NCBI RefSeq assembly: GCF_964204645.1
Contig: NC_134031.1
Span: 10,230,001-10,294,000 of the forward strand
DNA length: 64,000 bases
Direction: 5' to 3'
Source of the DNA: Tubulanus polymorphus
Lineage: Eukaryota > Animalia > Nemertea
Shown: positions 1 through 64,000 of the stretch, piece by piece
How positions within the stretch are numbered: position 1 is the stretch's first letter
Layout of the letters: each line of letters opens with the position of its first letter
Program-made: the position numbers and the translations under genes
The notes under the pieces: generated by a model
Database searches by the model: none
The model's input: the letters and a program-made list of their open reading frames with translations, nothing else
Told to the model about the DNA's origin: nothing

Positions 1-575
1 GTTCGTTTTGGCGCGCCAAAACGGAGAATATTCCGTTTTGGCGCCCCCGCCAAAACGAACTTTCATTTTGGCGCCCCCGCCAAAACGAACTTTCGTTTTG
101 GCGCCCCCGCCAAAACAACGAAAAACGTCGAAATTTCTCTAAAAGTTCGTTTTGGCGCGCCAAAACGGAGAATATTCCGTTTTGGCGCCCCCGCCAAAAC
201 GAACTTTCATTTTGGCGCCCCCGCCAAAACGAACTTTCGTTTTGGCGCCCCCGCCAAAACAACGAAAAACGTCGAAATTTCTCTAAAAGTTCGTTTTGGC
301 GCGCCAAAACAAAGAAAATTCCGTTTTGGCGCCCCCGCCAAAACGAACTTTCATTTTGGCGCCCCCGCCAAAACGAACTTTCGTTTTGGCGCCCCCGCCA
401 AAACAACGAAAAACGTCGAAATTTCTCTAAAAGTTCGTTTTGGCGCGCCAAAACGGAGAATATTCCGTTTTGGCGCCCCCGCCAAAACGAACTTTCATTT
501 TGGCGCCCCCGCCAAAACGAACTTTCGTTTTGGCGCCCCCGCCAAAACAACGAAAAGCGTCGAAATTTCTTTGAA
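1..575. repeat. Left terminal tandem array, 144-bp unit (about 4 units visible; runs off window start)
   Basis: GTTCGTTTTGGCGCGCCAAAAC recurs at 1, 145, 289 and 433. The unit is built from TTTTGGCG-CCCC-CGCCAAAA hairpins and is the reverse complement of the array at 7835-8722. Confidence 0.95.
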
Positions 576-1260
576 AATCCGATTCGTCTCCCTTCGATTT
601 TGTTACGAGTCGGATCTAGGTATACGTGATAATACATATCGTTGTCGATGGTGGTGGTGTATACATTAACGGACTAACGAACAGGTATGTAGCCTATTCA
701 GGGTTAAATGCAGGGGTTGCTTTGGGTCCTCGAGAACCCCTCCCACTTGGAAAACTACTTTTCAAAGTAGACATGTTAGGCCTACATCTTAAATGTATGA
801 GATGATCAAGTAGCGCCTAAAAACGCTTACAATTCATGACAATGGGACTAAGTTTTTAAGATTTCTCGGGATGACCAGCAGAGCACCACCGTACCCCCTC
901 GACCCCCACTCCTTAAAAAATGCTGGATCAGCCCCTGGTATCATTTAAATCCTATACATTGCCTCGCATTGCTTAGCTCACATAGGCCTATTCATAAACT
1001 TTGTTCTTTAATATGCCAATATATTTTAAAAATCGATTGATTTTCGGCCGCTGAAAACATATTAAAAAAACCGAAGTCGTTCTCTGGTATGCGCAGGCAA
1101 TATAACACGTACTGGTAGTATTCTAAGTTTTCGACGTGAGCCGTTTCTCTCGTACTGCCTAATCATTGTAAGCGCCGATTATTTTGCTCGGTCTGCATTA
1201 GTGAAAACTAATGAATTATAATCATTCAATGGCGTTAATTCGTAAATGTCTTCTTTACAG

Positions 1261-3863
1261 ATGGACAACATACTCCTAGAATTGGGATTAGGCCAATACA
1301 TTGCAAAGTTTCTCGAAAATAAGGTACCGTGTTTCAATACTTTATGTATACACAGACTTGCCCCGATTGGTAATGCTATAGGGCCATAACTTCTGAAAAT
1401 GTATCATATTTTAATTTCTCATCCAGATAGGTGTTAGTGACGTCACGACCATGACAGATAGTGATTTTGAAGCAGCAGGAGTTACAGCTATCGGGGATAG
1501 AGTCCGGCTAAGGAATAGGTGTAGGATAGTAAATTCTCAGCCTAAAGAAGATGAAAATGTGTCTAGTGCAGGTAATAATTTGAGTTTTAAGATAAATCAC
1601 GTGCTTAATTCCAACTTTCATGACCGTTGTCACTGACCGTTACGCTAATTCAATTCTGTCCATGAGATTGTGCTATCAGAGGGTTATACTTTTAGAGAGG
1701 TTATGAAGGCTTGTGCCTATTTCTCGTGATTAAGCTAAGCTGAGGTCGACTTACGACGACCATCTCGTCGTAAAAACAGCGGTAGTAAACACGTGACCGC
1801 CGATTGGCGATTCGTTTGTCACAGTCAGATCGACAACGATTCAATCATCGCCGAGTCCAAAGGTCATTTGACGCATAACTCATCGCTGAAATAGAACTTG
1901 TTCTATCCTTGCGATTCGACTTACGACGGGTCTGCGATCAATGGATCTTTTTACAAATTTGTAAATTGTTTACTTGAAATATATAACACTTTCCTTTATT
2001 ATTTCATTTTCAGGATCATCTAGTGTTTTGTGCAGGTTGAGAACGCAATTTCAAAAACGGAAGGCCGGCACCAAGAAATCAATGACGACAAAAAATGCAG
2101 AGAAAGATACACGACGAATAAAACTAGGTTGGAAACACGCCATCAAAAGCGGGACCTTTGTACTAGTTACTGCAAGCAAGGGTGGGGGGACACACACTTT
2201 GGACCTGAAAAAAGAAATGAACTTGTCGGCCTTAACCATGGAGTTCTTAAACCTATTTTTTCCAGACGGCAAATCGAATGCGATGAACCTAAAAATCAAT
2301 GATGTGAGCTATTACTTAGCAAATTTCAATGGTAATCGGTTATGTGATTATCTTGAGTGTGGTAATGTTTTTGGTCTAGAGGCCTACATCGCAGCACATA
2401 AAACAAACCCTATTAGGCTCTATCTTCACACAACTGTTTTAGTTGACGATAGTGATGATGAAACATCCTTGCCATCCATGTCATCCTTTCTTGCTAATAC
2501 CCACCAGCCACCGATTTCTGAGTCAACTTTACCTATGTTTTCGTTGATGCAACCGGCATTGTCGTTTACGCCAGCAGCCTCATCTACAATTTCGGCTAGT
2601 AGTGATATTCAACCTATCGTTTTAACTACGCATACCCAATCTGCCCATACACTTTCAACTCCATTTGCGGCCGGGATTCAGTCTGGTTATGTGCCTACCG
2701 GTGCTGTTGGCATACATACGGGTGCAAATGATACACATTCCCGTGATGGTATAGCAGATATCAACTTTAATGATTTCGAATTGATACAGCCTGATACGCC
2801 TACAATTCAATTCAGAGTACAGACGAGTGGCGAGTTATCACAAGAAGAGATTAATCGCATTGAACGGGAAGAATACAACCTTCTGGTTCGCAGAACAGCC
2901 ATGGTCGAAGATATGATAAACGCTTTTTGTGATGCATCGGTGATGGGGAAAATAATAAATGCTCGAATGATACTCCCTAATGGAAATGTTGAAGCCGGAG
3001 AAGGACACGGTGTCTTTCGAGAGTGTCTTACTGAATTTTGGTCAGAATTTAGAAAGCAATGTATGACGGGTAGTAGTCAGATGATCCCTCTCATACGCCA
3101 TGATTATGGCACAGAGAAATGGGAGGCTGTAGGACGCATCATCAGTAAAGGATTTCAGGAAACATCATATTTCCCAATATTCCTCGCGCAGCCATTTGTT
3201 TCCGAATTGTTCTTCCAGCAGGATGATAGCGTAGACTTGGTCGAATCATTCCTGAAATATGTTTCTCCGTCTGAGGAGCTGGTATTTCGACGCGCATTGG
3301 CTAATTTCGATGATGAAGCAAATGACGTCGAAGAGATAATAGACATACTGGGGGGATATGAATGTCGGAAACTTCCTACGAAGGAGAACTTCTCCATGTT
3401 GATTCGGGAAATTAGTCACCAGGAATTGGTGCAAAAGCCGAGATTTATAGTTGATTGTATAAAACCTATGATACAGAAATATGTAACAATATCATATAAA
3501 CAGTACCTCGATCTTTGTACGGATCTTAAACCCTCCTGTCGCAAAGTGGTAGAATTACTTTCTTTTCCAAACGTTTTGTCAGCTCCTCAGTCAAATGTTG
3601 CTACGTTACTGAAGAGATATGTCAGATCATTGGATGAAAGCATGTTGTCTAAGTTCCTCCGCTATTGTACTGGTTCTGACATCTGTAACTGCCAAAAGAT
3701 TGACGTGACCTTTACTAAGGTAGACGGTCTCCAACGAGCTCCAGTTGCTCGAACATGTGCCCAGATATTGGAGTTACCAGAAACATATGACGAATACGTC
3801 GAACTGAAACAAGAATTCGATAATATTCTCCAGAGCAATGTTTGGGTTATGGACGTCGTATAA
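1261..3863 (+). CDS. SAM-domain + HECT E3 ubiquitin ligase, about 685 aa, 3 coding exons (1261-1323, 1427-1571, 2014-3863)
   Basis: GT-AG introns join in frame. Exons 1-2 give MDNILLELGLGQYIAKFLENKIGVSDVTTMTDSDFEAAGVTAIGDRVRLR (SAM pattern). The C-terminus has HECT motifs EAGEGHGVFRE, FLRYCTGS and PVARTCAQILELP, with the catalytic Cys retained. Confidence 0.88.
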
Positions 3864-4572
3864 AATTATTCTAGAAACGAAATGACGTAATCCACGTAAG
3901 TTTCATATTTTCAAAGTTGGATCAAAACGTGTTTAAGTTCTTTTGTTTAGGCCAAAAGTGGTGTGTTTATTTTTAATATTGCCAGCCCTGATGTCGTTTC
4001 TTTTATCATAGAATTACTTAGTGACGATCTTTTTGATGATAGAAGTAATTATTCATGCAGTGCATTTTGACCAGGTTCTACAGTTCTCGGTTAAGTTTGA
4101 CTCTAGAGTTAAAGCATTGGAAATATTGAAAAAAACCGACTTGACTCTCGAGTCAAACCTTACCGAGAGCTGTTAAACTTGCTCCTTATATTTGTCGTTT
4201 CAAATTAGGGAATCAATCATGACCAAATACGTTTTTTGTTTGTATTGAAAACAGGGCGATTTGGGGGTGCCACTTCTCTGCTGTCAAGTTATGTTTTGTC
4301 TCGAAATTGTAAGACAATCATCTTTAAGTACATATTGATATATTGTATCAACACGGTATTAAAACGTAGATAATGTTTTAAGGCTTTTAAGAGAAACTTT
4401 GATACTTCGATTAAAATATTCAAATATCTTCACTTCATTGCGTTTTCGTTCTTTCATGGTGTCTCACTTTCACTCGAGCTGCAAATGATATCGTAGTACG
4501 AAAGTGTCATTGGCACGTATTCGAACACGATTAAATTATATACTGTCAAAATTGCACATTCATATAGAGATA

Positions 4573-4746
4573 CAGTGGAACTCGTTATAACTAACTGGGA
4601 TACAACGATTCATCGGACATAACAAATACAAGATTGTGTCCCACATTAGACAATTTGATTAATTTCACACTGGATATGACGAAATATCTGTTAAAATGAA
4701 CAATATTTTCTGGTCCCCAGAGGTTCGTTGTAACGAGGTTCCAATG
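4573..4746. mobile_element. Tc1/pogo-type MITE
   Basis: TA-CAGTGGAACTCGTTATAAC ... GTTGTAACGAGGTTCCAATG-TA: imperfect TIRs and a TA duplication. Confidence 0.75.
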
Positions 4747-4750
4747 TATG

Positions 4751-5037
4751 CATCTTCACCTGTCGTGGGAATCGAATTCACTAAGCTAAAGCCGTGTTCC
4801 CCGAACCCCTTGACCTCGCGAGTCGTTGGAGTCGTTACTAGCCGACCAGAATCCGGTCGTACCAATCACAGCGCTTTAAGCAAACGATATTATAGGCTTC
4901 TGTTGATTTTCCCGTTAAATGGACCAATCAACGTACAAGGAGGTATTTCAACCAGTAATGAAATCACGCGTCGTGAGGCCAGGGGGTGGTGGAAACGAGT
5001 TCGGGGTGCGATACCAGACCCCTGGCATGCGAGGATG
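4751..5037. mobile_element. Non-autonomous DNA element, 9-bp TSD family (inverted copy at 42137-42462)
   Basis: Extensive similarity to the reverse complement of 42137-42462; CA...TG termini. The TSD agagatatg/aaagatatg is recovered after removing the MITE at 4573-4746. Confidence 0.75.
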
Positions 5038-5468
5038 AAAGATATGTGACTTGTCCATAAGACCACTTTTTAAACAACCGCTTCATAGAACTTTCTCAAA
5101 ATAAATTTAATCAAAAATACATCTTTTTGAACCATACGCAAATTTATTCTGAAGCGTTTTGAGAATAGCGGATACTGGAGTACGCTTTCGCAGATAATTC
5201 TCCATGTAAATTGATGGCACGCGTATTCTATTTCTGAGACACCTACTTAAGATGGGGTTGGATAGCGAATTAAAACATGGGTAGTGTTAGTATGATGTAT
5301 TACTAAGCCCAAACAGTCGCATGAATCCATGAAAAATTACAATCATATTCTTTTCAACGCGTAACGTGTATCATAGATATATTTGAATCTTCGAAATACA
5401 TCATGAACAGACAACACATAAACCGTGCAGGACAGATACGTATAAAAATGATTCTAACATGTATGCTC

Positions 5469-7667
5469 TCAGAATTGAGTTAATAGCCAGTCATACAAAG
5501 CAGCGGCTTCTGGGGTTGATGTCGGTCTTGATTGTTGTCCCTGCCTCGTTATAAGATCACACATCGCTGAAAAGTCCGGATCACAGCCTCTCGATTCATT
5601 CGGCTTACTACAAAATTCCTCTCGAATTTGCGGAAGTAGTCCAGCGTCCACTGGAAATTTGTAGTCTATCGTGCCTGAAAATATTATTTCGTATTATCAA
5701 GAAGTGATAAAAACATCGTAAACTTAGAAACCTATGCTCATTTTTATACAGCGTATTTCGTACCGTAATATTCCGGCGAGAAGTATAATAGATCAGGTTT
5801 TCCGGGTGGAACATCCACATTTCGTTGAGGCCTGATGGCATGTGTATTCCACTCCTGCACGAAATCCTGAAGATCGGCATTTATCAAATCAAAAAAACAG
5901 TATCTTAAGGTTTGACTGAAAAATATTGGAGAAAGGGAAATTACTACGTGGATCACAAAAAATCGCCACGCGCTTTAAAGGCGGGTATTTAACCTACATG
6001 TGCACAACGTCCGCGGTAGATAGACTTCCATTTTCCTCCATATCTTTAAATACGTTCATCCAAAACTGAACAACTTCGTTTCGAAGACTTCGCCACCATC
6101 GTTCAATGCGCTTAAAACAAAGAAAAATAAAATAATTGGTGAGTTTTGAAGTATCTTAAGTTGGTTCTAGCGCAGAAATGGGGATTGTCCAAATCTACCC
6201 ATATTAATGACACCACGAACCTGATTACTCGTAGATCTACCCACAAGAACGCACGTTTCGTCGTCATATTCTGCTCTAAAGGCCTTCTGAATCGCTGCAA
6301 TTCTGCCATTTTCGGTTCCAGCGTCCATACGGATGCAGCGAGGAACTGCTGAATGATGATATAAAGATGACGGTCAGAGTATTATCTTAATCGACGATTG
6401 ATAACAGATAATTTTTCCCAGGCATAATTTCGGCACATTGTGTATTTATATATGACAATTCTATCTACCTTCAATGTCCTGAACGAAATCTAAAAAGTAC
6501 CACGCAACCACCTCTGGGTCATTATTAGTATTTCCAACTCTTAACCAAAGGATTCGTCGGGAAAATCTTTTAAATATAGACTGTGTTTATGAACATGTTC
6601 GACAAACCAAATTCTGAACTTATAGCAACTGCTGTTGATAGGTGGAAATAATATCTTTTAGGATATATCAATTATATATTATGTTTACCCATCTATACAC
6701 CCATGAATCGGGAAACCAAAAGGCTTGAGCTTGTCATAACCATCGAGATGGACAAGATAATTGGGACCCTTGTTAAAGTAACGTCGTCGTCTTAAAACTC
6801 CATGGGTCCTATTCTGTACTCCTTCGAAGTCTAAATTCTGAAGGATATTGGAAACTAGAGACCTAGAAGTAAACAATCATATAACACATGAGTGAAGTGA
6901 TCCAGATCTCATCTTAAAGGTCTTACATCAATCAAATACACATTTATACATATGCTGGCCGATTCGAAAGTTCTTTTTGTCAGGAGTAACAAAACTGACA
7001 ATTCTTCAATTTGGCCAAAAAATATTTTTCGAGAAATTAAGTTTTTTTAGTTATGGCGTTTTGGTACTTTAGCGCCCTCATTTATCATGTCAGGAATTAA
7101 CCGTGTAGGTAGCCACCCGATCATACATCTTACCTAGGGGCTCTTATTCCGTAGCGTTGACGGAGACGTTGTGACATAGCACGATATCCCATGCAACATC
7201 CGCTGCCAGCAAGCTCAACCTGTAATAATGCAGAGAACATAATCTTAAACCCAAAAGACATTTTCAATTTCTATCAGATATAAGCATCACTTCAAAAATT
7301 CGGATTACTTTCCTCGACTGCAGCGGTTACGTCATTGAGAACGTAATTGTTGTTTCTTTTCAAACCTAACCTATTCAATTGTCGTTTGAGGTGGCGTTCA
7401 CTGAAAGTTTAAAATAAACAAGACGGTTTGTGAACTAAACTACTATATCACATCATTATAAGGAGTAATATTGAATAAAAATGGCGGTGCCCATACGTAG
7501 CTGCAGACAATTAAAATCTATTCTTAGACCATCTTGATGTAGGCCATGGAATTTATATATACGTACCTAATAGTTATTCCGAAGTTAGATAACATGGCAA
7601 TCCTCATTTCTGCATTTGTGTACCCATCTGCAAAAAGCTTCCTAACAGTATCATCAACTAGAGGAAT
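5469..7667 (-). CDS. Spliced DDE transposase (IS3EU-type integrase core), 9 exons; start exon not found
   Basis: Approximate exons: 7667-7567, 7400-7313, 7219-7134, 6862-6689, 6566-6469, 6348-6221, 6110-5998, 5916-5764, 5674-5469. They join to give an HTH-like N-terminus, RRRRYFNKGPNYLVHLDGYDKLKPFGFPIHGCIDGFSRRILWL, IRMDAGTEN, STSNQRIERWWR and QEWNTHAIR. The D-D-E triad is present; one donor (7312) reads GA. Confidence 0.85.
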
Positions 7668-7834
7668 CTGTTAAGATCATCAACAAGATCAACAGCAAAA
7701 TCGACCGTTGAGCAACTTGGTCTTTATTACGTAAAAGGATACAAGTCCGAACGGTGTCCATTATAATTAAGCGGTCGTGCACGAGTACGTATGCGTATGT
7801 ACATAATTTGTATGTCAGCATCTGGAGTAGACAC

Positions 7835-8722
7835 GTTTCCGGGGCGCCAAAACGAAAGTTCGTTTTGGCGGGGGCGCCAAAATGAAAGTTCGTTTTGGCG
7901 GGGGCGCCAAAACGGAATTTTCTTTGTTTTGGCGCGCCAAAACGAACTTTTAGAGAAATTTCGACGTTTTTCGTTGTTTTGGCGGGGGCGCCAAAACGAA
8001 AGTTCGTTTTGGCGGGGGCGCCAAAATGAAAGTTCGTTTTGGCGGGGGCGCCAAAACGGAATTTTCTTTGTTTTGGCGCGCCGAAACGAACTTTTAGAGA
8101 AATTTCGACGTTTTTCGTTGTTTTGGCGGGGGCGCCAAAACGAAAGTTCGTTTTGGCGGGGGCGCCAAAATGAAAGTTCGTTTTGGCGGGGGCGCCAAAA
8201 CGGAATTTTCTTTGTTTTGGCGCGCCAAAACGAACTTTTAGAGAAATTTCGACGTTTTTCGTTGTTTTGGCGGGGGCGCCAAAACGAAAGTTCGTTTTGG
8301 CGGGGGCGCCAAAATGAAAGTTCGTTTTGGCGGGGGCGCCAAAACGGAATATTCTCCGTTTTGGCGCGCCAAAACGAACTTTTAGAGAAATTTCGACGTT
8401 TTTCGTTGTTTTGGCGGGGGCGCCAAAACGAAAGTTCGTTTTGGCGGGGGCGCCAAAATGAAAGTTCGTTTTGGCGGGGGCGCCAAAACGGAATTTTCTT
8501 TGTTTTGGCGCGCCAAAACGAACTTTTAGAGAAATTTCGACGTTTTTCGTTGTTTTGGCGGGGGCGCCAAAACGAAAGTTCGTTTTGGCGGGGGCGCCAA
8601 AATGAAAGTTCGTTTTGGCGGGGGCGCCAACACGGAATTTTCTTTGTTTTGGCGCGCCAAAACGAACTTTCAGAGAAAATTGGACGTTTTTTTTCGTTTT
8701 GGCGTTCTGGCGTTCTGGCGCC
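7835..8722. repeat. Right terminal tandem array, about 6 x 144 bp, inverted relative to 1-575
   Basis: Same unit as the left array in reverse complement; both unit variants (GGAGAATATTCC and AAAGAAAATTCC) occur in both arms. Confidence 0.95.
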
Positions 8723-9169
8723 CTCATTTACATACCAGGAATTTTACGCTATGGCCCTTATCAGCCACCATAGAAACTGGATTTCTGGTGGTTTAAAGCT
8801 TCAGTGATCTAAAAGTATCGAGAAAATGTTGTTCGCATCTCAGTGTCTGTGGTACATCAGACACTAAGATTCTTGGTGAAACTACGGTACACACAGTTGA
8901 CAAACAGTGTTAGGCCTGTGCCGGTTGGTGCGTACTGGGAATAAATATACTGGTTGGTCAGTCGGTTCGGTTGTGAAGTGTGGAAGCTAAGAAGCCTACC
9001 GCAGTACCGGTATTTATTTGTGTCTATAGGCCTATTATATAGTAACCAATACCAGTAAGTACGTAGTTGTTACTCGTACGTCACTGTACGGTGATCTCCA
9101 CAGGTTAACCGTACGTGAGTTCCCTACTAACGCCGTACATGAGTTCCTAGTAGCCAATACCATTTTTTA

Positions 9170-9495
9170 AGTACGAAGTTGTTACCCGTACGTGCCAGTG
9201 ACTGTACGGTGATATCCACAGGTTAACCGTACGTAAGTTCCTATAATCTGCAAACGTGCATGCGTGAAAGAATAGAGTTTGGGTTAGGTGAGGCTAGGCT
9301 ATTTGTAAATCAAATTCATCCACCCTGCAGTTACGTTCTGTAGCACAGTGGGTAAATCACTGGACTACAACTGGATTTTTTTTTCTCGTTTGGTTTCGAA
9401 TCCCAATATTGCAAGTCTGAGCGTCAACATACTCACATATGGCTAACCTGTAGAAATCACCGTACAGTCACGTACAGGTAACAACAGCGTTTTAA
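9170..9495. mobile_element. Inverted-repeat (MITE-like) element enclosing a tRNA-like A/B-box core
   Basis: 9178-9240 is the imperfect reverse complement of 9431-9487, with a further direct copy at about 9065-9120. The core contains TAGCACAGTGG and GTTTCGAATCCC. Confidence 0.45.
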
Positions 9496-9690
9496 GTACC
9501 GGGTATTAAGTGAGTACGACAAGCCTACCATGCCTATGTACTACAAACACAACTTTTTCCCTCTCGTCGGCCCTACAGTGATGTTACTATAACTGGTGCA
9601 ATTATAACATGGATAGGATTTGGCCAGGACTAGCCTAAAGCCTAATTCAGTCTATGTACTAATTCACTCGATAGGCCTATTTTTAAAACA

Positions 9691-9844
9691 GGGATCATTC
9701 ATTTATTACGTACGCATAAAATTTGATTATTTCAACCCCCTCTCCCTCTGTACGCAAAATCTGCCATTTTTTCATGTACATTAAGCATTACAGTACGTAA
9801 TTGCCCTGACCCCTCCCCCTCGTACGTAATCAATGAATGATCCC
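9691..9844. mobile_element. MITE with 24-bp TIRs (GGG termini, Harbinger/ISL2EU-like)
   Basis: GGGATCATTCATTTATTACGTACG ... CGTACGTAATCAATGAATGATCCC. Confidence 0.7.
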
Positions 9845-11255
9845 ACAATACAGTGAAGTATTCACACGCAGAAAGGCTAATTGATTTGAGCCATGTGATT
9901 AAATTTGGCCAGGCCTTCTCTGACCTGCTGACATTAATAGTCAAACCAAGACGTTCATGTGGTCACGGCTTGTATACCAGAAATCATTGTAGGCCTGTAC
10001 ATTTTGAGGCCTGTACATTTTGCTGTTCGTAGGTTTGGTATACCGTATACCGATTTCTCCATTCTTGACTGATAAGTGTACAGTATAGCGTACGCATTAT
10101 ACAATTGTTCCAATGGGAATAGGGTCTATTGATTGGGCTTATTATTTCCTGCTTTAGAATACTGAAATAAGCCCAACGTTCATTCAAGTATCCAACATCG
10201 GTGAAAGTTTGATTACTGTATACATGTACTGTAGGTTTTCATGTATGAATATTTTGCAGTTCAAATGGGTATGATGCTGATTCCAATGTCAAACGCATGA
10301 AGTTAGATGGTCAAGGACCGTCAAAACCAAGTTATCTCTCTTCGACCGATGTTGCACCATAGAAGATCTGATTCTTTCAACTCAAGGAAAGTGATTCAAC
10401 ACGATCGACATAACACTGGAATAGGTTTGCAGTAACTAACGGTTCATTTCATTTAGTCTTATGTACTTTTTAGCCAATTTGGATTTGATTGTAATTGAAA
10501 CTCTGGAACTGTTAACAAAAGACAAGTTGAAAAAACACAAGTTATGCTTGATTCTCCGGTTCAAATTTAATTCAAATTCAAATTTATTTTATTACATCAT
10601 ATTTACAAAGCATATCATTGGTTCATACAGTAATAAAAATTAGGACAGAACAAATATTATTACAGAATTTCCAAAATGGCAATGAATTTCTATAACTAAA
10701 TGAACATTATTTTTCTAATAACTCAGATCAAGAGTGACTCTCCCGTTTATTAGGAAACACACGCAACTAGTGGAATAGGTTTGATTTACACACATGTTGC
10801 AGGTATCAATTGTTTATCACTATAGAATTTGTAATCCATAAAAGCCAAAATCAACATCAGCCGGAAACCCAAACCAGATCAATTCATAATTTATTGATTG
10901 AATCTACACTACAATGTATGTATTTATTCATATATTGCAATAAAAACATTAACTTCTTAAATCTATTCTAAATCATAATACGTTCTTATCTGTAAATTCA
11001 CTCAATCTATCGACTAGCAGGTGCTTAAGATGAGTTCTTAATATGACAGATCCATTTTTAAGCATGGTGATAATACAGTATCATGATGTTTGAATGCCAA
11101 AATAAATGCCTGGTCAAATGAATTAATATTTGTTGATTGTACGTCCGCGTATGTTCGGTTTCAAAGCTGAATCATATTTGACGTTTACACAGTGGTAGCA
11201 TATTAGGTTCGAATCTGTCAATGCATTTTATTCTACGTATCGATATTTCAATTTA

Positions 11256-11717
11256 CTACAATCCCCATCTTTCTGAATGGCTTTGCAGAAAACCCGTCAT
11301 CGCTGCTTGGCAGCTATATTTTTGATTTAAAACCCATGTTGTTATCCCAAAATGTCTCCCAGAGAAAGCTAAATAACATAACTCACTTTCTCTCACTTTT
11401 GAAACATGTAAATTTGCACAATCATCTATAATGAATAAGGTATTTGATTCTTTATAAGTATCAATTGCTATTTTAATACAATTATCTAAATTTTCTTTTA
11501 CTGTTTTAGGATCTAATATAATAAACTTTTTCATCTTAACTATATCTCTATTATATGTTTCATTCATTTCATAAGTAGGACAAAATAATATTATATTATC
11601 AAAATGATTCTTATAAATAGTTTCTAACAAGTCTAATATGAAATGTGTTTTACCACAGTTGGTTGCCCCAGTTATTAACATATTATGTGGTTCAAATATA
11701 AAAAGATCTTTATTCAT
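11256..11717 (-). pseudogene. A32/FtsK-like packaging ATPase of Polinton A, 3'-truncated at about 11315
   Basis: Walker A GATNCGKT, Walker B FIIDDC and SGRHFGI. Homology to 45210-45785 stops after NQKY. Confidence 0.9.
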
Positions 11718-12822
11718 TTATTCTTTTAATTTTACTAGATAAAATCCATTCATTAAATTTATCATCATATCCTTTATATTTCCCCAGAGAATACTTTTTT
11801 CCTTTAAGAGTTTTTGTTTTCAATACTTTTTCTATTTTGTATTCTATTTCATCTGGATTTGGTACAAGTGATAATTCTTGTTCATAGAAATAACCTAATA
11901 TTTCTTCATCTTTTAGATCTTCTAGTTTATAAACAAAAGGTTTAGTAAATATTATCTTTATAATCTTGAATATTTTTTCAGTAAAATTAGGGGTATAACC
12001 TTTATAAAATGTTTTTCTATATTTAGATATTCTAACGTGTTGTCCAATTTTAAATTTAGGTTCTCCAAAATCATGTGTAACAAATGCTCCATATAAATTA
12101 TTCCAAACTATTTCTGAATTATCTTCTTTTCTAGCTTGTATAGGTTTCATATTTATAGAACTATGTTTAGAATTATTATAACCTTTCACTAAATCATCTA
12201 ACACATCGATATATTTATATGTTTCATTTGCAGTAAAATATTTCCACATTCTAGTTTTCAATGTTTTATCAAATCTTTCTATAATAGATGCTTTTTTATC
12301 CGAGTGTGTTGAAAAATAATCTACATCGTTATCAGATAATAGTTTTTTGAAATGTTTGTTATAAAATTCCTTACCTTCATCAAATTGTATCTTATCTGGA
12401 ATAGCTTCTTTAAATATTGATTGAAAAGCATTTGTTACTTCTATACCAGTTTTATTTTTGATTGGAATTGACCATGCGTATCTACTGAATATGTCTATAA
12501 CATTCAATATCCAGAAATATCCTTTGTTGTATTCTTCTAAGTTCTTCATGTCAATTAAATCTGCTTGCCATTGTTGATCGATATATGAAACCATAACTTT
12601 TCTTGTTAAATAAGTTTTATCCATTTTCTTGTGGATTTGATATGTTGGTTGATTTTGTAACCATGATTTTAATTCACTATATTTTATATCACCATGTGGG
12701 TGCCGTACGGCAGCATTTTCATTATCAGATTTAATTTCATTCCAAAATTCTGAAACGTTAGGATATGATACTTCACTTTCTGGGTTATAATATAACTCTC
12801 TTAAATATTGTTCTTTTTTCAT
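11710..12822 (-). CDS. Retroviral-like (rve) integrase with C-terminal chromodomain, Polinton A
   Basis: WQADLIDM, IDIFSRY, IQFDEGKEF and ASIIERF; C-terminal YKIEKVLKTK...KYKGYDDKFNEWI. Confidence 0.93.
   Translation of the reverse strand: MKKEQYLRELYYNPESEVSYPNVSEFWNEIKSDNENAAVRHPHGDIKYSELKSWLQNQPTYQIHKKMDKTYLTRKVMVSYIDQQWQADLIDMKNLEEYNKGYFWILNVIDIFSRYAWSIPIKNKTGIEVTNAFQSIFKEAIPDKIQFDEGKEFYNKHFKKLLSDNDVDYFSTHSDKKASIIERFDKTLKTRMWKYFTANETYKYIDVLDDLVKGYNNSKHSSINMKPIQARKEDNSEIVWNNLYGAFVTHDFGEPKFKIGQHVRISKYRKTFYKGYTPNFTEKIFKIIKIIFTKPFVYKLEDLKDEEILGYFYEQELSLVPNPDEIEYKIEKVLKTKTLKGKKYSLGKYKGYDDKFNEWILSSKIKRINE
12688..12716 (-). repeat. 29-bp GC-rich palindromic element, copy 1 (in-frame in integrase)
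   Basis: ATGCTGCCGTACGGCACCCACATGGTGAT, read as NAAVRHPHGD. Confidence 0.8.
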
Positions 12823-12829
12823 CTTATTT

Positions 12830-13799
12830 TAATCCATTAATAATAATTTAGATTTAGTTTCAATGGCTTTATGATTTGACTTATTTTCTGGTATAATAGG
12901 TTTATTATCATTGGAATCATCTTTATCATCAGATTTGAATTTTGATTTATATATTACACCGGACAATATAATAATTGTGATTAACCCAATTGTAATATAT
13001 AAGTAATTATTTCTTCCACTATTAGAAGAATCAGATATATTGTTATTTGAATCAATACCAGATAATTTCTGTGATTCATTTATATCAGTTAATTTATTTA
13101 CTTAGCTTTTTTTAATTCTGCAGATCTTTTACCAAATTCTCTTGCCCATTTAATTTGTTTTTCAGACCTAACCTTCTTCTTAACGCCATCACTCATTTAT
13201 TTTAGTTAATTTTTGTTCTGATTCATTTTCTGTTTCACCGTTTAAGTGTCGTACGGTGCCATCTGTTTCGTTCTTACCTGATTTATATTCCATAGGCTTG
13301 ATATTCGAAAATGTTATGAAACCAGTAGAAATTAATGTCATAACCGATCCTAATTGGAATGAAGCATATCCAACCCATTTCTGTAATTCAGTCATAACTA
13401 CGTAGCCATTTTTCAAATCACTACATAATTTATTTTCATCATCAATTGGTATTAACCAGTTACATAACTTAGAATAACATTTGACAATACCATCTGAAAT
13501 AGAATCATTTATTCGGGCTAATCTTGCCTCTTAATAAATCTTAAAATATTTTATTACTTTATCTGGTTTCATAGCATCTAATTCTTGAAAAGTGATTATT
13601 TTCCCGATAAACTGATTACATTTACCACTAGCAATTAGAAGAACTAAAGATGGTGTTTACAATATAAGTAGTATTCATAATCAATATTGTTATTAACTTG
13701 AATAGAATTAGAAACAACCGGTTCCTTATTATCACTTATACCCAAATCATCTAATGTTTTTACAATATTAATACTATTCTTACTCGATTTCTTTGACAT
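12830..13799 (-). pseudogene. Two frameshifted conserved Polinton genes (homologues of 17561-17929 and 17862-18468)
   Basis: Shared YEYYLYCKH...LIASGKC...VMTEL.KW.GY.SFQLG and KQI.W.R motifs; both start at TAAATG. Confidence 0.75.
13234..13262 (-). repeat. 29-bp GC-rich palindromic element, copy 2 (diverged, in-frame)
   Basis: ATGGCACCGTACGACACTTAAACGGTGAA, read as DGTVRHLNGE. Confidence 0.65.
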
Positions 13800-14208
13800 T
13801 TATATTAGAGAAATTTAATAAGAAAAATATTATAAGTATTATAAAATGATACTAGCTAGTTAAAGCTAAAGAATTTTTATTCGGATCTTATCAAAATCTA
13901 TTTAATCTAGTGTTAACAAGAATTGCAAAAGAAATAATAGATATTTAAAAAAAAATAAAATAGAAATAATAGCTAGTTGAAGATATGTAATTTTTATTAA
14001 ATTTTATTTGAATTATATTATTCTTTAACCGCTTAATAAAGATTCAATATATTGTTCATTATTCGGATCATTGTTCAGTTGATCAATGAATTTCTTTACC
14101 CTTGTTAACTGTTCTAAATATAACTGTAAATCTAGTTAATTAGATTAGATTTGATTTTCTTTCTTTTCAGGAGGTCTTAAATTTTTCCAATTCCAAATAA
14201 GTTTTTTA

Positions 14209-16670
14209 TTGATGAGATATAAAGGCGCAATACCATATTCATTCTATAAAAATCATAATGATTTCAATATAACTGAATTATTAAAAGAACAATTTTATGA
14301 TGAATTAAAAAATGAATATGTTAAAGATGAAGTTTATGATAGAACATTGAATATTTGGAATCATTTGAAAATAAAAAATCATGGACAATTAGTAGATTTA
14401 CATGACATAAATATGGCGACGTTGAGGAAAAAAATGTATGGTTTTGAACTACCTGGTGCCGCCATCTTGGAAATCAAATCGCCAAATCGCTCGCCGAGCG
14501 AGTTGGTCGATTTCAAAAATCGATCGAAAAATCGTGTTCGTAAAAACGCCGATCGTGAAATCGATCGCAAAAATCGGTGCTCGTAAATGCGTTCCTACGA
14601 CCGATCGGAAAAATCTGAGAATTATATATCTTTCCAATTTGGATGTCTAAGATTTATAGATTCATATAGATTTTTAAATCGTTCATTAGATAATTTATCA
14701 AAATCATTAGTTGATGATGAATTAAAACTATTAAAACAACACTATCCAAATAATGATTATTTTCAATTAATGAGATATAAAGGCGCAATTCCATATTCAT
14801 TCTATAAAAATCATAATGATTTCAATATAACTGAATTATTAAAAGAACAATTTTATGATGAATTAAAAAATGAATATGTTAAAGATGAAGTTTATGATAG
14901 AACATTGAATATTTGGAATCATTTCAAAATAAAAAATCATGGACAATTAGTAGATTTACATGACATAAATATGGCGACGTTGAGGAAAAAAATATATGGT
15001 TTTGAACTACATGGTGCCGCCATCTTGGAAATCAAATCGCCAAATCGCTCGTTATCGATCGAAAAATCGTGTTCGTTAAAACGCCGATCGTGAAATCGAT
15101 CGCAAAAATCGGTGCTCGTATATGCGTTCCTACGACCGATCGGAAAAATCGGATGCTCGTAAAAACGCCTCAGAGTTCATCTCGTGATACTATTTACGGC
15201 CTTAAAACGTTGTATTATTATACCAATTATTTTCGAATTAATTTAATTTTCAGAGTTACGTTTATACGCAATAAAACTTCGGTGATTTTCTGATTTTTTA
15301 CGAAAGCCAGTAGCACTGCCATCACTTAAGTAAACAAATTCAAATGAAATATTTGTAATAAATTGACGTTTTGATGGGCTCTAAAAAGGCTACGTTTTAG
15401 GATGAAACGGTCGCTGAAACGAAGTTCGTTTTTGCGCGGCGCAAAAACGAGAAATCACCGCGCTAAAACGCGCCAACACGGGCGCTAAAACGAAGTTCGT
15501 TTCTCTGCTCGTTTTGGCGCGTTTCTGCACGGTAAATTTCGTTTTTGCGCCACGCAGAAACGGACGCAGAAACGAAGCAATATATTTTTTTGCATGGTAT
15601 ATTGCACGGAATTTTTTTTAAAAATAGTTTCGGGTGTATTAGGTGATTTCAATGCAAATGATAACCCTGGATATAAGTTATTATATATAGATGCAAATAA
15701 TCTATATGGTTGGGCAATGATGGAGCCTCAGCCTTATGGAGTATTTAAAATTACTGAAGTTTTACAGTATGAAAATAATGATAAATTTGATTGGAAGAAA
15801 AGAATTCTAGATATTGCAGATGATTCAGATACTGGTTACTTCTTTGTTGTAGATTTGGAATATCCTGAAAACATTAAATTTAAATCAAGGAATCTAGCAT
15901 ACTGCCCCGAACATAAAACTGTAACACATGAAGAATTATCAAATTATCAAAAAAGAATTAAACCCGAAAATCGTATTCATACAGAAAAGTTAATGGTAAC
16001 TCAGGAAGATAAATATAATTATGTAGTACATTATAGAATGTTGAAGTTTTATTTGAATCAAGGAATGGTTATAAAAAAAGTACACAGATATATTTCATTC
16101 AGTCAATCTACATAGTTAGAAAAATATATAGATTTCAACACCAAACAGAGAACCAAACAGAGAACTAAAGCTAAAACTGATTTTGAGAAAGATTCCTTCA
16201 AGTTAATGAATAATGCATTCTATGGTAAGACTTGTGAAAATATCAGAAATAGAAATGATATTGAGTTAGTTAGTAATGGTAAAAGGATAAGGCATTTACA
16301 AACATATCCTAAGTTCATAGGTAACAGGATATTTGATGAAAATTTAGCTGCAGTTAAAATAAGAACTTCTATGAAATTTAATAAACCAATTTATGTTGGT
16401 GCTTCAGTTTTCGAAATATCAAAACTATTGATGTATGAATTCTATTATAACGTATTACAACCTCATTTTGGAGAAAAGCATATAGAAATATTATATTTTG
16501 ATACTGACAGTTACATATTAAAGATAAAAACTAATAACATAACAGATGATTTAAAAACATTAAAACATCATTTTGATATCAGTAATTATCCTAAAGATCA
16601 TGAATTGTTTAACAATGATAATAAAAAGGTGCCCGGTAAATTCAAAGATGAATTAGGAGGTGAAGAAATG
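14209..16670 (+). pseudogene. Protein-primed DNA polymerase B of Polinton A, 5'/central fragments, intein-less allele
   Basis: FIDSYRFL, YIDANNLYGWAM, KLMNNAFYGK, NKPIYVG and an uninterrupted YFDTDS (16494-16511). Also contains a stop, a duplication and a foreign insertion. Confidence 0.92.
14959..15627. mobile_element. GC-richer foreign insertion replacing part of pPolB A
   Basis: pPolB homology stops after GQLVDL and resumes at SGVLGD. The insert has AAAAATCG repeats and a palindromic AAACGAAGTTCGTTT/TTTTGCGC tract. Confidence 0.6.
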
Positions 16671-16738
16671 AGTAATTGGAAGATGTGGGTTTCAGATCAG
16701 AGGACGAGAGGACGAGACACCACTCATCACCACAAGTA
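16671..16738 (+). repeat. Left TIR of Polinton B
   Basis: AGTAATTGGAAGATGTGGGTTTCAGATCAGAGGACGAGAGGACGAGACACCACTCATCACCACAAGTA; exact reverse complement of 33189-33256. Confidence 0.96.
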
Positions 16739-17046
16739 ATAATTCAATTGAGTATGAGACACCACTCATCACAGCTAGGCTCTAGTGAGAACGGACGATT
16801 GCTCTGTGACACACATATACAGTGAGTGCGCGTAACAACAGCTGCGCGTGGATAGATCGATACAGTGAGTCTCTACTGAGAACGGTTATTAATGCGTGTG
16901 CTATTACTGTAGTACAGTGATTGCGTGTCAACTGTACCCGGATAAATAGATGCTGTGAGGCTTGGGTGAGAACGGTTAATAGCGTGCTTGTTATATAGGG
17001 GAAGTAATCCCCACTCATCACCACAAGTAATTTGTTTTCCTTATAA

Positions 17047-17369
17047 ATGGGAGATAGAAAAGCATTCTTAGCAACAATAAATAACAGAATAAAACCAGCA
17101 AAAAAACAATTTGAAATAAAAAAGTTAGTTGATGTTACAAAAGAAATTGAACATAAAATATTGAAATTAGAAAAGATAAAAACTAAATATGGAGAGAAAG
17201 TATCAGCGAATTTAAGCTACTGTAATGTTAGTACATCGCGAGAATTTAAAGTATTTTTACCTGATAAATGGGTTTCATTGAGTACAGAGGAAAAGATTTA
17301 GAAGGATTTAAAATAATCTATCATGGAAAAAATGAAGACGGCCATCATGATTTAGAAATTGTTGATTAA
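17047..17369 (+). pseudogene. Conserved small Polinton protein (homologue of 33644-34009), disrupted near the 3' end
   Basis: Shared T.KYG.K, F...LPD and GKNE.GHHD motifs; function not established. Confidence 0.7.
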
Positions 17370-17452
17370 ATTTAAAAAAAATAAATTAATAAAAATAATG
17401 AATATCTAGAATCCGAAATGACTTATCTGGACAATTTAATTGCTCCGCATAG

Positions 17453-17483
17453 ATGGTGCCATAAACGGCACCCACACAGTGAT
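17453..17483 (+). repeat. GC-rich palindromic element, copy 3 (between convergent genes)
   Basis: ATGGTGCCATAAACGGCACCCACACAGTGAT. Confidence 0.75.
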
Positions 17484-17560
17484 AGACAAAAGTAGTGAGA
17501 TATTCAATTAATATTCAATTAATTAAAAAAAATTACTTTTTTTGCTTTTTTTCTAAAATA

Positions 17561-17929
17561 TTAATCCATTTTTTTTATTATCAATTTTGGAATTTCAGAA
17601 GTATTTTCATTTTTGATAGCAGTTGTTTCAGAATTATTAATATCATGAATTTTATTTGATTTCTTATACCAACTACACCCAATCAAAATGAATACAATTA
17701 CAAATCCAACTGTGAAATATAGACATTTATCAAATATTCTATCATTAGAAGGAGTAGAAATAACAATATTTTCACTATTTTTATTAACATTTTTATTACT
17801 TATTTTTTCTTTTACAGCTTTTTTATATTCTTGTGATTTAATTCCTAATTGCCGAGACCATTCAATTTGTTTCTGTGATCTCGGTTTTTTCTTCACAGTT
17901 AATTCCTTCACTTCTTCCACCTCGCTCAT
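17561..17929 (-). CDS. Polinton small basic protein with one predicted transmembrane helix
   Basis: 122-aa ORF with TAAATG start and hydrophobic CLYFTVGFVIVFILIGCSW. Confidence 0.7.
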   Translation of the reverse strand: MSEVEEVKELTVKKKPRSQKQIEWSRQLGIKSQEYKKAVKEKISNKNVNKNSENIVISTPSNDRIFDKCLYFTVGFVIVFILIGCSWYKKSNKIHDINNSETTAIKNENTSEIPKLIIKKMD

Positions 17930-18468
17930 TTATTATAGAAATATTTTTACTTTCAATATTTGAAAATGTTATAACCCCAGTTGATAATAATGTCATAAAT
18001 CCACCTAATTGAAATGATAAATATCCAATCCATTTATTTAATTCAGTCATAACTAAATAATCATTTTTTAAATCGGAATATAATCTATTTTCATCTTCAA
18101 TTGGTAGTATATAATTACATAATTTACTATAACCTTTTACTACATTTTCTGATATCGCGTCATTAATTCTAGCTGTTCTCGCGTCTTCATAAATCTTAAA
18201 TAATCTAATAATTTCATCTGATTTCATTGTATCTAATTCATTATAAGTTAAATTTTTACCGACAAAATTTTTACATTTTCCAGATGCTATTAATATTTCT
18301 AATTGATGTTTACAATAAAGATAATATTCATAATTATCATTTGTTGTAACATTATTTAAAGCACCATCATCTGGAATTAATTTTGTTTCTGTTATTCCTA
18401 AATCATCTAAAGTTTTTTTCAGTTGGAACATCACCATTTTTCAATTTTATTTTCTTTTCACCTACCAT
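17862..18468 (-). pseudogene. Conserved Polinton hypothetical protein (frameshift near start)
   Basis: Homologue of 13189-13799; the TAAATG start at 18468 is out of frame with the 18437 ORF. Confidence 0.7.
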
Positions 18469-18499
18469 TTATATAACAAAAAAATTAATTGTGTTGTTG

Positions 18500-18770
18500 C
18501 AACTAGAATTCAACTAGAATGTAACTAGAATTCAACTAGATTAACAAGCTAGTTGAAATATTGTTGTTTTTGTTTATTTCTTGTTAAATCTAGTTGATTT
18601 TTGTTCCAACTACTAACAACTAGAATTCAACTAGAATGTAACTAGAATTAAACTAGATTAACAAGCTAGTTAAAATATTGTTAAATCTAGTTGATTTTTG
18701 TTCCAACTACCAATAACTAGAATTCAACTAGAATGTAACTAGAATTCAACTAGATTAACAAGCTAGTTGA
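18500..18770. repeat. Three blocks of 11-bp phased repeats (AACTAGAATTC/AACTAGAATGT)
   Basis: Blocks at about 18500, 18617 and 18714, immediately downstream of the ATPase gene. Confidence 0.85.
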
Positions 18771-18772
18771 AT

Positions 18773-21119
18773 TTAAATAAATTCATATTTAAATGGGTGT
18801 TGTAATCTAAATAGTAATTTTGATCTTTTAATATTTTTCTCCTTATCCATATATTCATTATGTAAATCATGCGGAATAATATCATTTTCCTCAAGTGCAT
18901 TTTTCATCGATTTTCTATCTTTATTGTAGAATAAAACTAGAAATCTAATTTTTTCTCTAAAGTCTTTAACAATTGAATTATATTTTTGATTTAAAACCCA
19001 AGTTGTTATCCCAAAATGTCTGCCAGAAAAAGCTAAATAACATAACTCACTTTCTCTAACTTTTGAATCATGTAGATTAGCACAATCATCTATAATGAAT
19101 AATGTATTTGATCCTTTATAAATATCAATTGCTATTTTAATACAATTATCTAAATTTTCTTTTACTGTTTTAGGATCTAATACAAGAGCCCCAATGGGCA
19201 CAATGGCCAGCCTGTCAGATTTGCTTTTTATAAATGATGTAATCTGTTGGTTATATTTATCAATATACACTCCCTGCTCAATATCATTTACATAGTAAAA
19301 TCGTGTGTTAACACAGACAGCAGGAACGAATGTAATATAGAAATACGAAGTTATTGTATTGTTCAACGCCCCCTGGTGGCCATATACAAAAACCAATGAG
19401 CTTGAAACTCACCAAGATCATAGACCATGTCATGAGCTACAACTTTCCAATTGATTGTGGTAGCAAAATATGCATAGGTACGAATGTAATATAGAAATAC
19501 TAAGTTATTGTATTGTTCAACGCCCCCTGGTGGCCATAAACAAAAACCAATGAGCTCGAAACTCACCTCGATCATAGAACGTCATGAGCTACAACTTTCC
19601 AATTGATTATAGTAGCAAAATATGCTTAAGTATCAATTATGATGTGGAAAAACTTTTTTCCACCTACGAATGAGTACTGATGACTCCAAGATGGCCGCCA
19701 AGTGCGTCGTAATTGCCTGGTCAAAAATACCCTCTCGGATATAAAAGATCCCTTTCCAAAGAATACCCATTACAAATTGCAATGAAACATGGCACACCAT
19801 TAGAAAGCTACAGTACTCAGAATTCAGGCCAAAATTGACATTTTTGGGAACAAAAAAGGTCACAGTACAGCCATCTTGAGCCCGATCGACCCAATTTTTC
19901 TCATGCCGATGGGCCCACGGGGGAAACAAATATATACGAATTATCAAGGTTATTGATAAAAGTGTCTTCAAAATTTCCCTCGAAAACTTCAAAAATGTGT
20001 AAAAAGTGCTGATTTTGGCGAACAACAATGGCTGCCAGTCGGCCATCTTGAATCTGACAGGGCCAGTTTTTGGCCTGAAGATGTGTCTAGGGTAGATACA
20101 CGTATAAACCAAATATCAAGACATTACCTTGAAGCCTCTTCAAAACTTTGGAACTCTCACGAACTATCTAGATGGTTATCTCTCGACCTCAATAGCTTCA
20201 AGACCCATCTCAAAACAACTTTGTTCCATGCAGCATACCATTAACTCTCGGAAAGCGAATTGTATTTAACATTTTTTGGCAGAATAAAATTTGATTGAAT
20301 TTGCAATATGGGCACATGGCTAATTAGCATATCAAGGTCATACACCCGATTTGGTAAAACCATTTTTTTCGCGAATCTTGCGCAATTGTCAAGGATGAAT
20401 TTTCTGTAGAGCAAATAAAAATTCCTCCCAAACACCAAATCAACTAAAGATTTCATAGAAATCGATCTTGAAATACAATTTTAAATCTTAAAATAAAACC
20501 CGGAAGTAAAACAGTAGACGATACCGCGGGTTCACGTGAACACCTGATTTCTGTAAACGAAATGTTGGTTGTGACAAAATTGTTCAGACGGTTTTAGGTG
20601 GTAATAAGTACGGAAACGTAACGACCATGGTCGACTTATTCGATGAAATCAGGCCTATGTGATATCCAAATTTTGACTTTTTTATTCTCCAGACCTCCCT
20701 GATATAGAAATAAAAAATTTTGGTGGTACGAAAGTGCAATCACAGCGCCGACGGGGACAGAGCCGTGTCAGAGATCGATTCGAGAATGGACTACGCTTAA
20801 ATACGTGATTTGTTCGAATATGCCCTCACTTGACAAGCAAAAGAGCCTTTTGTGTGGAAACCATGTCATTTAAATTCGCTCCATTTGTATAGTAATAGGC
20901 TCAGCCTACGGCTGGCCTAATAATAAATTTATTATTTCTAGTAATATTTCTATCATAAGTTTGATTAAATTCATATGTTGGGCAAAATAATACTATATTA
21001 TCAAAATAGTTTTCATAAACAGTTTCTAATAAATTTAATATAAAATAAGTTTTTCCACAATTTGTTATGCCAGATATTAACATATTATGAGGCTCAAATA
21101 TAAATAATTCTTTATTCAT
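18773..21119 (-). pseudogene. Packaging ATPase of Polinton B, split by a 1.7-kb insertion
   Basis: 5' part 21119-20919 (GITNCGKT ... NNKFII); 3' part 19181-18773 (LDPKTVKENLD ... FIIDDC ... SGRHFGI). Confidence 0.9.
19182..20918 (+). mobile_element. Helentron-like non-autonomous (possibly composite) insertion with ~154-bp internal repeats
   Basis: Starts ACAAGAG, ends with the hairpin GGCTCAGCCTACGGCTGGCC, and has no TSD. 19340-19920 matches 58580-59800. Confidence 0.65.
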
Positions 21120-22190
21120 TTATATATTTTTAATTTTACTTGTTAATATCCATTTATTGAATTTATCTGGCCATCCAACCCATTTTACTAAAGAATATTT
21201 TTTTCTTTTAACAGTTTTTGTTTTTAATACTTTTTCAATTTTATATTCTTGTTCTAGATTTTCAGTAGTTACACTTAATTCTTCTTCGTAAAAATACCCA
21301 TCAACTTCTTCACCATCTAAATCTTCTAATTTATAGACATATGGTTTTGTTGTTATTACCTTTTTTATTTTATATATTTCTCTAGTAAAATTTCGATCGT
21401 ATCCCTTGTCAAATATCTTTTTATACTTAGAAATTCTAACATTTTGACAAACTTTAAATTTAGGTTCAGCAAAATCATCTACAAGAAATGCTCCATATAA
21501 ATTATTCCAAACAATTTCAGCATTTTCAGGTTTTCTAGCATCAATAGCTTTCATTCCAATAGAAGAATGATAAGAATTATTATATCCTTCTATCAATTTT
21601 GGTAAAACATCAATCCATTTAAAAGTATTATTTGCTGTAAAATATTTCCACATTCTTGTTCTTAATGTTCTATTAAATCGTTCAACAACTGCTGCTTTAT
21701 CCGATTTTGTTGAAAAATATTTAATATTATGATTGCCTAAGAGTTCATGAACAAGTGAATTATCAAATTCTTTTCCATCATCAAATTGTATTTTTTCTGG
21801 TTTTAGTTTATCATCCGAAAGAAATTTTCTTAAAACATTTGATGTTTGTACAGCATCTTTTCTATAAAGTGGGAAACTCCATACATAACGACTAAAAATA
21901 TCAATTTTATTCAATAACCACCAATAATCATCATTACCTTTCTTAACATTTTTCATATCTATCAAATCTCCTTGCCACTGTTGATCTACATAACTTACCA
22001 TAGTTTTACGAGTTTTATATTTTCTAACAATTTTTTTATGCGTTGTATATGTTGGTTGTTCTAACATAAATTCATTTATATCTTTATATTTAACTAAATT
22101 GTGTGGGATTATCTTATCTAATTTATCTTGTTTTACTTTACTCCATATATTTTTGGTAGAAGAATAAGCAACCGAACTCTCAGGGTTGTA
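21120..22190 (-). pseudogene. rve integrase + chromodomain of Polinton B, extreme N-terminus deleted
   Basis: WQGDLIDM, IQFDDGKEF, AAVVERFNRT and SLVKWVGWPDKFNKWI. The frame extends upstream to YNPESSVAY, where it is fused to the MCP gene. Confidence 0.9.
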
Positions 22191-23280
22191 ATGAATTATC
22201 CTCTGTTGTTCTAAAATCTAACCATAATGCATATTTATTACCGGTATAATAATCAATTTGATTAATATTACAATTTTCAAATGATTTTACTTTTTCATTC
22301 ATAAAATGTTTTCTAATTTCTGGCCATTGATCAATCATTCTCATTCCTTGACAAAATATTTTATTTGCTATTCCTTCGATAGTTATTTCTACTTTTGTTA
22401 TTTCAGGATTATAATAATTATCAACCTTTATTGCGCCATTAGAATATGTTGCAATGGTAAAAAATATTAATATACCTTTAATAGATCTTCTTGGGAAGTT
22501 AATATTCTCATTAATTATTTCATCATTTGCATTAATAGTTACAGTTTTAAATTTATCAATATAATCATATAATAATGAAAATCCTTGATTGTATTGAGTT
22601 TGAATTGTGCTAGCAATATTTTCATTAGTTACTGTGTTATATTCTAAACATATATTCGATAATTTATAACCCATATCTTTAACAACGCTAGATAATAAAA
22701 TTTCATTAACAGGAGCAAATGTTATCTCAAATATAATATCTTCTTGAATTGCGTATTTATATAATGTTGCATTATTATTTATCAATTCAAAGTCTAATGG
22801 GATTTTATATTTGCTTCCATAAATCTTTTTAATCAAATTATCTGTGGCACGAGTTACTATTGCGTCATTAGCTCCTGATCTTAATTTATTATGGTTTTCC
22901 GATTGAATACCCTGAAATATCATATTATTTCTATTTTCTTTAGTTAACCATAAATCTTTATAATGCATAAATTAATTATAATCATCTAATGAGAAAACTG
23001 TTTCTGGACCAATCTTTATAGTTAATTTTTTAATCAAATATCTCCCAACATTATCAACAACATAATTGTTATCATGGCCAGTTACTTTTATATCAGCTGA
23101 TAAATAAATACTATTTAGAACATAAAAAGTATTTTGTGTTAATCTAGGAATTCTAACATATAAAGTTTCATCGGGATTAATATTTGAAGGATTATGTGTA
23201 ATTATATGATGTGATCTTTCTGCTTTAATAGCATTAGATATTCTAGAAATCTTAGAAGGACTTATATAACTCCCACTCAT
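22180..23280 (-). pseudogene. Major capsid protein (double jelly-roll type) of Polinton B; one internal stop, C-terminus deleted
   Basis: HHIITHNPSNI.PDETLYVRIPRL, NVGRYLIKK, YKIPLDFE, NICLEY and YALWLDFRT; colinear with 39057-40303. Confidence 0.82.
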
Positions 23281-23300
23281 TTATTTAACAAAAAAATTAA

Positions 23301-24757
23301 TTATTTATTTTTAATCATATTCACTAGCCCAAAAATAATAGCACTTACAACTGTAATTAAAAATAAAATAATATGTTCAGCAGCAAAGTTAAGAATATTC
23401 CCAGCAGATTTCAATATAAAACCAACAATTGATGCAATAATTCCTGGCAATGCTGTACAAGTCCCTATACAAGTTAAAGCTAATTTAGTATTTTCATGTA
23501 ATTTATTATCATTATCAGTTTTAATTATATCATGTTGAATATCACCGTGTGGGTGCCATACGGCACCATTATCAGTTTTAATATTTTCTGTAGTATTGTA
23601 ATCTTTTATTCTAGAATCATTATGCAATTTAATATTTTTAGTTTTAGTTTATGTTGATTGAAGAAGTTTTTTATTTTTTTCACCTTCCATTAATTTTGGA
23701 GCATCTTTTTATTTATATCATTGAATCCAATTGAATTATTTATTGTTGCAGTTTTAATAAGATTATTATAACCAATTATATTTCCCATCTTTAATACTAA
23801 ATCATTAGAAATAATTAATAGATTAGGTCCTATACAATAATTTAATCTAATATGTGATTTATCTAAATAATTTTGATATCTTACAATGTTTTCTGGAATC
23901 GATCTATTTTTATCATTATGAATGGAATCTTCAAATAATACTTTGAATTGTTTCTGCGCATCAAACGAAGTACTATTATTTCCAACTATTGGTGATCTTG
24001 TTTCAACTTGTGCACCTAAAATACATATCAAATAAGTTCTAATTGATTGATTTATTCTTTGTATAGCAGGTTTTGTAAATCCTTCACTATAAGATTCAAT
24101 AAAATTAATCCATCCATTATTATTATCAATTCTATAATTATGATAAGCTCCAATTCTATGCATATAATCAATTCTTTTTATTTCATACTGTTCACCAACG
24201 CCATGTAATCTACCATGCGCTCTAAAATCGGAATTAATATTTATATTAAATTCATTACATATTTTGTAAAACTTAGATAGATTAATATTATTATCCAATT
24301 CTTTAAAATATTTCGATCCAGGTAAAGGGCATTCTAATTCATTTAATATTATTCTGATTTGAAAATATGTGTGAAATCTAAATATTGTATGAATGAATTT
24401 TAAATCAGAATATTTCAAATTTTTATCTAAGTTATTCAAGTGTTCATGCCAACTTACACCACAACCAGTTGTTGCACAATGAACAGCAAAATTTAATTGA
24501 TTCTGCTAATATTTCATATTAGATTTTACTTTATATATATTATATTCATATCGAGTAAAAGTAACTTCATATGTATTAAATATATTTTCCATTTTAGAAA
24601 TAAAATAGTTTGTTTCAGTAACATAAATTTCTAAATTAATCAATGAAGGCAAAACTAAATTTTTATATATTATTATGTTACTAAAATCTATTGCTGGAAT
24701 ATTATATTTATAATACTCATGTGATTTATTATATTGGAAAGCTTTTGGAAACCCCAT
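23301..24757 (-). pseudogene. Conserved Polinton gene (YxQNQLNFAVxCATTGCG family) fused by deletion to the hydrophobic tail of the next gene
   Basis: Colinear with 36279-37570, then jumps to ALPGIIASIVG (compare 38880-39035). Confidence 0.75.
23541..23569 (-). repeat. 29-bp GC-rich palindromic element, copy 4 (in-frame; absent from the homologue in A)
   Basis: ATGGTGCCGTATGGCACCCACACGGTGAT. B reads KTD-NGAVWHPHGD-IQH; A reads KTD-I-IQH. Confidence 0.85.
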
Positions 24758-24773
24758 TTATATAATAAAAAAA

Positions 24774-25200
24774 TTAATAATTAACTAATTCTTTTAATAA
24801 TTTATCTTGTTCTTCAACTTTTATATGACCATTTAAACTTATTATATAATCTAATGTATTCTTTAATTTATTAATTTCTTTTATATTAGTTTTAACTTTT
24901 TCTTTATTACTTTTTATATTTAATTTTGAACTTATACCAGTTAAAACACTTGAACTTAATCCTAATACACCAATTGATATAGCTAAAGGTGTTAATGGAC
25001 TGAATATTGCTAGAAATGTTATTACAGAACTAATTGTAACCGAACCACTAATAATCAAATAATGTATAATTTAAATATTTTTTCTTTTTAACTTTTAAAT
25101 CATTTTCAAATTCTAATATTTGTTTTTCTAAATATATCTTTAATTTAGTTTTATTTATATCATGAGGAATAATATCAATATTATCAACTTTATCTTCCAT
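24774..25200 (-). pseudogene. Polinton hydrophobic/coiled-coil protein (homologue of 35819-36262)
   Basis: ISGSVTISSVITFLAIFSPLTPLAISIGVLG; frameshifted; TAAATG start. Confidence 0.7.
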
Positions 25201-25219
25201 TTATTTAGAAAAAAAATTA

Positions 25220-25642
25220 CTAATTAGTAAATTTATATGCTACAAATATAACAATAACTGTTCCACCTAAAATCCAAATTATTTCATATTTCTGTTGTTC
25301 TTTACTTGGGGTATAATAATCTGATAATTTTGGTTTGTATAGATGTAATTTTTCTTTATTTGTTACCGCGTTATATAAACTCATTGCATCATCAACTAAT
25401 TGAAAATCTCTATGTGAAATCTTCTGATCATATAATTCCTTGTTAATATAATCCATATAGTTTTGTCGTTTTTCTCTGTATTCTTCTGCTGCTTTATTAT
25501 ATTTCTCTAATGCTAAATTATGTCTTCTTTGTTCTCCTAATGAACTATCTTTATCAATATGCTTAAATAAATAACCGCCACCAGTAAATGCTAAAGCGTT
25601 AACAATTGCTGATCCTATAATAGTTATAATTGCAGAAGCCAT
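25220..25642 (-). CDS. Conserved Polinton protein with hydrophobic N- and C-termini
   Basis: MASAIITIIGSAIVNALAFTGGGYLF ... IIWILGGTVIVIFVAY; homologue at 35371. Confidence 0.8.
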   Translation of the reverse strand: MASAIITIIGSAIVNALAFTGGGYLFKHIDKDSSLGEQRRHNLALEKYNKAAEEYREKRQNYMDYINKELYDQKISHRDFQLVDDAMSLYNAVTNKEKLHLYKPKLSDYYTPSKEQQKYEIIWILGGTVIVIFVAYKFTN

Positions 25643-25666
25643 TTATTTAGTAAAATAATTACACAT

Positions 25667-25885
25667 TTATATGGGAGGAATATATTTTTGTTTTTCCAAA
25701 TAATCAATAGTTAAATTAGAAAAAGTAACTGCTAATGTTAATTTTAAGATATCATTTATATCAAATCTATCAACATTAACACTTCCCATTTTGAATACTT
25801 TTTTTAATACCATTGAATAACCAACAGTTCCAACTGATAGTAATGCTCCATTATATAATCCAGTTATTATCCACTTATCACTCAT
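25667..25885 (-). CDS. Small conserved Polinton hydrophobic protein
   Basis: 72-aa ORF ending DYLEKQKYIPP; homologue at 35128-35354. Confidence 0.75.
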   Translation of the reverse strand: MSDKWIITGLYNGALLSVGTVGYSMVLKKVFKMGSVNVDRFDINDILKLTLAVTFSNLTIDYLEKQKYIPPI

Positions 25886-25899
25886 TTATTTATCAAAAA

Positions 25900-26242
25900 A
25901 ATTACTATCTTCAAAATATTTAGTTATCTTAGTGATGATTAATTCAACATTTATTTCATTACTAGTTTCATTTGTATATATTTCAATTATTATTTTTTTA
26001 ATATCATCGATGATAAAATCTTCATCTAATTCATAAAATCTTTAAGATTCTCTAATTAAATTAGTAATATTTTCTACATTAAAAGTTTCTTTATCTATTG
26101 TTGTTTCATACTCAAATGTTGTTTCATTAGAAAATGCAATATTTTTAATATGTGTTATTACATCATTAATGTTGAATTTCATTTCTTTCTCACGTTTAAA
26201 ATCAAACCCAAAACATATACTCGGTCCAACAGTTATATTCAT
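25900..26242 (-). pseudogene. Polinton hypothetical protein (homologue of 34785-35120), internal stop
   Basis: Shared MNITVGPSICFGFDFK start. Confidence 0.7.
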
Positions 26243-26258
26243 TTATATAATGAAAAAA

Positions 26259-27005
26259 TTACTCTCTACATCTTATAACTAATTCATAAATTACAGGAAA
26301 GTTATTCAAATCAATTAAATATCCATTATGATTTCTTATTTCTAATTTAAAATTATTAAATTTAGGAATGCAAGGTTTAAAATCACATTCTGTTAAATTA
26401 TAATTTATTTGAGTTCCAAATTGTTTAACATTTTTAGCGGTAAAATATTTCGTATACTAGAACTACAAATTGTTTCTTTAGTTGCTTCGAAAGTTTTTGT
26501 AGGATCAATTAAATTGCAATAAATATAAAAATGCGTAAAAGGTATTATATTTGGCTTAGTTTAAACATTTAAATACAGAATATTTGGATTAACTCCTAGC
26601 TAATGGTTTTCTTACTGCGAATTTATATTGTTCATTAGTTAAATTTATTCCTATTTTATTAGTACTATCAATTTTATTAAATTTAATATTAAATTTGGAA
26701 TCACCTCTAATTTGTATTCGTGCTTTTCTATTAATTTCTTGAGCTAATGTTTCTAAATTATATAATCCTGGTGTTAGCATAAGATCAAACCATTTATGAT
26801 TATTTCTATTAAAAATTAAAAAGGTTCTATGTTCATCAGTTTTATCCGTTATATTATAAAAAGAATTACATAAACTTATATTAACTAATTTTAAATCTAC
26901 ACAATTCTTAAATTCTCTATCTAATTGTACTAATTAATTATGTGATTTATAATTTGTAAGTCTTCTTGAATCAACAAATATTCTGTATTCTTTTAATTCA
27001 CCCAT
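26259..27005 (-). pseudogene. Minor capsid (penton-like) protein of Polinton B
   Basis: YRIFVDSR, LCNSFYNI, PGLYN, FYIYCNLI and LEIRNHNGYLIDLN; disrupted. Confidence 0.7.
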
Positions 27006-27073
27006 TATTTATAACACAAAAAAATTACCGCTCATCACTAAAAATTAATTTTAATAAAATTTTTCCTTAATAA

Positions 27074-27709
27074 ATGGATGAGAAGATACCATGTGAAATT
27101 TGTGGTGAACTTCTAAGAAAAAGTAATATGGCTCGACATATGAAAAAACATGATGAAAATTATAAACCCCCTAAACTAAACTGCCCAAAATGTAATAAAT
27201 TATTCTCAAGAAATTATGTTAAAAAACATTCAGAGACGTGTAAAATTAATGGCGCAACGGCTAATGTTGATAGTAACGAAAGTAATAGTAATTCTGCTGA
27301 AGTTGAACCTGAAGTTATTTGGAAAAGACCTTTCTTATTCTATGATAAGGATAATATAAAAGATCATTTCTGTAAGCCTTGTCGAATAAAATATAGCCCT
27401 GAAAATATAGAAGATTGGGAGAATCATCAATTTCGTAAAGCACATATAGATAAAATTTCTAATAAATTTGAAACTGAATTCAATGAAAGAAAAAATAATA
27501 TATTAGAAAAAATAAAATATGAGAAAACGTTACCAGATAATAAAGAAACAGTTGAAAAGTTAGATAAACAATATAATGAATTAACAAGAAAAACATATTA
27601 TTGTAAATATTGTAAATTGATTATTACAACAAGTAATCTACATAATAGAACAATAAAACATAAAGAAAACGTTAGAAAATACCGAGAGCTTAATGAAGAT
27701 TACCAATAA
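27074..27709 (+). CDS. Multi-zinc-finger (C2H2-type) protein
   Basis: CEIC..HMKKH, CPKC..H...C, CKPC..HQFRKAH and CKYC..HNRTIKH; TAAATG start. Confidence 0.82.
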   Translation: MDEKIPCEICGELLRKSNMARHMKKHDENYKPPKLNCPKCNKLFSRNYVKKHSETCKINGATANVDSNESNSNSAEVEPEVIWKRPFLFYDKDNIKDHFCKPCRIKYSPENIEDWENHQFRKAHIDKISNKFETEFNERKNNILEKIKYEKTLPDNKETVEKLDKQYNELTRKTYYCKYCKLIITTSNLHNRTIKHKENVRKYRELNEDYQ

Positions 27710-28377
27710 ATTATAAACGAAAATGTCCACAATGTAGTTATGCGACCTTTAGACAAGAAGGTACTGTGTTATTTTGTAATGAATGTGGATGGCAAAAGAA
27801 TTCATTGGGTGAAGAAAAAACTAGAAATTTTCTCATAGATCCAAAATTAAATTATCTTGATGAAATTTTTAAAATATTTTCTATAGAAGATCATACACCA
27901 GAATATATGCAATGGCCTGAAAAAATGAAAATAATAGAAAATAAAAATGGTGAAATAACTAAAAAAGATATTATAAAAACAATTATTCCGTCAACATTTA
28001 ACACAAAACAAAAGAAAATGTATTTATATTTATTATTTAACGATTATTATGAAAAACCTAAATTAACAGAAGATATGAAAAATATAAAAAAAATATTCAA
28101 ACAAATATTAATGTATCATTTGGAAAATAGAATAACAGATTCAATTAATCATGAATTCTTTTTAAATAAGATTGTAAATTATTTAAACATCGATATTATA
28201 ATTCCATTTGACGAATTAACAAACAAAAAGAAACAAAGAGAGCGAGATGAAATGTGGAACAAGATAGAACTTTATTTAAATGAGAAAAATGAAATGGAAG
28301 AAGAACCTAAACAATTAAATGAAAATGAAGAAGCCAATAGTGATTTCGAGTATGATGATATTGATTTTATGTTTTAA
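27697..28377 (+). CDS. VLTF3-like (poxvirus A2-type late transcription factor) protein; start codon apparently damaged
   Basis: The open frame from 27697 gives the zinc ribbon KCPQC-x13-CNECG, then KLNYLDEIF, PKLTEDMKNIKKIFKQI, SINHEFFLNKIVNYL and KKQRERDEMWNKI. This matches the VLTF3 pattern by eye. Confidence 0.65.
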   Translation, partial: RLPINYKRKCPQCSYATFRQEGTVLFCNECGWQKNSLGEEKTRNFLIDPKLNYLDEIFKIFSIEDHTPEYMQWPEKMKIIENKNGEITKKDIIKTIIPSTFNTKQKKMYLYLLFNDYYEKPKLTEDMKNIKKIFKQILMYHLENRITDSINHEFFLNKIVNYLNIDIIIPFDELTNKKKQRERDEMWNKIELYLNEKNEMEEEPKQLNENEEANSDFEYDDIDFMF

Positions 28378-31300
28378 TGACCATAAGGTAATGTTTTTAT
28401 ACCATCATCTAAAATATGCCTTTTATCATCAAATGGATTCAAACTAGTTTTTTCAACTTCATTAATGTACATCTCGTGATCTTCTGATCTTAAACAATTC
28501 ATTTTGTGTTTCATTACAATTGAGTTATATAAACACTTTATATAATCTTGAAATTCTATATGTTTATCAACCACATGTTTTGTTATTCCTTTTAACTTTT
28601 TAGCTTCATGATCTTTTGCTCTATAACTATACATTTTACTTCTTATCCCAACAAATTCAATCATTTCATCACCCCCTAATTCATCTTTAAACTTACCAGG
28701 AATCTTTTTATTATCATTGCTAAATAGTTCATGATCTTTGGGATAATTGCTAAAATCAAAATGATGTTTTAATGTTTTTAAGTCTTTTGTTATGTCATTT
28801 GTCTTGATTTTTAGTATGTAGGCGTCCGTATTTTTGGCTATTAATGGAAATCCACAGTTAAATGTACCATCTTAAGTTGATAAATCATAAACATAGTCAG
28901 TTGGGTTATATATTTCAAATAAATCTTTAACTTCTTCTGTTACTTCTTTTTCTACATGCCTTAAATTAAAACAATTTGGTTTAGATTTAATTAATTCTAT
29001 ATTCATATTAAATCCTAATGAACTGCATAATATATTTAATCCTGATATAGCAACTTTTCCTTTTTGAGCTAAAGATATTGTTTTGAAACTTTTTGAACCA
29101 TCTGCTGCATAGAATCCAATGAAGAACCATTTTCTTAAATTATTTTTTGCATTCAATACATAGTCTGGAACTATCTTTTCTTAAGTTGAAGTATTACTTT
29201 TAACTATTGCATGGATATAGAATTCGTTATTATATTTTGTAGCAAAATCTTTAGGGTTATTTACAAGTATTCTATAAACTGCTGTTGATATCATATGATC
29301 CACGATTCTAAATGTTTTATGTGAATAAACTTCTTTACAGAATTTCTTTATTCTTTCTAATAATTTCAAATCTTGATTGCATAAATACCAGCAATATTGA
29401 GTGCGATTAACATAATTATACACACCTGCTGAACCATCTCCCATGAAAAATCCTTTGTTAAAATATTCTTTTTCTTCTAATGTTTCGGGTTCTATGTTAT
29501 AAATATTATCAATTATTTCATCAAATGACATATGATTCATTCTTTGGAAAAATCTTTTATGTAATAATTCATCTCCAATTTTTATATTAGTTGGTTTTAT
29601 TTCATCACCATTTCGTTTAATTAAACTATGATCTTCTGTAACATCAACAAACCCTAATTTAGTTCTAACTCTATAGATTTTCTTATTTGTTTTATGCCTA
29701 ATAATATTCTTTAATTTTCTCCATCCATTTCTTGTCCAAACATCCATTAAACCATTTATTTGTATTCTTTTTAATATAACTGCTGTTAAATAATCTTCAA
29801 ATCTTTTATTTCCTAAATGTCTAGGACTTGATTGTAAATGTCTTAATCGTTCAGAATTATTTACTAATTCAATATCATTTCTATTTCTAATATTTTCACA
29901 TGTTTTACCATAAAAACTATTATTCATTAATTTGAAGAAATCTTTTTCAAAATCTGTTTTTGATATGGTTCTCTGTTGAGTATTGAAATCTATATATTTT
30001 TCTAACCACTTCGATTGATTAAATTCAATATATCTATGTACTTTCTTTAATTTCATTCCTTGTTTTAGATAAAATTTTAACATTCTATAATGAACAATAT
30101 AATTGTATTTATTATTTTGAGTAAGTATTAATTTTTCTGTAAAAACATGATCTTTCGGTTTTATTTTTTTTCTGGTATTCACTTAAATAACTATCATCTA
30201 CAGTTAAATGTTCTGGGCAATAAGGTAAGTTTCTTGTTTTAAACTTTATATTTTCAGGATATTCTAAATCAACTACAAAGAAATAACCAATTGGTGCTTC
30301 ATCTTCTAAACTCATAATTGCGCTTTCCCAATTAGTTTTATCATCATTTTCAACTTCTGTTTATATAAAATTTTTATATGGTTGAGGTTGCATCATTGCC
30401 CAACCATATAAATTATTGGCATCAATATATAATAATTTATATTCATCATTTGCTTTAAAATACCTATCTCCCATAACACCACTAATTCCACCTCTAATTG
30501 ATTTTTCAAATAATAAAACCATATCTGGTTCTTTTAATAAATCTAATTCTACATTTGTATATTTTAAACCACATTGCCAGGTTAAACCAGGGCTAGAGTA
30601 GCAATAACAAGGATCAACATTAAAATGATTCAAATTAACTTCTCTAAATTTTTCAAATATGTCAGCCAATATCATAACATCTGATTTTAAATATAAATCA
30701 ACTAATTCACCATGATTTTTCATCTTAAAATGATTCAAAATATTTAATGTTCTATTAAACACTTCGTCTTTCACATACTCCTCTTTTAATTGATCATAAA
30801 ATTGATCTTTTAATAATTCTGTTACATTAAAATCATTGTGTGTTTTATAAAATGAATAAGGAATTGCACCTTTATATCTCAATAATTTAAAATCTTGTTC
30901 ATTTGGATAATAATATCGAGTTATAACAAAATCATTATCAACTAAACTTTTTGATAAATTATCTAATGAACTTGCTAGAAATCTATAAGAATCTAAAAAT
31001 CTAATGCAACCAAATTGAAATAAAATATAATTTTCAGATGTTTTAGCTAATAGTTTAAAATCATATTTTCTTACATTTACACCATTCATAGCATTATATT
31101 CTTCTATTTCTTGATTAATTGCGCCCAATTTTCCCGATAATTGTTTTATAAATAGATGAGTATCATAGCCTGATAAATTATGAAATAATATTGGTACGAA
31201 ATTAACTTTCTTAGCTTGTAAATTGCAATCTTCATGAGCAGCTCCACGATATTTTGAATTTAAATGATCATGATCTCTAACTTTTTTATCAAATGAATAA

Positions 31301-33171
31301 AAACGTTTTTCACAATAACAACAATGAGTTGCATAATTAAAATCAATTTCATCTTCTTTTGTCATAACTATTCTTTTATTTTTGTTTAATAATTTTGCAA
31401 AATCACTTTCTAATTCAATCATTTTATCACAAAAATCATTAACTACATTTTCACCTCTAAAAGAAATATATTGACTTTCATATAATTCAGGATAATTTGA
31501 TTTTATATAAATTCCATAAGCAGCAGCTCTTTGATGAACTTTTTTAATTGTATTTATAATTGGTGGGTCTTGTATTGTGTCTTCATTTAATTCATATCCT
31601 TTATCCATTGAGTTTAATAATTGCTTTTTGTTATATATTTCTTTTCTATCTTGATCAGTTAATTCTTTATTCAACGATTCAAAATCCCCATGAATTACAA
31701 ATGGAACAATATTCTTAAATTTATGATTAGTAAATTTCAATTTATAATCTTTTTTTGTTGGCATTATTAATTTACAAAAATCTTTATTATCACATAATTC
31801 TTTATGTTTTAATAATGTATTCTCAGTCATAAATTTAGATAAGCATTTTCTACATAGATAAATTTTACGATGATGATCACTTTCTGTTCTAAAGAATAAA
31901 TCAATTTGTTTTAACCACATATAATGTTCATTTTCATCTTTTTTGTAATATAACAAATCTATAACATTTTCATCATCATAATATTCTGTTAAATATAAAG
32001 CTTCTAATGTATAATCTTTAATATTTTCACCTTTTGTCTTTGGTAATTGCATTAATTCGAATACATTTATTTTTAAATTATTAACTTTTTCTATTTTAGG
32101 AATCATTTTTATAGTTACTGGATATTGATCAATTTTATATAATGTTTCATATTTCCGGTAATCTGTTATTCTACAAACATTTTCCTGAGTTGGATGTAAG
32201 CAACTAATAATTGACCATAGAAAACATTTATTATCTTCATTTTGAATATTTATTACTGATTTCGTTGTAAATGGTAATTTAATATAAGATGATGCTTTAA
32301 TATCCTTTTCTGTTGTAAAGTTTGAATCATTTTTAAACATTTTATTACTTTTTGATGTTTTATTTCTTTTTGTATTATAAACATTTAAACCTAAATATAT
32401 AATTTCATTCAATGTTAAGCCAGAACCCTCAAAATATCTTTCTTCAATATGACGTTTAAATTCATTAAATATTTTTTCTAACTTCTCTTTTATTTGTGTT
32501 TTTGAAATTATTTCTTCAGAGTGTGTTTGAATATTATAATTCATTTTTTCTTCTGACTTTATAAAACTTACTTTCCCAGAGATACTAATTTTTGGATATT
32601 CAAGATCTGTTATCAAATCTAGTATTTTTTCTATTATTTCATTAAATGTACTATAATCTTCTATTGTTGTACCTTTAAAAAATCTAAATATAATAGCTGC
32701 AGGACCAATTTTACTACGTAATGTTTCTAATATTTCAATTGTATCTTTTATTTCTAGTGAATCAATATAATTTCTAACATTTTCCATGTAAGGTTTATTT
32801 GAAATGGATTTAGTTTTTGAAGTTGGTTTTTTTACTTTTTGAGGTTTATCATCAAAATAATCTTTTCCTAAAACATTATTACTCAAATTTTGATGGTGTT
32901 TTTGTGATTCGAGATGTCTATTATAATTCCTTTTTACTATAAATTCATTACAAACTTCACATTTTATTTCATCCACATTCATATTTTCTAATTGTTCTTT
33001 TCTTTCATTGGAATTTTCTGGAGTTTCAAAATCTATTACATTTTTTATATGATTTGCAGTTTTTTCATGTCGTGTGTTATTAGATGTATCGACGTATTTT
33101 TTACAATATTGGCAATAATATTGATTTTTATTAACATTATTATTTTCTGGCTGGTGTTCATTCTCCCCCAT
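28374..33171 (-). pseudogene. Protein-primed DNA polymerase B of Polinton B with N-terminal zinc fingers, endonuclease-VII-like insert and intein
   Basis: ExoI HGDFESL, ExoII FHNLSGYD, ExoIII YLKSDV, PolA YIDANNLYG, PolB KLMNNSFYGK and C-terminal SLNPFDDKR; frameshifts at about 30360 and 30165. Confidence 0.95.
28830..29765 (-). mobile_element. Intein remnant with LAGLIDADG homing-endonuclease domain at pPolB motif C
   Basis: Block B VDVTEDHSL, block C GFFMGDGS, block E GFYAADGS, blocks F/G YVYDLST*DGTFNCGFPLIAKN followed by extein TDAYILKIK. It lies in a single frame with two stops; block A is missing. Confidence 0.9.
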
Positions 33172-33188
33172 TTATTAGGAAAAAAAAA

Positions 33189-33256
33189 TACTTGTGGTGA
33201 TGAGTGGTGTCTCGTCCTCTCGTCCTCTGATCTGAAACCCACATCTTCCAATTACT
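33189..33256 (-). repeat. Right TIR of Polinton B
   Basis: Reverse complement of 16671-16738, followed by the TSD GAAATG. Confidence 0.96.
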
Positions 33257-33625
33257 GAAATGATAGAGTTCATCGGAATTCGATCTAAAATGTATAGTTA
33301 TAAAACCAAAACTCATGAATAAAAGAAATGGAAAGGAATTACCAAAAGTTTAGTTGCAAAGAATATTCATTTCAAAGACTACATCAATTGTATATTCGAT
33401 GAAGAAGTTAGAAAACATAAGTCGAAATGTTTAAGATCAGAAGATCATGAAATGTTTATTGAAGAGATAGAGAAGATAAGTTTGAATCCTTTCGATGATA
33501 AAAGATATATTTTAGATGATGATATACACACAGTTGCTTATGGTTGCAATTTAGATGAATACTTAAAGTTTAAAAGAGAAGAAACAAAAGAGAATGAGAT
33601 TATGAAAAGGATTCTAGCATGTTAA
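33257..33625 (+). pseudogene. C-terminal fragment of Polinton A pPolB
   Basis: EMIEFIGIRSKMYSY ... KGITK ... SLNPFDDKRYIL continues the frame broken at 16670. Confidence 0.92.
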
Positions 33626-33643
33626 TCAAATTTTAATAAAGAT

Positions 33644-34009
33644 ATGTATTATAAATGGAGAGTAAACAAGTACACAGTGAGAACAACACATCATTTTCTA
33701 AATAGAATCAAAGATGCTACAAATGCTAAATCAGTAGATTTTAAATTTAAAAAGTTAACAGAATTAACAATTCATAAGAAATATTTAATTACAAATATTG
33801 ATACAGTTACTAACAAATATGGAGATAAATTAGTTATTCACTTAGAAAATGAAGTGTTAAAAGGAAATAAATATAAATTCAGAACATATTTACCAGATAG
33901 ATTTCATAGATTATCAAGTGAAGATCTAGAAAAATTATGTTCAGGTGATTTCTATTTTATATACAAAGGTAAGAATGAAAAAGGGCACCATGATATAGAT
34001 TTCGAATAA
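33644..34009 (+). CDS. Conserved small Polinton protein (homologue of 17047)
   Basis: TNKYGDKLV...FRTYLPDRF...YKGKNEKGHHD; the likely true TAAATG start at 33655 is frameshifted. Confidence 0.7.
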   Translation: MYYKWRVNKYTVRTTHHFLNRIKDATNAKSVDFKFKKLTELTIHKKYLITNIDTVTNKYGDKLVIHLENEVLKGNKYKFRTYLPDRFHRLSSEDLEKLCSGDFYFIYKGKNEKGHHDIDFE

Positions 34010-34026
34010 GAAAATATGTAAAATAA

Positions 34027-34760
34027 GTGGCGGAATTAAAAGAATATAGAATATTTGTTGATTCAAGAAGACTTACAAGTTATAAATCACATAATTTACT
34101 AGTACAATTAGATAGGGAATACAAGAATTGTGTAGATTTAAAATTAGTAAATGTAAGTTTATGTAACTCCTTTTATAATATATCGGATAAAAGTATTGAA
34201 CATAGAGTCTTTTTTATTCATGACAGAAATAAGAATAGATGGTTTCATCTTTATCTTAAACCAGGATTATATAATTTAGAAACATTAGCTCAAGAAATTA
34301 ATAAAAGAGCACGCTTAAAAATGGGTGCATCTGCTGGATTTGGATTAAGACTTATTAAAAGTGATAGCTCTGATAAAATAAGAATAAAATTAGGCAATGA
34401 AGATCAACATCAATTTCTAGCTAAACTGTTAGGAATTAACACAGATGAAAGGATACGTAATGCTGATGCTACACCAAATATAATACCTTTTACACACTTT
34501 TATATTTATTGCAATTTAATTGATCCTACAAAGACATTTGAAGCAACTAAAGATACAATTTGTAATTCTGGTTTATTGAATATTTTACATTGAAGAATGT
34601 TAAAGAATTTGGAACACAAATAAATCATGATTTAGCTGAGTGCGATTTCAAACCATGCATTCCTCAATTTAATAATTTTTGATTAGAAATTAGAAATCAT
34701 AATGGATACTTAATTGATTTGAATAACATTCCTGTGATATATGAATTAGTTATAAGATGA
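34027..34760 (+). pseudogene. Minor capsid (penton-like) protein of Polinton A
   Basis: Colinear with 26259-27005; frameshift near 34590. Confidence 0.72.
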
Positions 34761-34784
34761 AAAGAGTATTTTTTTGATATATAA

Positions 34785-37700
34785 ATGAATATAACTGTTG
34801 GACCGAGTATATGTTTTGGGTTTGATTTTAAACATGGTAAAGAAATGAGAATTAAACTAAATGATGTAATTACTGATATTAAAAGTAAATCATTTAACAA
34901 TGCATCTATGATTAATAAAGAAAATTATAATATAGAAAAAGTAATTGATTTAATCAAAACATCTTTAAAATATTATGAATTAAATGAAGATGGAATTATT
35001 GATGATATTAAAAACATATTATCTAAAATATATGATAATCATAAAAGTAGTAATGAAATAAATGTTGAATTAATCATAAAAAAGACAACTAAATATTTTG
35101 AAAATGGTAATTTTTTTTGATAAATAAATGAGTGATAATAAGTGGATAATAACTGGATTATAAAATGGAGCATTATTATCAGTGGGAACTGTTGGTTATA
35201 CAATGGTATTAAAAAAAGTATTTAGAATGGGTAGTATTAATGTTGATAGATTTGATATAAATGATATCTTAAAATCAACGTTAGCAGTTACTTTATCGAA
35301 ATTAACAGTTGATTATTTGGAAAAACAAAAATATATTCCTCCTATAAATACGTAACTTTTTATTGAATAAATGGCATCTGCAGTAATAACTATAATAGGA
35401 TCGGCAATTGTTAACGCTTTAGCATTTACTGGTGGCGGGTATTTATTTAAGCATATTGATAAAAATGGTTCATTATCAGAACAGAAAAGACATAATTTAG
35501 CATTAGAAAATATAATAAAGCAGCGGAAGAATACAGAGAAAAAAGACAAAACTACATGGATTATATTAACAAAGAATTATATGATACGAAGATTTCACAT
35601 AAAGATTTACAATCAGTCGATGATGCAATGAGTTTATATAACGCAGTAACAAATAAAGAAAAATTACATCTATATAAACCTCAATTATCGAATTATTATA
35701 CCCCAAGTAATGAACAGAAGAAATATGAAATAATTTGGATTTTAGTTTGAACAGTTATTGTTATATTTGTTGCATATAAATTTACTAATTAAATATATAT
35801 ATTATTTTTGTTAAATAAATGGATGATAAAGTTGATAATATTGATATCATTCCTCATGATATCAGTAAAACTAAATTAAAATCATATTTGGAAAAACAAA
35901 TATTAGAATTTAAAAATGATTTAAAAGTTAAAAGGAACAAATATTTAAAAAGTATAATTATATATTATATATATATATATTATTTTATTATTAGTGGTTC
36001 AGTTACAATTAGTTCTGTAATAACATTTTAGCAATATTCTCACCATTAACACCTTTAGCTATATCAATTGGTGTGTTAGGCTTAAGTTCAAGTGTTTTAA
36101 CCGGAATAAGTTCAAAATTAAATGTAAAAAGTAATAAAGAAAAAATTAAATCTAATACAAAAGAAATTAATAAATTAAAAAATACATTAGATTATATTAT
36201 TAGTTTAAATGGTAACAGTTGAAGAACAAGATAAATTATTAAAAGAATTAATAAATTATTAATCTTTTTATTATATAAATGGGGTTTCCAAAAGCTTTCC
36301 AATATAATAAATCAATTAAACATAATATTCCTGCAATAGATTATAAAAAAAAATTACATAAAAAATTTAGTTTTCAATTCATTAGTTAATTTAGAAATTT
36401 ATATTACTGAAACACAGTTTTTTATTACTAAAATGGAAAATATATTTAATACATATGAAGTTACTTTTACTCGAGATGAATATCATATATATATAAAGTT
36501 ATATCTAATATGAAATATTGGCAGAATCAATTAAATTTTGCTGTTTATTGTGCAACGACAGGGTGTGGTATAAGTTGGAACAATCATCTTAATAACTTAG
36601 ATAAAAATTTGTCTTATTCAGATTTAAAATTCATTCATACAATATTTAGATTTCACACATATTTTCAAATCAGAATTATATTAAATGAATTAGAATGCCC
36701 TTTGCCTGGATCTAAATATTTTAAAGAATTGGATAATAATATTAATCTAAGTTTTATAAAATTTGTAATGAATTTAATATAAATACTAATACTAATTTTA
36801 GAGCGCATGGTAAATTGCAAGGTATTGGTGAACAGTATGAAATAAAAAGAATTGATTATATGCATAGAATTTCAGCTTATCATAATTATAAAATTGATAA
36901 TAATAATGGTTGGATTAATTTCATTTTAGAAAATAGTGAAGGTTTTACAAAATCAGGTATACAAAGAATAAATCAATCTATAAGAATATATTTAATTTGT
37001 ATATTAGGTGCACAAGTTGGAACAAGATCCCCAATAGTTGGAAATGATAGTACTTCATTTGATACACAGAAATAATTTAAAGTTTTATTTGAAGATTCTA
37101 TTCATAATGATAAAAATAGATCGATTCCAGAAAACATTGTAACATATCAAAATTATTTAGATAAATCACAGATTAGATTAAATCATTGTATAGGCCCTAA
37201 TTTATTAATTATTTCTTATGATTTAGTTTTAAAAATGGGAAATATAATTGGTTATGATAATCTAATTAAGACTGCAACAATAAATAATTCATTTGGATTA
37301 AATGATATGAATAAAAAGATTATCGCTGCTCCAAAATTAATGGAAGGTGAAAAAAAAATAAAAAACATATTCAATCAACTGAAACTAAAACAAAGAGTAT
37401 TGAATTGAATAATGATTCTAAACCGGATCACAATACATCAGAAAATATAAAAACTGATATTATTCAACATGAAATAATAAAACCCAATAATGATAATAAA
37501 TCACATGAAAATGCTAAATTAGCTATAACTTGTATAGGAATTGTAATAGGAGGAATATTATATTTTAAATTTCAATTTTCTTTATTATGTAAATGGATGT
37601 AGAAGGTGGAGAAGATTATGAAATGGAAGACATGGGAAATAATAATGATGGGTATATTGATGATTATAATGATGCTGAAACTAATATTGATAATGATGAT

Positions 37701-39035
37701 GAAACAGCATATAGTTCTAATTTAGCAGATAGTGGTTCTAAAGCTCCATCAACAAAGGAGTTTGATAGAAGAACTAAATCGAGAATAAATCCTGAAAATG
37801 AAAATCCAGATTTAGTAAAACAAAATTTAGAATATAATGAATATGTGTATCATTTCAAACCTATATTTGAAAGATCTGGATATAATATCAATGAGAGAGG
37901 TGCTAGAAATTTAGTAACAGAATTAAAACTTTTAGATGGTGAATATTATTATCGTTTGAAAGATGATTATTATATTGATATCACTAATAAACGTGAAAAT
38001 AAAATATTAGCAGAATCAACTTTGAGAAAATTAGAAACATCTTGAATTAAAAGAATAAGTAATAGTAATGAAATAGAAAATGTTGCCGACACAGAAATAA
38101 ATAAAAAGAGTATTTAAACAAAGAATAAATGAATCATTTGAAATATTAAAAAATAATTTAGAAACAGAAACAAGTTCTGAACAGAATATAACTTCCAAAA
38201 CTAGTTAACTTAAATCAAATAGAGTTCCAATTGAAAAACTTTTACCGAATGGATTAATTGATGCAACAGATCAACAATTAGAAGATTTAAATATATTTTC
38301 TGATAAAGCAATTAGAGAAATGATTAGTATATGAAATGAAGCTGATAAATTTGCCCATGACAAAAGTATAAGAGATTTTAAAATTAGAACTTTAGAAAAA
38401 GATAGAACTGATAAAATTAAAGAAATAGAACAATTAAAATTGGATAGAGATAATATAGTTATTGAAGAAATTGAATTTTGAAAAAGAAATGCATATTTAG
38501 AAAAAGAAAAAGATGATTTAGAATATAACATAGAATTACAGAAAGAAGAAATCAAATTATTATTAAAATCAAATGATTATAATATTAATAGATTAAAAGT
38601 TATTTTTAAAGATTTGTTGATAAAACCAAATTCTGATATATCATTGAAAGATAGAATAAAATTATTATTTTTAAGTTATAAGGTATAACAATTCTTTCAA
38701 TTGTAACAGCTGTAACTATGATATTTACAACAATAGGTTTAGCTATATCAAATGCTTTAAAATCTACACCTACTCCCAATAAACTGGGTAAACCTCCAAA
38801 TAATAATAATTCTATACAAGAAAAAGATGGTTTAAAAAAATTAGTAAAATATCTATGGGAATTATCTAAAAAATCTGCTGCAGCTTTACCCGGAGTTATA
38901 GCATCAATTGTTGGTTTTGTATTAAAATCTGCTGGAAATATTATTAACTTTGCTGCTGAACATATAATCTTATTTTTAATTTCTGTTGTAAGTGCAATTA
39001 TTTTTGGATTAGTGAATATGATCAAAAATAAATAA
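34785..39035 (+). pseudogene. Cluster of six conserved Polinton genes (starts 34785, 35128, 35371, 35819, 36279, 37593), mostly disrupted
   Basis: Same order and high similarity to B genes at 26242-23301; each starts at TAAATG; many stops and frameshifts. Confidence 0.8.
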
Positions 39036-39056
39036 TCAATTTTTTTCCTTAAATAC

Positions 39057-40303
39057 ATGAGTGGGAGTTACATAAATCCTTCTAAGAATTCTAGAAAATC
39101 TAATGCTATTAAGGCAGAAAGATCTCATCATATAATTACATGTACTCATAATCCATCAAATATTAATCCTGATGAAACTTTATATGTTAGAATTCCTCGA
39201 TTAACACAAAATACTTCTTATGTTCCAAATAGTATTCATTAATCAGCTGATATAAAAGTAACTGGCCATGTTTATAACTATTTTGTTGATAATGTTGGAA
39301 GATATTTGATAAAGAAATTAACTATAAAGATTGGCTCTGAAACAGTTTTCTCATTAGATGATTAAAATTTATTTACGCATTATAAAGATTTATGGTTAAC
39401 AAAAGAAAACAGAAACAATATGTTATTTCAAGGCATCCAATCCTTAAATCAAAATAAATTAAGATCAGAAGCTAATGGCGCAATAGTAACTCGTACCGCA
39501 GATAATTTGATTAAAAAGATTTATGGAAGCAAATATAAAATTCTATTAGATTTTGAATTGATAGATAATAATGCGCCTTTTAACATGCAATTCAAGAAGA
39601 TATTATATTCGAAATAACATTCGCTCCTGTTAATGAAATTTTGCTATCTAGTGTTGTTAAAGATATGGGATATAAATTATCGAATATGTTTAGAATATGA
39701 TACAGTAACTGATGAAAATATTTCAAGCATAATTCAAACTCAATACAATCAAGGATTTTCATTATTATATGATTGCATTGATAAATTTAAAACTGTAACC
39801 ATTAATGCAAATGAATAAATAATTAATGAGAATATTAACTTCCCAAGAAGATCTATTAAAAGTATATTAATATTTTTTACCATTGCAACATATTCTTATG
39901 GCGCAATAAATGTTGATAATTATTATAATCCTGAAATATCAAAGGTAGAAATAACTATCGAAGGTATAGCAAATAAAATATTTTGCCAGGGAATGAGAAT
40001 GATTGATCAATGGCCAGAAATTAGAAAACATTTTATGAATGAAAAAAATAAATCATCTGAAAATTGTAATATTATCAAATTGATTATTATATCGGTAATA
40101 TATACGCATAATGGTTAGATTTTAGAACAACTGAAGATAATTTATTACATGGATCTGGGAAAAAATTACAGAACACTTAAGATGGGATACAATTATTCAT
40201 GAAAAAGAAAAAAGGGAGTTTAAATTATAAAATGCACATTTATATCATATCTGACGCGTAATTAAATATTGTAAATTCTCAATTGAATAGTGTTATGTAT
40301 TAA
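39057..40303 (+). pseudogene. Major capsid protein of Polinton A (full length, disrupted)
   Basis: Colinear with 22180-23280, plus the C-terminal LHGSGKKLQN...GIQL...MHIYIISDA. Confidence 0.82.
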
Positions 40304-40335
40304 AATTTTAATCTAAGTAAAAAATTCTATAATAA

Positions 40336-40985
40336 ATGGAAGGATGAATATATGAAATACAAAGTCCAAGTGAAATGATATCAGATATATATTATGTAAT
40401 ACCTTATGATGAATATAGTAAGTATTTTGGAGAATACTTTTATCAATTCAAATATAGAATAAGTAAAATAGATAATAATAAAAGTGGCGTTGTTGATAAT
40501 TTAAGTAATGAAATTGACAATAATGTTTTTCCTTCTACATCTAATAATGTTTTACCCTCTATATCTGGTAATGTTTTACCTTCTACATATAATAATGAAA
40601 TAATATTAAATTATAGTGAAAATAGAAATTATTTGGTGGTTATTGTAAAGGTGAATTTTCAAACAGCCCATCAAATTGGAATAACCAATTGGCTGTACAT
40701 ATTACTAATGTTATAAAACGTGTTGGTTTAAGAGAATTTATAGAACACTCATTTAGATACGTTACAAAGTTTGTTTCAAATAAAAAAGTAAATGGTAAAG
40801 ATTTATATAAAGATTTATTACGTGAATTTTTATCAAAGGAACCTGAACTCAGTAAAGATGAATTAGATTTAACTGATGCTAATAAAATATTAGGATCAAA
40901 CAAAATAAAGATACGGACGAAACTTAAAGTAGTAACTATTAATGATGCGGTATATAGTTTGAATAAGTATATCAATAAACAAGAG
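40336..40985 (+). pseudogene. Polinton gene after MCP, truncated by an ACAAGAGGCCCATGGGCC-type repeat
   Basis: TAAATG start; AT-rich coding style ends abruptly at about 40985. Confidence 0.55.
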
Positions 40986-41476
40986 GCCCATGGGCCTTGA
41001 AGCATTGGTAGATAATACTGTGGTATTAAGTGGTTATAATGTTTTACATCTGCCGGCAAATCTTCTATGACGATGTTGATTGGGAGGACCACAGACTTAA
41101 AGGTCTATTTGTCTAGTACGATTTTATTCCTGAAAATGAATTTATTTTCTGCCGAACGATTTAGCCTAGGCTATTTGTACTGTTAAACATCATTAATGCG
41201 ATTCTGTTAAAAAGACGAAACTAGTTTATTCTGGTGTTTTCCATCATGTCCCAGCCAAGATATTTATATCAATCAAGATTTGGATACAAAAACCCATTTT
41301 TACGCATGAACTTTAGGCCCCACTGAATAATGAAAACAAAAACAGAACGATTTTTCTGAATGCAATTGCAAGACCCTCTGATCTTAGAGCTCCAAGCTCA
41401 TGCATGTACGCATGCAAAACGTCGCAGAGAGAGAGAGAGCGATGCCGGCGTTGGTGTCACTGAGGCCGGCTGATGA

Positions 41477-41698
41477 TTGTTTGTTTGTCTTTTTGTTTGT
41501 TTGGCTTTACGTACGTCGTTTGGATCTTGGTTTCCCAAGACTATTCCTATTGGATTGTTCATTTAACCTCACGGCGGTACGGCCTTTGAAGTGTGCCCGC
41601 ACACTGTTCGCAGCCAGCAGGACTCGAACCCACTTGTCACTCAGCATTGATAGTGGATTCAACAGCATCACGCCTTATCTCACTGAGCTACCGAGGCC
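41477..41698 (-). mobile_element. tRNA-derived SINE
   Basis: Minus strand: GGCCTCGGTAGCTCAGTGAG (A box), GGTTCGAGTCC (B box), a non-tRNA body and an (AAAC)n tail. Confidence 0.78.
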
Positions 41699-42136
41699 GC
41701 TCGATTCAATTCAAAAAAAACTACAGCAGCGGCAAATAACCATCGCAATATTGCAATTTACGACAAACAACGCGTAAATTCAATCACTGTTGTTCAACGC
41801 ATGGAAAAGATAATAAAAGGTATTTTTTTCCCGGCGCGCATTACATAGCGAATCTCTGCCGAGTGCGTAAGAGGGTGCTACCGCCTTGTGAGTGTGCAGT
41901 AGGCGGGTAGGGCGTCCTAAAGTAAAAACTTATATTGGAATATAGCCGAATCGAATTTTACAATGTCAGTCAACTGATTGATGATACAAAATGGTTGTTC
42001 TCGGCGTGCTTAACAATGATATTTTCCTCCAATAAACAACTCTGGTAAAATTGAATAAAATGATCTATCTTTATGGGCCGACTCTATTATCACGTCCGGA
42101 TTGAAATCCGGATAATCCGGAGATTTCGGTGAAATA

Positions 42137-42462
42137 CAGCCTCGCTTGCCAGGGGTCCGGTATCACTCCCGAACTCGCTTCCACCAGCCCCCTGGCCTCA
42201 CGAAGCGTGATTTCATTACTGGCGCTGTTGCGCATGACGTCATACATCGATTTGCAAAATACTTCCTTTTTCGGTAAAACGTTCGCTGATTGGTCCATCT
42301 AACAGGAAAACCAACAGAAGCCCAATGGCGTTTGTTATAAGCGCTGTGATTGGTACGACTGGATTCTGGTCGTCTAGTAACGACTCCAACGACTCGTGAG
42401 GTCAAGGGGTTCGGGGAACAGCTTTAGCGTAGTGGGTTCGAATCCCTTGACGGGTGAAGATG
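42137..42462. mobile_element. Non-autonomous DNA element with 9-bp TSD
   Basis: TSD GGTGAAATA at 42128-42136 and 42463-42471; CAGCCTCG...GAAGATG termini; second copy at 4751-5037. Confidence 0.82.
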
Positions 42463-42507
42463 GGTGAAATAGAGTACAATCGGAGAACGACTGTGCTATC
42501 ACTTAAT

Positions 42508-43395
42508 TAGACTGGTTGCCGGTCTCTACCTTCAGTTAGAGACCGGTTGATCCCATCCCCCATTTTACATTTTCGATGCAAGTCAAACATTTCAGTATCG
42601 TGTTACTTCCGGGTTAAAATGGCGCCTCGTTAAATAAGCGAAACTAGGAGTAACATCAAAATCGCACTGGAATGATCGAACAGCTGATAATCTATGAATC
42701 ATAAATGTAATCAGCAATAGGAAATTTAAAGACCGAAAAAAGGCATTAATTGCTGTAAGTATCGAATTAATCCGCTGATATTTGCTCGGAATTCTTACAG
42801 CCACTACTAAATTGATACTTTCATTTTGTAGGTAAGAAGGGCTCAGCTGTGATAATCATTCTGAAGGAACTTGGCTGAAGGGCGACATGCTTCCTTTATC
42901 AACCGTATGTGAAATATATTCAGTGAATTGTTGTGTTTATGATGATGTGAAAATGACTAAAGTCTGAATAAAGTTTACAATAGTTGAACTCCTTGTCAGT
43001 GTTTTGTGAGATCAGATATTTGGATCCACTGCAGCATCTCTACTTATATTCTCGATACAGACAGTGAATTGGGACAGACTTGGGTAACCCCAGTAATTCA
43101 GATCATCTGAATATTCGCAATATTTTCCTCTCCTCATGGACCAATTTTTGCTAGAAATTGAGTATAAAATCCATCACAACAAACTCTTTTTCACTGCTAT
43201 TCTATGTTCCATATTTATTGTCCACTTCTAGTACAAAATCTTATTCAATATACAGACAGCCTGACAAGAGGGTGACATACGTATTTTGTGACATAGCAAA
43301 TTGTCTGACAACAGAATGACACTGATATCACTAATTAACTCGAATCACAAAGACCAAGTCTATACGCCTTATAGGCCTCCTTTTCGTCCGTGACA

Positions 43396-43449
<54 letters not shown>

Positions 43450-44495
43450 TCTTGACCAGACAGTAGGCCTAAATCCAATCACAGTTCCAATTGCATGCTC
43501 GCTTGTGTAGTTATTCATAAAATCCAGCTCTTTAAACCATGTCACTATCAGATCAAGGAGTTTCATCGTTATTTGGAATCTCATATCATGACGGTTAGTG
43601 CTGGATTCGTTATTCTTTGATTCGTGATTGACATTACTTTCTGAAATTAAACCAATAAACATATCACCAACAATTAAACCTGGATTGACTTTTTAATTCA
43701 TGTCTCATCCGTTTTTCAAACTTACCATGATAAAACAACAATTCATTCTGTACATGTTGAGCTCATTCAATTTAAATATGCATAACTTCTAACTCTTAAG
43801 AAATCCTGAGTTGTATATCAGAAAATCTTCATCAGAACACAATCAATGACCTACAATAGACAATCAACAGAATATTTGTAAAATAAGTATTCATTTACTG
43901 TTCACAAGTTTTAAAGGACATCGAAGTGAAGTTTTACCTGTGGTATATTTTCACCACAATGAATTGACTGATGTCCAGTGTCACATTCAGAATAATCAAT
44001 CAATCATCTCAAGTGAATAAACAAATTGCTGGTGTCGGGGCCTCTGCTGCATGGCTGCCGCTGGTTCAGTTCAGTATGTCAGTAAGTGGAGATTGGTTTT
44101 TCCATCTCAAGTTCGTTGTTGTTGTCGATTGAAAACCGTTCCTTTGAGCAGGATAGGTTTTGACGGCGCTGTAACGGAGACATGCTGAAATGTATATCAA
44201 TATTTTGGAGGCCACACGTAGTACATGTGCCCGCAGAAGCGTTACCTGATAGTTTTGGTCGAGTTTCTTTCTTTAATTGATGTAAAAATTGACTTTTAAG
44301 AGGTCCATGGAACGTAAATCGAGACACTCTGGAGGCAGCCATGTAACATTGTTCACGTGATGAAATACTGAAATCTGATTGGATCCGTATATTCCGCGGA
44401 AGATGGCGGACGGGTTGAACCTGTCCTATTCTGACCTTGAACTTGAACTTGACCGCGAATGCAGGTTGCGCAGAATTGGACAGGCGACCAGTCTA
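42508..44495. mobile_element. About 2-kb DNA element with TAG termini and 9-bp TSD (Academ-like, non-autonomous)
   Basis: TIR TAGACTGGTTGCC / GGCGACCAGTCTA; TSD TCACTTAAT at 42499-42507 and 44496-44504. Confidence 0.75.
43396..43446. repeat. (ATG)17 microsatellite
   Basis: Perfect trinucleotide run. Confidence 0.97.
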
Positions 44496-45209
44496 TCACT
44501 TAATAGACTGGTTGCTGAGCCTGACTTGTTGCCTGTTAATGCTATGCTGATCGTGTATCTTCAACTTCGTTAACATTTTTTAGTCATTTTCAGCTGTTTC
44601 TAATGTTTTACGTAAACGGAGTGACAATTTGAAGTTACTATGAAAATGAGAACAGTCGGCGCTATTTTTTCGTAGTACTATTTTCGATCGATTTTACTAG
44701 CTTTGGCATGATGTCATAGACGTCAACCAATGCTAAAAAAACTATTGACGATTCGGTAGATAGTTTGAATAAATTGTTAGAGTCTGATGATGAAACAGAG
44801 GTTGATAGTGAAAGTGATTCAGGTAGTAATTATATTTATCTCAAATAATCATATTGGTTGAAAATTGCATAAAATAATAGTTAATAAAAAAGGGGTTTTT
44901 TAGGTATTAATGTATCTAATAAGTATTTAATGCGTATCTAATACGCATCTAATACATATTATTTGAAAATACCTAAAATTATAATTTTTTTAAAAATTTA
45001 TATTGAAACCTCAGTAATGATAAATAACCTTCATTATCTTCAAACTTATTCATATATTAGTTGAAAAAATAAAAATAAATTGGTTGGAAATTGTATAAAT
45101 AATATTTATTTTAAAAAGGGGGTTTTAAGTATTAAGGTATCTAATCTGTACCTAATACGTATCTAATACGTAACTAATACATACCTAATACATAAATGCT
45201 TAAAATACC

Positions 45210-45820
45210 TTATTTTATAAATTTATATTCATAGGGAAATTGAAGCCTCAGTAATAATTTTGAACCTTTATTACTTTTTAATTTATTCATATATCCATCA
45301 TGTAACTCAGTAGGTATAATTTGATTTTCTTCCAATGATTGTTGCATAGATTTTCTATCTTTATTGTAGAATAAAACTAAAAATATCATGTTTTCCCTAA
45401 AATCTTTAACAATTGAATTATATTTTTGATTTAAAACCCATGTTGTTATCCCAAAATGTCTCCCAGAGAAAGCTAGATAGCATAGTTCACTTTCTCGTAT
45501 TTTTGAATCATGTAAATTAGCACAATCATCTATGATGAATAATGTATTTGATTCTTTGTAAATATCAATTGCTATTTTAATACAATTATCTAAATTTTCT
45601 TTTACTGTTTTAGGATTTAATATAATAAACTTTTTTATCTTAACTATATCTCTATTATATGTTTTATTCATTTCATAGGTAGGGCAGAATAATATTATAT
45701 TATCAAAATGATTTTTATAAATAGTTTCTAACAAATCTAATACAAAATGTGTTTTACCACAGTTGGTTACTCCAGTAACTAACATTTTATGCGGTTCAAA
45801 TATAAATAAATCTTTATCAT
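45210..45820 (-). CDS. Packaging ATPase of fragment C (1-bp loss just after the start)
   Basis: GVTNCGKT, FIIDDC, SGRHFGI and a complete C-terminus. Confidence 0.88.
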
Positions 45821-46760
45821 TTATTCTTTTAATTTTACTAGATAAAATCTATTCATTAAAATTATCATCATACCCTTTATATTTCACCAAAGAATATTTT
45901 TTTCCTTTAAGAGTTTTTGTTTTCAATACTTTTTCTATTTTCTATTCTATTTCATCTGGATTTGGTACAAGTGATAATTCTTGTTCACAGAAATAACCTT
46001 ATATTTCTTCATCTAATAAATCTTCTAATTTATAAACAAAAGGTTTAGTTAATATTATTTTTTTAATTTTAAATATTTCTTCGGTAAAATTTGGAGTATA
46101 ACCTTTATAAAATGTTTTTCAATATTTAGATATTCTTACATGTTGTCCTGTTTTAAATTTTGGTTCTCCAAAATCATGTGTAACAAACGCTCCATATAAA
46201 TTATTCCAAACTATTCCTGAATTATCTTCTTTTCTAGCTTGTATAGGTTTCATACCAATACTTGCGTGTTTAGAATTATTATAACCTTTCACTTAATCAT
46301 CTAATACATCTATATATTAATATGTTTCATTTGCAGTAAAATATTTCCACATTCTAGTTTTCAATGTTTTATTAAACCTTTCGATAATAGATGTTTTTTT
46401 ATCTGAGTGTGTTGAAAAATACTCTACATCAGATAATCAGATAATAGTTTTTAAAAATGTTTATTATAAAATTCCTTACATTCATTAAATTGTATCTTAC
46501 CTGGAATAGCTTCTTTCAATATATTTTTAAAAGCATTAGTAACTTCTTTACCAGTTTTATTTTTGATTGGTATACTTCATGCGTATCTAGTGAATATATC
46601 TATAACATTTAATATCCAGAAATATCCTTTATTGTATTCTTCTAAGTTCTTCATGTCAATTAAATCTGCATACCATCGTTGATCAATATGTGAAACCATC
46701 TCGTTAAATAATATTTATCCATTTTCTTATGAATTTGATGTTGGTTGATTTTGTAACCAT
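45813..46760 (-). pseudogene. rve integrase of fragment C
   Basis: Nucleotide-colinear with 11710-12660; multiple stops and frameshifts. Confidence 0.88.
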
Positions 46761-49160
46761 TGTTACCCAGTTGTGTTACCCAGTTATTGTATAGTTATTG
46801 TATGTACAGTGTCTATTGGTATTCTGACTTCAGTCTGTTCAGTGTGAATCATTCAGTGTTTATACTTGACTTACCCCTATAATCTGTACCTATATAAATA
46901 TCTGTTTACTGACCACAGTCAGTCCCAGCCCCAGTAATTTAATAAATGTACGTACGTTGTAATATTATACGTCTGGTGTCGTTTTATGGGTGTAGTTCGA
47001 CCCTGGAGCTTGGATCCGAAAAGGAATTTGGTATTTCGGCCCTGGAGTTTCATCCGTAACGGAAATTGGGGGGCTCGTCCGGGAGCCACGGACTTTGAAG
47101 ATGACTTTTTGCACAATTTGACGTGTTTGTGGCAGAACCAATGAAACGAGGAAAAGTTTTTGCAGTACTTCTGTTGTTATCTGTGCTGTTTTATAAAGTT
47201 ACTGTACCGTTTCATATTTGGTATCGTTTTGGGCTCGTAGGTATGTTGCCCTCTGTGGAATCGTTTATAGATTCGCCAAGTAGCGAACAAATTGAGACTT
47301 TACGTAAAAGTGAATTAGTTCAGCTTGCTGAGCATTATAACGTCTCATTTAGAAAATCACAGAAAAAGCAACATATTAAACTCTGTATTATAGAACATTT
47401 TGTCAAATCTGGTCTTTTAAGCGAAGTTGAAATGCAGCAGGCGATTCCTGATAAGACAGAAAATGAGGCCGGAGAAACGGAAGCTACTTTAATTCGTAGA
47501 ATGGAGCTCGAGTTCGAAGCGAAGGAACGAGAACGCAAACACCAATAAGAAATCAAACGTCTTGAGAGTGAACATCAGCTGCACTTTTTGGAGTTGGAGT
47601 CACGTGTTCCGCAAGGCTTTCCGGCACATAGGAATGAGTTCGATGTCACTCGTCACATACGTCTAGTTCCGAAATTTCAAGAAGCTGAAATGGTTAAGTA
47701 CTTTTTACATTTTGAGAAAGTAGCCAATAATCTTAAGTGGCCTAGAGAGTGTTGGACATTGCTACTCCAAAGTGTTTTGATTGGAAAAGCTCAAGAAGCA
47801 TATTCATCTCTCTATGCCGAAGCAAGTGCTGACTATGATATAGTTAAGACTGCTATATTAAACGCTTACGAACTTGTACCGGAAGCTTATAGACAGAAGT
47901 TTCGTAATCGAAAAAAATCTCCCAATGAAACATATATTGAATTTGCCAGAGAAAAAGAAACGTCATTTAGTCGTTGAGAGTGATTCAAAAAATGTAAAAG
48001 ACTATGATTCTTTAAAACAATTAGTAGAGGAATTTAAACAATGTATTAGTAGTGATATTAGAACATATGTCGATGAACAGAAAATAGATAGTTTGTCAAA
48101 AGCTGCCAGCTCTGCTGATGATTATGCTCTGACAAACAAAATCAGCTTTGAGTCAAGTTCTGCTAGTAATTTTCCGGCTTCGGATTCTCGAAATGTGTCA
48201 AAATTTCAAAGAAATTTCAATAATCCTAGTAATACGCAAAATTGGACTCAGGGTAGAAGAAATAAAGGTATTTGGTGTAATTACTGTAAAATATCCGGTC
48301 ATACTCTAAGTACATGTTTTTCTCTTCAGAAAAAGAATGAGAGGGGTGAGAACCAGAGGTCAGAGACAAAACCGATCGGTCTTACAGCAACTCAACGCAT
48401 TGAATCCAACCCTGCAGTTCAACGACTGTATAGCAAGAGTTATAATCCATTCATAGTAGACGCTTTATTGTCATTCGAAAGTACCGATGAACCAGTGAGT
48501 ATTAAATTACTTCGCGATACGGGTGCCTCTCAAACTTTAATGTTGGAGAGTATTTTACCGTTATCTGGTAGTACTTTATCGGTGAACATGTTCTCATTAG
48601 AGGAGTAGGTTCAGAAATTATCAAAGTTCCACTCCACAGAGTTTATCTGGATTCTGATTTAGTTCGCGGTTCTGTAGTTGTGGGCGTTCAGTCGTCACTA
48701 CCTATTTTGGGTGTATCTATGCTCCTCGGTAATGACTTGGCTGGTGGTAGAGTACACGTTAACCCTTCAGTCACTACAGATCCTCTACTTAATGTAGATA
48801 CTGAAAGTTTAGAGAAAACATAACCTGGAATTTTCCCATCATGTGTAACTACTAGGGCTATGTCACGATGTGCTGATAAGATAATGGGATCTAAGCCCTA
48901 TTTAGAAAACAAAGAGTTTTCTATTGAAATGGTAGATTTAAGTGATTCGTTTCTTGGTCGAATTTTTGACGAAACGCCTACCGGTTTCATTTCATCTAAT
49001 AAATATGTATCATCAAGGTCAAACCTTATTGATTTGCAGAATGTCGAACCAGAGTTCAAAACATTTTTAAATTCTGCTTCCGATTCAATTGAATCATTAA
49101 CTGATACTACTTCTGGATATTATTTTCAGTCTGGAGTGTTGATGCGTAAATGGCAAAAGA
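46761..49160 (+). mobile_element. Gypsy/Ty3 LTR retrotransposon, 5' portion only (LTR, PBS, gag, protease)
   Basis: LTR TGTTAC...GTAAC(G) at about 46761-47061; gag with LVPKF, YELVPEAYRQKFR and the zinc knuckle CNYCKISGHTLSTC; protease LRDTGASQ; disrupted, with no RT. Confidence 0.88.
47067..47084 (+). promoter_or_regulatory. Primer-binding site complementary to the tRNA-Pro 3' end
   Basis: TGGGGGGCTCGTCCGGGA directly after the LTR (one extra G relative to the tRNA-Pro complement). Confidence 0.85.
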
Positions 49161-51437
49161 CTTTTTTTACTTCAAGCATTTCGTGATTTAGTTGTGTTGT
49201 ACTTTAGAAGTAGCCTTCTCCACTCGGTCCCGAAAATAAAGCAGCTCATCATCCAGATATCATCTTCAGCCTTATACTTGTGTTATTATTTAAGATCTTT
49301 ATAATCCTTATACTTATTTGAGGGTGTTATACTACACCTTGCCTTATGGAGATCAACAATTTAGTTTCGCTCAACAATATCGTCATATTTCAAACCTATA
49401 TCTGATGCACTGTATAATTCAGCATGACTATATAGATGGCGGTAAGGATTATTTTGATACATGCTGAGGAATATATATTGGTAATCTATTAATGGTTAAT
49501 GGTATTTTAATAATGGTATGGTATGGTATGGTATGGTTCAGATTGATATTTTTGAAAACTAACTGTGATTTCTGTTTTCAGCTTGTTATACCAGAACGAT
49601 TTATTGATGTGTTGATACCATGATTTGTTAGTATCATCACACCAGGGTGTGGTATGAACTTTTATTACTTCACTTATGAGTAAGTTGTATAGAAATGCCA
49701 GATTTAAAAAACATTCTACATCAGGGACATATTTGAATATTGTAGGGACTGCCAGGGACATCTTGTAAAAGTCATTTCCAGAAAATATCCAGTCACATTT
49801 TCAGGGGCATTTACGAGAATAAAAACTACTGAATTTTACAGTGAAACATTGTCATGACGGTCCGAGATATTAGAATATATCGTTTTTTTACACAACTTGA
49901 ATTCCGTTTCATAAGCTGCTTGGCTTTGATTGACATGCCAGATTGCCCCCAGCTGCTCTACGAGCAATTATCCCAAAAAGATATATCGTTATAAGCTGAA
50001 AATTACTTATGTTGGGCCATGAAAATTTTTCATTTTGTAATTTGTATCAATTGATAAATGAGTTGTTGGTACAATTTTAAGGGCTTCTCGCTTTATCTAT
50101 GTGTGTGGAATGTTGCACGGTGAACTCCGAACACCAGGCGGATAGCCGATCAGCAATTAGCGCTCGGCAAGTTTGATTGACAGCGTTACTGATTGTTTCT
50201 ATGGGAGGCCGAGCTCTACTCTAGTATCGCGCGCAAGCGCACGAATGTATTTTGTTTGAAATAAAATTCATGATTGCCAGAAATATTTTAAGGAAATACC
50301 CGTTTGTATTAATGCCGATATCGGATTCTGCAACATAATAATACAGATTACAGAAAAAAATCTAGACGTAACCGAATTCAAAATTCCTGGATAAATGGTG
50401 TTAAAAACTAGACTATCGTCGGTTTTTATGCTCCTACATTTTCTACAAATAGGGCCTTGGAATGATATTATTATACAACCTGACCGAATAATACAATTAA
50501 AGATCAAAAAGTAAGTCATCAGCTTTTATTTTGATGAGTCTTACCAAAATGATCGGCGGTATAGTGACAGGGCCATCCCAATATTATTGTCTGTTTGCCG
50601 TAACACCGACTCAAGTTCTCAGGATGAGTCGGTAGGTAGGTAGAAATGCTATTTTTGCAAAGTTTTAGGGCAAAAATGGAAACAATATCAAAAATCTGCG
50701 TTGTGCCCGGAAAATTTGTCTATAGCCTTTATTTCATGAATAATTTTAAAATTCGAACTTCGTGTCTGGAGCTTCATCTTTGTGTTCAAAATAAAACAGT
50801 ACATTGGATATATGCGCGCTATGCGCACATAACCAGCTTAAATATAGCCACTAAGAATGAATGGCAGCTTATTGGAAGACTGCCGTTTTCCTGGAAAACT
50901 CTAAACTAGGCCACACTCAAGGCATGTTTTCACATGATGCACACTTGATTTCAAACATACGTAGCTCATACATCGGTAGTGAATGAGGCAATTCTCTCCA
51001 GGATTTTTATGGGTTCTTCATAAAATGTAAACTCTCGCCGGGATTTAAGGACTAAATGAAATTTCCGTGACAATTTGCAGCTCCCCGGTACAGCGGGACA
51101 AAATTTCAAGTAATGTTCAATAGAAGAAAAGATATTGGACATACAGGCAATGAATGCGATACTCCAAGAGGTGATAAACTGTAAAAACAGAAATATTCAG
51201 AGTTTATTTCAAGAAGTTTATTATTTACATCTCTGTATTTGATCTTCAAACACAAAATACAATTACATCAAAAAACATGATTATCTGAAGCGATGAACTA
51301 GAATCTCAGATGTGACTTGTTTTTTACCATATACCTGCAATGTAGTGAATGAAAATAATAAATGAATCAATAATCAAGGGACACCTTGGTCACTGGAATC
51401 GTAGGCAAGGGTGTTAGAGTGAGAACAAATTCAGAGT

Positions 51438-52128
51438 AGACAAGGCACTATCCAAAAAATGCAGTTCCCTTTAAGAGCCCGGAAATAAAAAATATAAAAC
51501 AGCTCTTGATGACCTTGACCTTTGACCTACAAGACCCAAAATGTAATCAGTTACTCAAGATATTTTGAATAACCCATCCAAAAAATCTCACTTGATTATC
51601 TTAAACCGTCTATGAGATAGAGCCTAGAAATGAAAAATACATAACAGCTTCTAGTAACCTTGTCCTTTGACCAACAGCACCCGAAATCTAATCAGTTACC
51701 CACGGTCCCTAGGATAACCCATCCATAGAATTTCAATAAGTTATCTTAAACTGTTTACGAGTTAGAGCCCGGAAATGAAATTCACAAAACGGCTTCCTGC
51801 GACCTTAACCTTGGACCTACAGGACCCGAAATCTAATCAGTTACCCACGGTACCTAGGATAACCAATCCATAGAATTTCATTAAGTTATCTTAAACTGTT
51901 TATGAGTTAGAGCCGGGAAATTAAATTTACAAAATGGCTTCCTGTGACCTTGACCTAAGACCTACAGGACCCAAAATCTAATCAGTAACTAACCTCATAT
52001 AGTAAAACACAACTGTTGAATTGGAAGAAAATCTGTCAAAGGGTTTAAGTGCTAGGGCATGGAAACCACTGCAGACGGACAACAAAGTGAATACAGTATG
52101 CTCCCACAACTCGCGTTGTGGGGGCATA
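51438..52128 (+). mobile_element. Helentron-associated non-autonomous element with 4 x ~145-bp internal repeat
   Basis: A TGACCTTGACC...AATCAGTTAC unit recurs at about 145-bp spacing; 3' hairpin CCCACAAC-TCGC-GTTGTGGG. Confidence 0.7.
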
Positions 52129-52489
52129 GAGATAATGTGTCAGCATTTATCTCTGTCACAGATGCAGTTAACCTCACCAAACCTGGGAGTTTAGGTACAT
52201 ACATATACAGACCATAAAAATCTACAAAATTATCTATAGCATCCAGGCAGCGAGAAAGTATAACACCATTATAATGATTATCCCTCAAGCTACTATGTTG
52301 AATGATGGTACATAGCTTGGTATATAGCTTGGTTTATTCTAGGCGCTTTCAACATGTTAAAAATTACTTGATATAGTACAAAATTATGGTACTCTTGTAA
52401 ACCGATCAACGTATTTCCCTTAAACTTTGTGTGTATGAACCGATATATACGATCCAGTGAAGGGAAGCAGACTGAAGTGAAGGCTAAAA

Positions 52490-55400
52490 TTACAATTTTT
52501 GAAACATTTGAAACTTCCGAGTAGTACTTACCCTTTCCTATGGTTCGTGCCAATATTTTCTAAATTTGGATTGATCGCCAATGGTTTTTCTATACGTATT
52601 GCGGTATTGCATTTAGCCACCGGTGAAATCGGCCATCTTTCTACACCATAGCAGACCCAAGAATGCAGCTATGCGGGACAGGTGGGCGGGACACCCACCA
52701 TAGGAAAGGGAAAGTACTACTCAGAAATACATATTTTAGTTTCAAAAATTGTAATATACTGTCGAGTACTGTACCCTTTCCTATGGTTTTTGCTAGAAGC
52801 CTAGCTCAAGGATGGTGGGAAAGGTTGATAGAAAAACCACTGCTCAATCGCAAGGTAAGAGGGAAAAAGGAGAACACTTACCCAAGCACAGAATGGCTCA
52901 CTGTAGCACAAGGAAAACCGGTTTGGCCACACTGAGTCCGTCCAGCTCAGCCCCCCCCGAATTTTGCAAAATTAATACTTGCGAACATGAACTCAAACTA
53001 TGTAAACGGATACACCACACCTGATCCCAACAGTGCAAACATAAAAATTATACGCTAAAGAGTCTGATCGAAAAGAATGAACACCTCGAGCTATAACAAC
53101 AGGACCGAGCGATATTAATGAGCCTAACTGGCCTGAAACATCCTGTCAATAAAAGTACGTGAATGTCAATGGAGAATTCTAAAAGGCAGCCCGATAGAAA
53201 TCTTCCAACGAAGCACCTGAAAAGGCTGCCCAGGAAGTAGCCATAGACCTCACCTGATGAGAAACAACTCCCTCCGAAGAAAGATTCCCCTTTACTAAAA
53301 TGTCCTTGATTAGTGAAGAGTCCCGACTGTGTCCCGAGAAATATCAGGTGATCCAGCAGTGGAATAAATAACCACTCGCGTGGACCCCTCCGTGGTGCAG
53401 AGCGATATAAACAAAAATGATAATGCCAAAGACCTGCTTCAATTCACCATTGACGACCGACCGAGGCTGGTCGTTGGTTCTTTCCAAAAATTCCAAAGCA
53501 GGCCACAGCGAAACCAATTCCATTGCTGGCCTGAAGACAATATGACCTCGTCGAACTGAAAGTGCATGTATTTCAGAATTACGGGCGGAGCAAGCCAAGA
53601 ACAGCAGAATACTATCTTTTTTTGACAAATTCGCAAAGGACGCTGCGTGAAGAGGTTCAAATGGAGCCTCCATTAACTTCTTCAAAATTACGGACAGGAA
53701 ACAGAAAACCCTGGAACAAGCTGGGATATCCAATGATCAGCTGTTAAGTATGGCCGTCTAGAGGCATGCAATATATGGGAAATCGCGAGACGGTAACCTT
53801 TGATAGTTACAACCTGCAGGCCTTTTACTATAAATAGAAGCAGTATTGAGCATGAGCATGGATCAATTTCCCTTGTAGCACACCAATCTGCAAAATAACC
53901 CCATTTGGTGTAGTAAATGGTACTAGTCGATGGCCGCTTAGATCCTGCGATATAAAAGACAGCCTGTTCTGAAAACCCTGAAGCCGACAAGTAGAGATTT
54001 CTGGACAATGGCCAGGTGAGCAGATTTGGCCACTGGCTGTTCAGATGATGCTGAAAATTCCCCCGAGACATACTCATCACGTTTCCCCGACCAGTCCAGA
54101 GAGAAGGCATCGGTCCCACGCTTCCGCGTCTGGAAACGCGGAAACGAACAGTGGACACCTCCGATTAAACCAGGTGGCAAACAGATACAGCTGCGGATTG
54201 CCGAACATGTCTCGAACATCTTGATCGAGAAGGAGCATCGGAAATCACACGGACATCACGATCCTTTTCCCTGCTAAATGTACCACAGTCTTGTCTGGCA
54301 CCAAATTTTGGCCGAGAGATCCGTGAGGGTTTCTGAGTGAGTGCCCCCTCGATTCTGAAGGTAAGCCCGCACTGTTGAATTGTCCGTGGCTAACCAAACG
54401 TGGTGGCACTCCACTCTCCTGTGAAAGAACTTCAGAGCCTTTCACACTGCCAGCAGTTCCAGGAAATTTATGTGGTTGGTGGTATCGTAGCGAGAACACC
54501 TCCACCCTTGGTAGCGTCCCCACCCTTGGTAGCTGGAATTCGTGAATACACGAACTAGAGCCTCTAACGGGGCCAGTGAGACCCTGCGATGAAGATTCAT
54601 AGTTGTCGCCCACCAACGAAATTCTGGACTGAGATCCGTTGGAAGAACGGGTAACAAGGTCTCCCAGTTGCCCTTTGACTGAGACCAGAAGACCTTTCAA
54701 CGCTGTTGCAAGCACCTAAGGGCACCACCAGACACATGTAGCTGATGGAGCCTAGAAGCCTTGACGAGTAACGAGCTGTTCTCGGGGCTGTGGAAACTCC
54801 CGATACGGCTTCTTGAAATTTGGCTACTCGAGCCATGGACGGAAAGACCTTGCTGAATCAGAGATCGAAGTCCATGCCGAGATACGCGAACTGTTGAGCC
54901 GTGGTCAACTGAGATTTTTACCTGTCTATGCAATGCCCAGCTGGTGAACTAAGTCTAAGACTGAGGTTATTGCCTCCCGTCATTCTTGAGCTGAGTTTGC
55001 GACTTCTAACCAGTAGTTGAGGTAAACAACAGTCGAACACCCCTGGACTGCAGTACCTTCTGAACGGACTTGTCTAACTTTGAGAGAACCCCTGGGGCAA
55101 TACTGAGGCCAAATGGAAGAGACCTAAACTGGAACTGGCGGCCTTTCCACTTAATCCTGAAATCACCGTGATTTTTGGTGAATTGGAACCTGAAAATAAC
55201 CTTTCAGGTCCAAAGAAGCTGCCCATTGAACTGGACGGAGCCCTAGAATCATGTCCCTGGGTTTGGTCATTCGGAACCTTGCAATGTCCAGGTGCCAATT
55301 GAGGGACGACAGATCTATTCACCATCCATTGACCACCTGTGGCCATTGGTACCATGAATATTCGAGAAAACCAGTTGAAGTTTCGTTGCAAACTGGTTCT

Positions 55401-56908
55401 ATCGCTCCCTTCCCAGCTAATTTTTCGAGAGCAATAGAGATTAAGGCCTCCTAACCTGCTTTTGGTGTCAGGCGCGGTTGCCTTAAGAAATGGAGACGAA
55501 AAAGGTTGGACCAGTTAGTAGCTGCCTGTTGCAGACAACCTCCCACAAGTCCCGATGATTCATTTCAAATTTTTCCAAAAGAGAACTTTTTTGGAGCCTT
55601 CCCCTTGCCCCTATACGAACTGGAAAAGTTATGACCGGATGGGGCTTGACGCGATTTTTGGAGTTGTGCGCTCATTCCCCGACTGGCATCTGTAGCCACC
55701 CAAGAAAGTGTCGAAGCTTGAGTTGGTCCTGTTTGAGTCTGTGCCGAAGCTTGCGTCGCCGGAGCTAGACCAGAACGCTTCTTTCATGGTGGACTTGGTT
55801 TTGACCTCCCGAATCTTCCTCAGTTCAGCGAAACAGGAGCGCACCAACCGGAGAAGAGACGCGAAGAAGTGCCTAATGGAGCTCTCAACAATGAATTAGA
55901 TACCATATCCAGTAGACTAGCTTTGGAACTGGAGTCCATAACTGACTGGCAGGAGGCTAACACAAGAATCGTCTTCGCTATCCGATGTCGACGCTGCCAA
56001 CAAACGATGAGGCGACTGACAGCAAATCTTCCAACAATATCGAACGTAATCCCTCCCGCGATATTGATCTGCGTGAAGGATACCTTGCGCGCTTACTACG
56101 ATAACAGCATCTCGTGGGAGAGCGACCTCTACCCCCAGAGCGACGATAACTATGTTTTGAATTCAAAATGTCAGAATCCAACCAACCACACTCCTAGTTC
56201 GAACGGGAAGTTCGGAAGCGAGTGATGTCTGGACCGGACCGGAGCTCGGCATGGGCCGGACCAGTGCCAGCCGGACCTGTTGTCTTGTGCAGGTATTTCA
56301 ACTGTCGCGCGCGCTCGGTTCAGAACCTGTAGTCAGAAACTGAACCGGCTGAACCGACTGAAACAGTGATTATTAACGCAAAGATGTTCTTTGTAGTTTT
56401 CGAGACTTATCAGCCCGAATCCATAGGTCGTCCGACCAACCCTCGCAATTCCTGCAAGGATTAACCTTGGAACAATCTTGACCTGATTTTAGCCTACAAG
56501 TCGTCCCAGGCTCCAAACAGATGACCACATCCCTTCCCACCATGATGATGACCTTTAGGAGCGGCATTATTGCATTCAATTAATTTATCAATTGATTATA
56601 AATTAAATTAAAATTAATTATTCAGATATACATAGAGACAAGGGACAGTCCCCAAAAGGAACGGACTCACCATTACGAGAGCGAAAAGTCTCTCGACTTC
56701 CTAAATCCCTTGAATTCAATAAATTTTTGACAAAAAATCCAAGCGCATTTCACTGCAAGAACGCCAAGAAAAAAGATAGCAGATTTCACCGGTGGCGAAA
56801 TGCAATACTACAGGGCCGTGTCACACAGAAAAATCATTGCCAATTAATCCAAATTTAGAAAATTTTGGCAAAAACCATAGGGTAGGGTACAGTACTCAAC
56901 AGATATAC
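52490..56908 (-). mobile_element. DIRS1-type tyrosine-recombinase retrotransposon (decayed, both ends present)
   Basis: Inverted terminal repeats at 52520-52640 and 56770-56908; ICR at 52698-52793. Remnants of RT (FSRIFMVP), RNase H (HINFLELLAV), DAFSLDWS, YR (ARNSEIHALS, HQVRSMATSWA) and a Cys-rich ORF1. Confidence 0.88.
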
Positions 56909-57655
56909 CACAAGCATATTATGAACAAGATATCCACCGATCTTTATATCTCGGGCGCAGTAATTCAAATGAACAAATTGTGGGACCATTGAGACGTTGG
57001 ATTAATGAGATGTGGGACCAATGGGATGTGGAATGAATTGTGAGGCTAATGGGTATCATCAGTACACTATGTTATCAATAATTACTTCGTAAGATAAACG
57101 CTAAACTGAATGAAAATCTAACAGCAATCTAATGTCAATCAGGGCGGCGCCGGGTGTGGGCCAATATGTTTATGCTTGCGCATGTCAATGATGTAGCCTA
57201 TTGATTGAATCTCCAATTTTTGCATAATAAAATTGTTGTGGGGAGAGGGAATCAATATGATGGCTATCAAATTAAAAATAAACATATAATAAGACTGTCC
57301 AATGACTGGGAAATAAGAAAGTAAATCCTACAAAATGGCACACGAATATTCAAGCAGATTAATTCACTGGTTTGTCTGCGTCGTATAAGCGAACATGCCC
57401 TAACATTGATTGGCTGCGGGAGATTAGCCAATTGCAGGGAGCAATTATTTTACATCAATTTAACGATGTACAACGGCCTTCTAGACGTTTCATGAAACAA
57501 AAAGCCCTTTGGAATTTTCTTAAAAACTGCCACAAATTCGTCGATTTCTCTTAAAGTAAATGCAATATTCAAAACTCAATTTCCAACAGATTTAAGCCGC
57601 ATGATCGAACTACATTTTGCACATAAATGTAGTGGATTGCATGACTTCGTGTTAA

Positions 57656-58209
57656 CCCTTTCAGTACTATGGACGTGCTATGCACGCTTCTACCATGTCA
57701 CTTTGTGTCCGGCTGACGTGCAGAGCACGCACATTAGCTATTCTTTTCAAATTGACTGCAGCACAACAGCATTCGTTTTGTTTTGATTTGTCAGCACTTT
57801 ACAAAAAAACAATTTCAAAAATTGAATTGCAAATCGTCAAAATCTTGTAGATTGCTCATGGGCATTGCTCAGTGGTAAAATCTAAATAATAACCAAAAAT
57901 TTGAAACTTTTTTATTCTTGCTTTTTTTGTTCCATAATATCACCCGTTACCGTACAGTGCTGCCATCTCTCCATAATCATTTTATTGGTTTTTATTTTTG
58001 ATATCTAGTGATTTTTTTCAGACAATCAGCCATATGTATCAAAATGGCCACTATGGGATGCCTAATGTCAACATTATGAAAATATATATTCACAATTAGT
58101 TTTATGCATTTCATATGTAAAAAATAGATCAATTGGAGTTATCAAAAAAAATTAAACTTTGACAAAAAGGCTCAGCACAGGGCAAAAATAGGCCTCAGCA
58201 GCGAAATGG
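57656..58209. mobile_element. piggyBac-like non-autonomous element
   Basis: TTAA-CCCTTTCAGTACT ... AGCAGCGAAATGG-TTAA; degenerate TIR. Confidence 0.45.
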
Positions 58210-58504
58210 TTAAAGTTACAACCTCATTTGTAAGCAAAAATTCGATTTTTAGATCCATCACAACATCTCGGGCTTTGCTCGAGATAATAATGCTTGAAAT
58301 ACCGCGGTAAGATATTATTTTTATCATAAATTTCTACTTACTTGTCTAGCATTTCCCAGAACTGTTGCAGATTAGCTCTATCCAAATGACGTTTATTTCT
58401 ATCTAACCCTAGGATGTATACATTCCATTTCTTAATATTACTGTCTATTGGAAGATCCTGCCATTTCAAATGAAATGCCCGCACTAGAAATGAAAGAAAT
58501 GTTT

Positions 58505-59810
58505 AACTAGGGGTCCAGGGACACCATGCCTACTTGGAAAGTGGTTTCAAATGCTCAACAATTTAACAATTTCAATATACAACGCCCCCTGGTGACCATA
58601 TACAAAACCAATGACCTTGAATCTCACCACAATCATGGAACATGTCAGCAGCTATTATTTTGTAATTGATTGTGATAACAAAATATGCCTCGTTACCAAT
58701 TCAATATGGAAATACTAAGTTATTCTACTATTCCACGCCCCCTGGTAACCATATGCAAAACCCAATGACCTTACAACTCACCACAATCATAGAACATGTC
58801 ATGAACTACAACTTTGCAATTGATCATAGTAACAAAATATGCCTAGGTACCAATCTAATAAGGAATACTAAGTTATTCTACTATTCAACGCCCCTGGTGA
58901 CCATATAGAATAACAAATGTCCTAAAAACTCGCCACAATCATAGACGATGTCATGAGCTATAACTTTGCAATTGATGTGGTAACAAAATATGCGCAAGTA
59001 CAAATATAATATAGAAATACTTTATAAGATATAAGTTATTGTATTATTCAACGCCCCCTGGTGGCCATATACAAAAATCAATGACCTTGAAACTCACCAA
59101 AATCATAAAACACGTTATGAGCTACAACTTTCCAAATGATCTGAGAAATAAGACTTTAAAGCCGGCTATTTTCACCAGTTTGCCGTACACAGCAGGTGCG
59201 CGTTTGCTGTGAAAAACCCCTGACCGCTGACGTCATTGTAGTCAAACTCACATTTCCACGCACGTTGTACCACTGAAAATTAACAAACTTTTGGCGCTCT
59301 TTATGAATACCAAAGCTATGGCACACTAATAGATCTGATTTAAAACAATGCCTAGTTACCAATATGATATGGAAATACTAAGGAATTCTACTATTGTTCA
59401 ACGCCCCCTGGTGGCCATATACAAAAACCAATGACCTTGAAACTCACCACGATCATAGACCATGTCATGAGCTACAACTTTTTAATTGATTGTGGTAACA
59501 AAATATGCTTAAGTATCAATATAATGTGGGAAAACTTTTTTCCATCTACGAAATGAGTACTGATGACACCAAGATGGCCGCCAATTGCGTCATAATTGCC
59601 TGATCTAATATACCTGTCTCAGGTATAAGAGATCCCTTTCCAAAGAATACCCATCACAAATTGCAATGAAAAATGGCAAACCATTAGAAGCTACAGGAAT
59701 CACAATTCAGGCCAAAATTGACATTTTTGGGCACAAAAAAAGGTCACAGGACAACCATCTTGAGAACGATCGACCCAATTTTTCTCATGCTGATGGGCCC
59801 TTGGCCATAT
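58505..59810 (+). mobile_element. Interspersed element with ~153-bp tandem repeat (same family as 19340-19920 and 63840-64000)
   Basis: An ACGCCCCCTGGTG.CCATAT unit at 58582, 58735, 58888, 59051 and 59401, followed by a unique segment shared with 19620-19920. Confidence 0.8.
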
Positions 59811-61999
59811 TTATTTTCAGATAACAAAATTCTTATCAAAGGATAGGATAGGAGCTAGGCCTAATCATATCAGAAGTTTTGTCTTAGAATATTGGTTGAA
59901 ACGTGTTTTTGAAAAATCTATAATTCCTGCTTCAATGAGTCGAGGTGGTGCATTCTTGGGGTACCGGTATCTGTAAAACAATGCGTAAGATCAATAGAAA
60001 TAAAGTGAAAATTAAATTGCATTGAATTGAATTGCAATCACAGTGTAATACCAGACAAGAGGATTGATATCCTGTCCGTCGGTCCCGTACTAACATCTTG
60101 CTGTAGTAGTAGACAATTTCGGGGCACTAAGGACCAATGACAATCATTATTCATAGAATATCTTACCTTCAATGAGCAGAAATACTGTGGAAATACACGT
60201 GTGAATAAACCAGGAAATGCGGTAGTGCACGGTGTCTAGTGTACGGAGACGCATTGGGGTCATTCACAAATATAATCAAAGAAACCGAAACTTTGATCTG
60301 TTGAAACAAAATGTCAACATTACGATTGAAATATTATAAAATAACATTTAACCTTGATCTCGATTGATTCGAATTTAAAATAAAAATCCACCATTCGGCG
60401 AATTCTGTCCACACTTAAAAATGTTCCTAATAGGCTACCATATTTCTTGGATCTATCCAAGAAACGATAGTTCATAGGTCGAGCCACGTTATTAGAGAGT
60501 TAGGCGAGTCAGACCCCTGCGTTTAGACCGGCCTGGAAGTAAATCTAGGCGTTTTTCCAGCTAAAATTATGTCAAAATGTTTGAACAACACCCAAAACTT
60601 TATAGTACTAGCAGTCCGAGTCTATTTTGATTTCACAGAAACACATGCATACAAAAAGAACGGCAATTTGCTTCGATTTTGGTATATTTTCGATTATTTC
60701 ACAAAAACACGAGTTCAGAATCCTATGAAATTTTCAGATTGTAAAATAGATACTATATGACACCTCTGATAAAAAAAAATCATATCTCAGGACCATCTAG
60801 ATAAAAAGTGTGCCACCCGTTTTACTGAAATTTTTCGCGATAGGCAAATGCATTGGAAACATGACGTCATCAGCTAGTGATAGCAAAAGCGAACCTTAGG
60901 TTCGCTAAAAATGGGCTTGCTGACATGGTTGTACTCAAAACTGGCTTGGTGGTTTTGTATTTCTGTAGAAGAATTAATCGAAATTTGAACTGATTACTTT
61001 TTAAAGAGCTAAGAGATCGGTGTTGTCTCACATCACTACATGAAATGTTACACACGGGGACTGGGAATCGGAATGGTTTTATTGTAGACGTGGACTTTAA
61101 GTGGAAGTTAGGGCAAGCTTTTAGGTAGTTGTTATTTGAATATTGTAGTGTCAATACGGAATCTATCATCATGTTGGTAATTGCTAGATTACTTATCGGA
61201 TTGTGTTGAAATGATTTTGCATAGAGACATTTACAACTGAAAGAAAAAACGAGACTAACTCGAGTGACTTCAGGAGAAAAGAAGCGAACACGAAAATAGA
61301 TAGGAGCCACGATTTTTCTTTTTAAAATAATAAAGAAATTAAGCAAGAATAAGTTGCATTTCCTTCAAATGACAATCCACTACGATCATCCGATCAAGTT
61401 TATTGCCACCATAGACTACCACCCCCTGGTTCTTTGGAGACAGGGAACCAGTCTTCAATTCAGAATTTATTTTACAGGAAAGCGGTTTTCAAGTTTTAGA
61501 TATTTAAACTGAAAAATATAAATGTTCATACAGAGATTTTACAAATAGCCGCTAACGCAGGCACCTAATGAAAGTAAAAGAAAATGAAAAGAATTTTTCA
61601 AAAACGTGAAAGTAAATTTTTTATTGGGATATTTTAATTGTGTCAATAAAGAATGAATTGAATTGTCGACAGCACTATGCTGCGCATGAATACCAATTTC
61701 AAGACTGATCACGCACGTTCAACCAAGGTTGGTATGCGCTGGTGAAATAACAAAAACGATTAAACAAAATCATAAAACAATGAAAACGACAACCGATATG
61801 ACCAATATACGAAAGGAACCGAGATTTTATTACTGCATTAAATGTGTGCAAATATCAGAGCCCAAGAAAGTTTCTAACGAAAGTTATCGACTCCCCAAGC
61901 AAGTTATCAATCTGTGTGATAGCAATATGGGCTTGCAAGCATGCAAGCCCATGAAAATAAATAAATAGAATGAATGTATATGATATTTTCAGTCGCTGG

Positions 62000-63839
62000 A
62001 ATAACACATGTGATTAACATCAGTTATTCCAATCTGCAACACGTGTGATTGTACATGTGATCACTTCGGATATGAACCATTCCAATGTTGGTTTCAATTT
62101 CTGAACATCTGCATTTTTTTCATAGAGTCCATTTTGGAATAAAAATATTTCCATAACTGTACTCATTATTTCACATTTTCAACACGTTCGTGATTAAATC
62201 ACACATGTGATTGGCTCAACAACACAGATCACATTTTCAACACGTTCGTGATTAGATTTTATGCCGCGCCTACTGTGCAAAAACCTAGTATCTCCATTTC
62301 TAGTTTGTATTTTCTTTCGGCTAAATAAATAAAATAAGATTATTATATGTTTTTGCATTTGCTGTTGAGTTTAAAAAAAAATATATTTATTCAAAAAAGA
62401 CTTCGAAAAATTATCAGGTATTTACGGGTTCGAACCGTTCACAACGGCTAGCAAAGGACTGGGAATGAGCAAGCAGGCATGCACGGCGCCATTTGCAATT
62501 ATTTTGAGGATGTTTTTGCTGTTTTAAGTCAATTTTCATGGTTAATTTCTAAGTTCCAACAGTCTGGTGTTTGAATTCAAGCTCCAAGGCAAGTATTATT
62601 GTGTTTCATCAAATATTTATAGGCGACAATGATGATTGAATTTACGTAATCGGTAAAATCTGAGGCGTGTGCTGAATCAATTAAATCAAATTCATCCAAA
62701 CTTTATTTGATGCATGGCAAAGTACAACATGTCCATGCCTAGCTTTTTCAAGTAGGCATAGATTACACCATGAACTCTTTTTAAATCACAATCTGTCCAG
62801 TCATGAAAAAGACGCTTGTTTGCATACTATACAAATAATTCCTTACCGTTGAACTGAATGATCAGCCGGTATTGAACACTATTTGCCAATTCTTTCTAGG
62901 ACTACATATGAATTAATCACTTACAAATGAAAATAGAATTTTCCATTATTAATTCAGGGAGTGAGTACATACATTTCCTTGAGTAGTGATTTATGTACCG
63001 GGTATATGAAAAATGAAATGTATGCTTTCAGCCGGAAAAAATTACTGAAAAAGAGGTCAAGAGTCCTGTTATGATAGGTGTGACCAGATGATTGATATTA
63101 GGGATATTGATTTATTGGTTTATTGTTTGGAATTGTGTGCAATATTAAAAGGTTTTATAAATTTGTCTCATTCCAGATCAATGTTTTGAAGTATAGATGG
63201 GGGTTACCGCGGTCGAAATTAGAAAGAAGATTGGACAAAACCTGAAACAGCATAAATCGACGAAGTAAATCTGTAAATATTTGAAAATAAAATTCCCATT
63301 CACATGTACACAAGTGAGTTATTACATTTGGTTGGTAATTTTGAAACTACATTTCGTTTTGCCATTATGTGGATCTCCTTTCAGGCAATGGGTTTTTAGG
63401 AAATTGTGAAGTTTGGATAAAACATCATGTACAGAGAAAGAAGTGGTCAAATATTGACCATTATGAATGTGCATTTATACTTCTTCGTGAATAGTCGTGT
63501 GGAGCTGGAACAATGACTGCGGATCACATGCGTTATAAATCACACATGACTGTGTTATATGACATGTGTGATTCACATTCAGGGCTGTATCAAACGTGTG
63601 ATTCACATGTGTAAAAATGGGACAAAATCACATGTGTCATTTAGAAAATCACACGTGTGATACAGCTTGAATGTGAATCACATGTGTAAAAATGGGACAA
63701 AATCACACGTGTGATTCACATACAGGGTTGTATCACACATGTGATCTTTTAAATCACACGTGTGATAATGTCCCATTTTTACACATGTAAATCATACATG
63801 TTTTTAAAAAAAATCACATGTGTGATTTTTTTGTAAGGG
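62000..63839. mobile_element. Remnant with CACATGTG/CACACGTG subterminal repeats (EnSpm/CACTA-like); left end uncertain
   Basis: Dense CACATGTG clusters at 62000-62255 and 63520-63830; candidate terminus TTGTAAGGG at 63839. Confidence 0.4.
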
Positions 63840-64000
63840 AATGTAATATGGAAATACTAAGTTATTCTACTATACGATGCCCCCTGGTGACCATATGCAA
63901 AACCCATTGATCTTGAAACTCACCAAAATCATAGAACATGTCATGAGCTACTACTTTGCAATTGATCATGATAACAAAAATATGCCTAGGTACCAATATA
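63840..64000 (+). repeat. Further unit of the ~153-bp repeat family
   Basis: GGAAATACTAAGTTATTCTACTAT...GCCCCCTGGTGACCATATGCAAAACCC. Confidence 0.85.

What the first reader, a model, noticed from the sequence alone, without database searches (positions are those of the whole stretch)
16671..33256. Synthesis: candidate endogenous virophage-like parasite of a large DNA virus in an animal
Four separate signals coincide in one capsid-encoding, integrase-bearing element: an NCLDV-type PolB intein, a VLTF3-like gene, TAAATG initiators, and GC hairpins near gene 3' ends. Inference: this family co-replicates in the factory of a pox/NCLDV-like virus, where it acquired the intein, and integrated copies could act as an inducible antiviral, as Mavirus does in protists.
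Basis: inference. Interest (0 to 1): 0.85.

Follow-up and report, generated by a model that had tools for sequence, protein, structure and literature searches.

The report
Polinton clade with poxvirus-style promoters, intein
A decayed virus-like transposon (Maverick/Polinton), inserted at many sites in what is likely an animal genome, starts nearly every gene at a poxvirus-style late promoter and carries a protein-splicing intein, so its family likely borrows the transcription machinery of a large DNA virus not yet seen in this host, while an antiviral role remains untested.

Summary
16671-33256 is a broken Maverick/Polinton (68-bp TIRs, 6-bp target duplication) nested in an intein-less sister copy.

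The four signals fare unevenly.
- TAAATG holds best: 12 of 13 gene starts, with a T-run about 6 nt upstream as in poxvirus late promoters. It is confined to one capsid clade (15 of 63 related capsid starts, none in the 50-row sister group).
- The VLTF3-like gene is real; its best fold matches are poxviral. VLTF3 in Polintons is already published.
- The intein is real but belongs to a clade of Polinton inteins. Direction of transfer with giant viruses is unresolved (AU p 0.47), and its large-virus relatives do not use TAAATG (80 of 981 starts).
- The GC hairpins fail as terminators: two copies of one small repeat, one inside a gene.

Best reading (0.5): a Polinton subfamily transcribed by a pox- or iridovirus-type helper. 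Rivals are autonomy with its own TFIIB-like factor (0.27) and a relic promoter (0.18). No helper virus, transcript or free DNA was seen. Antiviral function is untested (about 0.12).

The parts
16665..16670 (+). Left target-site duplication GAAATG (right copy 33257-33262)
16671..16738 (+). Left terminal inverted repeat, 68 bp, begins AGT
17047..17301 (+). Small conserved gene next to the left end, TAAATG start
   Evidence: 71% to L001
17455..17472 (.). GC hairpin repeat, copy 1, between converging genes
17561..18468 (-). Two conserved unknown genes (starts 17929 and 18468), both TAAATG; the second is frameshifted near its start
18773..21119 (-). A32-like packaging ATPase in two pieces (20901-21119 and 18773-19185), split by about 1.7 kb of host repeats; TAAATG start
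21120..22179 (-). rve integrase with chromodomain; start lost in a deletion shared with the capsid gene's end
22180..23280 (-). Double jelly-roll major capsid protein; one in-frame stop, C-terminus deleted; TAAATG start
23301..24757 (-). Conserved unknown gene (TAAATG start 24757, broken) fused by deletion to the tail of the next gene
23552..23567 (.). GC hairpin repeat, copy 2, inside coding sequence; absent at this place in L001 and the outer copy
24774..26242 (-). Four small conserved genes (starts 25200, 25642, 25885, 26242), all TAAATG; one weakly SLATT-like
26259..27005 (-). Probable minor capsid protein, broken; start reads TAAATAATG
   Evidence: DUF5901 E 0.006; fold not tested
27074..28377 (+). 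Zinc-finger plus VLTF3-like gene: two overlapping frames here (27074-27709, 27697-28377), one fused protein in relatives; TAAATG start
28374..33171 (-). Protein-primed PolB (beta/endonuclease-VII type), broken by stops, a frameshift and a deletion; TAAATG start directly inside the right TIR end
28830..29762 (-). Remnant of a LAGLIDADG intein at the YxD|TDS site; its N-terminal splice end and about 45 polymerase residues before it are deleted; two in-frame stops
33189..33256 (-). Right terminal inverted repeat
14212..16670 (+). Target: 5' part of the intein-less polymerase gene of a sister Polinton copy
33257..41000 (+). Rest of the interrupted sister copy (85-90% identical structural block), also with TAAATG starts

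Best explanation
This is a broken copy of a high-copy Maverick/Polinton subfamily whose genes begin at a poxvirus-late-type signal (T-run, about 6 nt, TAAATG) and which likely depends on the RNA polymerase of a co-infecting pox- or iridovirus-type virus for expression. Shown: ends, gene set, many insertion sites, the clade-restricted start signal, a VLTF3-like gene and a polymerase intein. Inferred: transcription would start inside TAAAT with a slipped 5' poly(A) leader; the element would copy its DNA with its own protein-primed polymerase, package it, and integrate with its own integrase, as Mavirus does. The VLTF3-like protein would be a captured late factor that favours the element's promoters. 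The intein is a homing passenger spread among Polintons; it records old DNA contact with large viruses but does not name the helper.
For: TAAATG at 12 of 13 starts, polymerase included, and at 15 of 63 scorable capsid starts in related loci: all 13 nearest plus L075 and L076. These lie in one 26-row capsid clade (SH-aLRT 100); none of the 50-row sister group has it. It survives in loci of 40-44% GC (L006, L007) and is nearly absent from AT-rich outsiders (L022 1 of 11, L026 0 of 4, L016 0 of 7). Over 73 starts T peaks at -14 to -12 (0.68-0.85), matching the published poxvirus late layout of a T-rich core 5-7 bp before TAAAT (PMC5294985, passages). It is not stop-start coupling (8 of 78) nor a poly(A) signal (AATAAA in 29 of 78), and it heads terminal and divergent genes. 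The top three fold matches of the VLTF3-like model are poxviral (E 7e-7 to 1e-5; other named NCLDV VLTF3s 2e-3 or worse). No RNA polymerase subunit among 26 window ORFs or 30 further proteins scanned. Sharing the helper's late promoter is the virophage signature (PMC6723459 passages).
Against: No helper virus, transcript, 5' end or free DNA was observed; one search lists no place where many molecules begin or end. No poxvirus genome was obtained as a positive control. The best TAAATG-rich large-virus locus found is iridovirus-like (L194, 9 of 13), and its VLTF3 barely aligns with the element's (probability 9%). The pox ranking may reflect similar protein length. A pure parasite would not need its own late factor, and L075 has 12 TAAATG starts with no VLTF3-like gene detected (contig incomplete). 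Eight of the 26 clade rows lack the motif, and L015 has it displaced. Heavy spread in a host genome is easier for an autonomous element. Coral polintoviruses are expressed with no helper named in the passages read (PMC11131425).
Confidence: 0.5

Rival explanations
1. The subfamily is an autonomous nuclear Polinton. Its VLTF3-like protein, predicted to be a zinc ribbon plus cyclin-like fold as in TFIIB, would direct host RNA polymerase II to TAAATG promoters as an early-to-late switch; no helper is needed.
For: Best solved-structure match is TFIIB in a Pol II initiation complex, though weak (Z 5.4, rmsd 3.6, 93 aligned). Small mriyaviruses conserve VLTF2 and VLTF3 (PMC11253617 passages). Very many insertion sites (549 junction reads with unlike flanks). 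Coral polintovirus genes are expressed.
Against: A start codon inside the initiator would leave no 5' leader unless the polymerase slips, which is described for pox and yeast virus-like-element polymerases (PMC6211774 passages). The VLTF3-like gene and the polymerase themselves start at TAAATG, so there is no separate early class. L075 shows the motif with no such gene detected.
Confidence: 0.27
2. The promoter, VLTF3-like gene and intein are relics of a helper-dependent ancestor; present copies spread by integrase-driven transposition with leaky host transcription, and the helper is gone.
For: All three Polinton copies in the window are broken; the motif is lost in several clade members; no helper found.
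Against: The motif is kept at almost every gene across capsids only 32-56% identical and across very different base compositions, which implies continuing selection; reads from other copies mostly lack this copy's breaks.
Confidence: 0.18
3. TAAATG is a by-product of AT bias, stop-start coupling or upstream poly(A) signals, with no link to large viruses.
For: The element is about 24% GC; two inner starts do follow an upstream stop directly.
Against: Binomial 2e-13; coupling in 8 of 78; AATAAA in 29 of 78; present in GC-rich clade members and nearly absent in AT-rich outsiders.
Confidence: 0.05

Closest known systems
Maverick/Polintons (Polintoviricetes, 'adintoviruses'; PMC8502044 passages; 10.64898/2026.06.19.733378 section 5 and passages)
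   Same: TIRs, 6-bp duplication, pPolB, rve integrase, A32 ATPase, double jelly-roll capsid; VLTF3 in a subgroup is reported (PMC11131425).
   Different: Clade-wide TAAATG starts and a LAGLIDADG intein at motif C were not found described; no cysteine protease detected.
Mavirus and endogenous mavirus-like elements (Lavidaviridae; PMC6428243 first third; PMC6723459 passages)
   Same: pPolB plus rve integrase, integration, one putative helper-type late promoter before all genes.
   Different: Polinton-type capsid, no protease hit, likely animal host, no shared terminator, no helper or antiviral effect shown.
Entomopoxvirus-associated Polinton-like viruses (PMC11296320, one section part and passages)
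   Same: Polinton relatives proposed as hyperparasites of poxviruses in animals.
   Different: Those were found in occlusion bodies and have divergent capsids, and two of the four lack a detectable integrase; the paper's main text has no occurrence of 'promoter', 'intein' or 'VLTF'.
Poxvirus late promoter and yeast virus-like-element initiator (PMC5294985, PMC4542343, PMC6211774 passages)
   Same: TAAAT overlapping the start codon, with a T-rich core 5-7 bp upstream.
   Different: Those replicons encode their own RNA polymerase; this element does not.
Motif-C PolB inteins of giant viruses (e.g. the Mimivirus polymerase P0056) and archaea
   Same: Same insertion site YxD|TDS, Ser start in relatives, Asn end, two LAGLIDADG blocks.
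   Different: Sits in protein-primed polymerases; forms its own clade of 11 with other Polinton inteins, spanning two polymerase classes that give no BLAST match to each other.

Membership tests
Maverick/Polinton | Terminal inverted repeats and 6-bp target duplication | tested here: met
Maverick/Polinton | Protein-primed PolB | tested here: met
   53-59% to P0001 in its C-terminal pieces, which is PF03175; broken here
Maverick/Polinton | rve integrase | tested here: met
Maverick/Polinton | Double jelly-roll capsid and A32 ATPase | tested here: met
Maverick/Polinton group 1 | Cysteine protease | tested here: inconclusive
   No Pfam hit in 26 window ORFs; the copy has deletions
Virophage (Lavidaviridae) as a taxon | Virophage-type capsid module with protease | tested here: not met
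   Capsid relatives are Polinton loci; Mavirus capsid ranks 39th and lower in the fold search; no protease hit
Virophage lifestyle | Helper-type late promoter before most genes | tested here: met
   Sequence match only:
Virophage lifestyle | Helper-type termination signal (hairpin rule) | tested here: not met
Virophage lifestyle | Replication only during co-infection; inhibition of the helper | not testable with these tools
   No host genome held; needs RNA and infection data
Intein with homing endonuclease | Hint domain, conserved-site insertion, Asn|Thr end, LAGLIDADG blocks | tested here: met
Intein with homing endonuclease | N-terminal nucleophile and open frame in this copy | tested here: not met
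   Deleted and interrupted here; present in relatives
Intein with homing endonuclease | Splicing and homing activity | not testable with these tools
   bench assay needed
VLTF3 (PF04947) | Profile match above cut-off | tested here: not met
VLTF3 (PF04947) | Shared fold and features | tested here: met

The most novel reading that the evidence does not exclude
A whole clade of animal Polintons are endogenous parasites of an undiscovered pox- or iridovirus-type virus of marine invertebrates. They are silent until the helper's polymerase reads their TAAATG promoters, they carried a functional intein into animal chromosomes, and their many integrated copies act as a Mavirus-like inducible antiviral in an animal.
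Probability: 0.12. Interest if true: 0.9.

Novelty: new variant of a known kind. Interest (0 to 1): 0.62.

Why it matters
Whether animal Polintons make virions, and what transcribes them, is a long-standing open question. A clade-specific helper-type promoter gives a direct test (5' ends, reporter, co-occurrence) and a sequence flag that sorts possibly helper-dependent Polintons from the rest; it also predicts unknown pox- or iridovirus-type viruses in these hosts. Separately, a review states that inteins are absent from multicellular organisms (PMC5874633, passage). Here an intein sits in roughly half of the polymerase reads of a high-copy family in what is likely an animal genome, and open-frame relatives exist.

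Tried and rejected
Hairpins as terminators: rejected. Stop-start coupling and poly(A)-signal readings of TAAATG: rejected. Depletion of AATAAA in coding strands as a nuclear-versus-cytoplasmic test was uninformative: observed/expected 0.97 in the TAAATG clade, 1.03 in other AT-rich Polintons, and T5NT is depleted in most groups. IMG/VR gave no relatives of the capsid or the VLTF3-like protein; the word-indexed search for the latter was blank. An HMM of four VLTF3-like sequences found no further locus. No intein hit in 80 capsid-picked loci; only some of them reach the polymerase. No RNA holder listed. No whole genome held, so host DNA could not be screened for large-virus genes. A 431-aa clade protein gave no atlas hit. 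No poxvirus RNA polymerase subunit in 30 proteins scanned. A pattern scan for back-to-back TAAATG starts sampled 1 of 64 parts of IMG/VR and returned no locus I recognised as a poxvirus. Literature: searches polinton+intein, intein/Maverick/protein-primed (83), polinton/poxvirus/TAAATG (13) and Maverick/poxvirus/helper/promoter motif (117) listed no paper whose title, abstract start or term counts point to either feature in animal Polintons. PMC11071308 only suggests that homing endonuclease inserts in pPolBs derive from inteins. Subscription papers are not covered and no supplements were read; supplementary gene tables could annotate either feature.
Full report
What is there. The stretch 16671-33256 is bounded by identical 68-bp inverted repeats that begin AGT and is flanked by a duplicated GAAATG. 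It encodes a protein-primed PolB, an rve integrase with chromodomain and an A32-type ATPase. Its capsid protein has a 75%-identical relative that folds as a double jelly roll (pLDDT 90). It is a Maverick/Polinton. It has inserted into the polymerase gene of a sister copy on the other strand, whose motif C reads YFDTDS with no intein. The copy is dead: stops and a frameshift in the polymerase, a deletion joining capsid to integrase, and host repeats in the ATPase. No genome is held. An animal host is inferred, not shown, from the repeat-rich 35-40% GC flanks and a capsid relative named from a bivalve.

The family is abundant. In one Illumina run of the same species label, 18,134 reads fit 28300-33400. 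Of these, 549 leave the right end into unlike flanks (agreement 0.36), which means many insertion sites. Depth over the six intein bins is 128-256 against 310-535 over the polymerase, so roughly half of the polymerase copies carry the intein. Reads mostly lack this copy's breaks. No place with many free ends was listed. Copy number cannot be fixed without the genome size.

Signal 1, TAAATG: the strongest. Twelve of 13 homology-defined starts read TAAATG and the 13th TAAATAATG, against 47 of 672 ATGs overall (p 2e-13). Of 80 capsid-picked metagenome loci, 63 had a scorable capsid start and 15 had TAAATG: the 13 nearest, plus L075 and L076. In a capsid tree of 76 rows all lie in one 26-row clade (SH-aLRT 100, quick search), and the 50-row sister group has none. 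I labelled L015 and L072 as positive in that tree. L015 in fact has the motif 5 nt upstream and out of frame, L072 was labelled from two other genes, and 8 clade rows lack it. Near-complete members show it at most ORFs (L001 15 of 18, L075 12 of 17), AT-rich outsiders do not (L022 1 of 11, L026 0 of 4), and GC-rich members keep it. Over 73 starts a T-run peaks 12-14 nt before the ATG. The review PMC5294985 (passages) describes vaccinia late promoters as a T-containing core 5-7 bp before TAAAT(G/A). PMC4542343 and PMC6211774 (passages) describe initiation inside TAAAT with a slipped poly(A) leader. Stop-start coupling explains 8 of 78 starts and AATAAA 29 of 78. The motif is not unique to poxviruses: L194, whose capsid best matches an iridovirus, has it at 9 of 13 starts.

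Signal 2, VLTF3-like gene: real, not new. Pfam misses it, but atlas features give 0.96 to VLTF3 clusters. A model (pLDDT 69, four-sequence alignment) matches cowpox and two entomopox VLTF3s first. Against solved chains the best match is TFIIB, weakly (Z 5.4). Only three relatives were found among 1.84 billion representatives, two of them fused behind zinc fingers like the upstream frame here. VLTF3 in a subgroup of polintoviruses is already reported (PMC11131425 passage). It cuts both ways: a captured factor for a helper's polymerase, or a private factor for host Pol II. Earlier AI notes report Polintons with TBP/TFIIB genes (e1-9894833, e1-8146203; unchecked).

Signal 3, intein: real, but it does not name a helper. 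The remnant ends KN|TD at motif C and keeps both LAGLIDADG blocks; its N-terminal end is deleted. Of 463 hits the best 120 were listed. The nearest are other protein-primed polymerases (61, 49, 46, 45, 47, 45%), then RNA-primed PolBs of large-virus type, the best at about 41%, including Mimivirus. With 116 of the 120 bounded, the 10 Polinton inteins and this one form one clade (FastTree 0.999; SH-aLRT 86). That clade includes P0006, whose polymerase is of the other class. One cluster has 136 members; the 15 listed lie on contigs of 57 kb to 1 Mb, several at full length. Most archaeal motif-C inteins are distant (E 1e-12 or worse), but three on contigs titled as archaeal MAGs score 1e-35 to 4e-63. 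Rooted on six distant archaeal inteins, the Polinton clade falls outside the large-virus clade (97) in an unresolved fork, yet nesting within it is not rejected (AU p 0.47). The 80 intein-bearing large-virus loci use TAAATG at only 80 of 981 starts, so the intein's kin and the promoter's kin differ.

Signal 4, hairpins: not terminators. There are two GC hairpins (0.25 expected), both one short repeat. One is inside a coding frame and absent from the same place in relatives, and a third copy sits in the integrase frame of another element. Long hairpins are not enriched in the element, L001 or L075.

How it most likely works. The element has no RNA polymerase and puts its start codon inside a pox-type initiator at nearly every gene, polymerase included. 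That parallels Mavirus, all of whose genes carry the helper's late promoter (PMC6723459 passages; PMC6428243 first third). I put helper-dependent transcription at 0.5, autonomy through its own TFIIB-like factor at 0.27, a relic at 0.18 and chance at 0.05. Every step after the sequence pattern is inferred. An earlier unchecked note (e1-8580207) reports the same promoter habit and a poxvirus polymerase subunit in another genome; I found no such subunit in the 30 proteins scanned. The antiviral claim has no evidence here, and this copy could not serve it.

Against what is known. Polintons, their VLTF3, poxvirus-associated Polinton-like viruses (PMC11296320) and promoter sharing by virophages are all published. 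Four searches surfaced no description of a clade-wide TAAATG promoter or a motif-C LAGLIDADG intein in animal Polintons; the library lacks most subscription papers and I read no supplements. Verdict: a new variant of a known kind. The synthesis is half right, and its best part makes an open question directly testable.

Noticed in passing
window 16665-16670 and 33257-33262: The element inserted into the polymerase gene of a sister Polinton that lacks the intein; a third, scattered copy lies at about 11.2-13.8 kb and 45.2-46.7 kb.
   Followed up: partly
L001:10340-10981: A close relative carries a deoxynucleoside kinase (PF01712, E 2e-31) behind a TAAATG start; origin not traced.
   Followed up: partly
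L075:8186-12253 and P0006: The TAAATG clade uses two polymerase classes with no BLAST match to each other, and the same intein clade occupies both.
   Followed up: partly
L194: An iridovirus-like large-virus contig with TAAATG at 9 of 13 starts; a candidate helper type. It was picked by a pattern containing the motif.
   Followed up: partly
window 17455, 23552, about 12700: A ~30-nt GC hairpin repeat that inserts in frame into Polinton genes; P0242 shows a similar repeated in-frame insert.
   Followed up: partly
L161, L164: PolB inteins on contigs titled as archaeal MAGs nest among large-virus inteins; real transfer or misbinning not checked.
   Followed up: no
window 1-584 and 7841-8704: Inverted arrays of a 144-bp satellite flank a 632-aa HECT-domain ORF (1965-3863), possibly a gene-carrying DNA transposon.
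   Followed up: no
L003, L006, L021: Free-standing HNH / endonuclease VII genes behind TAAATG starts.
   Followed up: no
window 47105-49186 and 53000-56200: Decayed LTR (gag-like) and probable DIRS-type retroelement fragments; named from recall of the motifs, no Pfam hit in the two pieces scanned.
   Followed up: no

Follow-up and report, generated by a model that had tools for sequence, protein, structure and literature searches.

A predicted poxvirus A2-like VLTF3 domain, fused to zinc fingers, in a Polinton of the nemertean Tubulanus polymorphus with putative late-type promoters

Introduction

Do animal Polintons live autonomously or as parasites of larger viruses, and by what means are their genes transcribed? 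A locus on contig NC_134031.1 of the nemertean Tubulanus polymorphus (assembly GCF_964204645.1) bears on these questions. The stretch analyzed, hereafter the window, comprises 64,000 nucleotides (positions 10,230,001 to 10,294,000, forward strand). A reading of its letters alone (the sequence-only reading) had proposed that a Polinton here encodes a homologue of the viral late transcription factor VLTF3, and that the element, having no RNA polymerase gene, uses this factor to redirect the polymerase of a helper virus.

VLTF3 in a polintovirus is already known: it is reported in coral polintoviruses, where the available text calls it previously known, citing Krupovic and Koonin 2016 (PMC11131425). 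VLTF3 is also noted in several Polinton-like groups in the accessible part of 10.64898/2026.06.19.733378, and a figure legend of PMC8502044 mentions a mimivirus-like VLTF3 in midsize viruses with other replicases. In the open literature searched, we found no report of a poxvirus-type affinity, a zinc-finger fusion or promoters of the kind described below in animal Polintons. VLTF3 is used as a Nucleocytoviricota marker (PMC11253617, available text), therefore Polinton copies matter for such surveys.

Results

A Polinton nested in a Polinton

Polintons (Mavericks) have terminal inverted repeats beginning with AG and a 6-bp target duplication. Both are present in the inner element of the window, element B (Table 1), whose 68-bp repeats are identical. 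Together with the integrase, the A32-type ATPase and polB, these termini bear out the Polinton setting. The pieces of the broken polB are 69–91% identical to an unbroken 1336-aa polB at another locus, L121, and are also identified by sequence motifs; Pfam polB families gave no match on them. The capsid candidate matches Pfam Capsid_N weakly (E 0.064). Among 36 element ORFs scanned with Pfam, a set holding some but not all of the short broken pieces, no maturation protease of the adenain type and no RNA-polymerase family was found. The latter result agrees with the sequence-only reading, as does a comparison of the window with 231 poxvirus ORFs from around A2, in which A2 was the sole match, and only at the VLTF3 frame.

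Table 1. Coordinates of element B and of the fusion gene within the window
Feature	Position	Strand	Basis
Element B (inner Polinton), decayed, 16,586 bp, lying within the outer Polinton's polB	16671..33256	.	terminal repeats, target duplication, gene content
Left terminal inverted repeat, 68 bp, begins AGT	16671..16738	+	100% identical to right repeat; 6-bp target duplication 16665-16670
Right terminal inverted repeat	33189..33256	-	6-bp target duplication 33257-33262
Protein-primed-type polB, broken, decayed intein, T-tract/TAAATG start, convergent with fusion gene	28374..33171	-	L121 polB identity
Likely major capsid protein gene, stop-broken, T-tract/TAAATG start	22180..23280	-	weak Capsid_N, position, outer-element paralogue
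Retroviral-type integrase with chromodomain	21120..22217	-	Pfam rve E 2e-9, Chromo E 4e-4
A32-type packaging ATPase, insertion-split, TAAATG start	18773..21119	-	Pfam Pox_A32 on both pieces
Zinc-finger/VLTF3 fusion gene, frameshift-broken near 27.70 kb	27074..28377	+	relatives, tblastn frame change, reads of other copies
N-terminal half: four CxxC...H/C zinc fingers (C2H2 and U1-type)	27074..27709	+	Pfam, finger patterns
C-terminal half: predicted VLTF3/A2-type domain	27697..28377	+	Foldseek, hhalign, ESM Atlas
C4 zinc ribbon: C10, C13, C27, C30 of frame	27724..27786	+	invariant in alignment A1; aligned to A2 ribbon
Predicted helical domain, weakly like one cyclin/TFIIB repeat	27823..28299	+	VIA-align
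T-tract + TAAATG start motif of fusion gene	27055..27076	+	poxvirus late-promoter layout

Several features of the element are side observations. Within its polB lies a decayed intein that includes a LAGLIDADG domain (about 28830-29755, minus strand; PF14890 E 4e-5, PF14528 E 2e-3). The intein ends just before a threonine of the polymerase catalytic motif and is missing from the polB of the outer element and from that of L121. An insertion at 19186-20919, about 1.7 kb long, interrupts the ATPase gene and contains a 154-bp repeat family that is also found at 58500-64000. Within the element, next to the left terminal repeat, the stretch 16739-17030 is GC-richer and holds partial copies of the repeat's inner end; both element termini lead into a T-tract/TAAATG start.

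The VLTF3 frame is the second half of a broken fusion gene

The frame 27697-28377 (plus strand) is open from stop to stop over 226 codons. It holds the zinc ribbon CPQC-x13-CNECG (residues 10-31) as well as KLNYLDEIF, PKLTEDMKNIKKIFKQI, SINHEFFLNKIVNYL and QRERDEMWNKI, so that the ribbon and all body motifs listed by the sequence-only reading are present in it. Its first in-frame ATG, at 27907, lies 3' of the ribbon; the frame overlaps the end of a 211-codon zinc-finger ORF (27074-27709) and abuts the convergent polB gene. The upstream ORF matches zf-U1 (E 3e-6) and zf-C2H2 (E 3e-4) in Pfam, and four finger patterns are found both there and at L121.

A HMMER search of 1.84 billion representatives gave three matches: P0002 (697 aa, E 2e-38, 45%), P0003 (446 aa, E 2e-20) and P0004 (281 aa, E 9e-5). 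Homology to the finger ORF is found in the same chain as VLTF3 in P0002 (E 4e-28) and P0003 (E 2e-7), while P0004 stands alone, without the finger half. In tblastn, the unbroken 697-aa relative aligned to the finger frame until 27694 and to the VLTF3 frame from 27700. Because this relative spans both window frames, 27697-28377 is the 3' half of a longer gene that starts at 27074 (TAAATG, 27071-27076). Of the 230 reads of run X6, 122 have an indel near 27.70 kb, as do contigs of runs X1 and X2; these sequences come from other copies in the same species. The window copy cannot encode the whole protein in one frame.

The sequence-only reading had instead placed the start of the VLTF3 gene at a TAAAT[G]TAT that had lost its G, at about 27712. 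This start is not supported by the reads, by the bases upstream of it or by the alignment of the unbroken relative: the TAAAT at 27707 has only two Ts in the seven positions from -13 to -7, no indel at the proposed site is among those listed in reads of other copies, and the break lies near 27.70 kb.

At L121 the 697-aa fusion protein is unbroken, has a T-tract/TAAATG start and is convergent with the unbroken 1336-aa polB, as in the window. In alignment A1, whose members are 27–44% identical, none of the four ribbon cysteines varies and the helical core is conserved. Relatives were sparse elsewhere: a metagenome scan, covering 24 of 64 parts, gave one confirmed locus among 596 matched stretches; word-index protein searches at near and longer lengths gave no relatives, and with alignment A1 just one of its own members; scans of viral contigs with the window VLTF3, capsid, integrase, P0002 and A1 gave none; and a phage collection held no match. 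A small share of the window is present in a marine metagenome, and no RNA runs containing the window were listed.

Within the species, read depth over the gene was about 180–320 from 1.93 Gb of reads, most of them 90–99% alike, in an analysis covering positions 26900-28500 only. The element family is multicopy and diverged. Just upstream of the fusion gene the depth rises to about 650, and 322 reads diverge there into outer-element-like sequence; many relatives therefore lack the gene at that place. A second VLTF3 remnant was not found elsewhere in the window, where the outer element is partly deleted.

The C-terminal half resembles poxvirus A2

Whereas Pfam Pox_VLTF3 (PF04947) gave no match at E<=1 for the window protein or its three relatives, profile-profile alignment (hhalign) against Pfam-verified members did, with a probability of 97.3% (E 2.4e-11, 192 columns) for 19 poxvirus A2 proteins and of 94.5% (E 8e-8, 183 columns) for 40 other NCLDV VLTF3 proteins. 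The zinc-ribbon cysteines of the window domain align with those of A2. Identity to poxvirus A2 is 22–25%.

The NCLDV reference came from a motif scan that gave 120 giant-virus loci; these yielded 73 ORFs of fitting length and 40 after removal of near-duplicates, all 40 passing PF04947. The poxvirus reference was gathered with a motif derived from the Polinton alignment, which picked out 41 stretches in 2.9 million viral contigs. An ORF was obtained from 39 of them, and 38 of these ORFs encode A2-type proteins of 224–270 aa, of which 19 were aligned (four of four tested pass PF04947). Picking the poxvirus set with a Polinton-derived motif favors poxviruses in this comparison, a bias of which the structure search below is free. 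Egovirus, asfarvirus and mriyavirus proteins are absent from both sets.

On the four Polinton-type domains, the poxvirus A2 profile scored 30.1 (window protein), 34.6, 33.2 and 16.5 bits, with a maximum of 8.6 for shuffled sequences, and the NCLDV profile 11.5 (window protein), 8.1, 10.1 and -10.9 bits, with a shuffled maximum of 5.1; the untrimmed 40-sequence NCLDV profile gave the window protein 1.7 bits. One of the 40 NCLDV proteins reached 41 bits against the Polinton profile, within the poxvirus range of 36–52.

A structural model built from a four-sequence alignment (mean pLDDT 67) was compared by Foldseek, prediction against prediction. Poxvirus VLTF3 took the first three ranks, namely cowpox, DlEPV and MsEPV (E 4e-7, 1.4e-6 and 1.3e-5; TM 0.49–0.54, with 0.54 for the top match, cowpox). 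An unnamed 278-aa protein followed at rank 4 (E 3e-4), and named VLTF3 proteins of other NCLDV appeared from E 3e-3 down, the iridovirus and ASFV (B385R) homologues at ranks 14 and 18. With a single-sequence model (pLDDT 50), poxvirus VLTF3 held ranks 2–4 (E 0.03–0.04). In the ESM Atlas, 28 of 30 matches fell in Pox_VLTF3 clusters (best 0.96), at a recognition value below threshold.

The sequence-only reading had also expected likeness to TFIIB. VIA-align gave Z 5–6 to the Rb pocket, cyclins and TFIIB-family chains over about 90 residues (rmsd 3.5–4.3), which is below the tool's trust level; the TFIIB-family chains, at Z 5.0–5.7, are tied with cyclins and Rb, with one repeat's worth aligned. 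Foldseek against the PDB gave no match at E<=0.001; sequence searches of the PDB gave no relevant match, and no solved VLTF3 structure was found in them.

The architecture agrees with that of poxvirus A2: over about 190 residues the two proteins are collinear, with the zinc ribbon first and the helical domain after it, and they share the motifs KL.xL and S/T-I-N-x-x-F-F-L-x-K-I. The VLTF3 layout first proposed is upheld as ribbon-helical homology, and its motifs agree better with the poxvirus form (KLIHL, TINYSFFLDKI) than with the form then quoted (R..HF.E.L, FLNY.YVL). Unlike A2, the window domain lies behind four zinc fingers and has diverged below Pfam detection. Taken together, the profile-profile alignments and predicted structures indicate that the frame is a real VLTF3 homologue of the poxvirus-A2-like type. 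A tree of four Polinton-type, 19 poxvirus and 20 of the 40 NCLDV rows showed three groups and no sister relation; because it is unrooted and has long branches, it names no donor.

Gene starts follow a late-promoter-like motif

Transcripts of poxvirus late genes begin inside TAAAT and bear a 5' poly(A) leader. In vaccinia, a late promoter consists of TAAAT, in most cases with a G next to it so that the motif overlaps the start codon, and of a conserved T at -10 that lies among other Ts (PMC11980589, available text); the TAAAT(G) motif is also treated in the accessible parts of PMC4542343 and PMC1550435. In element B, 11 of the 26 starts of ORFs of at least 50 aa read TAAATG, compared with 36 of the 644 other ATGs (p 2e-7). 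In the flanking DNA the corresponding counts are 3/48 and 28/959 (p 0.18), and in the two parts of the outer element 3/8 (p 0.003) and 4/21 (p 0.07) of the starts have it. The gene-start TAAATG sites, which number 12 with one added by homology, are preceded by a T-tract at -13 to -7, centered at -10 (p 4e-6); T occupies -10 at 10 of these 12 sites as against 9 of the 35 other TAAATG in the element.

AATAAA lies within seven of the 12 gene starts. However, the motif is not only a stop-start overlap or a poly(A) signal, because it also precedes genes without an upstream same-strand gene (those starting at 27074, 33171 and 17047). Compared with 64 mixed poxvirus TAAATG starts, the T profile agrees weakly in register (Spearman 0.26, p 0.27) and has a correlation of 0.73 at a one-base shift, the best of six shifts. 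By its sequence, the start motif of the element fits the poxvirus late-promoter layout and is a putative promoter.

The sequence-only reading had suggested checking whether VLTF3 and TAAATG starts co-occur across Polinton families. Among four fragment loci they proved not to be tied: L121, which has VLTF3, shows TAAATG at two of three starts, while L165, L163 and L164, in which VLTF3 was not found, show it at 6/10, 0/17 and 0/3. Nor do all polB elements have the motif. L165 (L165:1-9034) is an unrelated Polinton fragment of 38% GC, and its TAAATG starts (p 3e-8) suggest that the motif is spread more widely among Polintons.

Discussion

We propose that an element carrying this A2-like finger fusion is transcribed by the RNA polymerase of a putative co-infecting poxvirus-like helper, a reading to which we give about an even chance. 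The T-tract/TAAATG motif would be the promoter, and transcription would presumably start within it, on the pattern of the late genes of vaccinia. Polymerase and remaining late factors would come from the helper. The factor encoded by the element, which would itself be expressed from a late-type promoter, would come into play after them: its zinc fingers may keep it bound to element DNA while its ribbon and helical domain would bring in the polymerase, so that the element is transcribed more at the helper's expense. The element-encoded factor is probably accessory, because related elements carry the motif without VLTF3. TAAATG starts are present, and VLTF3 was not found, in the outer element and in fragment L165.

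Compared with poxvirus A2, the window gene sits in a 16.6-kb integrating element, where neither an RNA polymerase nor the other late factors were found. Vaccinia A2L is an intermediate gene in the available text of PMC11980589, whereas the fusion gene has a late-type start. Two kinds of elements offer precedents. Mavirus, an integrating Polinton relative, shares the late promoter motif of its helper, Cafeteria roenbergensis virus (CroV), its genes using this motif and being switched on by CroV (10.1101/068312, available text). In that case the late factor is proposed to be encoded by the helper, the host is a protist and the helper is known, while the window element has its own factor and no helper was found. 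Polinton-like viruses associated with entomopoxviruses also exist, and are proposed as hyperparasites of poxviruses in animals (PMC11296320, available text). These were recovered from occlusion bodies, whereas the window element is a chromosomal copy bounded by terminal inverted repeats. The available main text of PMC11296320 has no mention of VLTF, TAAAT, a motif, a transcription factor or RNA polymerase; VLTF and TAAAT are likewise unmentioned in 10.64898/2026.10.13.758929. The polintoviruses of stony corals likewise have VLTF3 as an accessory gene beside polB and retroviral integrase; the accessible part of PMC11131425 does not mention the VLTF3 type or finger fusions, and 'promoter' is absent from its main text.

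In a broader version of this proposal, a lineage of animal Polintons would live as endogenous 'virophages' on a poxvirus-type virus, so far undiscovered, that infects marine invertebrates. Poxvirus late promoters would drive every gene of the lineage, and some members would have captured A2 from the helper and equipped it with four zinc fingers, as a sequence-targeted adaptor that draws the helper's polymerase to the element. We advance this version tentatively, judging it somewhat more probably wrong than right.

The sequence-only reading had deduced a helper polymerase from the absence of an RNA polymerase gene. This deduction by itself does not hold, because nuclear viruses without an RNA polymerase keep VLTF3; the proposal draws its support from the element-wide T-tract/TAAATG starts. 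Mriyaviruses, ariadnaviruses and CpV-BQ1 have VLTF3 and no RNA polymerase and are thought to use the nucleus, in the available texts (PMC11253617, 10.64898/2026.08.29.747986, PMC12085832). The first two groups belong to Nucleocytoviricota, keep VLTF2 and have no DNA polymerase, while the window element has polB and an integrase, and VLTF2 was not found in it. By analogy with these viruses, the element could be autonomous in the nucleus, its VLTF3 working in the manner of TFIIB with the RNA polymerase II of the host and its fingers reading element promoters. That the element integrates speaks for such autonomy, as does the weak fold likeness to TFIIB-family chains, and the finger fusion could stand in for viral partner factors, none of which was found when the window was compared with the 231 poxvirus ORFs. 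However, the factor's affinity is to cytoplasmic poxviruses, elements with the motif in which no VLTF3 was found exist, and the VLTF3 gene itself starts at such a motif. An ordinary polymerase II TATA box sits some 25–30 bases upstream of the start site, a role that a TATA-like motif placed over the start codon cannot fill. We consider nuclear autonomy unlikely.

A polymerase donor other than a poxvirus, such as another Pokkesviricetes-like virus or an autonomous cytoplasmic linear element, might fill the helper's place, or the gene might be captured cargo that works as a DNA-binding or replication protein. KilA is reported to have flowed from pox-related egoviruses into polintons (10.1101/2024.03.23.586382, available text), the VLTF3 gene is a neighbor of polB at L121 as it is in the window, and fingers of a similar kind open polB; the ESM Atlas, moreover, has short VLTF3-like clusters of mixed viral origin, and the gaps in our reference sets concern egoviruses, asfarviruses and mriyaviruses. 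The low rank of the ASFV and iridovirus homologues in the structure search, far below poxviruses, counts against another partner, and a cargo role would leave the element-wide promoter motif unexplained. We regard this group of readings as quite unlikely.

Dependence on a helper could also take a different form: instead of activating transcription, VLTF3 might act as a decoy, sequestering the polymerase or the late factors of the helper and so reducing helper output. The promoter and homology evidence is the same as for the adaptor role proposed above; the divergence from poxvirus A2 and the accessory distribution are compatible with a decoy, and mavirus acts as an inducible antiviral defence (10.1101/068312, available text). 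The four ribbon cysteines and the helical core are, however, kept across distant relatives as in a working factor, and the fused fingers would suggest targeting rather than mere titration, which makes a decoy very unlikely in our judgment. Finally, a spurious likeness produced by a zinc ribbon and AT-driven composition, for which the missing Pfam match, the marginal untrimmed NCLDV profile and the Atlas value below threshold might be cited, has next to no probability and is refuted by the profile-profile alignment over 192 columns, the Foldseek match, the shuffles scoring under 9 bits and the exclusive match of A2 among the poxvirus ORFs.

If the poxvirus-like helper reading is right, the union of a late factor with late promoters in one element predicts that transcripts begin inside TAAAT and bear poly(A) leaders, that the promoters work with a poxvirus polymerase, and that the host is infected by a poxvirus-like virus. 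As a distant and naturally fused A2 homologue, the protein is also material for working out the role of VLTF3.

Surroundings of the element in the window

The outer Polinton (about 11250-16670 and 33257-41000) shares approximately 85–90% identity with element B over the capsid block, in a different order, and has TAAATG starts; no VLTF3 remnant was found in it. A third Polinton fragment, with ATPase and integrase (44800-46800), is about 90% identical to the left part of the outer element. Two small conserved-looking ORFs on the plus strand, 33626-34009 and 17047-17301, adjoin polB or a terminal repeat; their Atlas matches are unnamed eukaryote clusters (0.94), with a weak lead to a phi29-type single-strand binding protein (0.82). 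The window flanks of the element hold retroelements and eukaryotic domains, and inverted arrays of a 144-bp repeat (1-720 and 7697-8860) flank a segment with a 632-codon ORF (1965-3863), the end of which we take to be HECT-like.

Follow-up and report, generated by a model that had tools for sequence, protein, structure and literature searches.

Results and Discussion

The Locus and its Polinton Array

The window, i.e., the whole stretch of 64,000 nucleotides that was analysed, holds from about 11 to 47 kb a fragmented array of Polinton copies (Table 1). A DNA polymerase of family B that is protein-primed (pPolB), an rve integrase and an A32-type packaging ATPase are all present, which is the gene set used for assignment to the Polintons/Mavericks (polintoviruses, adintoviruses); the host named by the first-pass annotation, a protein-primed Polinton polymerase, is supported. 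The ORFs at 22180–23280 and 26589–26933 are mere candidates for the double jelly-roll capsid genes, with a putative resemblance to hexon and penton, and no Pfam or NCBIfam match was obtained for those of these candidates that were scanned. Seven ORFs of the window were without an exact match in the protein collection, and a search of Rfam gave no match.

Two polymerase copies are of concern here: copy B, which is split by an intein remnant, and its sister copy A, in which the same site is empty. Copy B is flanked by a long inverted duplication (22187–27010 and 34021–40149, 85–90% identical), and a C-terminal polymerase fragment on the plus strand, starting at about 33257, lies head to head with it; the arrangement may have arisen from two copies that diverged, or else it is a single mirror-image element of old age. 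A polymerase fragment of copy A is tandemly duplicated at 14155–15153 with a spacing of 558 bp, each unit being followed by the same non-Polinton repeat.

Table 1. Features of the intein remnant and of the surrounding Polinton array, with positions in the window.
Feature	Position	Strand	Basis or remark
Intein remnant, Hint and double LAGLIDADG (dodecapeptide) homing endonuclease	28830..29765	-	motifs in one frame; profile and protein matches
GWRKLK motif	29726-29709	-	same frame as other intein motifs
Block B, TxxH, reading TEDH	29628..29639	-	translated frame
LAGLIDADG helix 1, GFFMGDG	29433..29453	-	translated frame
LAGLIDADG helix 2, GFYAADG	29097..29117	-	translated frame and PF14528 match
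Block F, VYD	28892-28884	-	translated frame
Intein C-terminus, ..IAKN, followed by +1 TDAY	ends at 28830; TDAY from 28829	-	translated frame
C-terminal splice junction Asn/Thr in polymerase motif C, 28830/28829	28828..28832	-	
In-frame stop, endonuclease domain	29181..29183	-	absent from most other copies
In-frame stop, block F	28872..28874	-	absent from other copies read
Deletion junction, upstream extein fused to intein residue ~42	29760..29770	-	comparison with P0001
Copy B polymerase, protein-primed PolB, split by intein	28374..33171	-	tblastn with P0001; HNH motif; P0001 has PF03175
Copy A, sister polymerase fragment, empty motif-C site YFD/TDS, junction 16502/16503	15630..16739	+	tblastn, translation
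rve integrase with chromodomain (Polinton hallmark)	21120..22217	-	profile search; second copy 11710-12828
A32-type packaging ATPase fragment	18773..19408	-	profile search; more copies 11256-11717, 45210-45848
Repeat family of the host, with a 154-bp unit and its flank, within Polinton array	19322..19916		same family in host-like flank, 58.6-59.8 and 63.8-64 kb

The Intein Remnant of Copy B

Block B and the two LAGLIDADG helices, which the first-pass annotation had pointed out, were found together with the other intein motifs of Table 1 in one frame of the minus strand. Three positions of block B, i.e., E, D and H, are invariant in 75 aligned inteins and the T is conserved in at least 90% of them. 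The residue before the terminal Asn is Lys, as in the intein of Mimivirus, and copy B reads TDA just after the intein. The terminal Asn and the +1 Thr had been said to fall where the sister copy has an uninterrupted junction, and the YFD/TDSY junction of copy A agrees with this. In profile searches, which had been proposed as a check, the broken pieces from the window matched the Pfam family Intein_splicing with an E-value of 6.5e-5 and the family LAGLIDADG_3 with one of 0.0024, in both cases below the curated cut-offs. The N-terminal piece matched the intact intein-bearing polymerase P0001 with 61% identity at 97% coverage (E = 7e-70), and the inteins of copy B and P0001 were likewise 61% identical over 315 amino acids, when X was placed at the stops. 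Such matches are not to be put down to chance.

Copy B had also been described as dead, with two in-frame stops and with block A and upstream extein deleted, and its decay goes further, since an additional stop (30363–30361) and a frameshift (near 30165) were found upstream. In comparison with P0001, an in-frame deletion at about 29766 has removed about 47 residues of the extein and about 41 of the intein, including block A; the DNA similarity of copy B to copy A stops at 29768. With block A deleted and two stops in the frame, this copy is unable to splice, and the loss of Ser1 together with block A makes it a remnant. The segment is confirmed as a canonical intein in a state of decay at motif C of a Polinton polymerase, and it has decayed along with its element.

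The Host Genome

An intronless ORF with a HECT domain (1965–3863) is enclosed by inverted arrays of a 144-bp repeat (1–586 and 7841–8704); we see in this a probable transposon, the terminal repeats of which are satellite-like and which carries a ubiquitin ligase domain. The HECT ORF is on record as part of a contig of 14,301,023 bases (14.3 Mb). The plus strand contains, at 47105–49186, a Gypsy-like element in decay, of which the gag is SCAN-like, and the segment 53048–55514 on the minus strand is probably a tyrosine-recombinase (DIRS-like) retroelement. For the HECT ORF, the three best clusters of look-alikes were mostly from Chordata and the fourth mostly from Basidiomycota (score 0.91), while the sole named homologue was a protein of a beetle. 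The best look-alikes of the gag-like ORF at 47.5 kb were clusters mostly from Mollusca, one of them with a SCAN domain. On the basis of these transposon ORFs the host genome is in all likelihood that of an animal, and the animal-type genome of the first-pass annotation is supported as probable.

The host could instead be a fungus or a protist with Polintons, in which case the novelty of the intein would be limited to its occurrence in a protein-primed polymerase and would not concern the genomes of Metazoa. The window is without a host housekeeping gene, transposons cross between kingdoms, and one cluster of HECT look-alikes is fungal; we regard this possibility as unlikely, in view of the predominance of Chordata, Mollusca and a beetle among the matches. 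The motif TAGGCCTA occurs six times in the flanks, versus 0.25 occurrences expected (24-fold enriched), and not at all in the Polinton array; such enrichment, a putative trait of echinoderms, would also speak against a fungus or protist. The literature searched offered nothing usable on TAGGCCTA in echinoderms.

The G+C content is 26% in the array versus 39% in the flanks, which could suggest that the Polinton segment came into the assembly as a contaminant, or by formation of a chimera, from a free virus or a symbiont. This is very improbable, since a host repeat family is nested within the array, the Polinton copies are decayed and fragmented, and a separate sample from another study with the same species label contains many diverged copies. 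The occurrence of one repeat family in both the array and the flank is evidence of chromosomal residence.

Copies in Reads of the Same Species Label

About half of the words sampled were contained in four runs of one study with a single species label. The separate sample with this label was a run of raw Illumina reads (X7), of which about 12% was used. A total of 8457 reads were placed on the locus, and their identity classes ranged from over 99% down to less than 90%. The mean depth was 203 over 8 bins of the intein versus 409 over 18 bins of the extein, with two bins outside of the gene and two bins straddling junctions left out; thus, about half of the related polymerase copies carry the intein. 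If a genome size of 100 to 1500 Mb is assumed, the depth would correspond to between 10 and 157 copies, the absolute number depending on this assumed size. At the stop in block F, all 175 covering reads differed from the window copy, and so did 192 of 194 at the stop in the endonuclease domain; contigs of the runs X1 and X2 showed loose ends at 29766. The breaks of the window copy are therefore not common to most copies. The reads show only that the breaks are not shared; a complete intact intein copy was not seen in this material from the species of the window. Run X6 gave only short pieces of low depth and was left out of the results.

Intact Relatives in Polinton Polymerases

A search for intact copies with YxD/S junctions had been suggested together with the claim that the intein occupies the pol-c (motif C) site. 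With the window piece and P0001 as queries, 13 clusters (at 90% identity) of Polinton polymerases with the insert were obtained, 7 of them with one junction and 6 with both junctions in the form D/S...N/TDS, all at motif C: P0001, P0003/P0109, P0005, P0123, P0134 and P0135. In each of the six complete inteins, Ser1 follows directly after the first Asp of motif C, TEDH and the Asp of block F are present, and the terminal Asn is followed by TDS, i.e., by a +1 Thr; the Asp is kept in both LAGLIDADG helices in all six families. The penultimate residue is His in three, Lys in two (Mimivirus also has Lys) and Ser in one. The LAGLIDADG profile PF14528 was found in five of five aligned inteins; the scores for the Hint domain were mostly just under the curated cut-off of Pfam. 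TIGR01445 passed its cut-off for P0123 and P0109, was just under it for P0001 and P0005, and did not match P0134.

An AlphaFold model of the P0001 intein, based on an alignment of 75 rows, had a pLDDT of 93 and a pTM of 0.92 (pLDDT 40 from the single sequence). Its top five matches in the PDB were all inteins with homing endonucleases, the best being TliVMA (E = 9.5e-19); matches comprised TliVMA, PI-PkoII, PhoVMA and PI-PfuI, and the endonuclease has an I-DmoI-like fold. The predicted Hint fold, the N-terminal Ser, TxxH, the Asp of block F, the terminal Asn and the +1 Thr together are the characters of a class 1 intein.

Among the viral contig and genome loci examined, no junction of Polinton type was detected, and a scan of metagenomes gave one such junction (L024). 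The best 150 of the 50% representatives contained no further Polinton family, except for one fragment.

Polinton polymerases are known to bear fused nuclease domains: Jeong et al. (PMC10748475) described HNH and VSR nuclease insertions in pPolB2 in 2023, and Krupovic et al. (PMC11071308) proposed in 2024 that invasions by inteins gave rise to insertions of this type. The polymerase of the window itself has an HNH motif in addition to the nuclease of its intein. The insert might accordingly be a further nuclease domain of this kind, fused into the polymerase and not splicing, and the Hint scores, being mostly just under the cut-off, could be read in this sense. We rejected this notion as hardly credible, since the catalytic YxDTDS motif is interrupted by the insert, which has a Hint fold as well as the complete set of splicing residues, and precisely empty alleles are known; the HNH and VSR domains, in contrast, are fused outside of motif C and are without a Hint domain. 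A Hedgehog-type or other non-splicing Hint domain of animals was also rejected, since the Hint domain here encloses a LAGLIDADG endonuclease, is situated in the middle of a polymerase and groups with viral pol-c inteins. The preferred reading, which is very probably correct, is that of a canonical LAGLIDADG intein at motif C of a Polinton pPolB on a likely animal chromosome, with intact copies that are predicted to splice and likely to home.

Comparison with Known Inteins

The pol-c site is common to the PolB inteins of Mimivirus and archaea (Ogata et al. 2005, PMC549080), as the first-pass annotation had stated. The Mimivirus intein is similar to those of the Polintons in its Y-x-D/T-D-S site, in the residues Ser1, TxxH, Asn and +1 Thr, in the double LAGLIDADG endonuclease and in the length of about 340–355 amino acids (PMC549080); its identity with the six intact Polinton inteins is 37–43%. 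The hosts are different: the Mimivirus intein resides in the RNA-primed PolB of a giant virus that infects amoebae lytically, whereas the Polinton inteins reside in a protein-primed PolB, which cannot be aligned by BLAST with that of Mimivirus and which belongs to an integrated multicopy element in a probable animal genome. The best named viral matches of the P0001 intein were DNA polymerases of giant viruses. Archaeal pol-c PolB inteins have the same YGD/S..N/TDS site, and solved inteins (TliVMA 7qsu/7qss, PI-PkoII 2cw7, PI-PfuI 1dq3) have the same Hint and LAGLIDADG fold; archaeal inteins differ in their sequences (best segments mostly 22–32% over the full length), in their cellular prokaryotic hosts and in their position as an outgroup in the tree.

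DNA polymerase inteins are the commonest viral inteins, with hosts among the Phycodnaviridae, Iridoviridae and Mimiviridae (Green et al. 2018, PMC5784728). The first-pass annotation held that inteins are considered absent from metazoan genes; absence is stated by Green et al. for metazoan genomes, and no Polinton inteins are among those listed in their census. An insect iridovirus was already known to have an intein (PMC549080), so that an intein-bearing animal virus is nothing new.

Phylogeny and Origin

A tree that includes giant-virus PolB inteins had been recommended. It was constructed with IQ-TREE from 40 rows, 16 rows of an earlier set of 47 having been dropped, and was rooted on nine archaeal pol-c inteins. 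The six Polinton rows formed one clade (98/100), which was situated within a clade (99/98) together with 23 inteins from giant-virus-type PolB and topoisomerase II; two phage-type inteins remained outside. It had been inferred earlier that the intein jumped from the RNA-primed PolB of a giant virus into the Polinton polymerase. The shared clade fits this proposal, which is the most economical one, but the direction of transfer does not follow from the tree, since a topology in which the giant-virus inteins make up a single sister clade was not rejected (p-AU 0.464); a giant-virus donor is thus the simplest reading and not a result.

A recent and direct jump from a giant virus into the window copy was rejected, since intein identity tracks extein identity. 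Among polymerases of the HNH type this parallel (61/59/59% for the window and P0001, 76/80/79% for P0134 and P0135) suggests an old capture followed by long co-divergence; the capture looks ancient, and the window copy belongs to a long-resident lineage of Polinton inteins. P0005 has no HNH motif, and a stretch in it is, judged by its motif, putatively VSR-like. Its exteins barely align with those of the others, yet its intein shares 40–46% identity with theirs and clusters with the inteins of P0001 and the window (93/76), which implies at least one jump between polymerase classes.

Related inteins were noticed in other proteins. P0094, P0099 and P0102 are phage-type family B polymerases with inteins at xxD/TDG, which form a long branch outside of the Polinton and giant-virus clade. 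Their position next to the Polinton clade in quick trees (fasttree) was discounted as a long-branch placement, since they fell outside when archaeal outgroups were included. P0008, P0044, P0045 and P0063, probably from giant viruses, have the same intein lineage at DQD/TDG in type II topoisomerases, P0008 with a second intein site in this enzyme as well; this speaks for a change of host gene, to a site that is similarly flanked by Asp. Contigs L183 and L184 of two Bacteroidales MAGs carry a giant-virus-type PolB with this intein, and their junction flanks are identical to those of viral loci; this is probably contamination from binning.

Full and Empty Alleles

Precise in-frame insertion, with the corresponding empty allele at hand, was seen in the P0123 family, in P0112 versus P0109, and in copies A and B of the window. 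The cluster of P0123 has 136 members; among the 15 listed, which come from contigs of 57 kb to 1.0 Mb, seven were full, five empty and three uninformative fragments. The five empty alleles are 94–98% identical to P0123 and lack exactly residues 1042–1387 (346 amino acids). In the cluster of P0003 (121 members), five of the 15 listed had the intein junction, nine were without a junction match, and one, P0112, is empty, belongs to the P0109 family and has the same flanks as P0109 itself. In the empty alleles P0240–P0245, motif C itself varies (YTD/CDS, YFD/TDA, YGD/TDA).

The empty P0123-type alleles differ from P0123 in 8 of 18 residues at positions -8 to +10 around the insertion site versus 14–56 of about 1100–1170 residues elsewhere; the six other full copies of the family show no differences from P0123 in this segment. 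Fisher tests gave p-values from 1e-10 to 2e-6, which are indicative only and overstate independence, since the segment was selected post hoc and the five empty alleles are related. P0007, which belongs to another cluster, has the same C-flank as the full alleles of the P0123 family. The confined divergence fits either the survival of empty sites that resist cleavage or the import of flanks together with the intein; going by the aligned alleles, both would be signatures of homing.

An alternative explanation would be that the intein splices, but has lost the ability to home, so that it descends vertically with its Polinton, and empty alleles either never had it or lost it. The parallel identities of inteins and exteins in HNH-type polymerases are consistent with this, as is the similar G+C content of intein (25%) and exteins (21–27%) in the window. 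We consider it rather improbable, since all six families have retained the acidic residues of both LAGLIDADG helices, full and empty alleles are found side by side at 94–99% extein identity, divergence is confined to the insertion site in the P0123 family, and the intein has crossed into a polymerase class with barely alignable exteins (P0005). Continued homing remains our preferred explanation.

Proposed Mechanism

From established intein chemistry, splicing of an intact copy would start with an acyl shift at Ser1, helped by the His of block B, followed by transesterification to the +1 Thr; cyclisation of the terminal Asn would then release the intein, and Y-x-D would be rejoined to T-D-S. 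Since the insert interrupts a catalytic motif, the polymerase can be active only after precise splicing, and the splicing residues should therefore be kept under selection. The endonuclease likely cuts the empty motif-C DNA of co-resident or co-infecting Polintons, whereupon repair would copy the intein into the break; dozens of Polinton copies per nucleus would provide a standing supply of targets. Presumably, the large eukaryotic DNA viruses, with their pool of pol-c inteins, were the source of a single acquisition at an early time, after which the lineage would have diverged with the HNH-type polymerases of Polintons, with at least one jump into a second polymerase class (P0005).

Significance

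In the literature searched, which did not extend to most subscription journals or to any supplements, no earlier report of a Hint-type intein in a Polinton polymerase was found. The words intein, LAGLIDADG and Hint are absent from the main text of Jeong et al. 2023 (PMC10748475), and the word intein from the main texts of Starrett et al. 2021 (PMC8502044) and of a coral polintovirus survey (PMC11131425); in the parts covered of PMC12220804, PMC5718144, PMC3671162, PMC9939771 and PMC4104785, inteins are treated only in general or in giant viruses or archaea. Within this literature, an intein is a novelty in the protein-primed polymerase that an integrated element encodes. The intein is of a known kind; what is new is the class of its host protein and, likely, the genomic setting, with signs of homing. 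It sits in an endogenous virus-like element and not in a gene of the host animal.

On balance, we lean towards the existence of a living lineage of homing inteins in animal germ lines, i.e., of a parasite of endogenous Polintons which undergoes splicing in the cells of animals, invades polymerase genes with an empty site among the numerous copies of a single nucleus, drives the appearance of resistant alleles of the target site and has crossed between polymerase classes. If this is true, the rule of intein-free metazoan genomes would end, and gene flow between giant viruses and Polintons would be on record; the intein could serve as a marker of past contacts between Polintons and large DNA viruses. 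A conserved lineage of Polinton inteins makes several questions testable, e.g., protein splicing in animal cells from chromosomal templates, or the invasion cycle of a homing endonuclease among the transposon copies of one genome, for which the families with full and empty alleles at 94–99% identity represent a ready natural experiment. It could also be clarified whether the polymerases of Polintons are still expressed and selected, since an intein at motif C should stay functional only if the polymerase is used.
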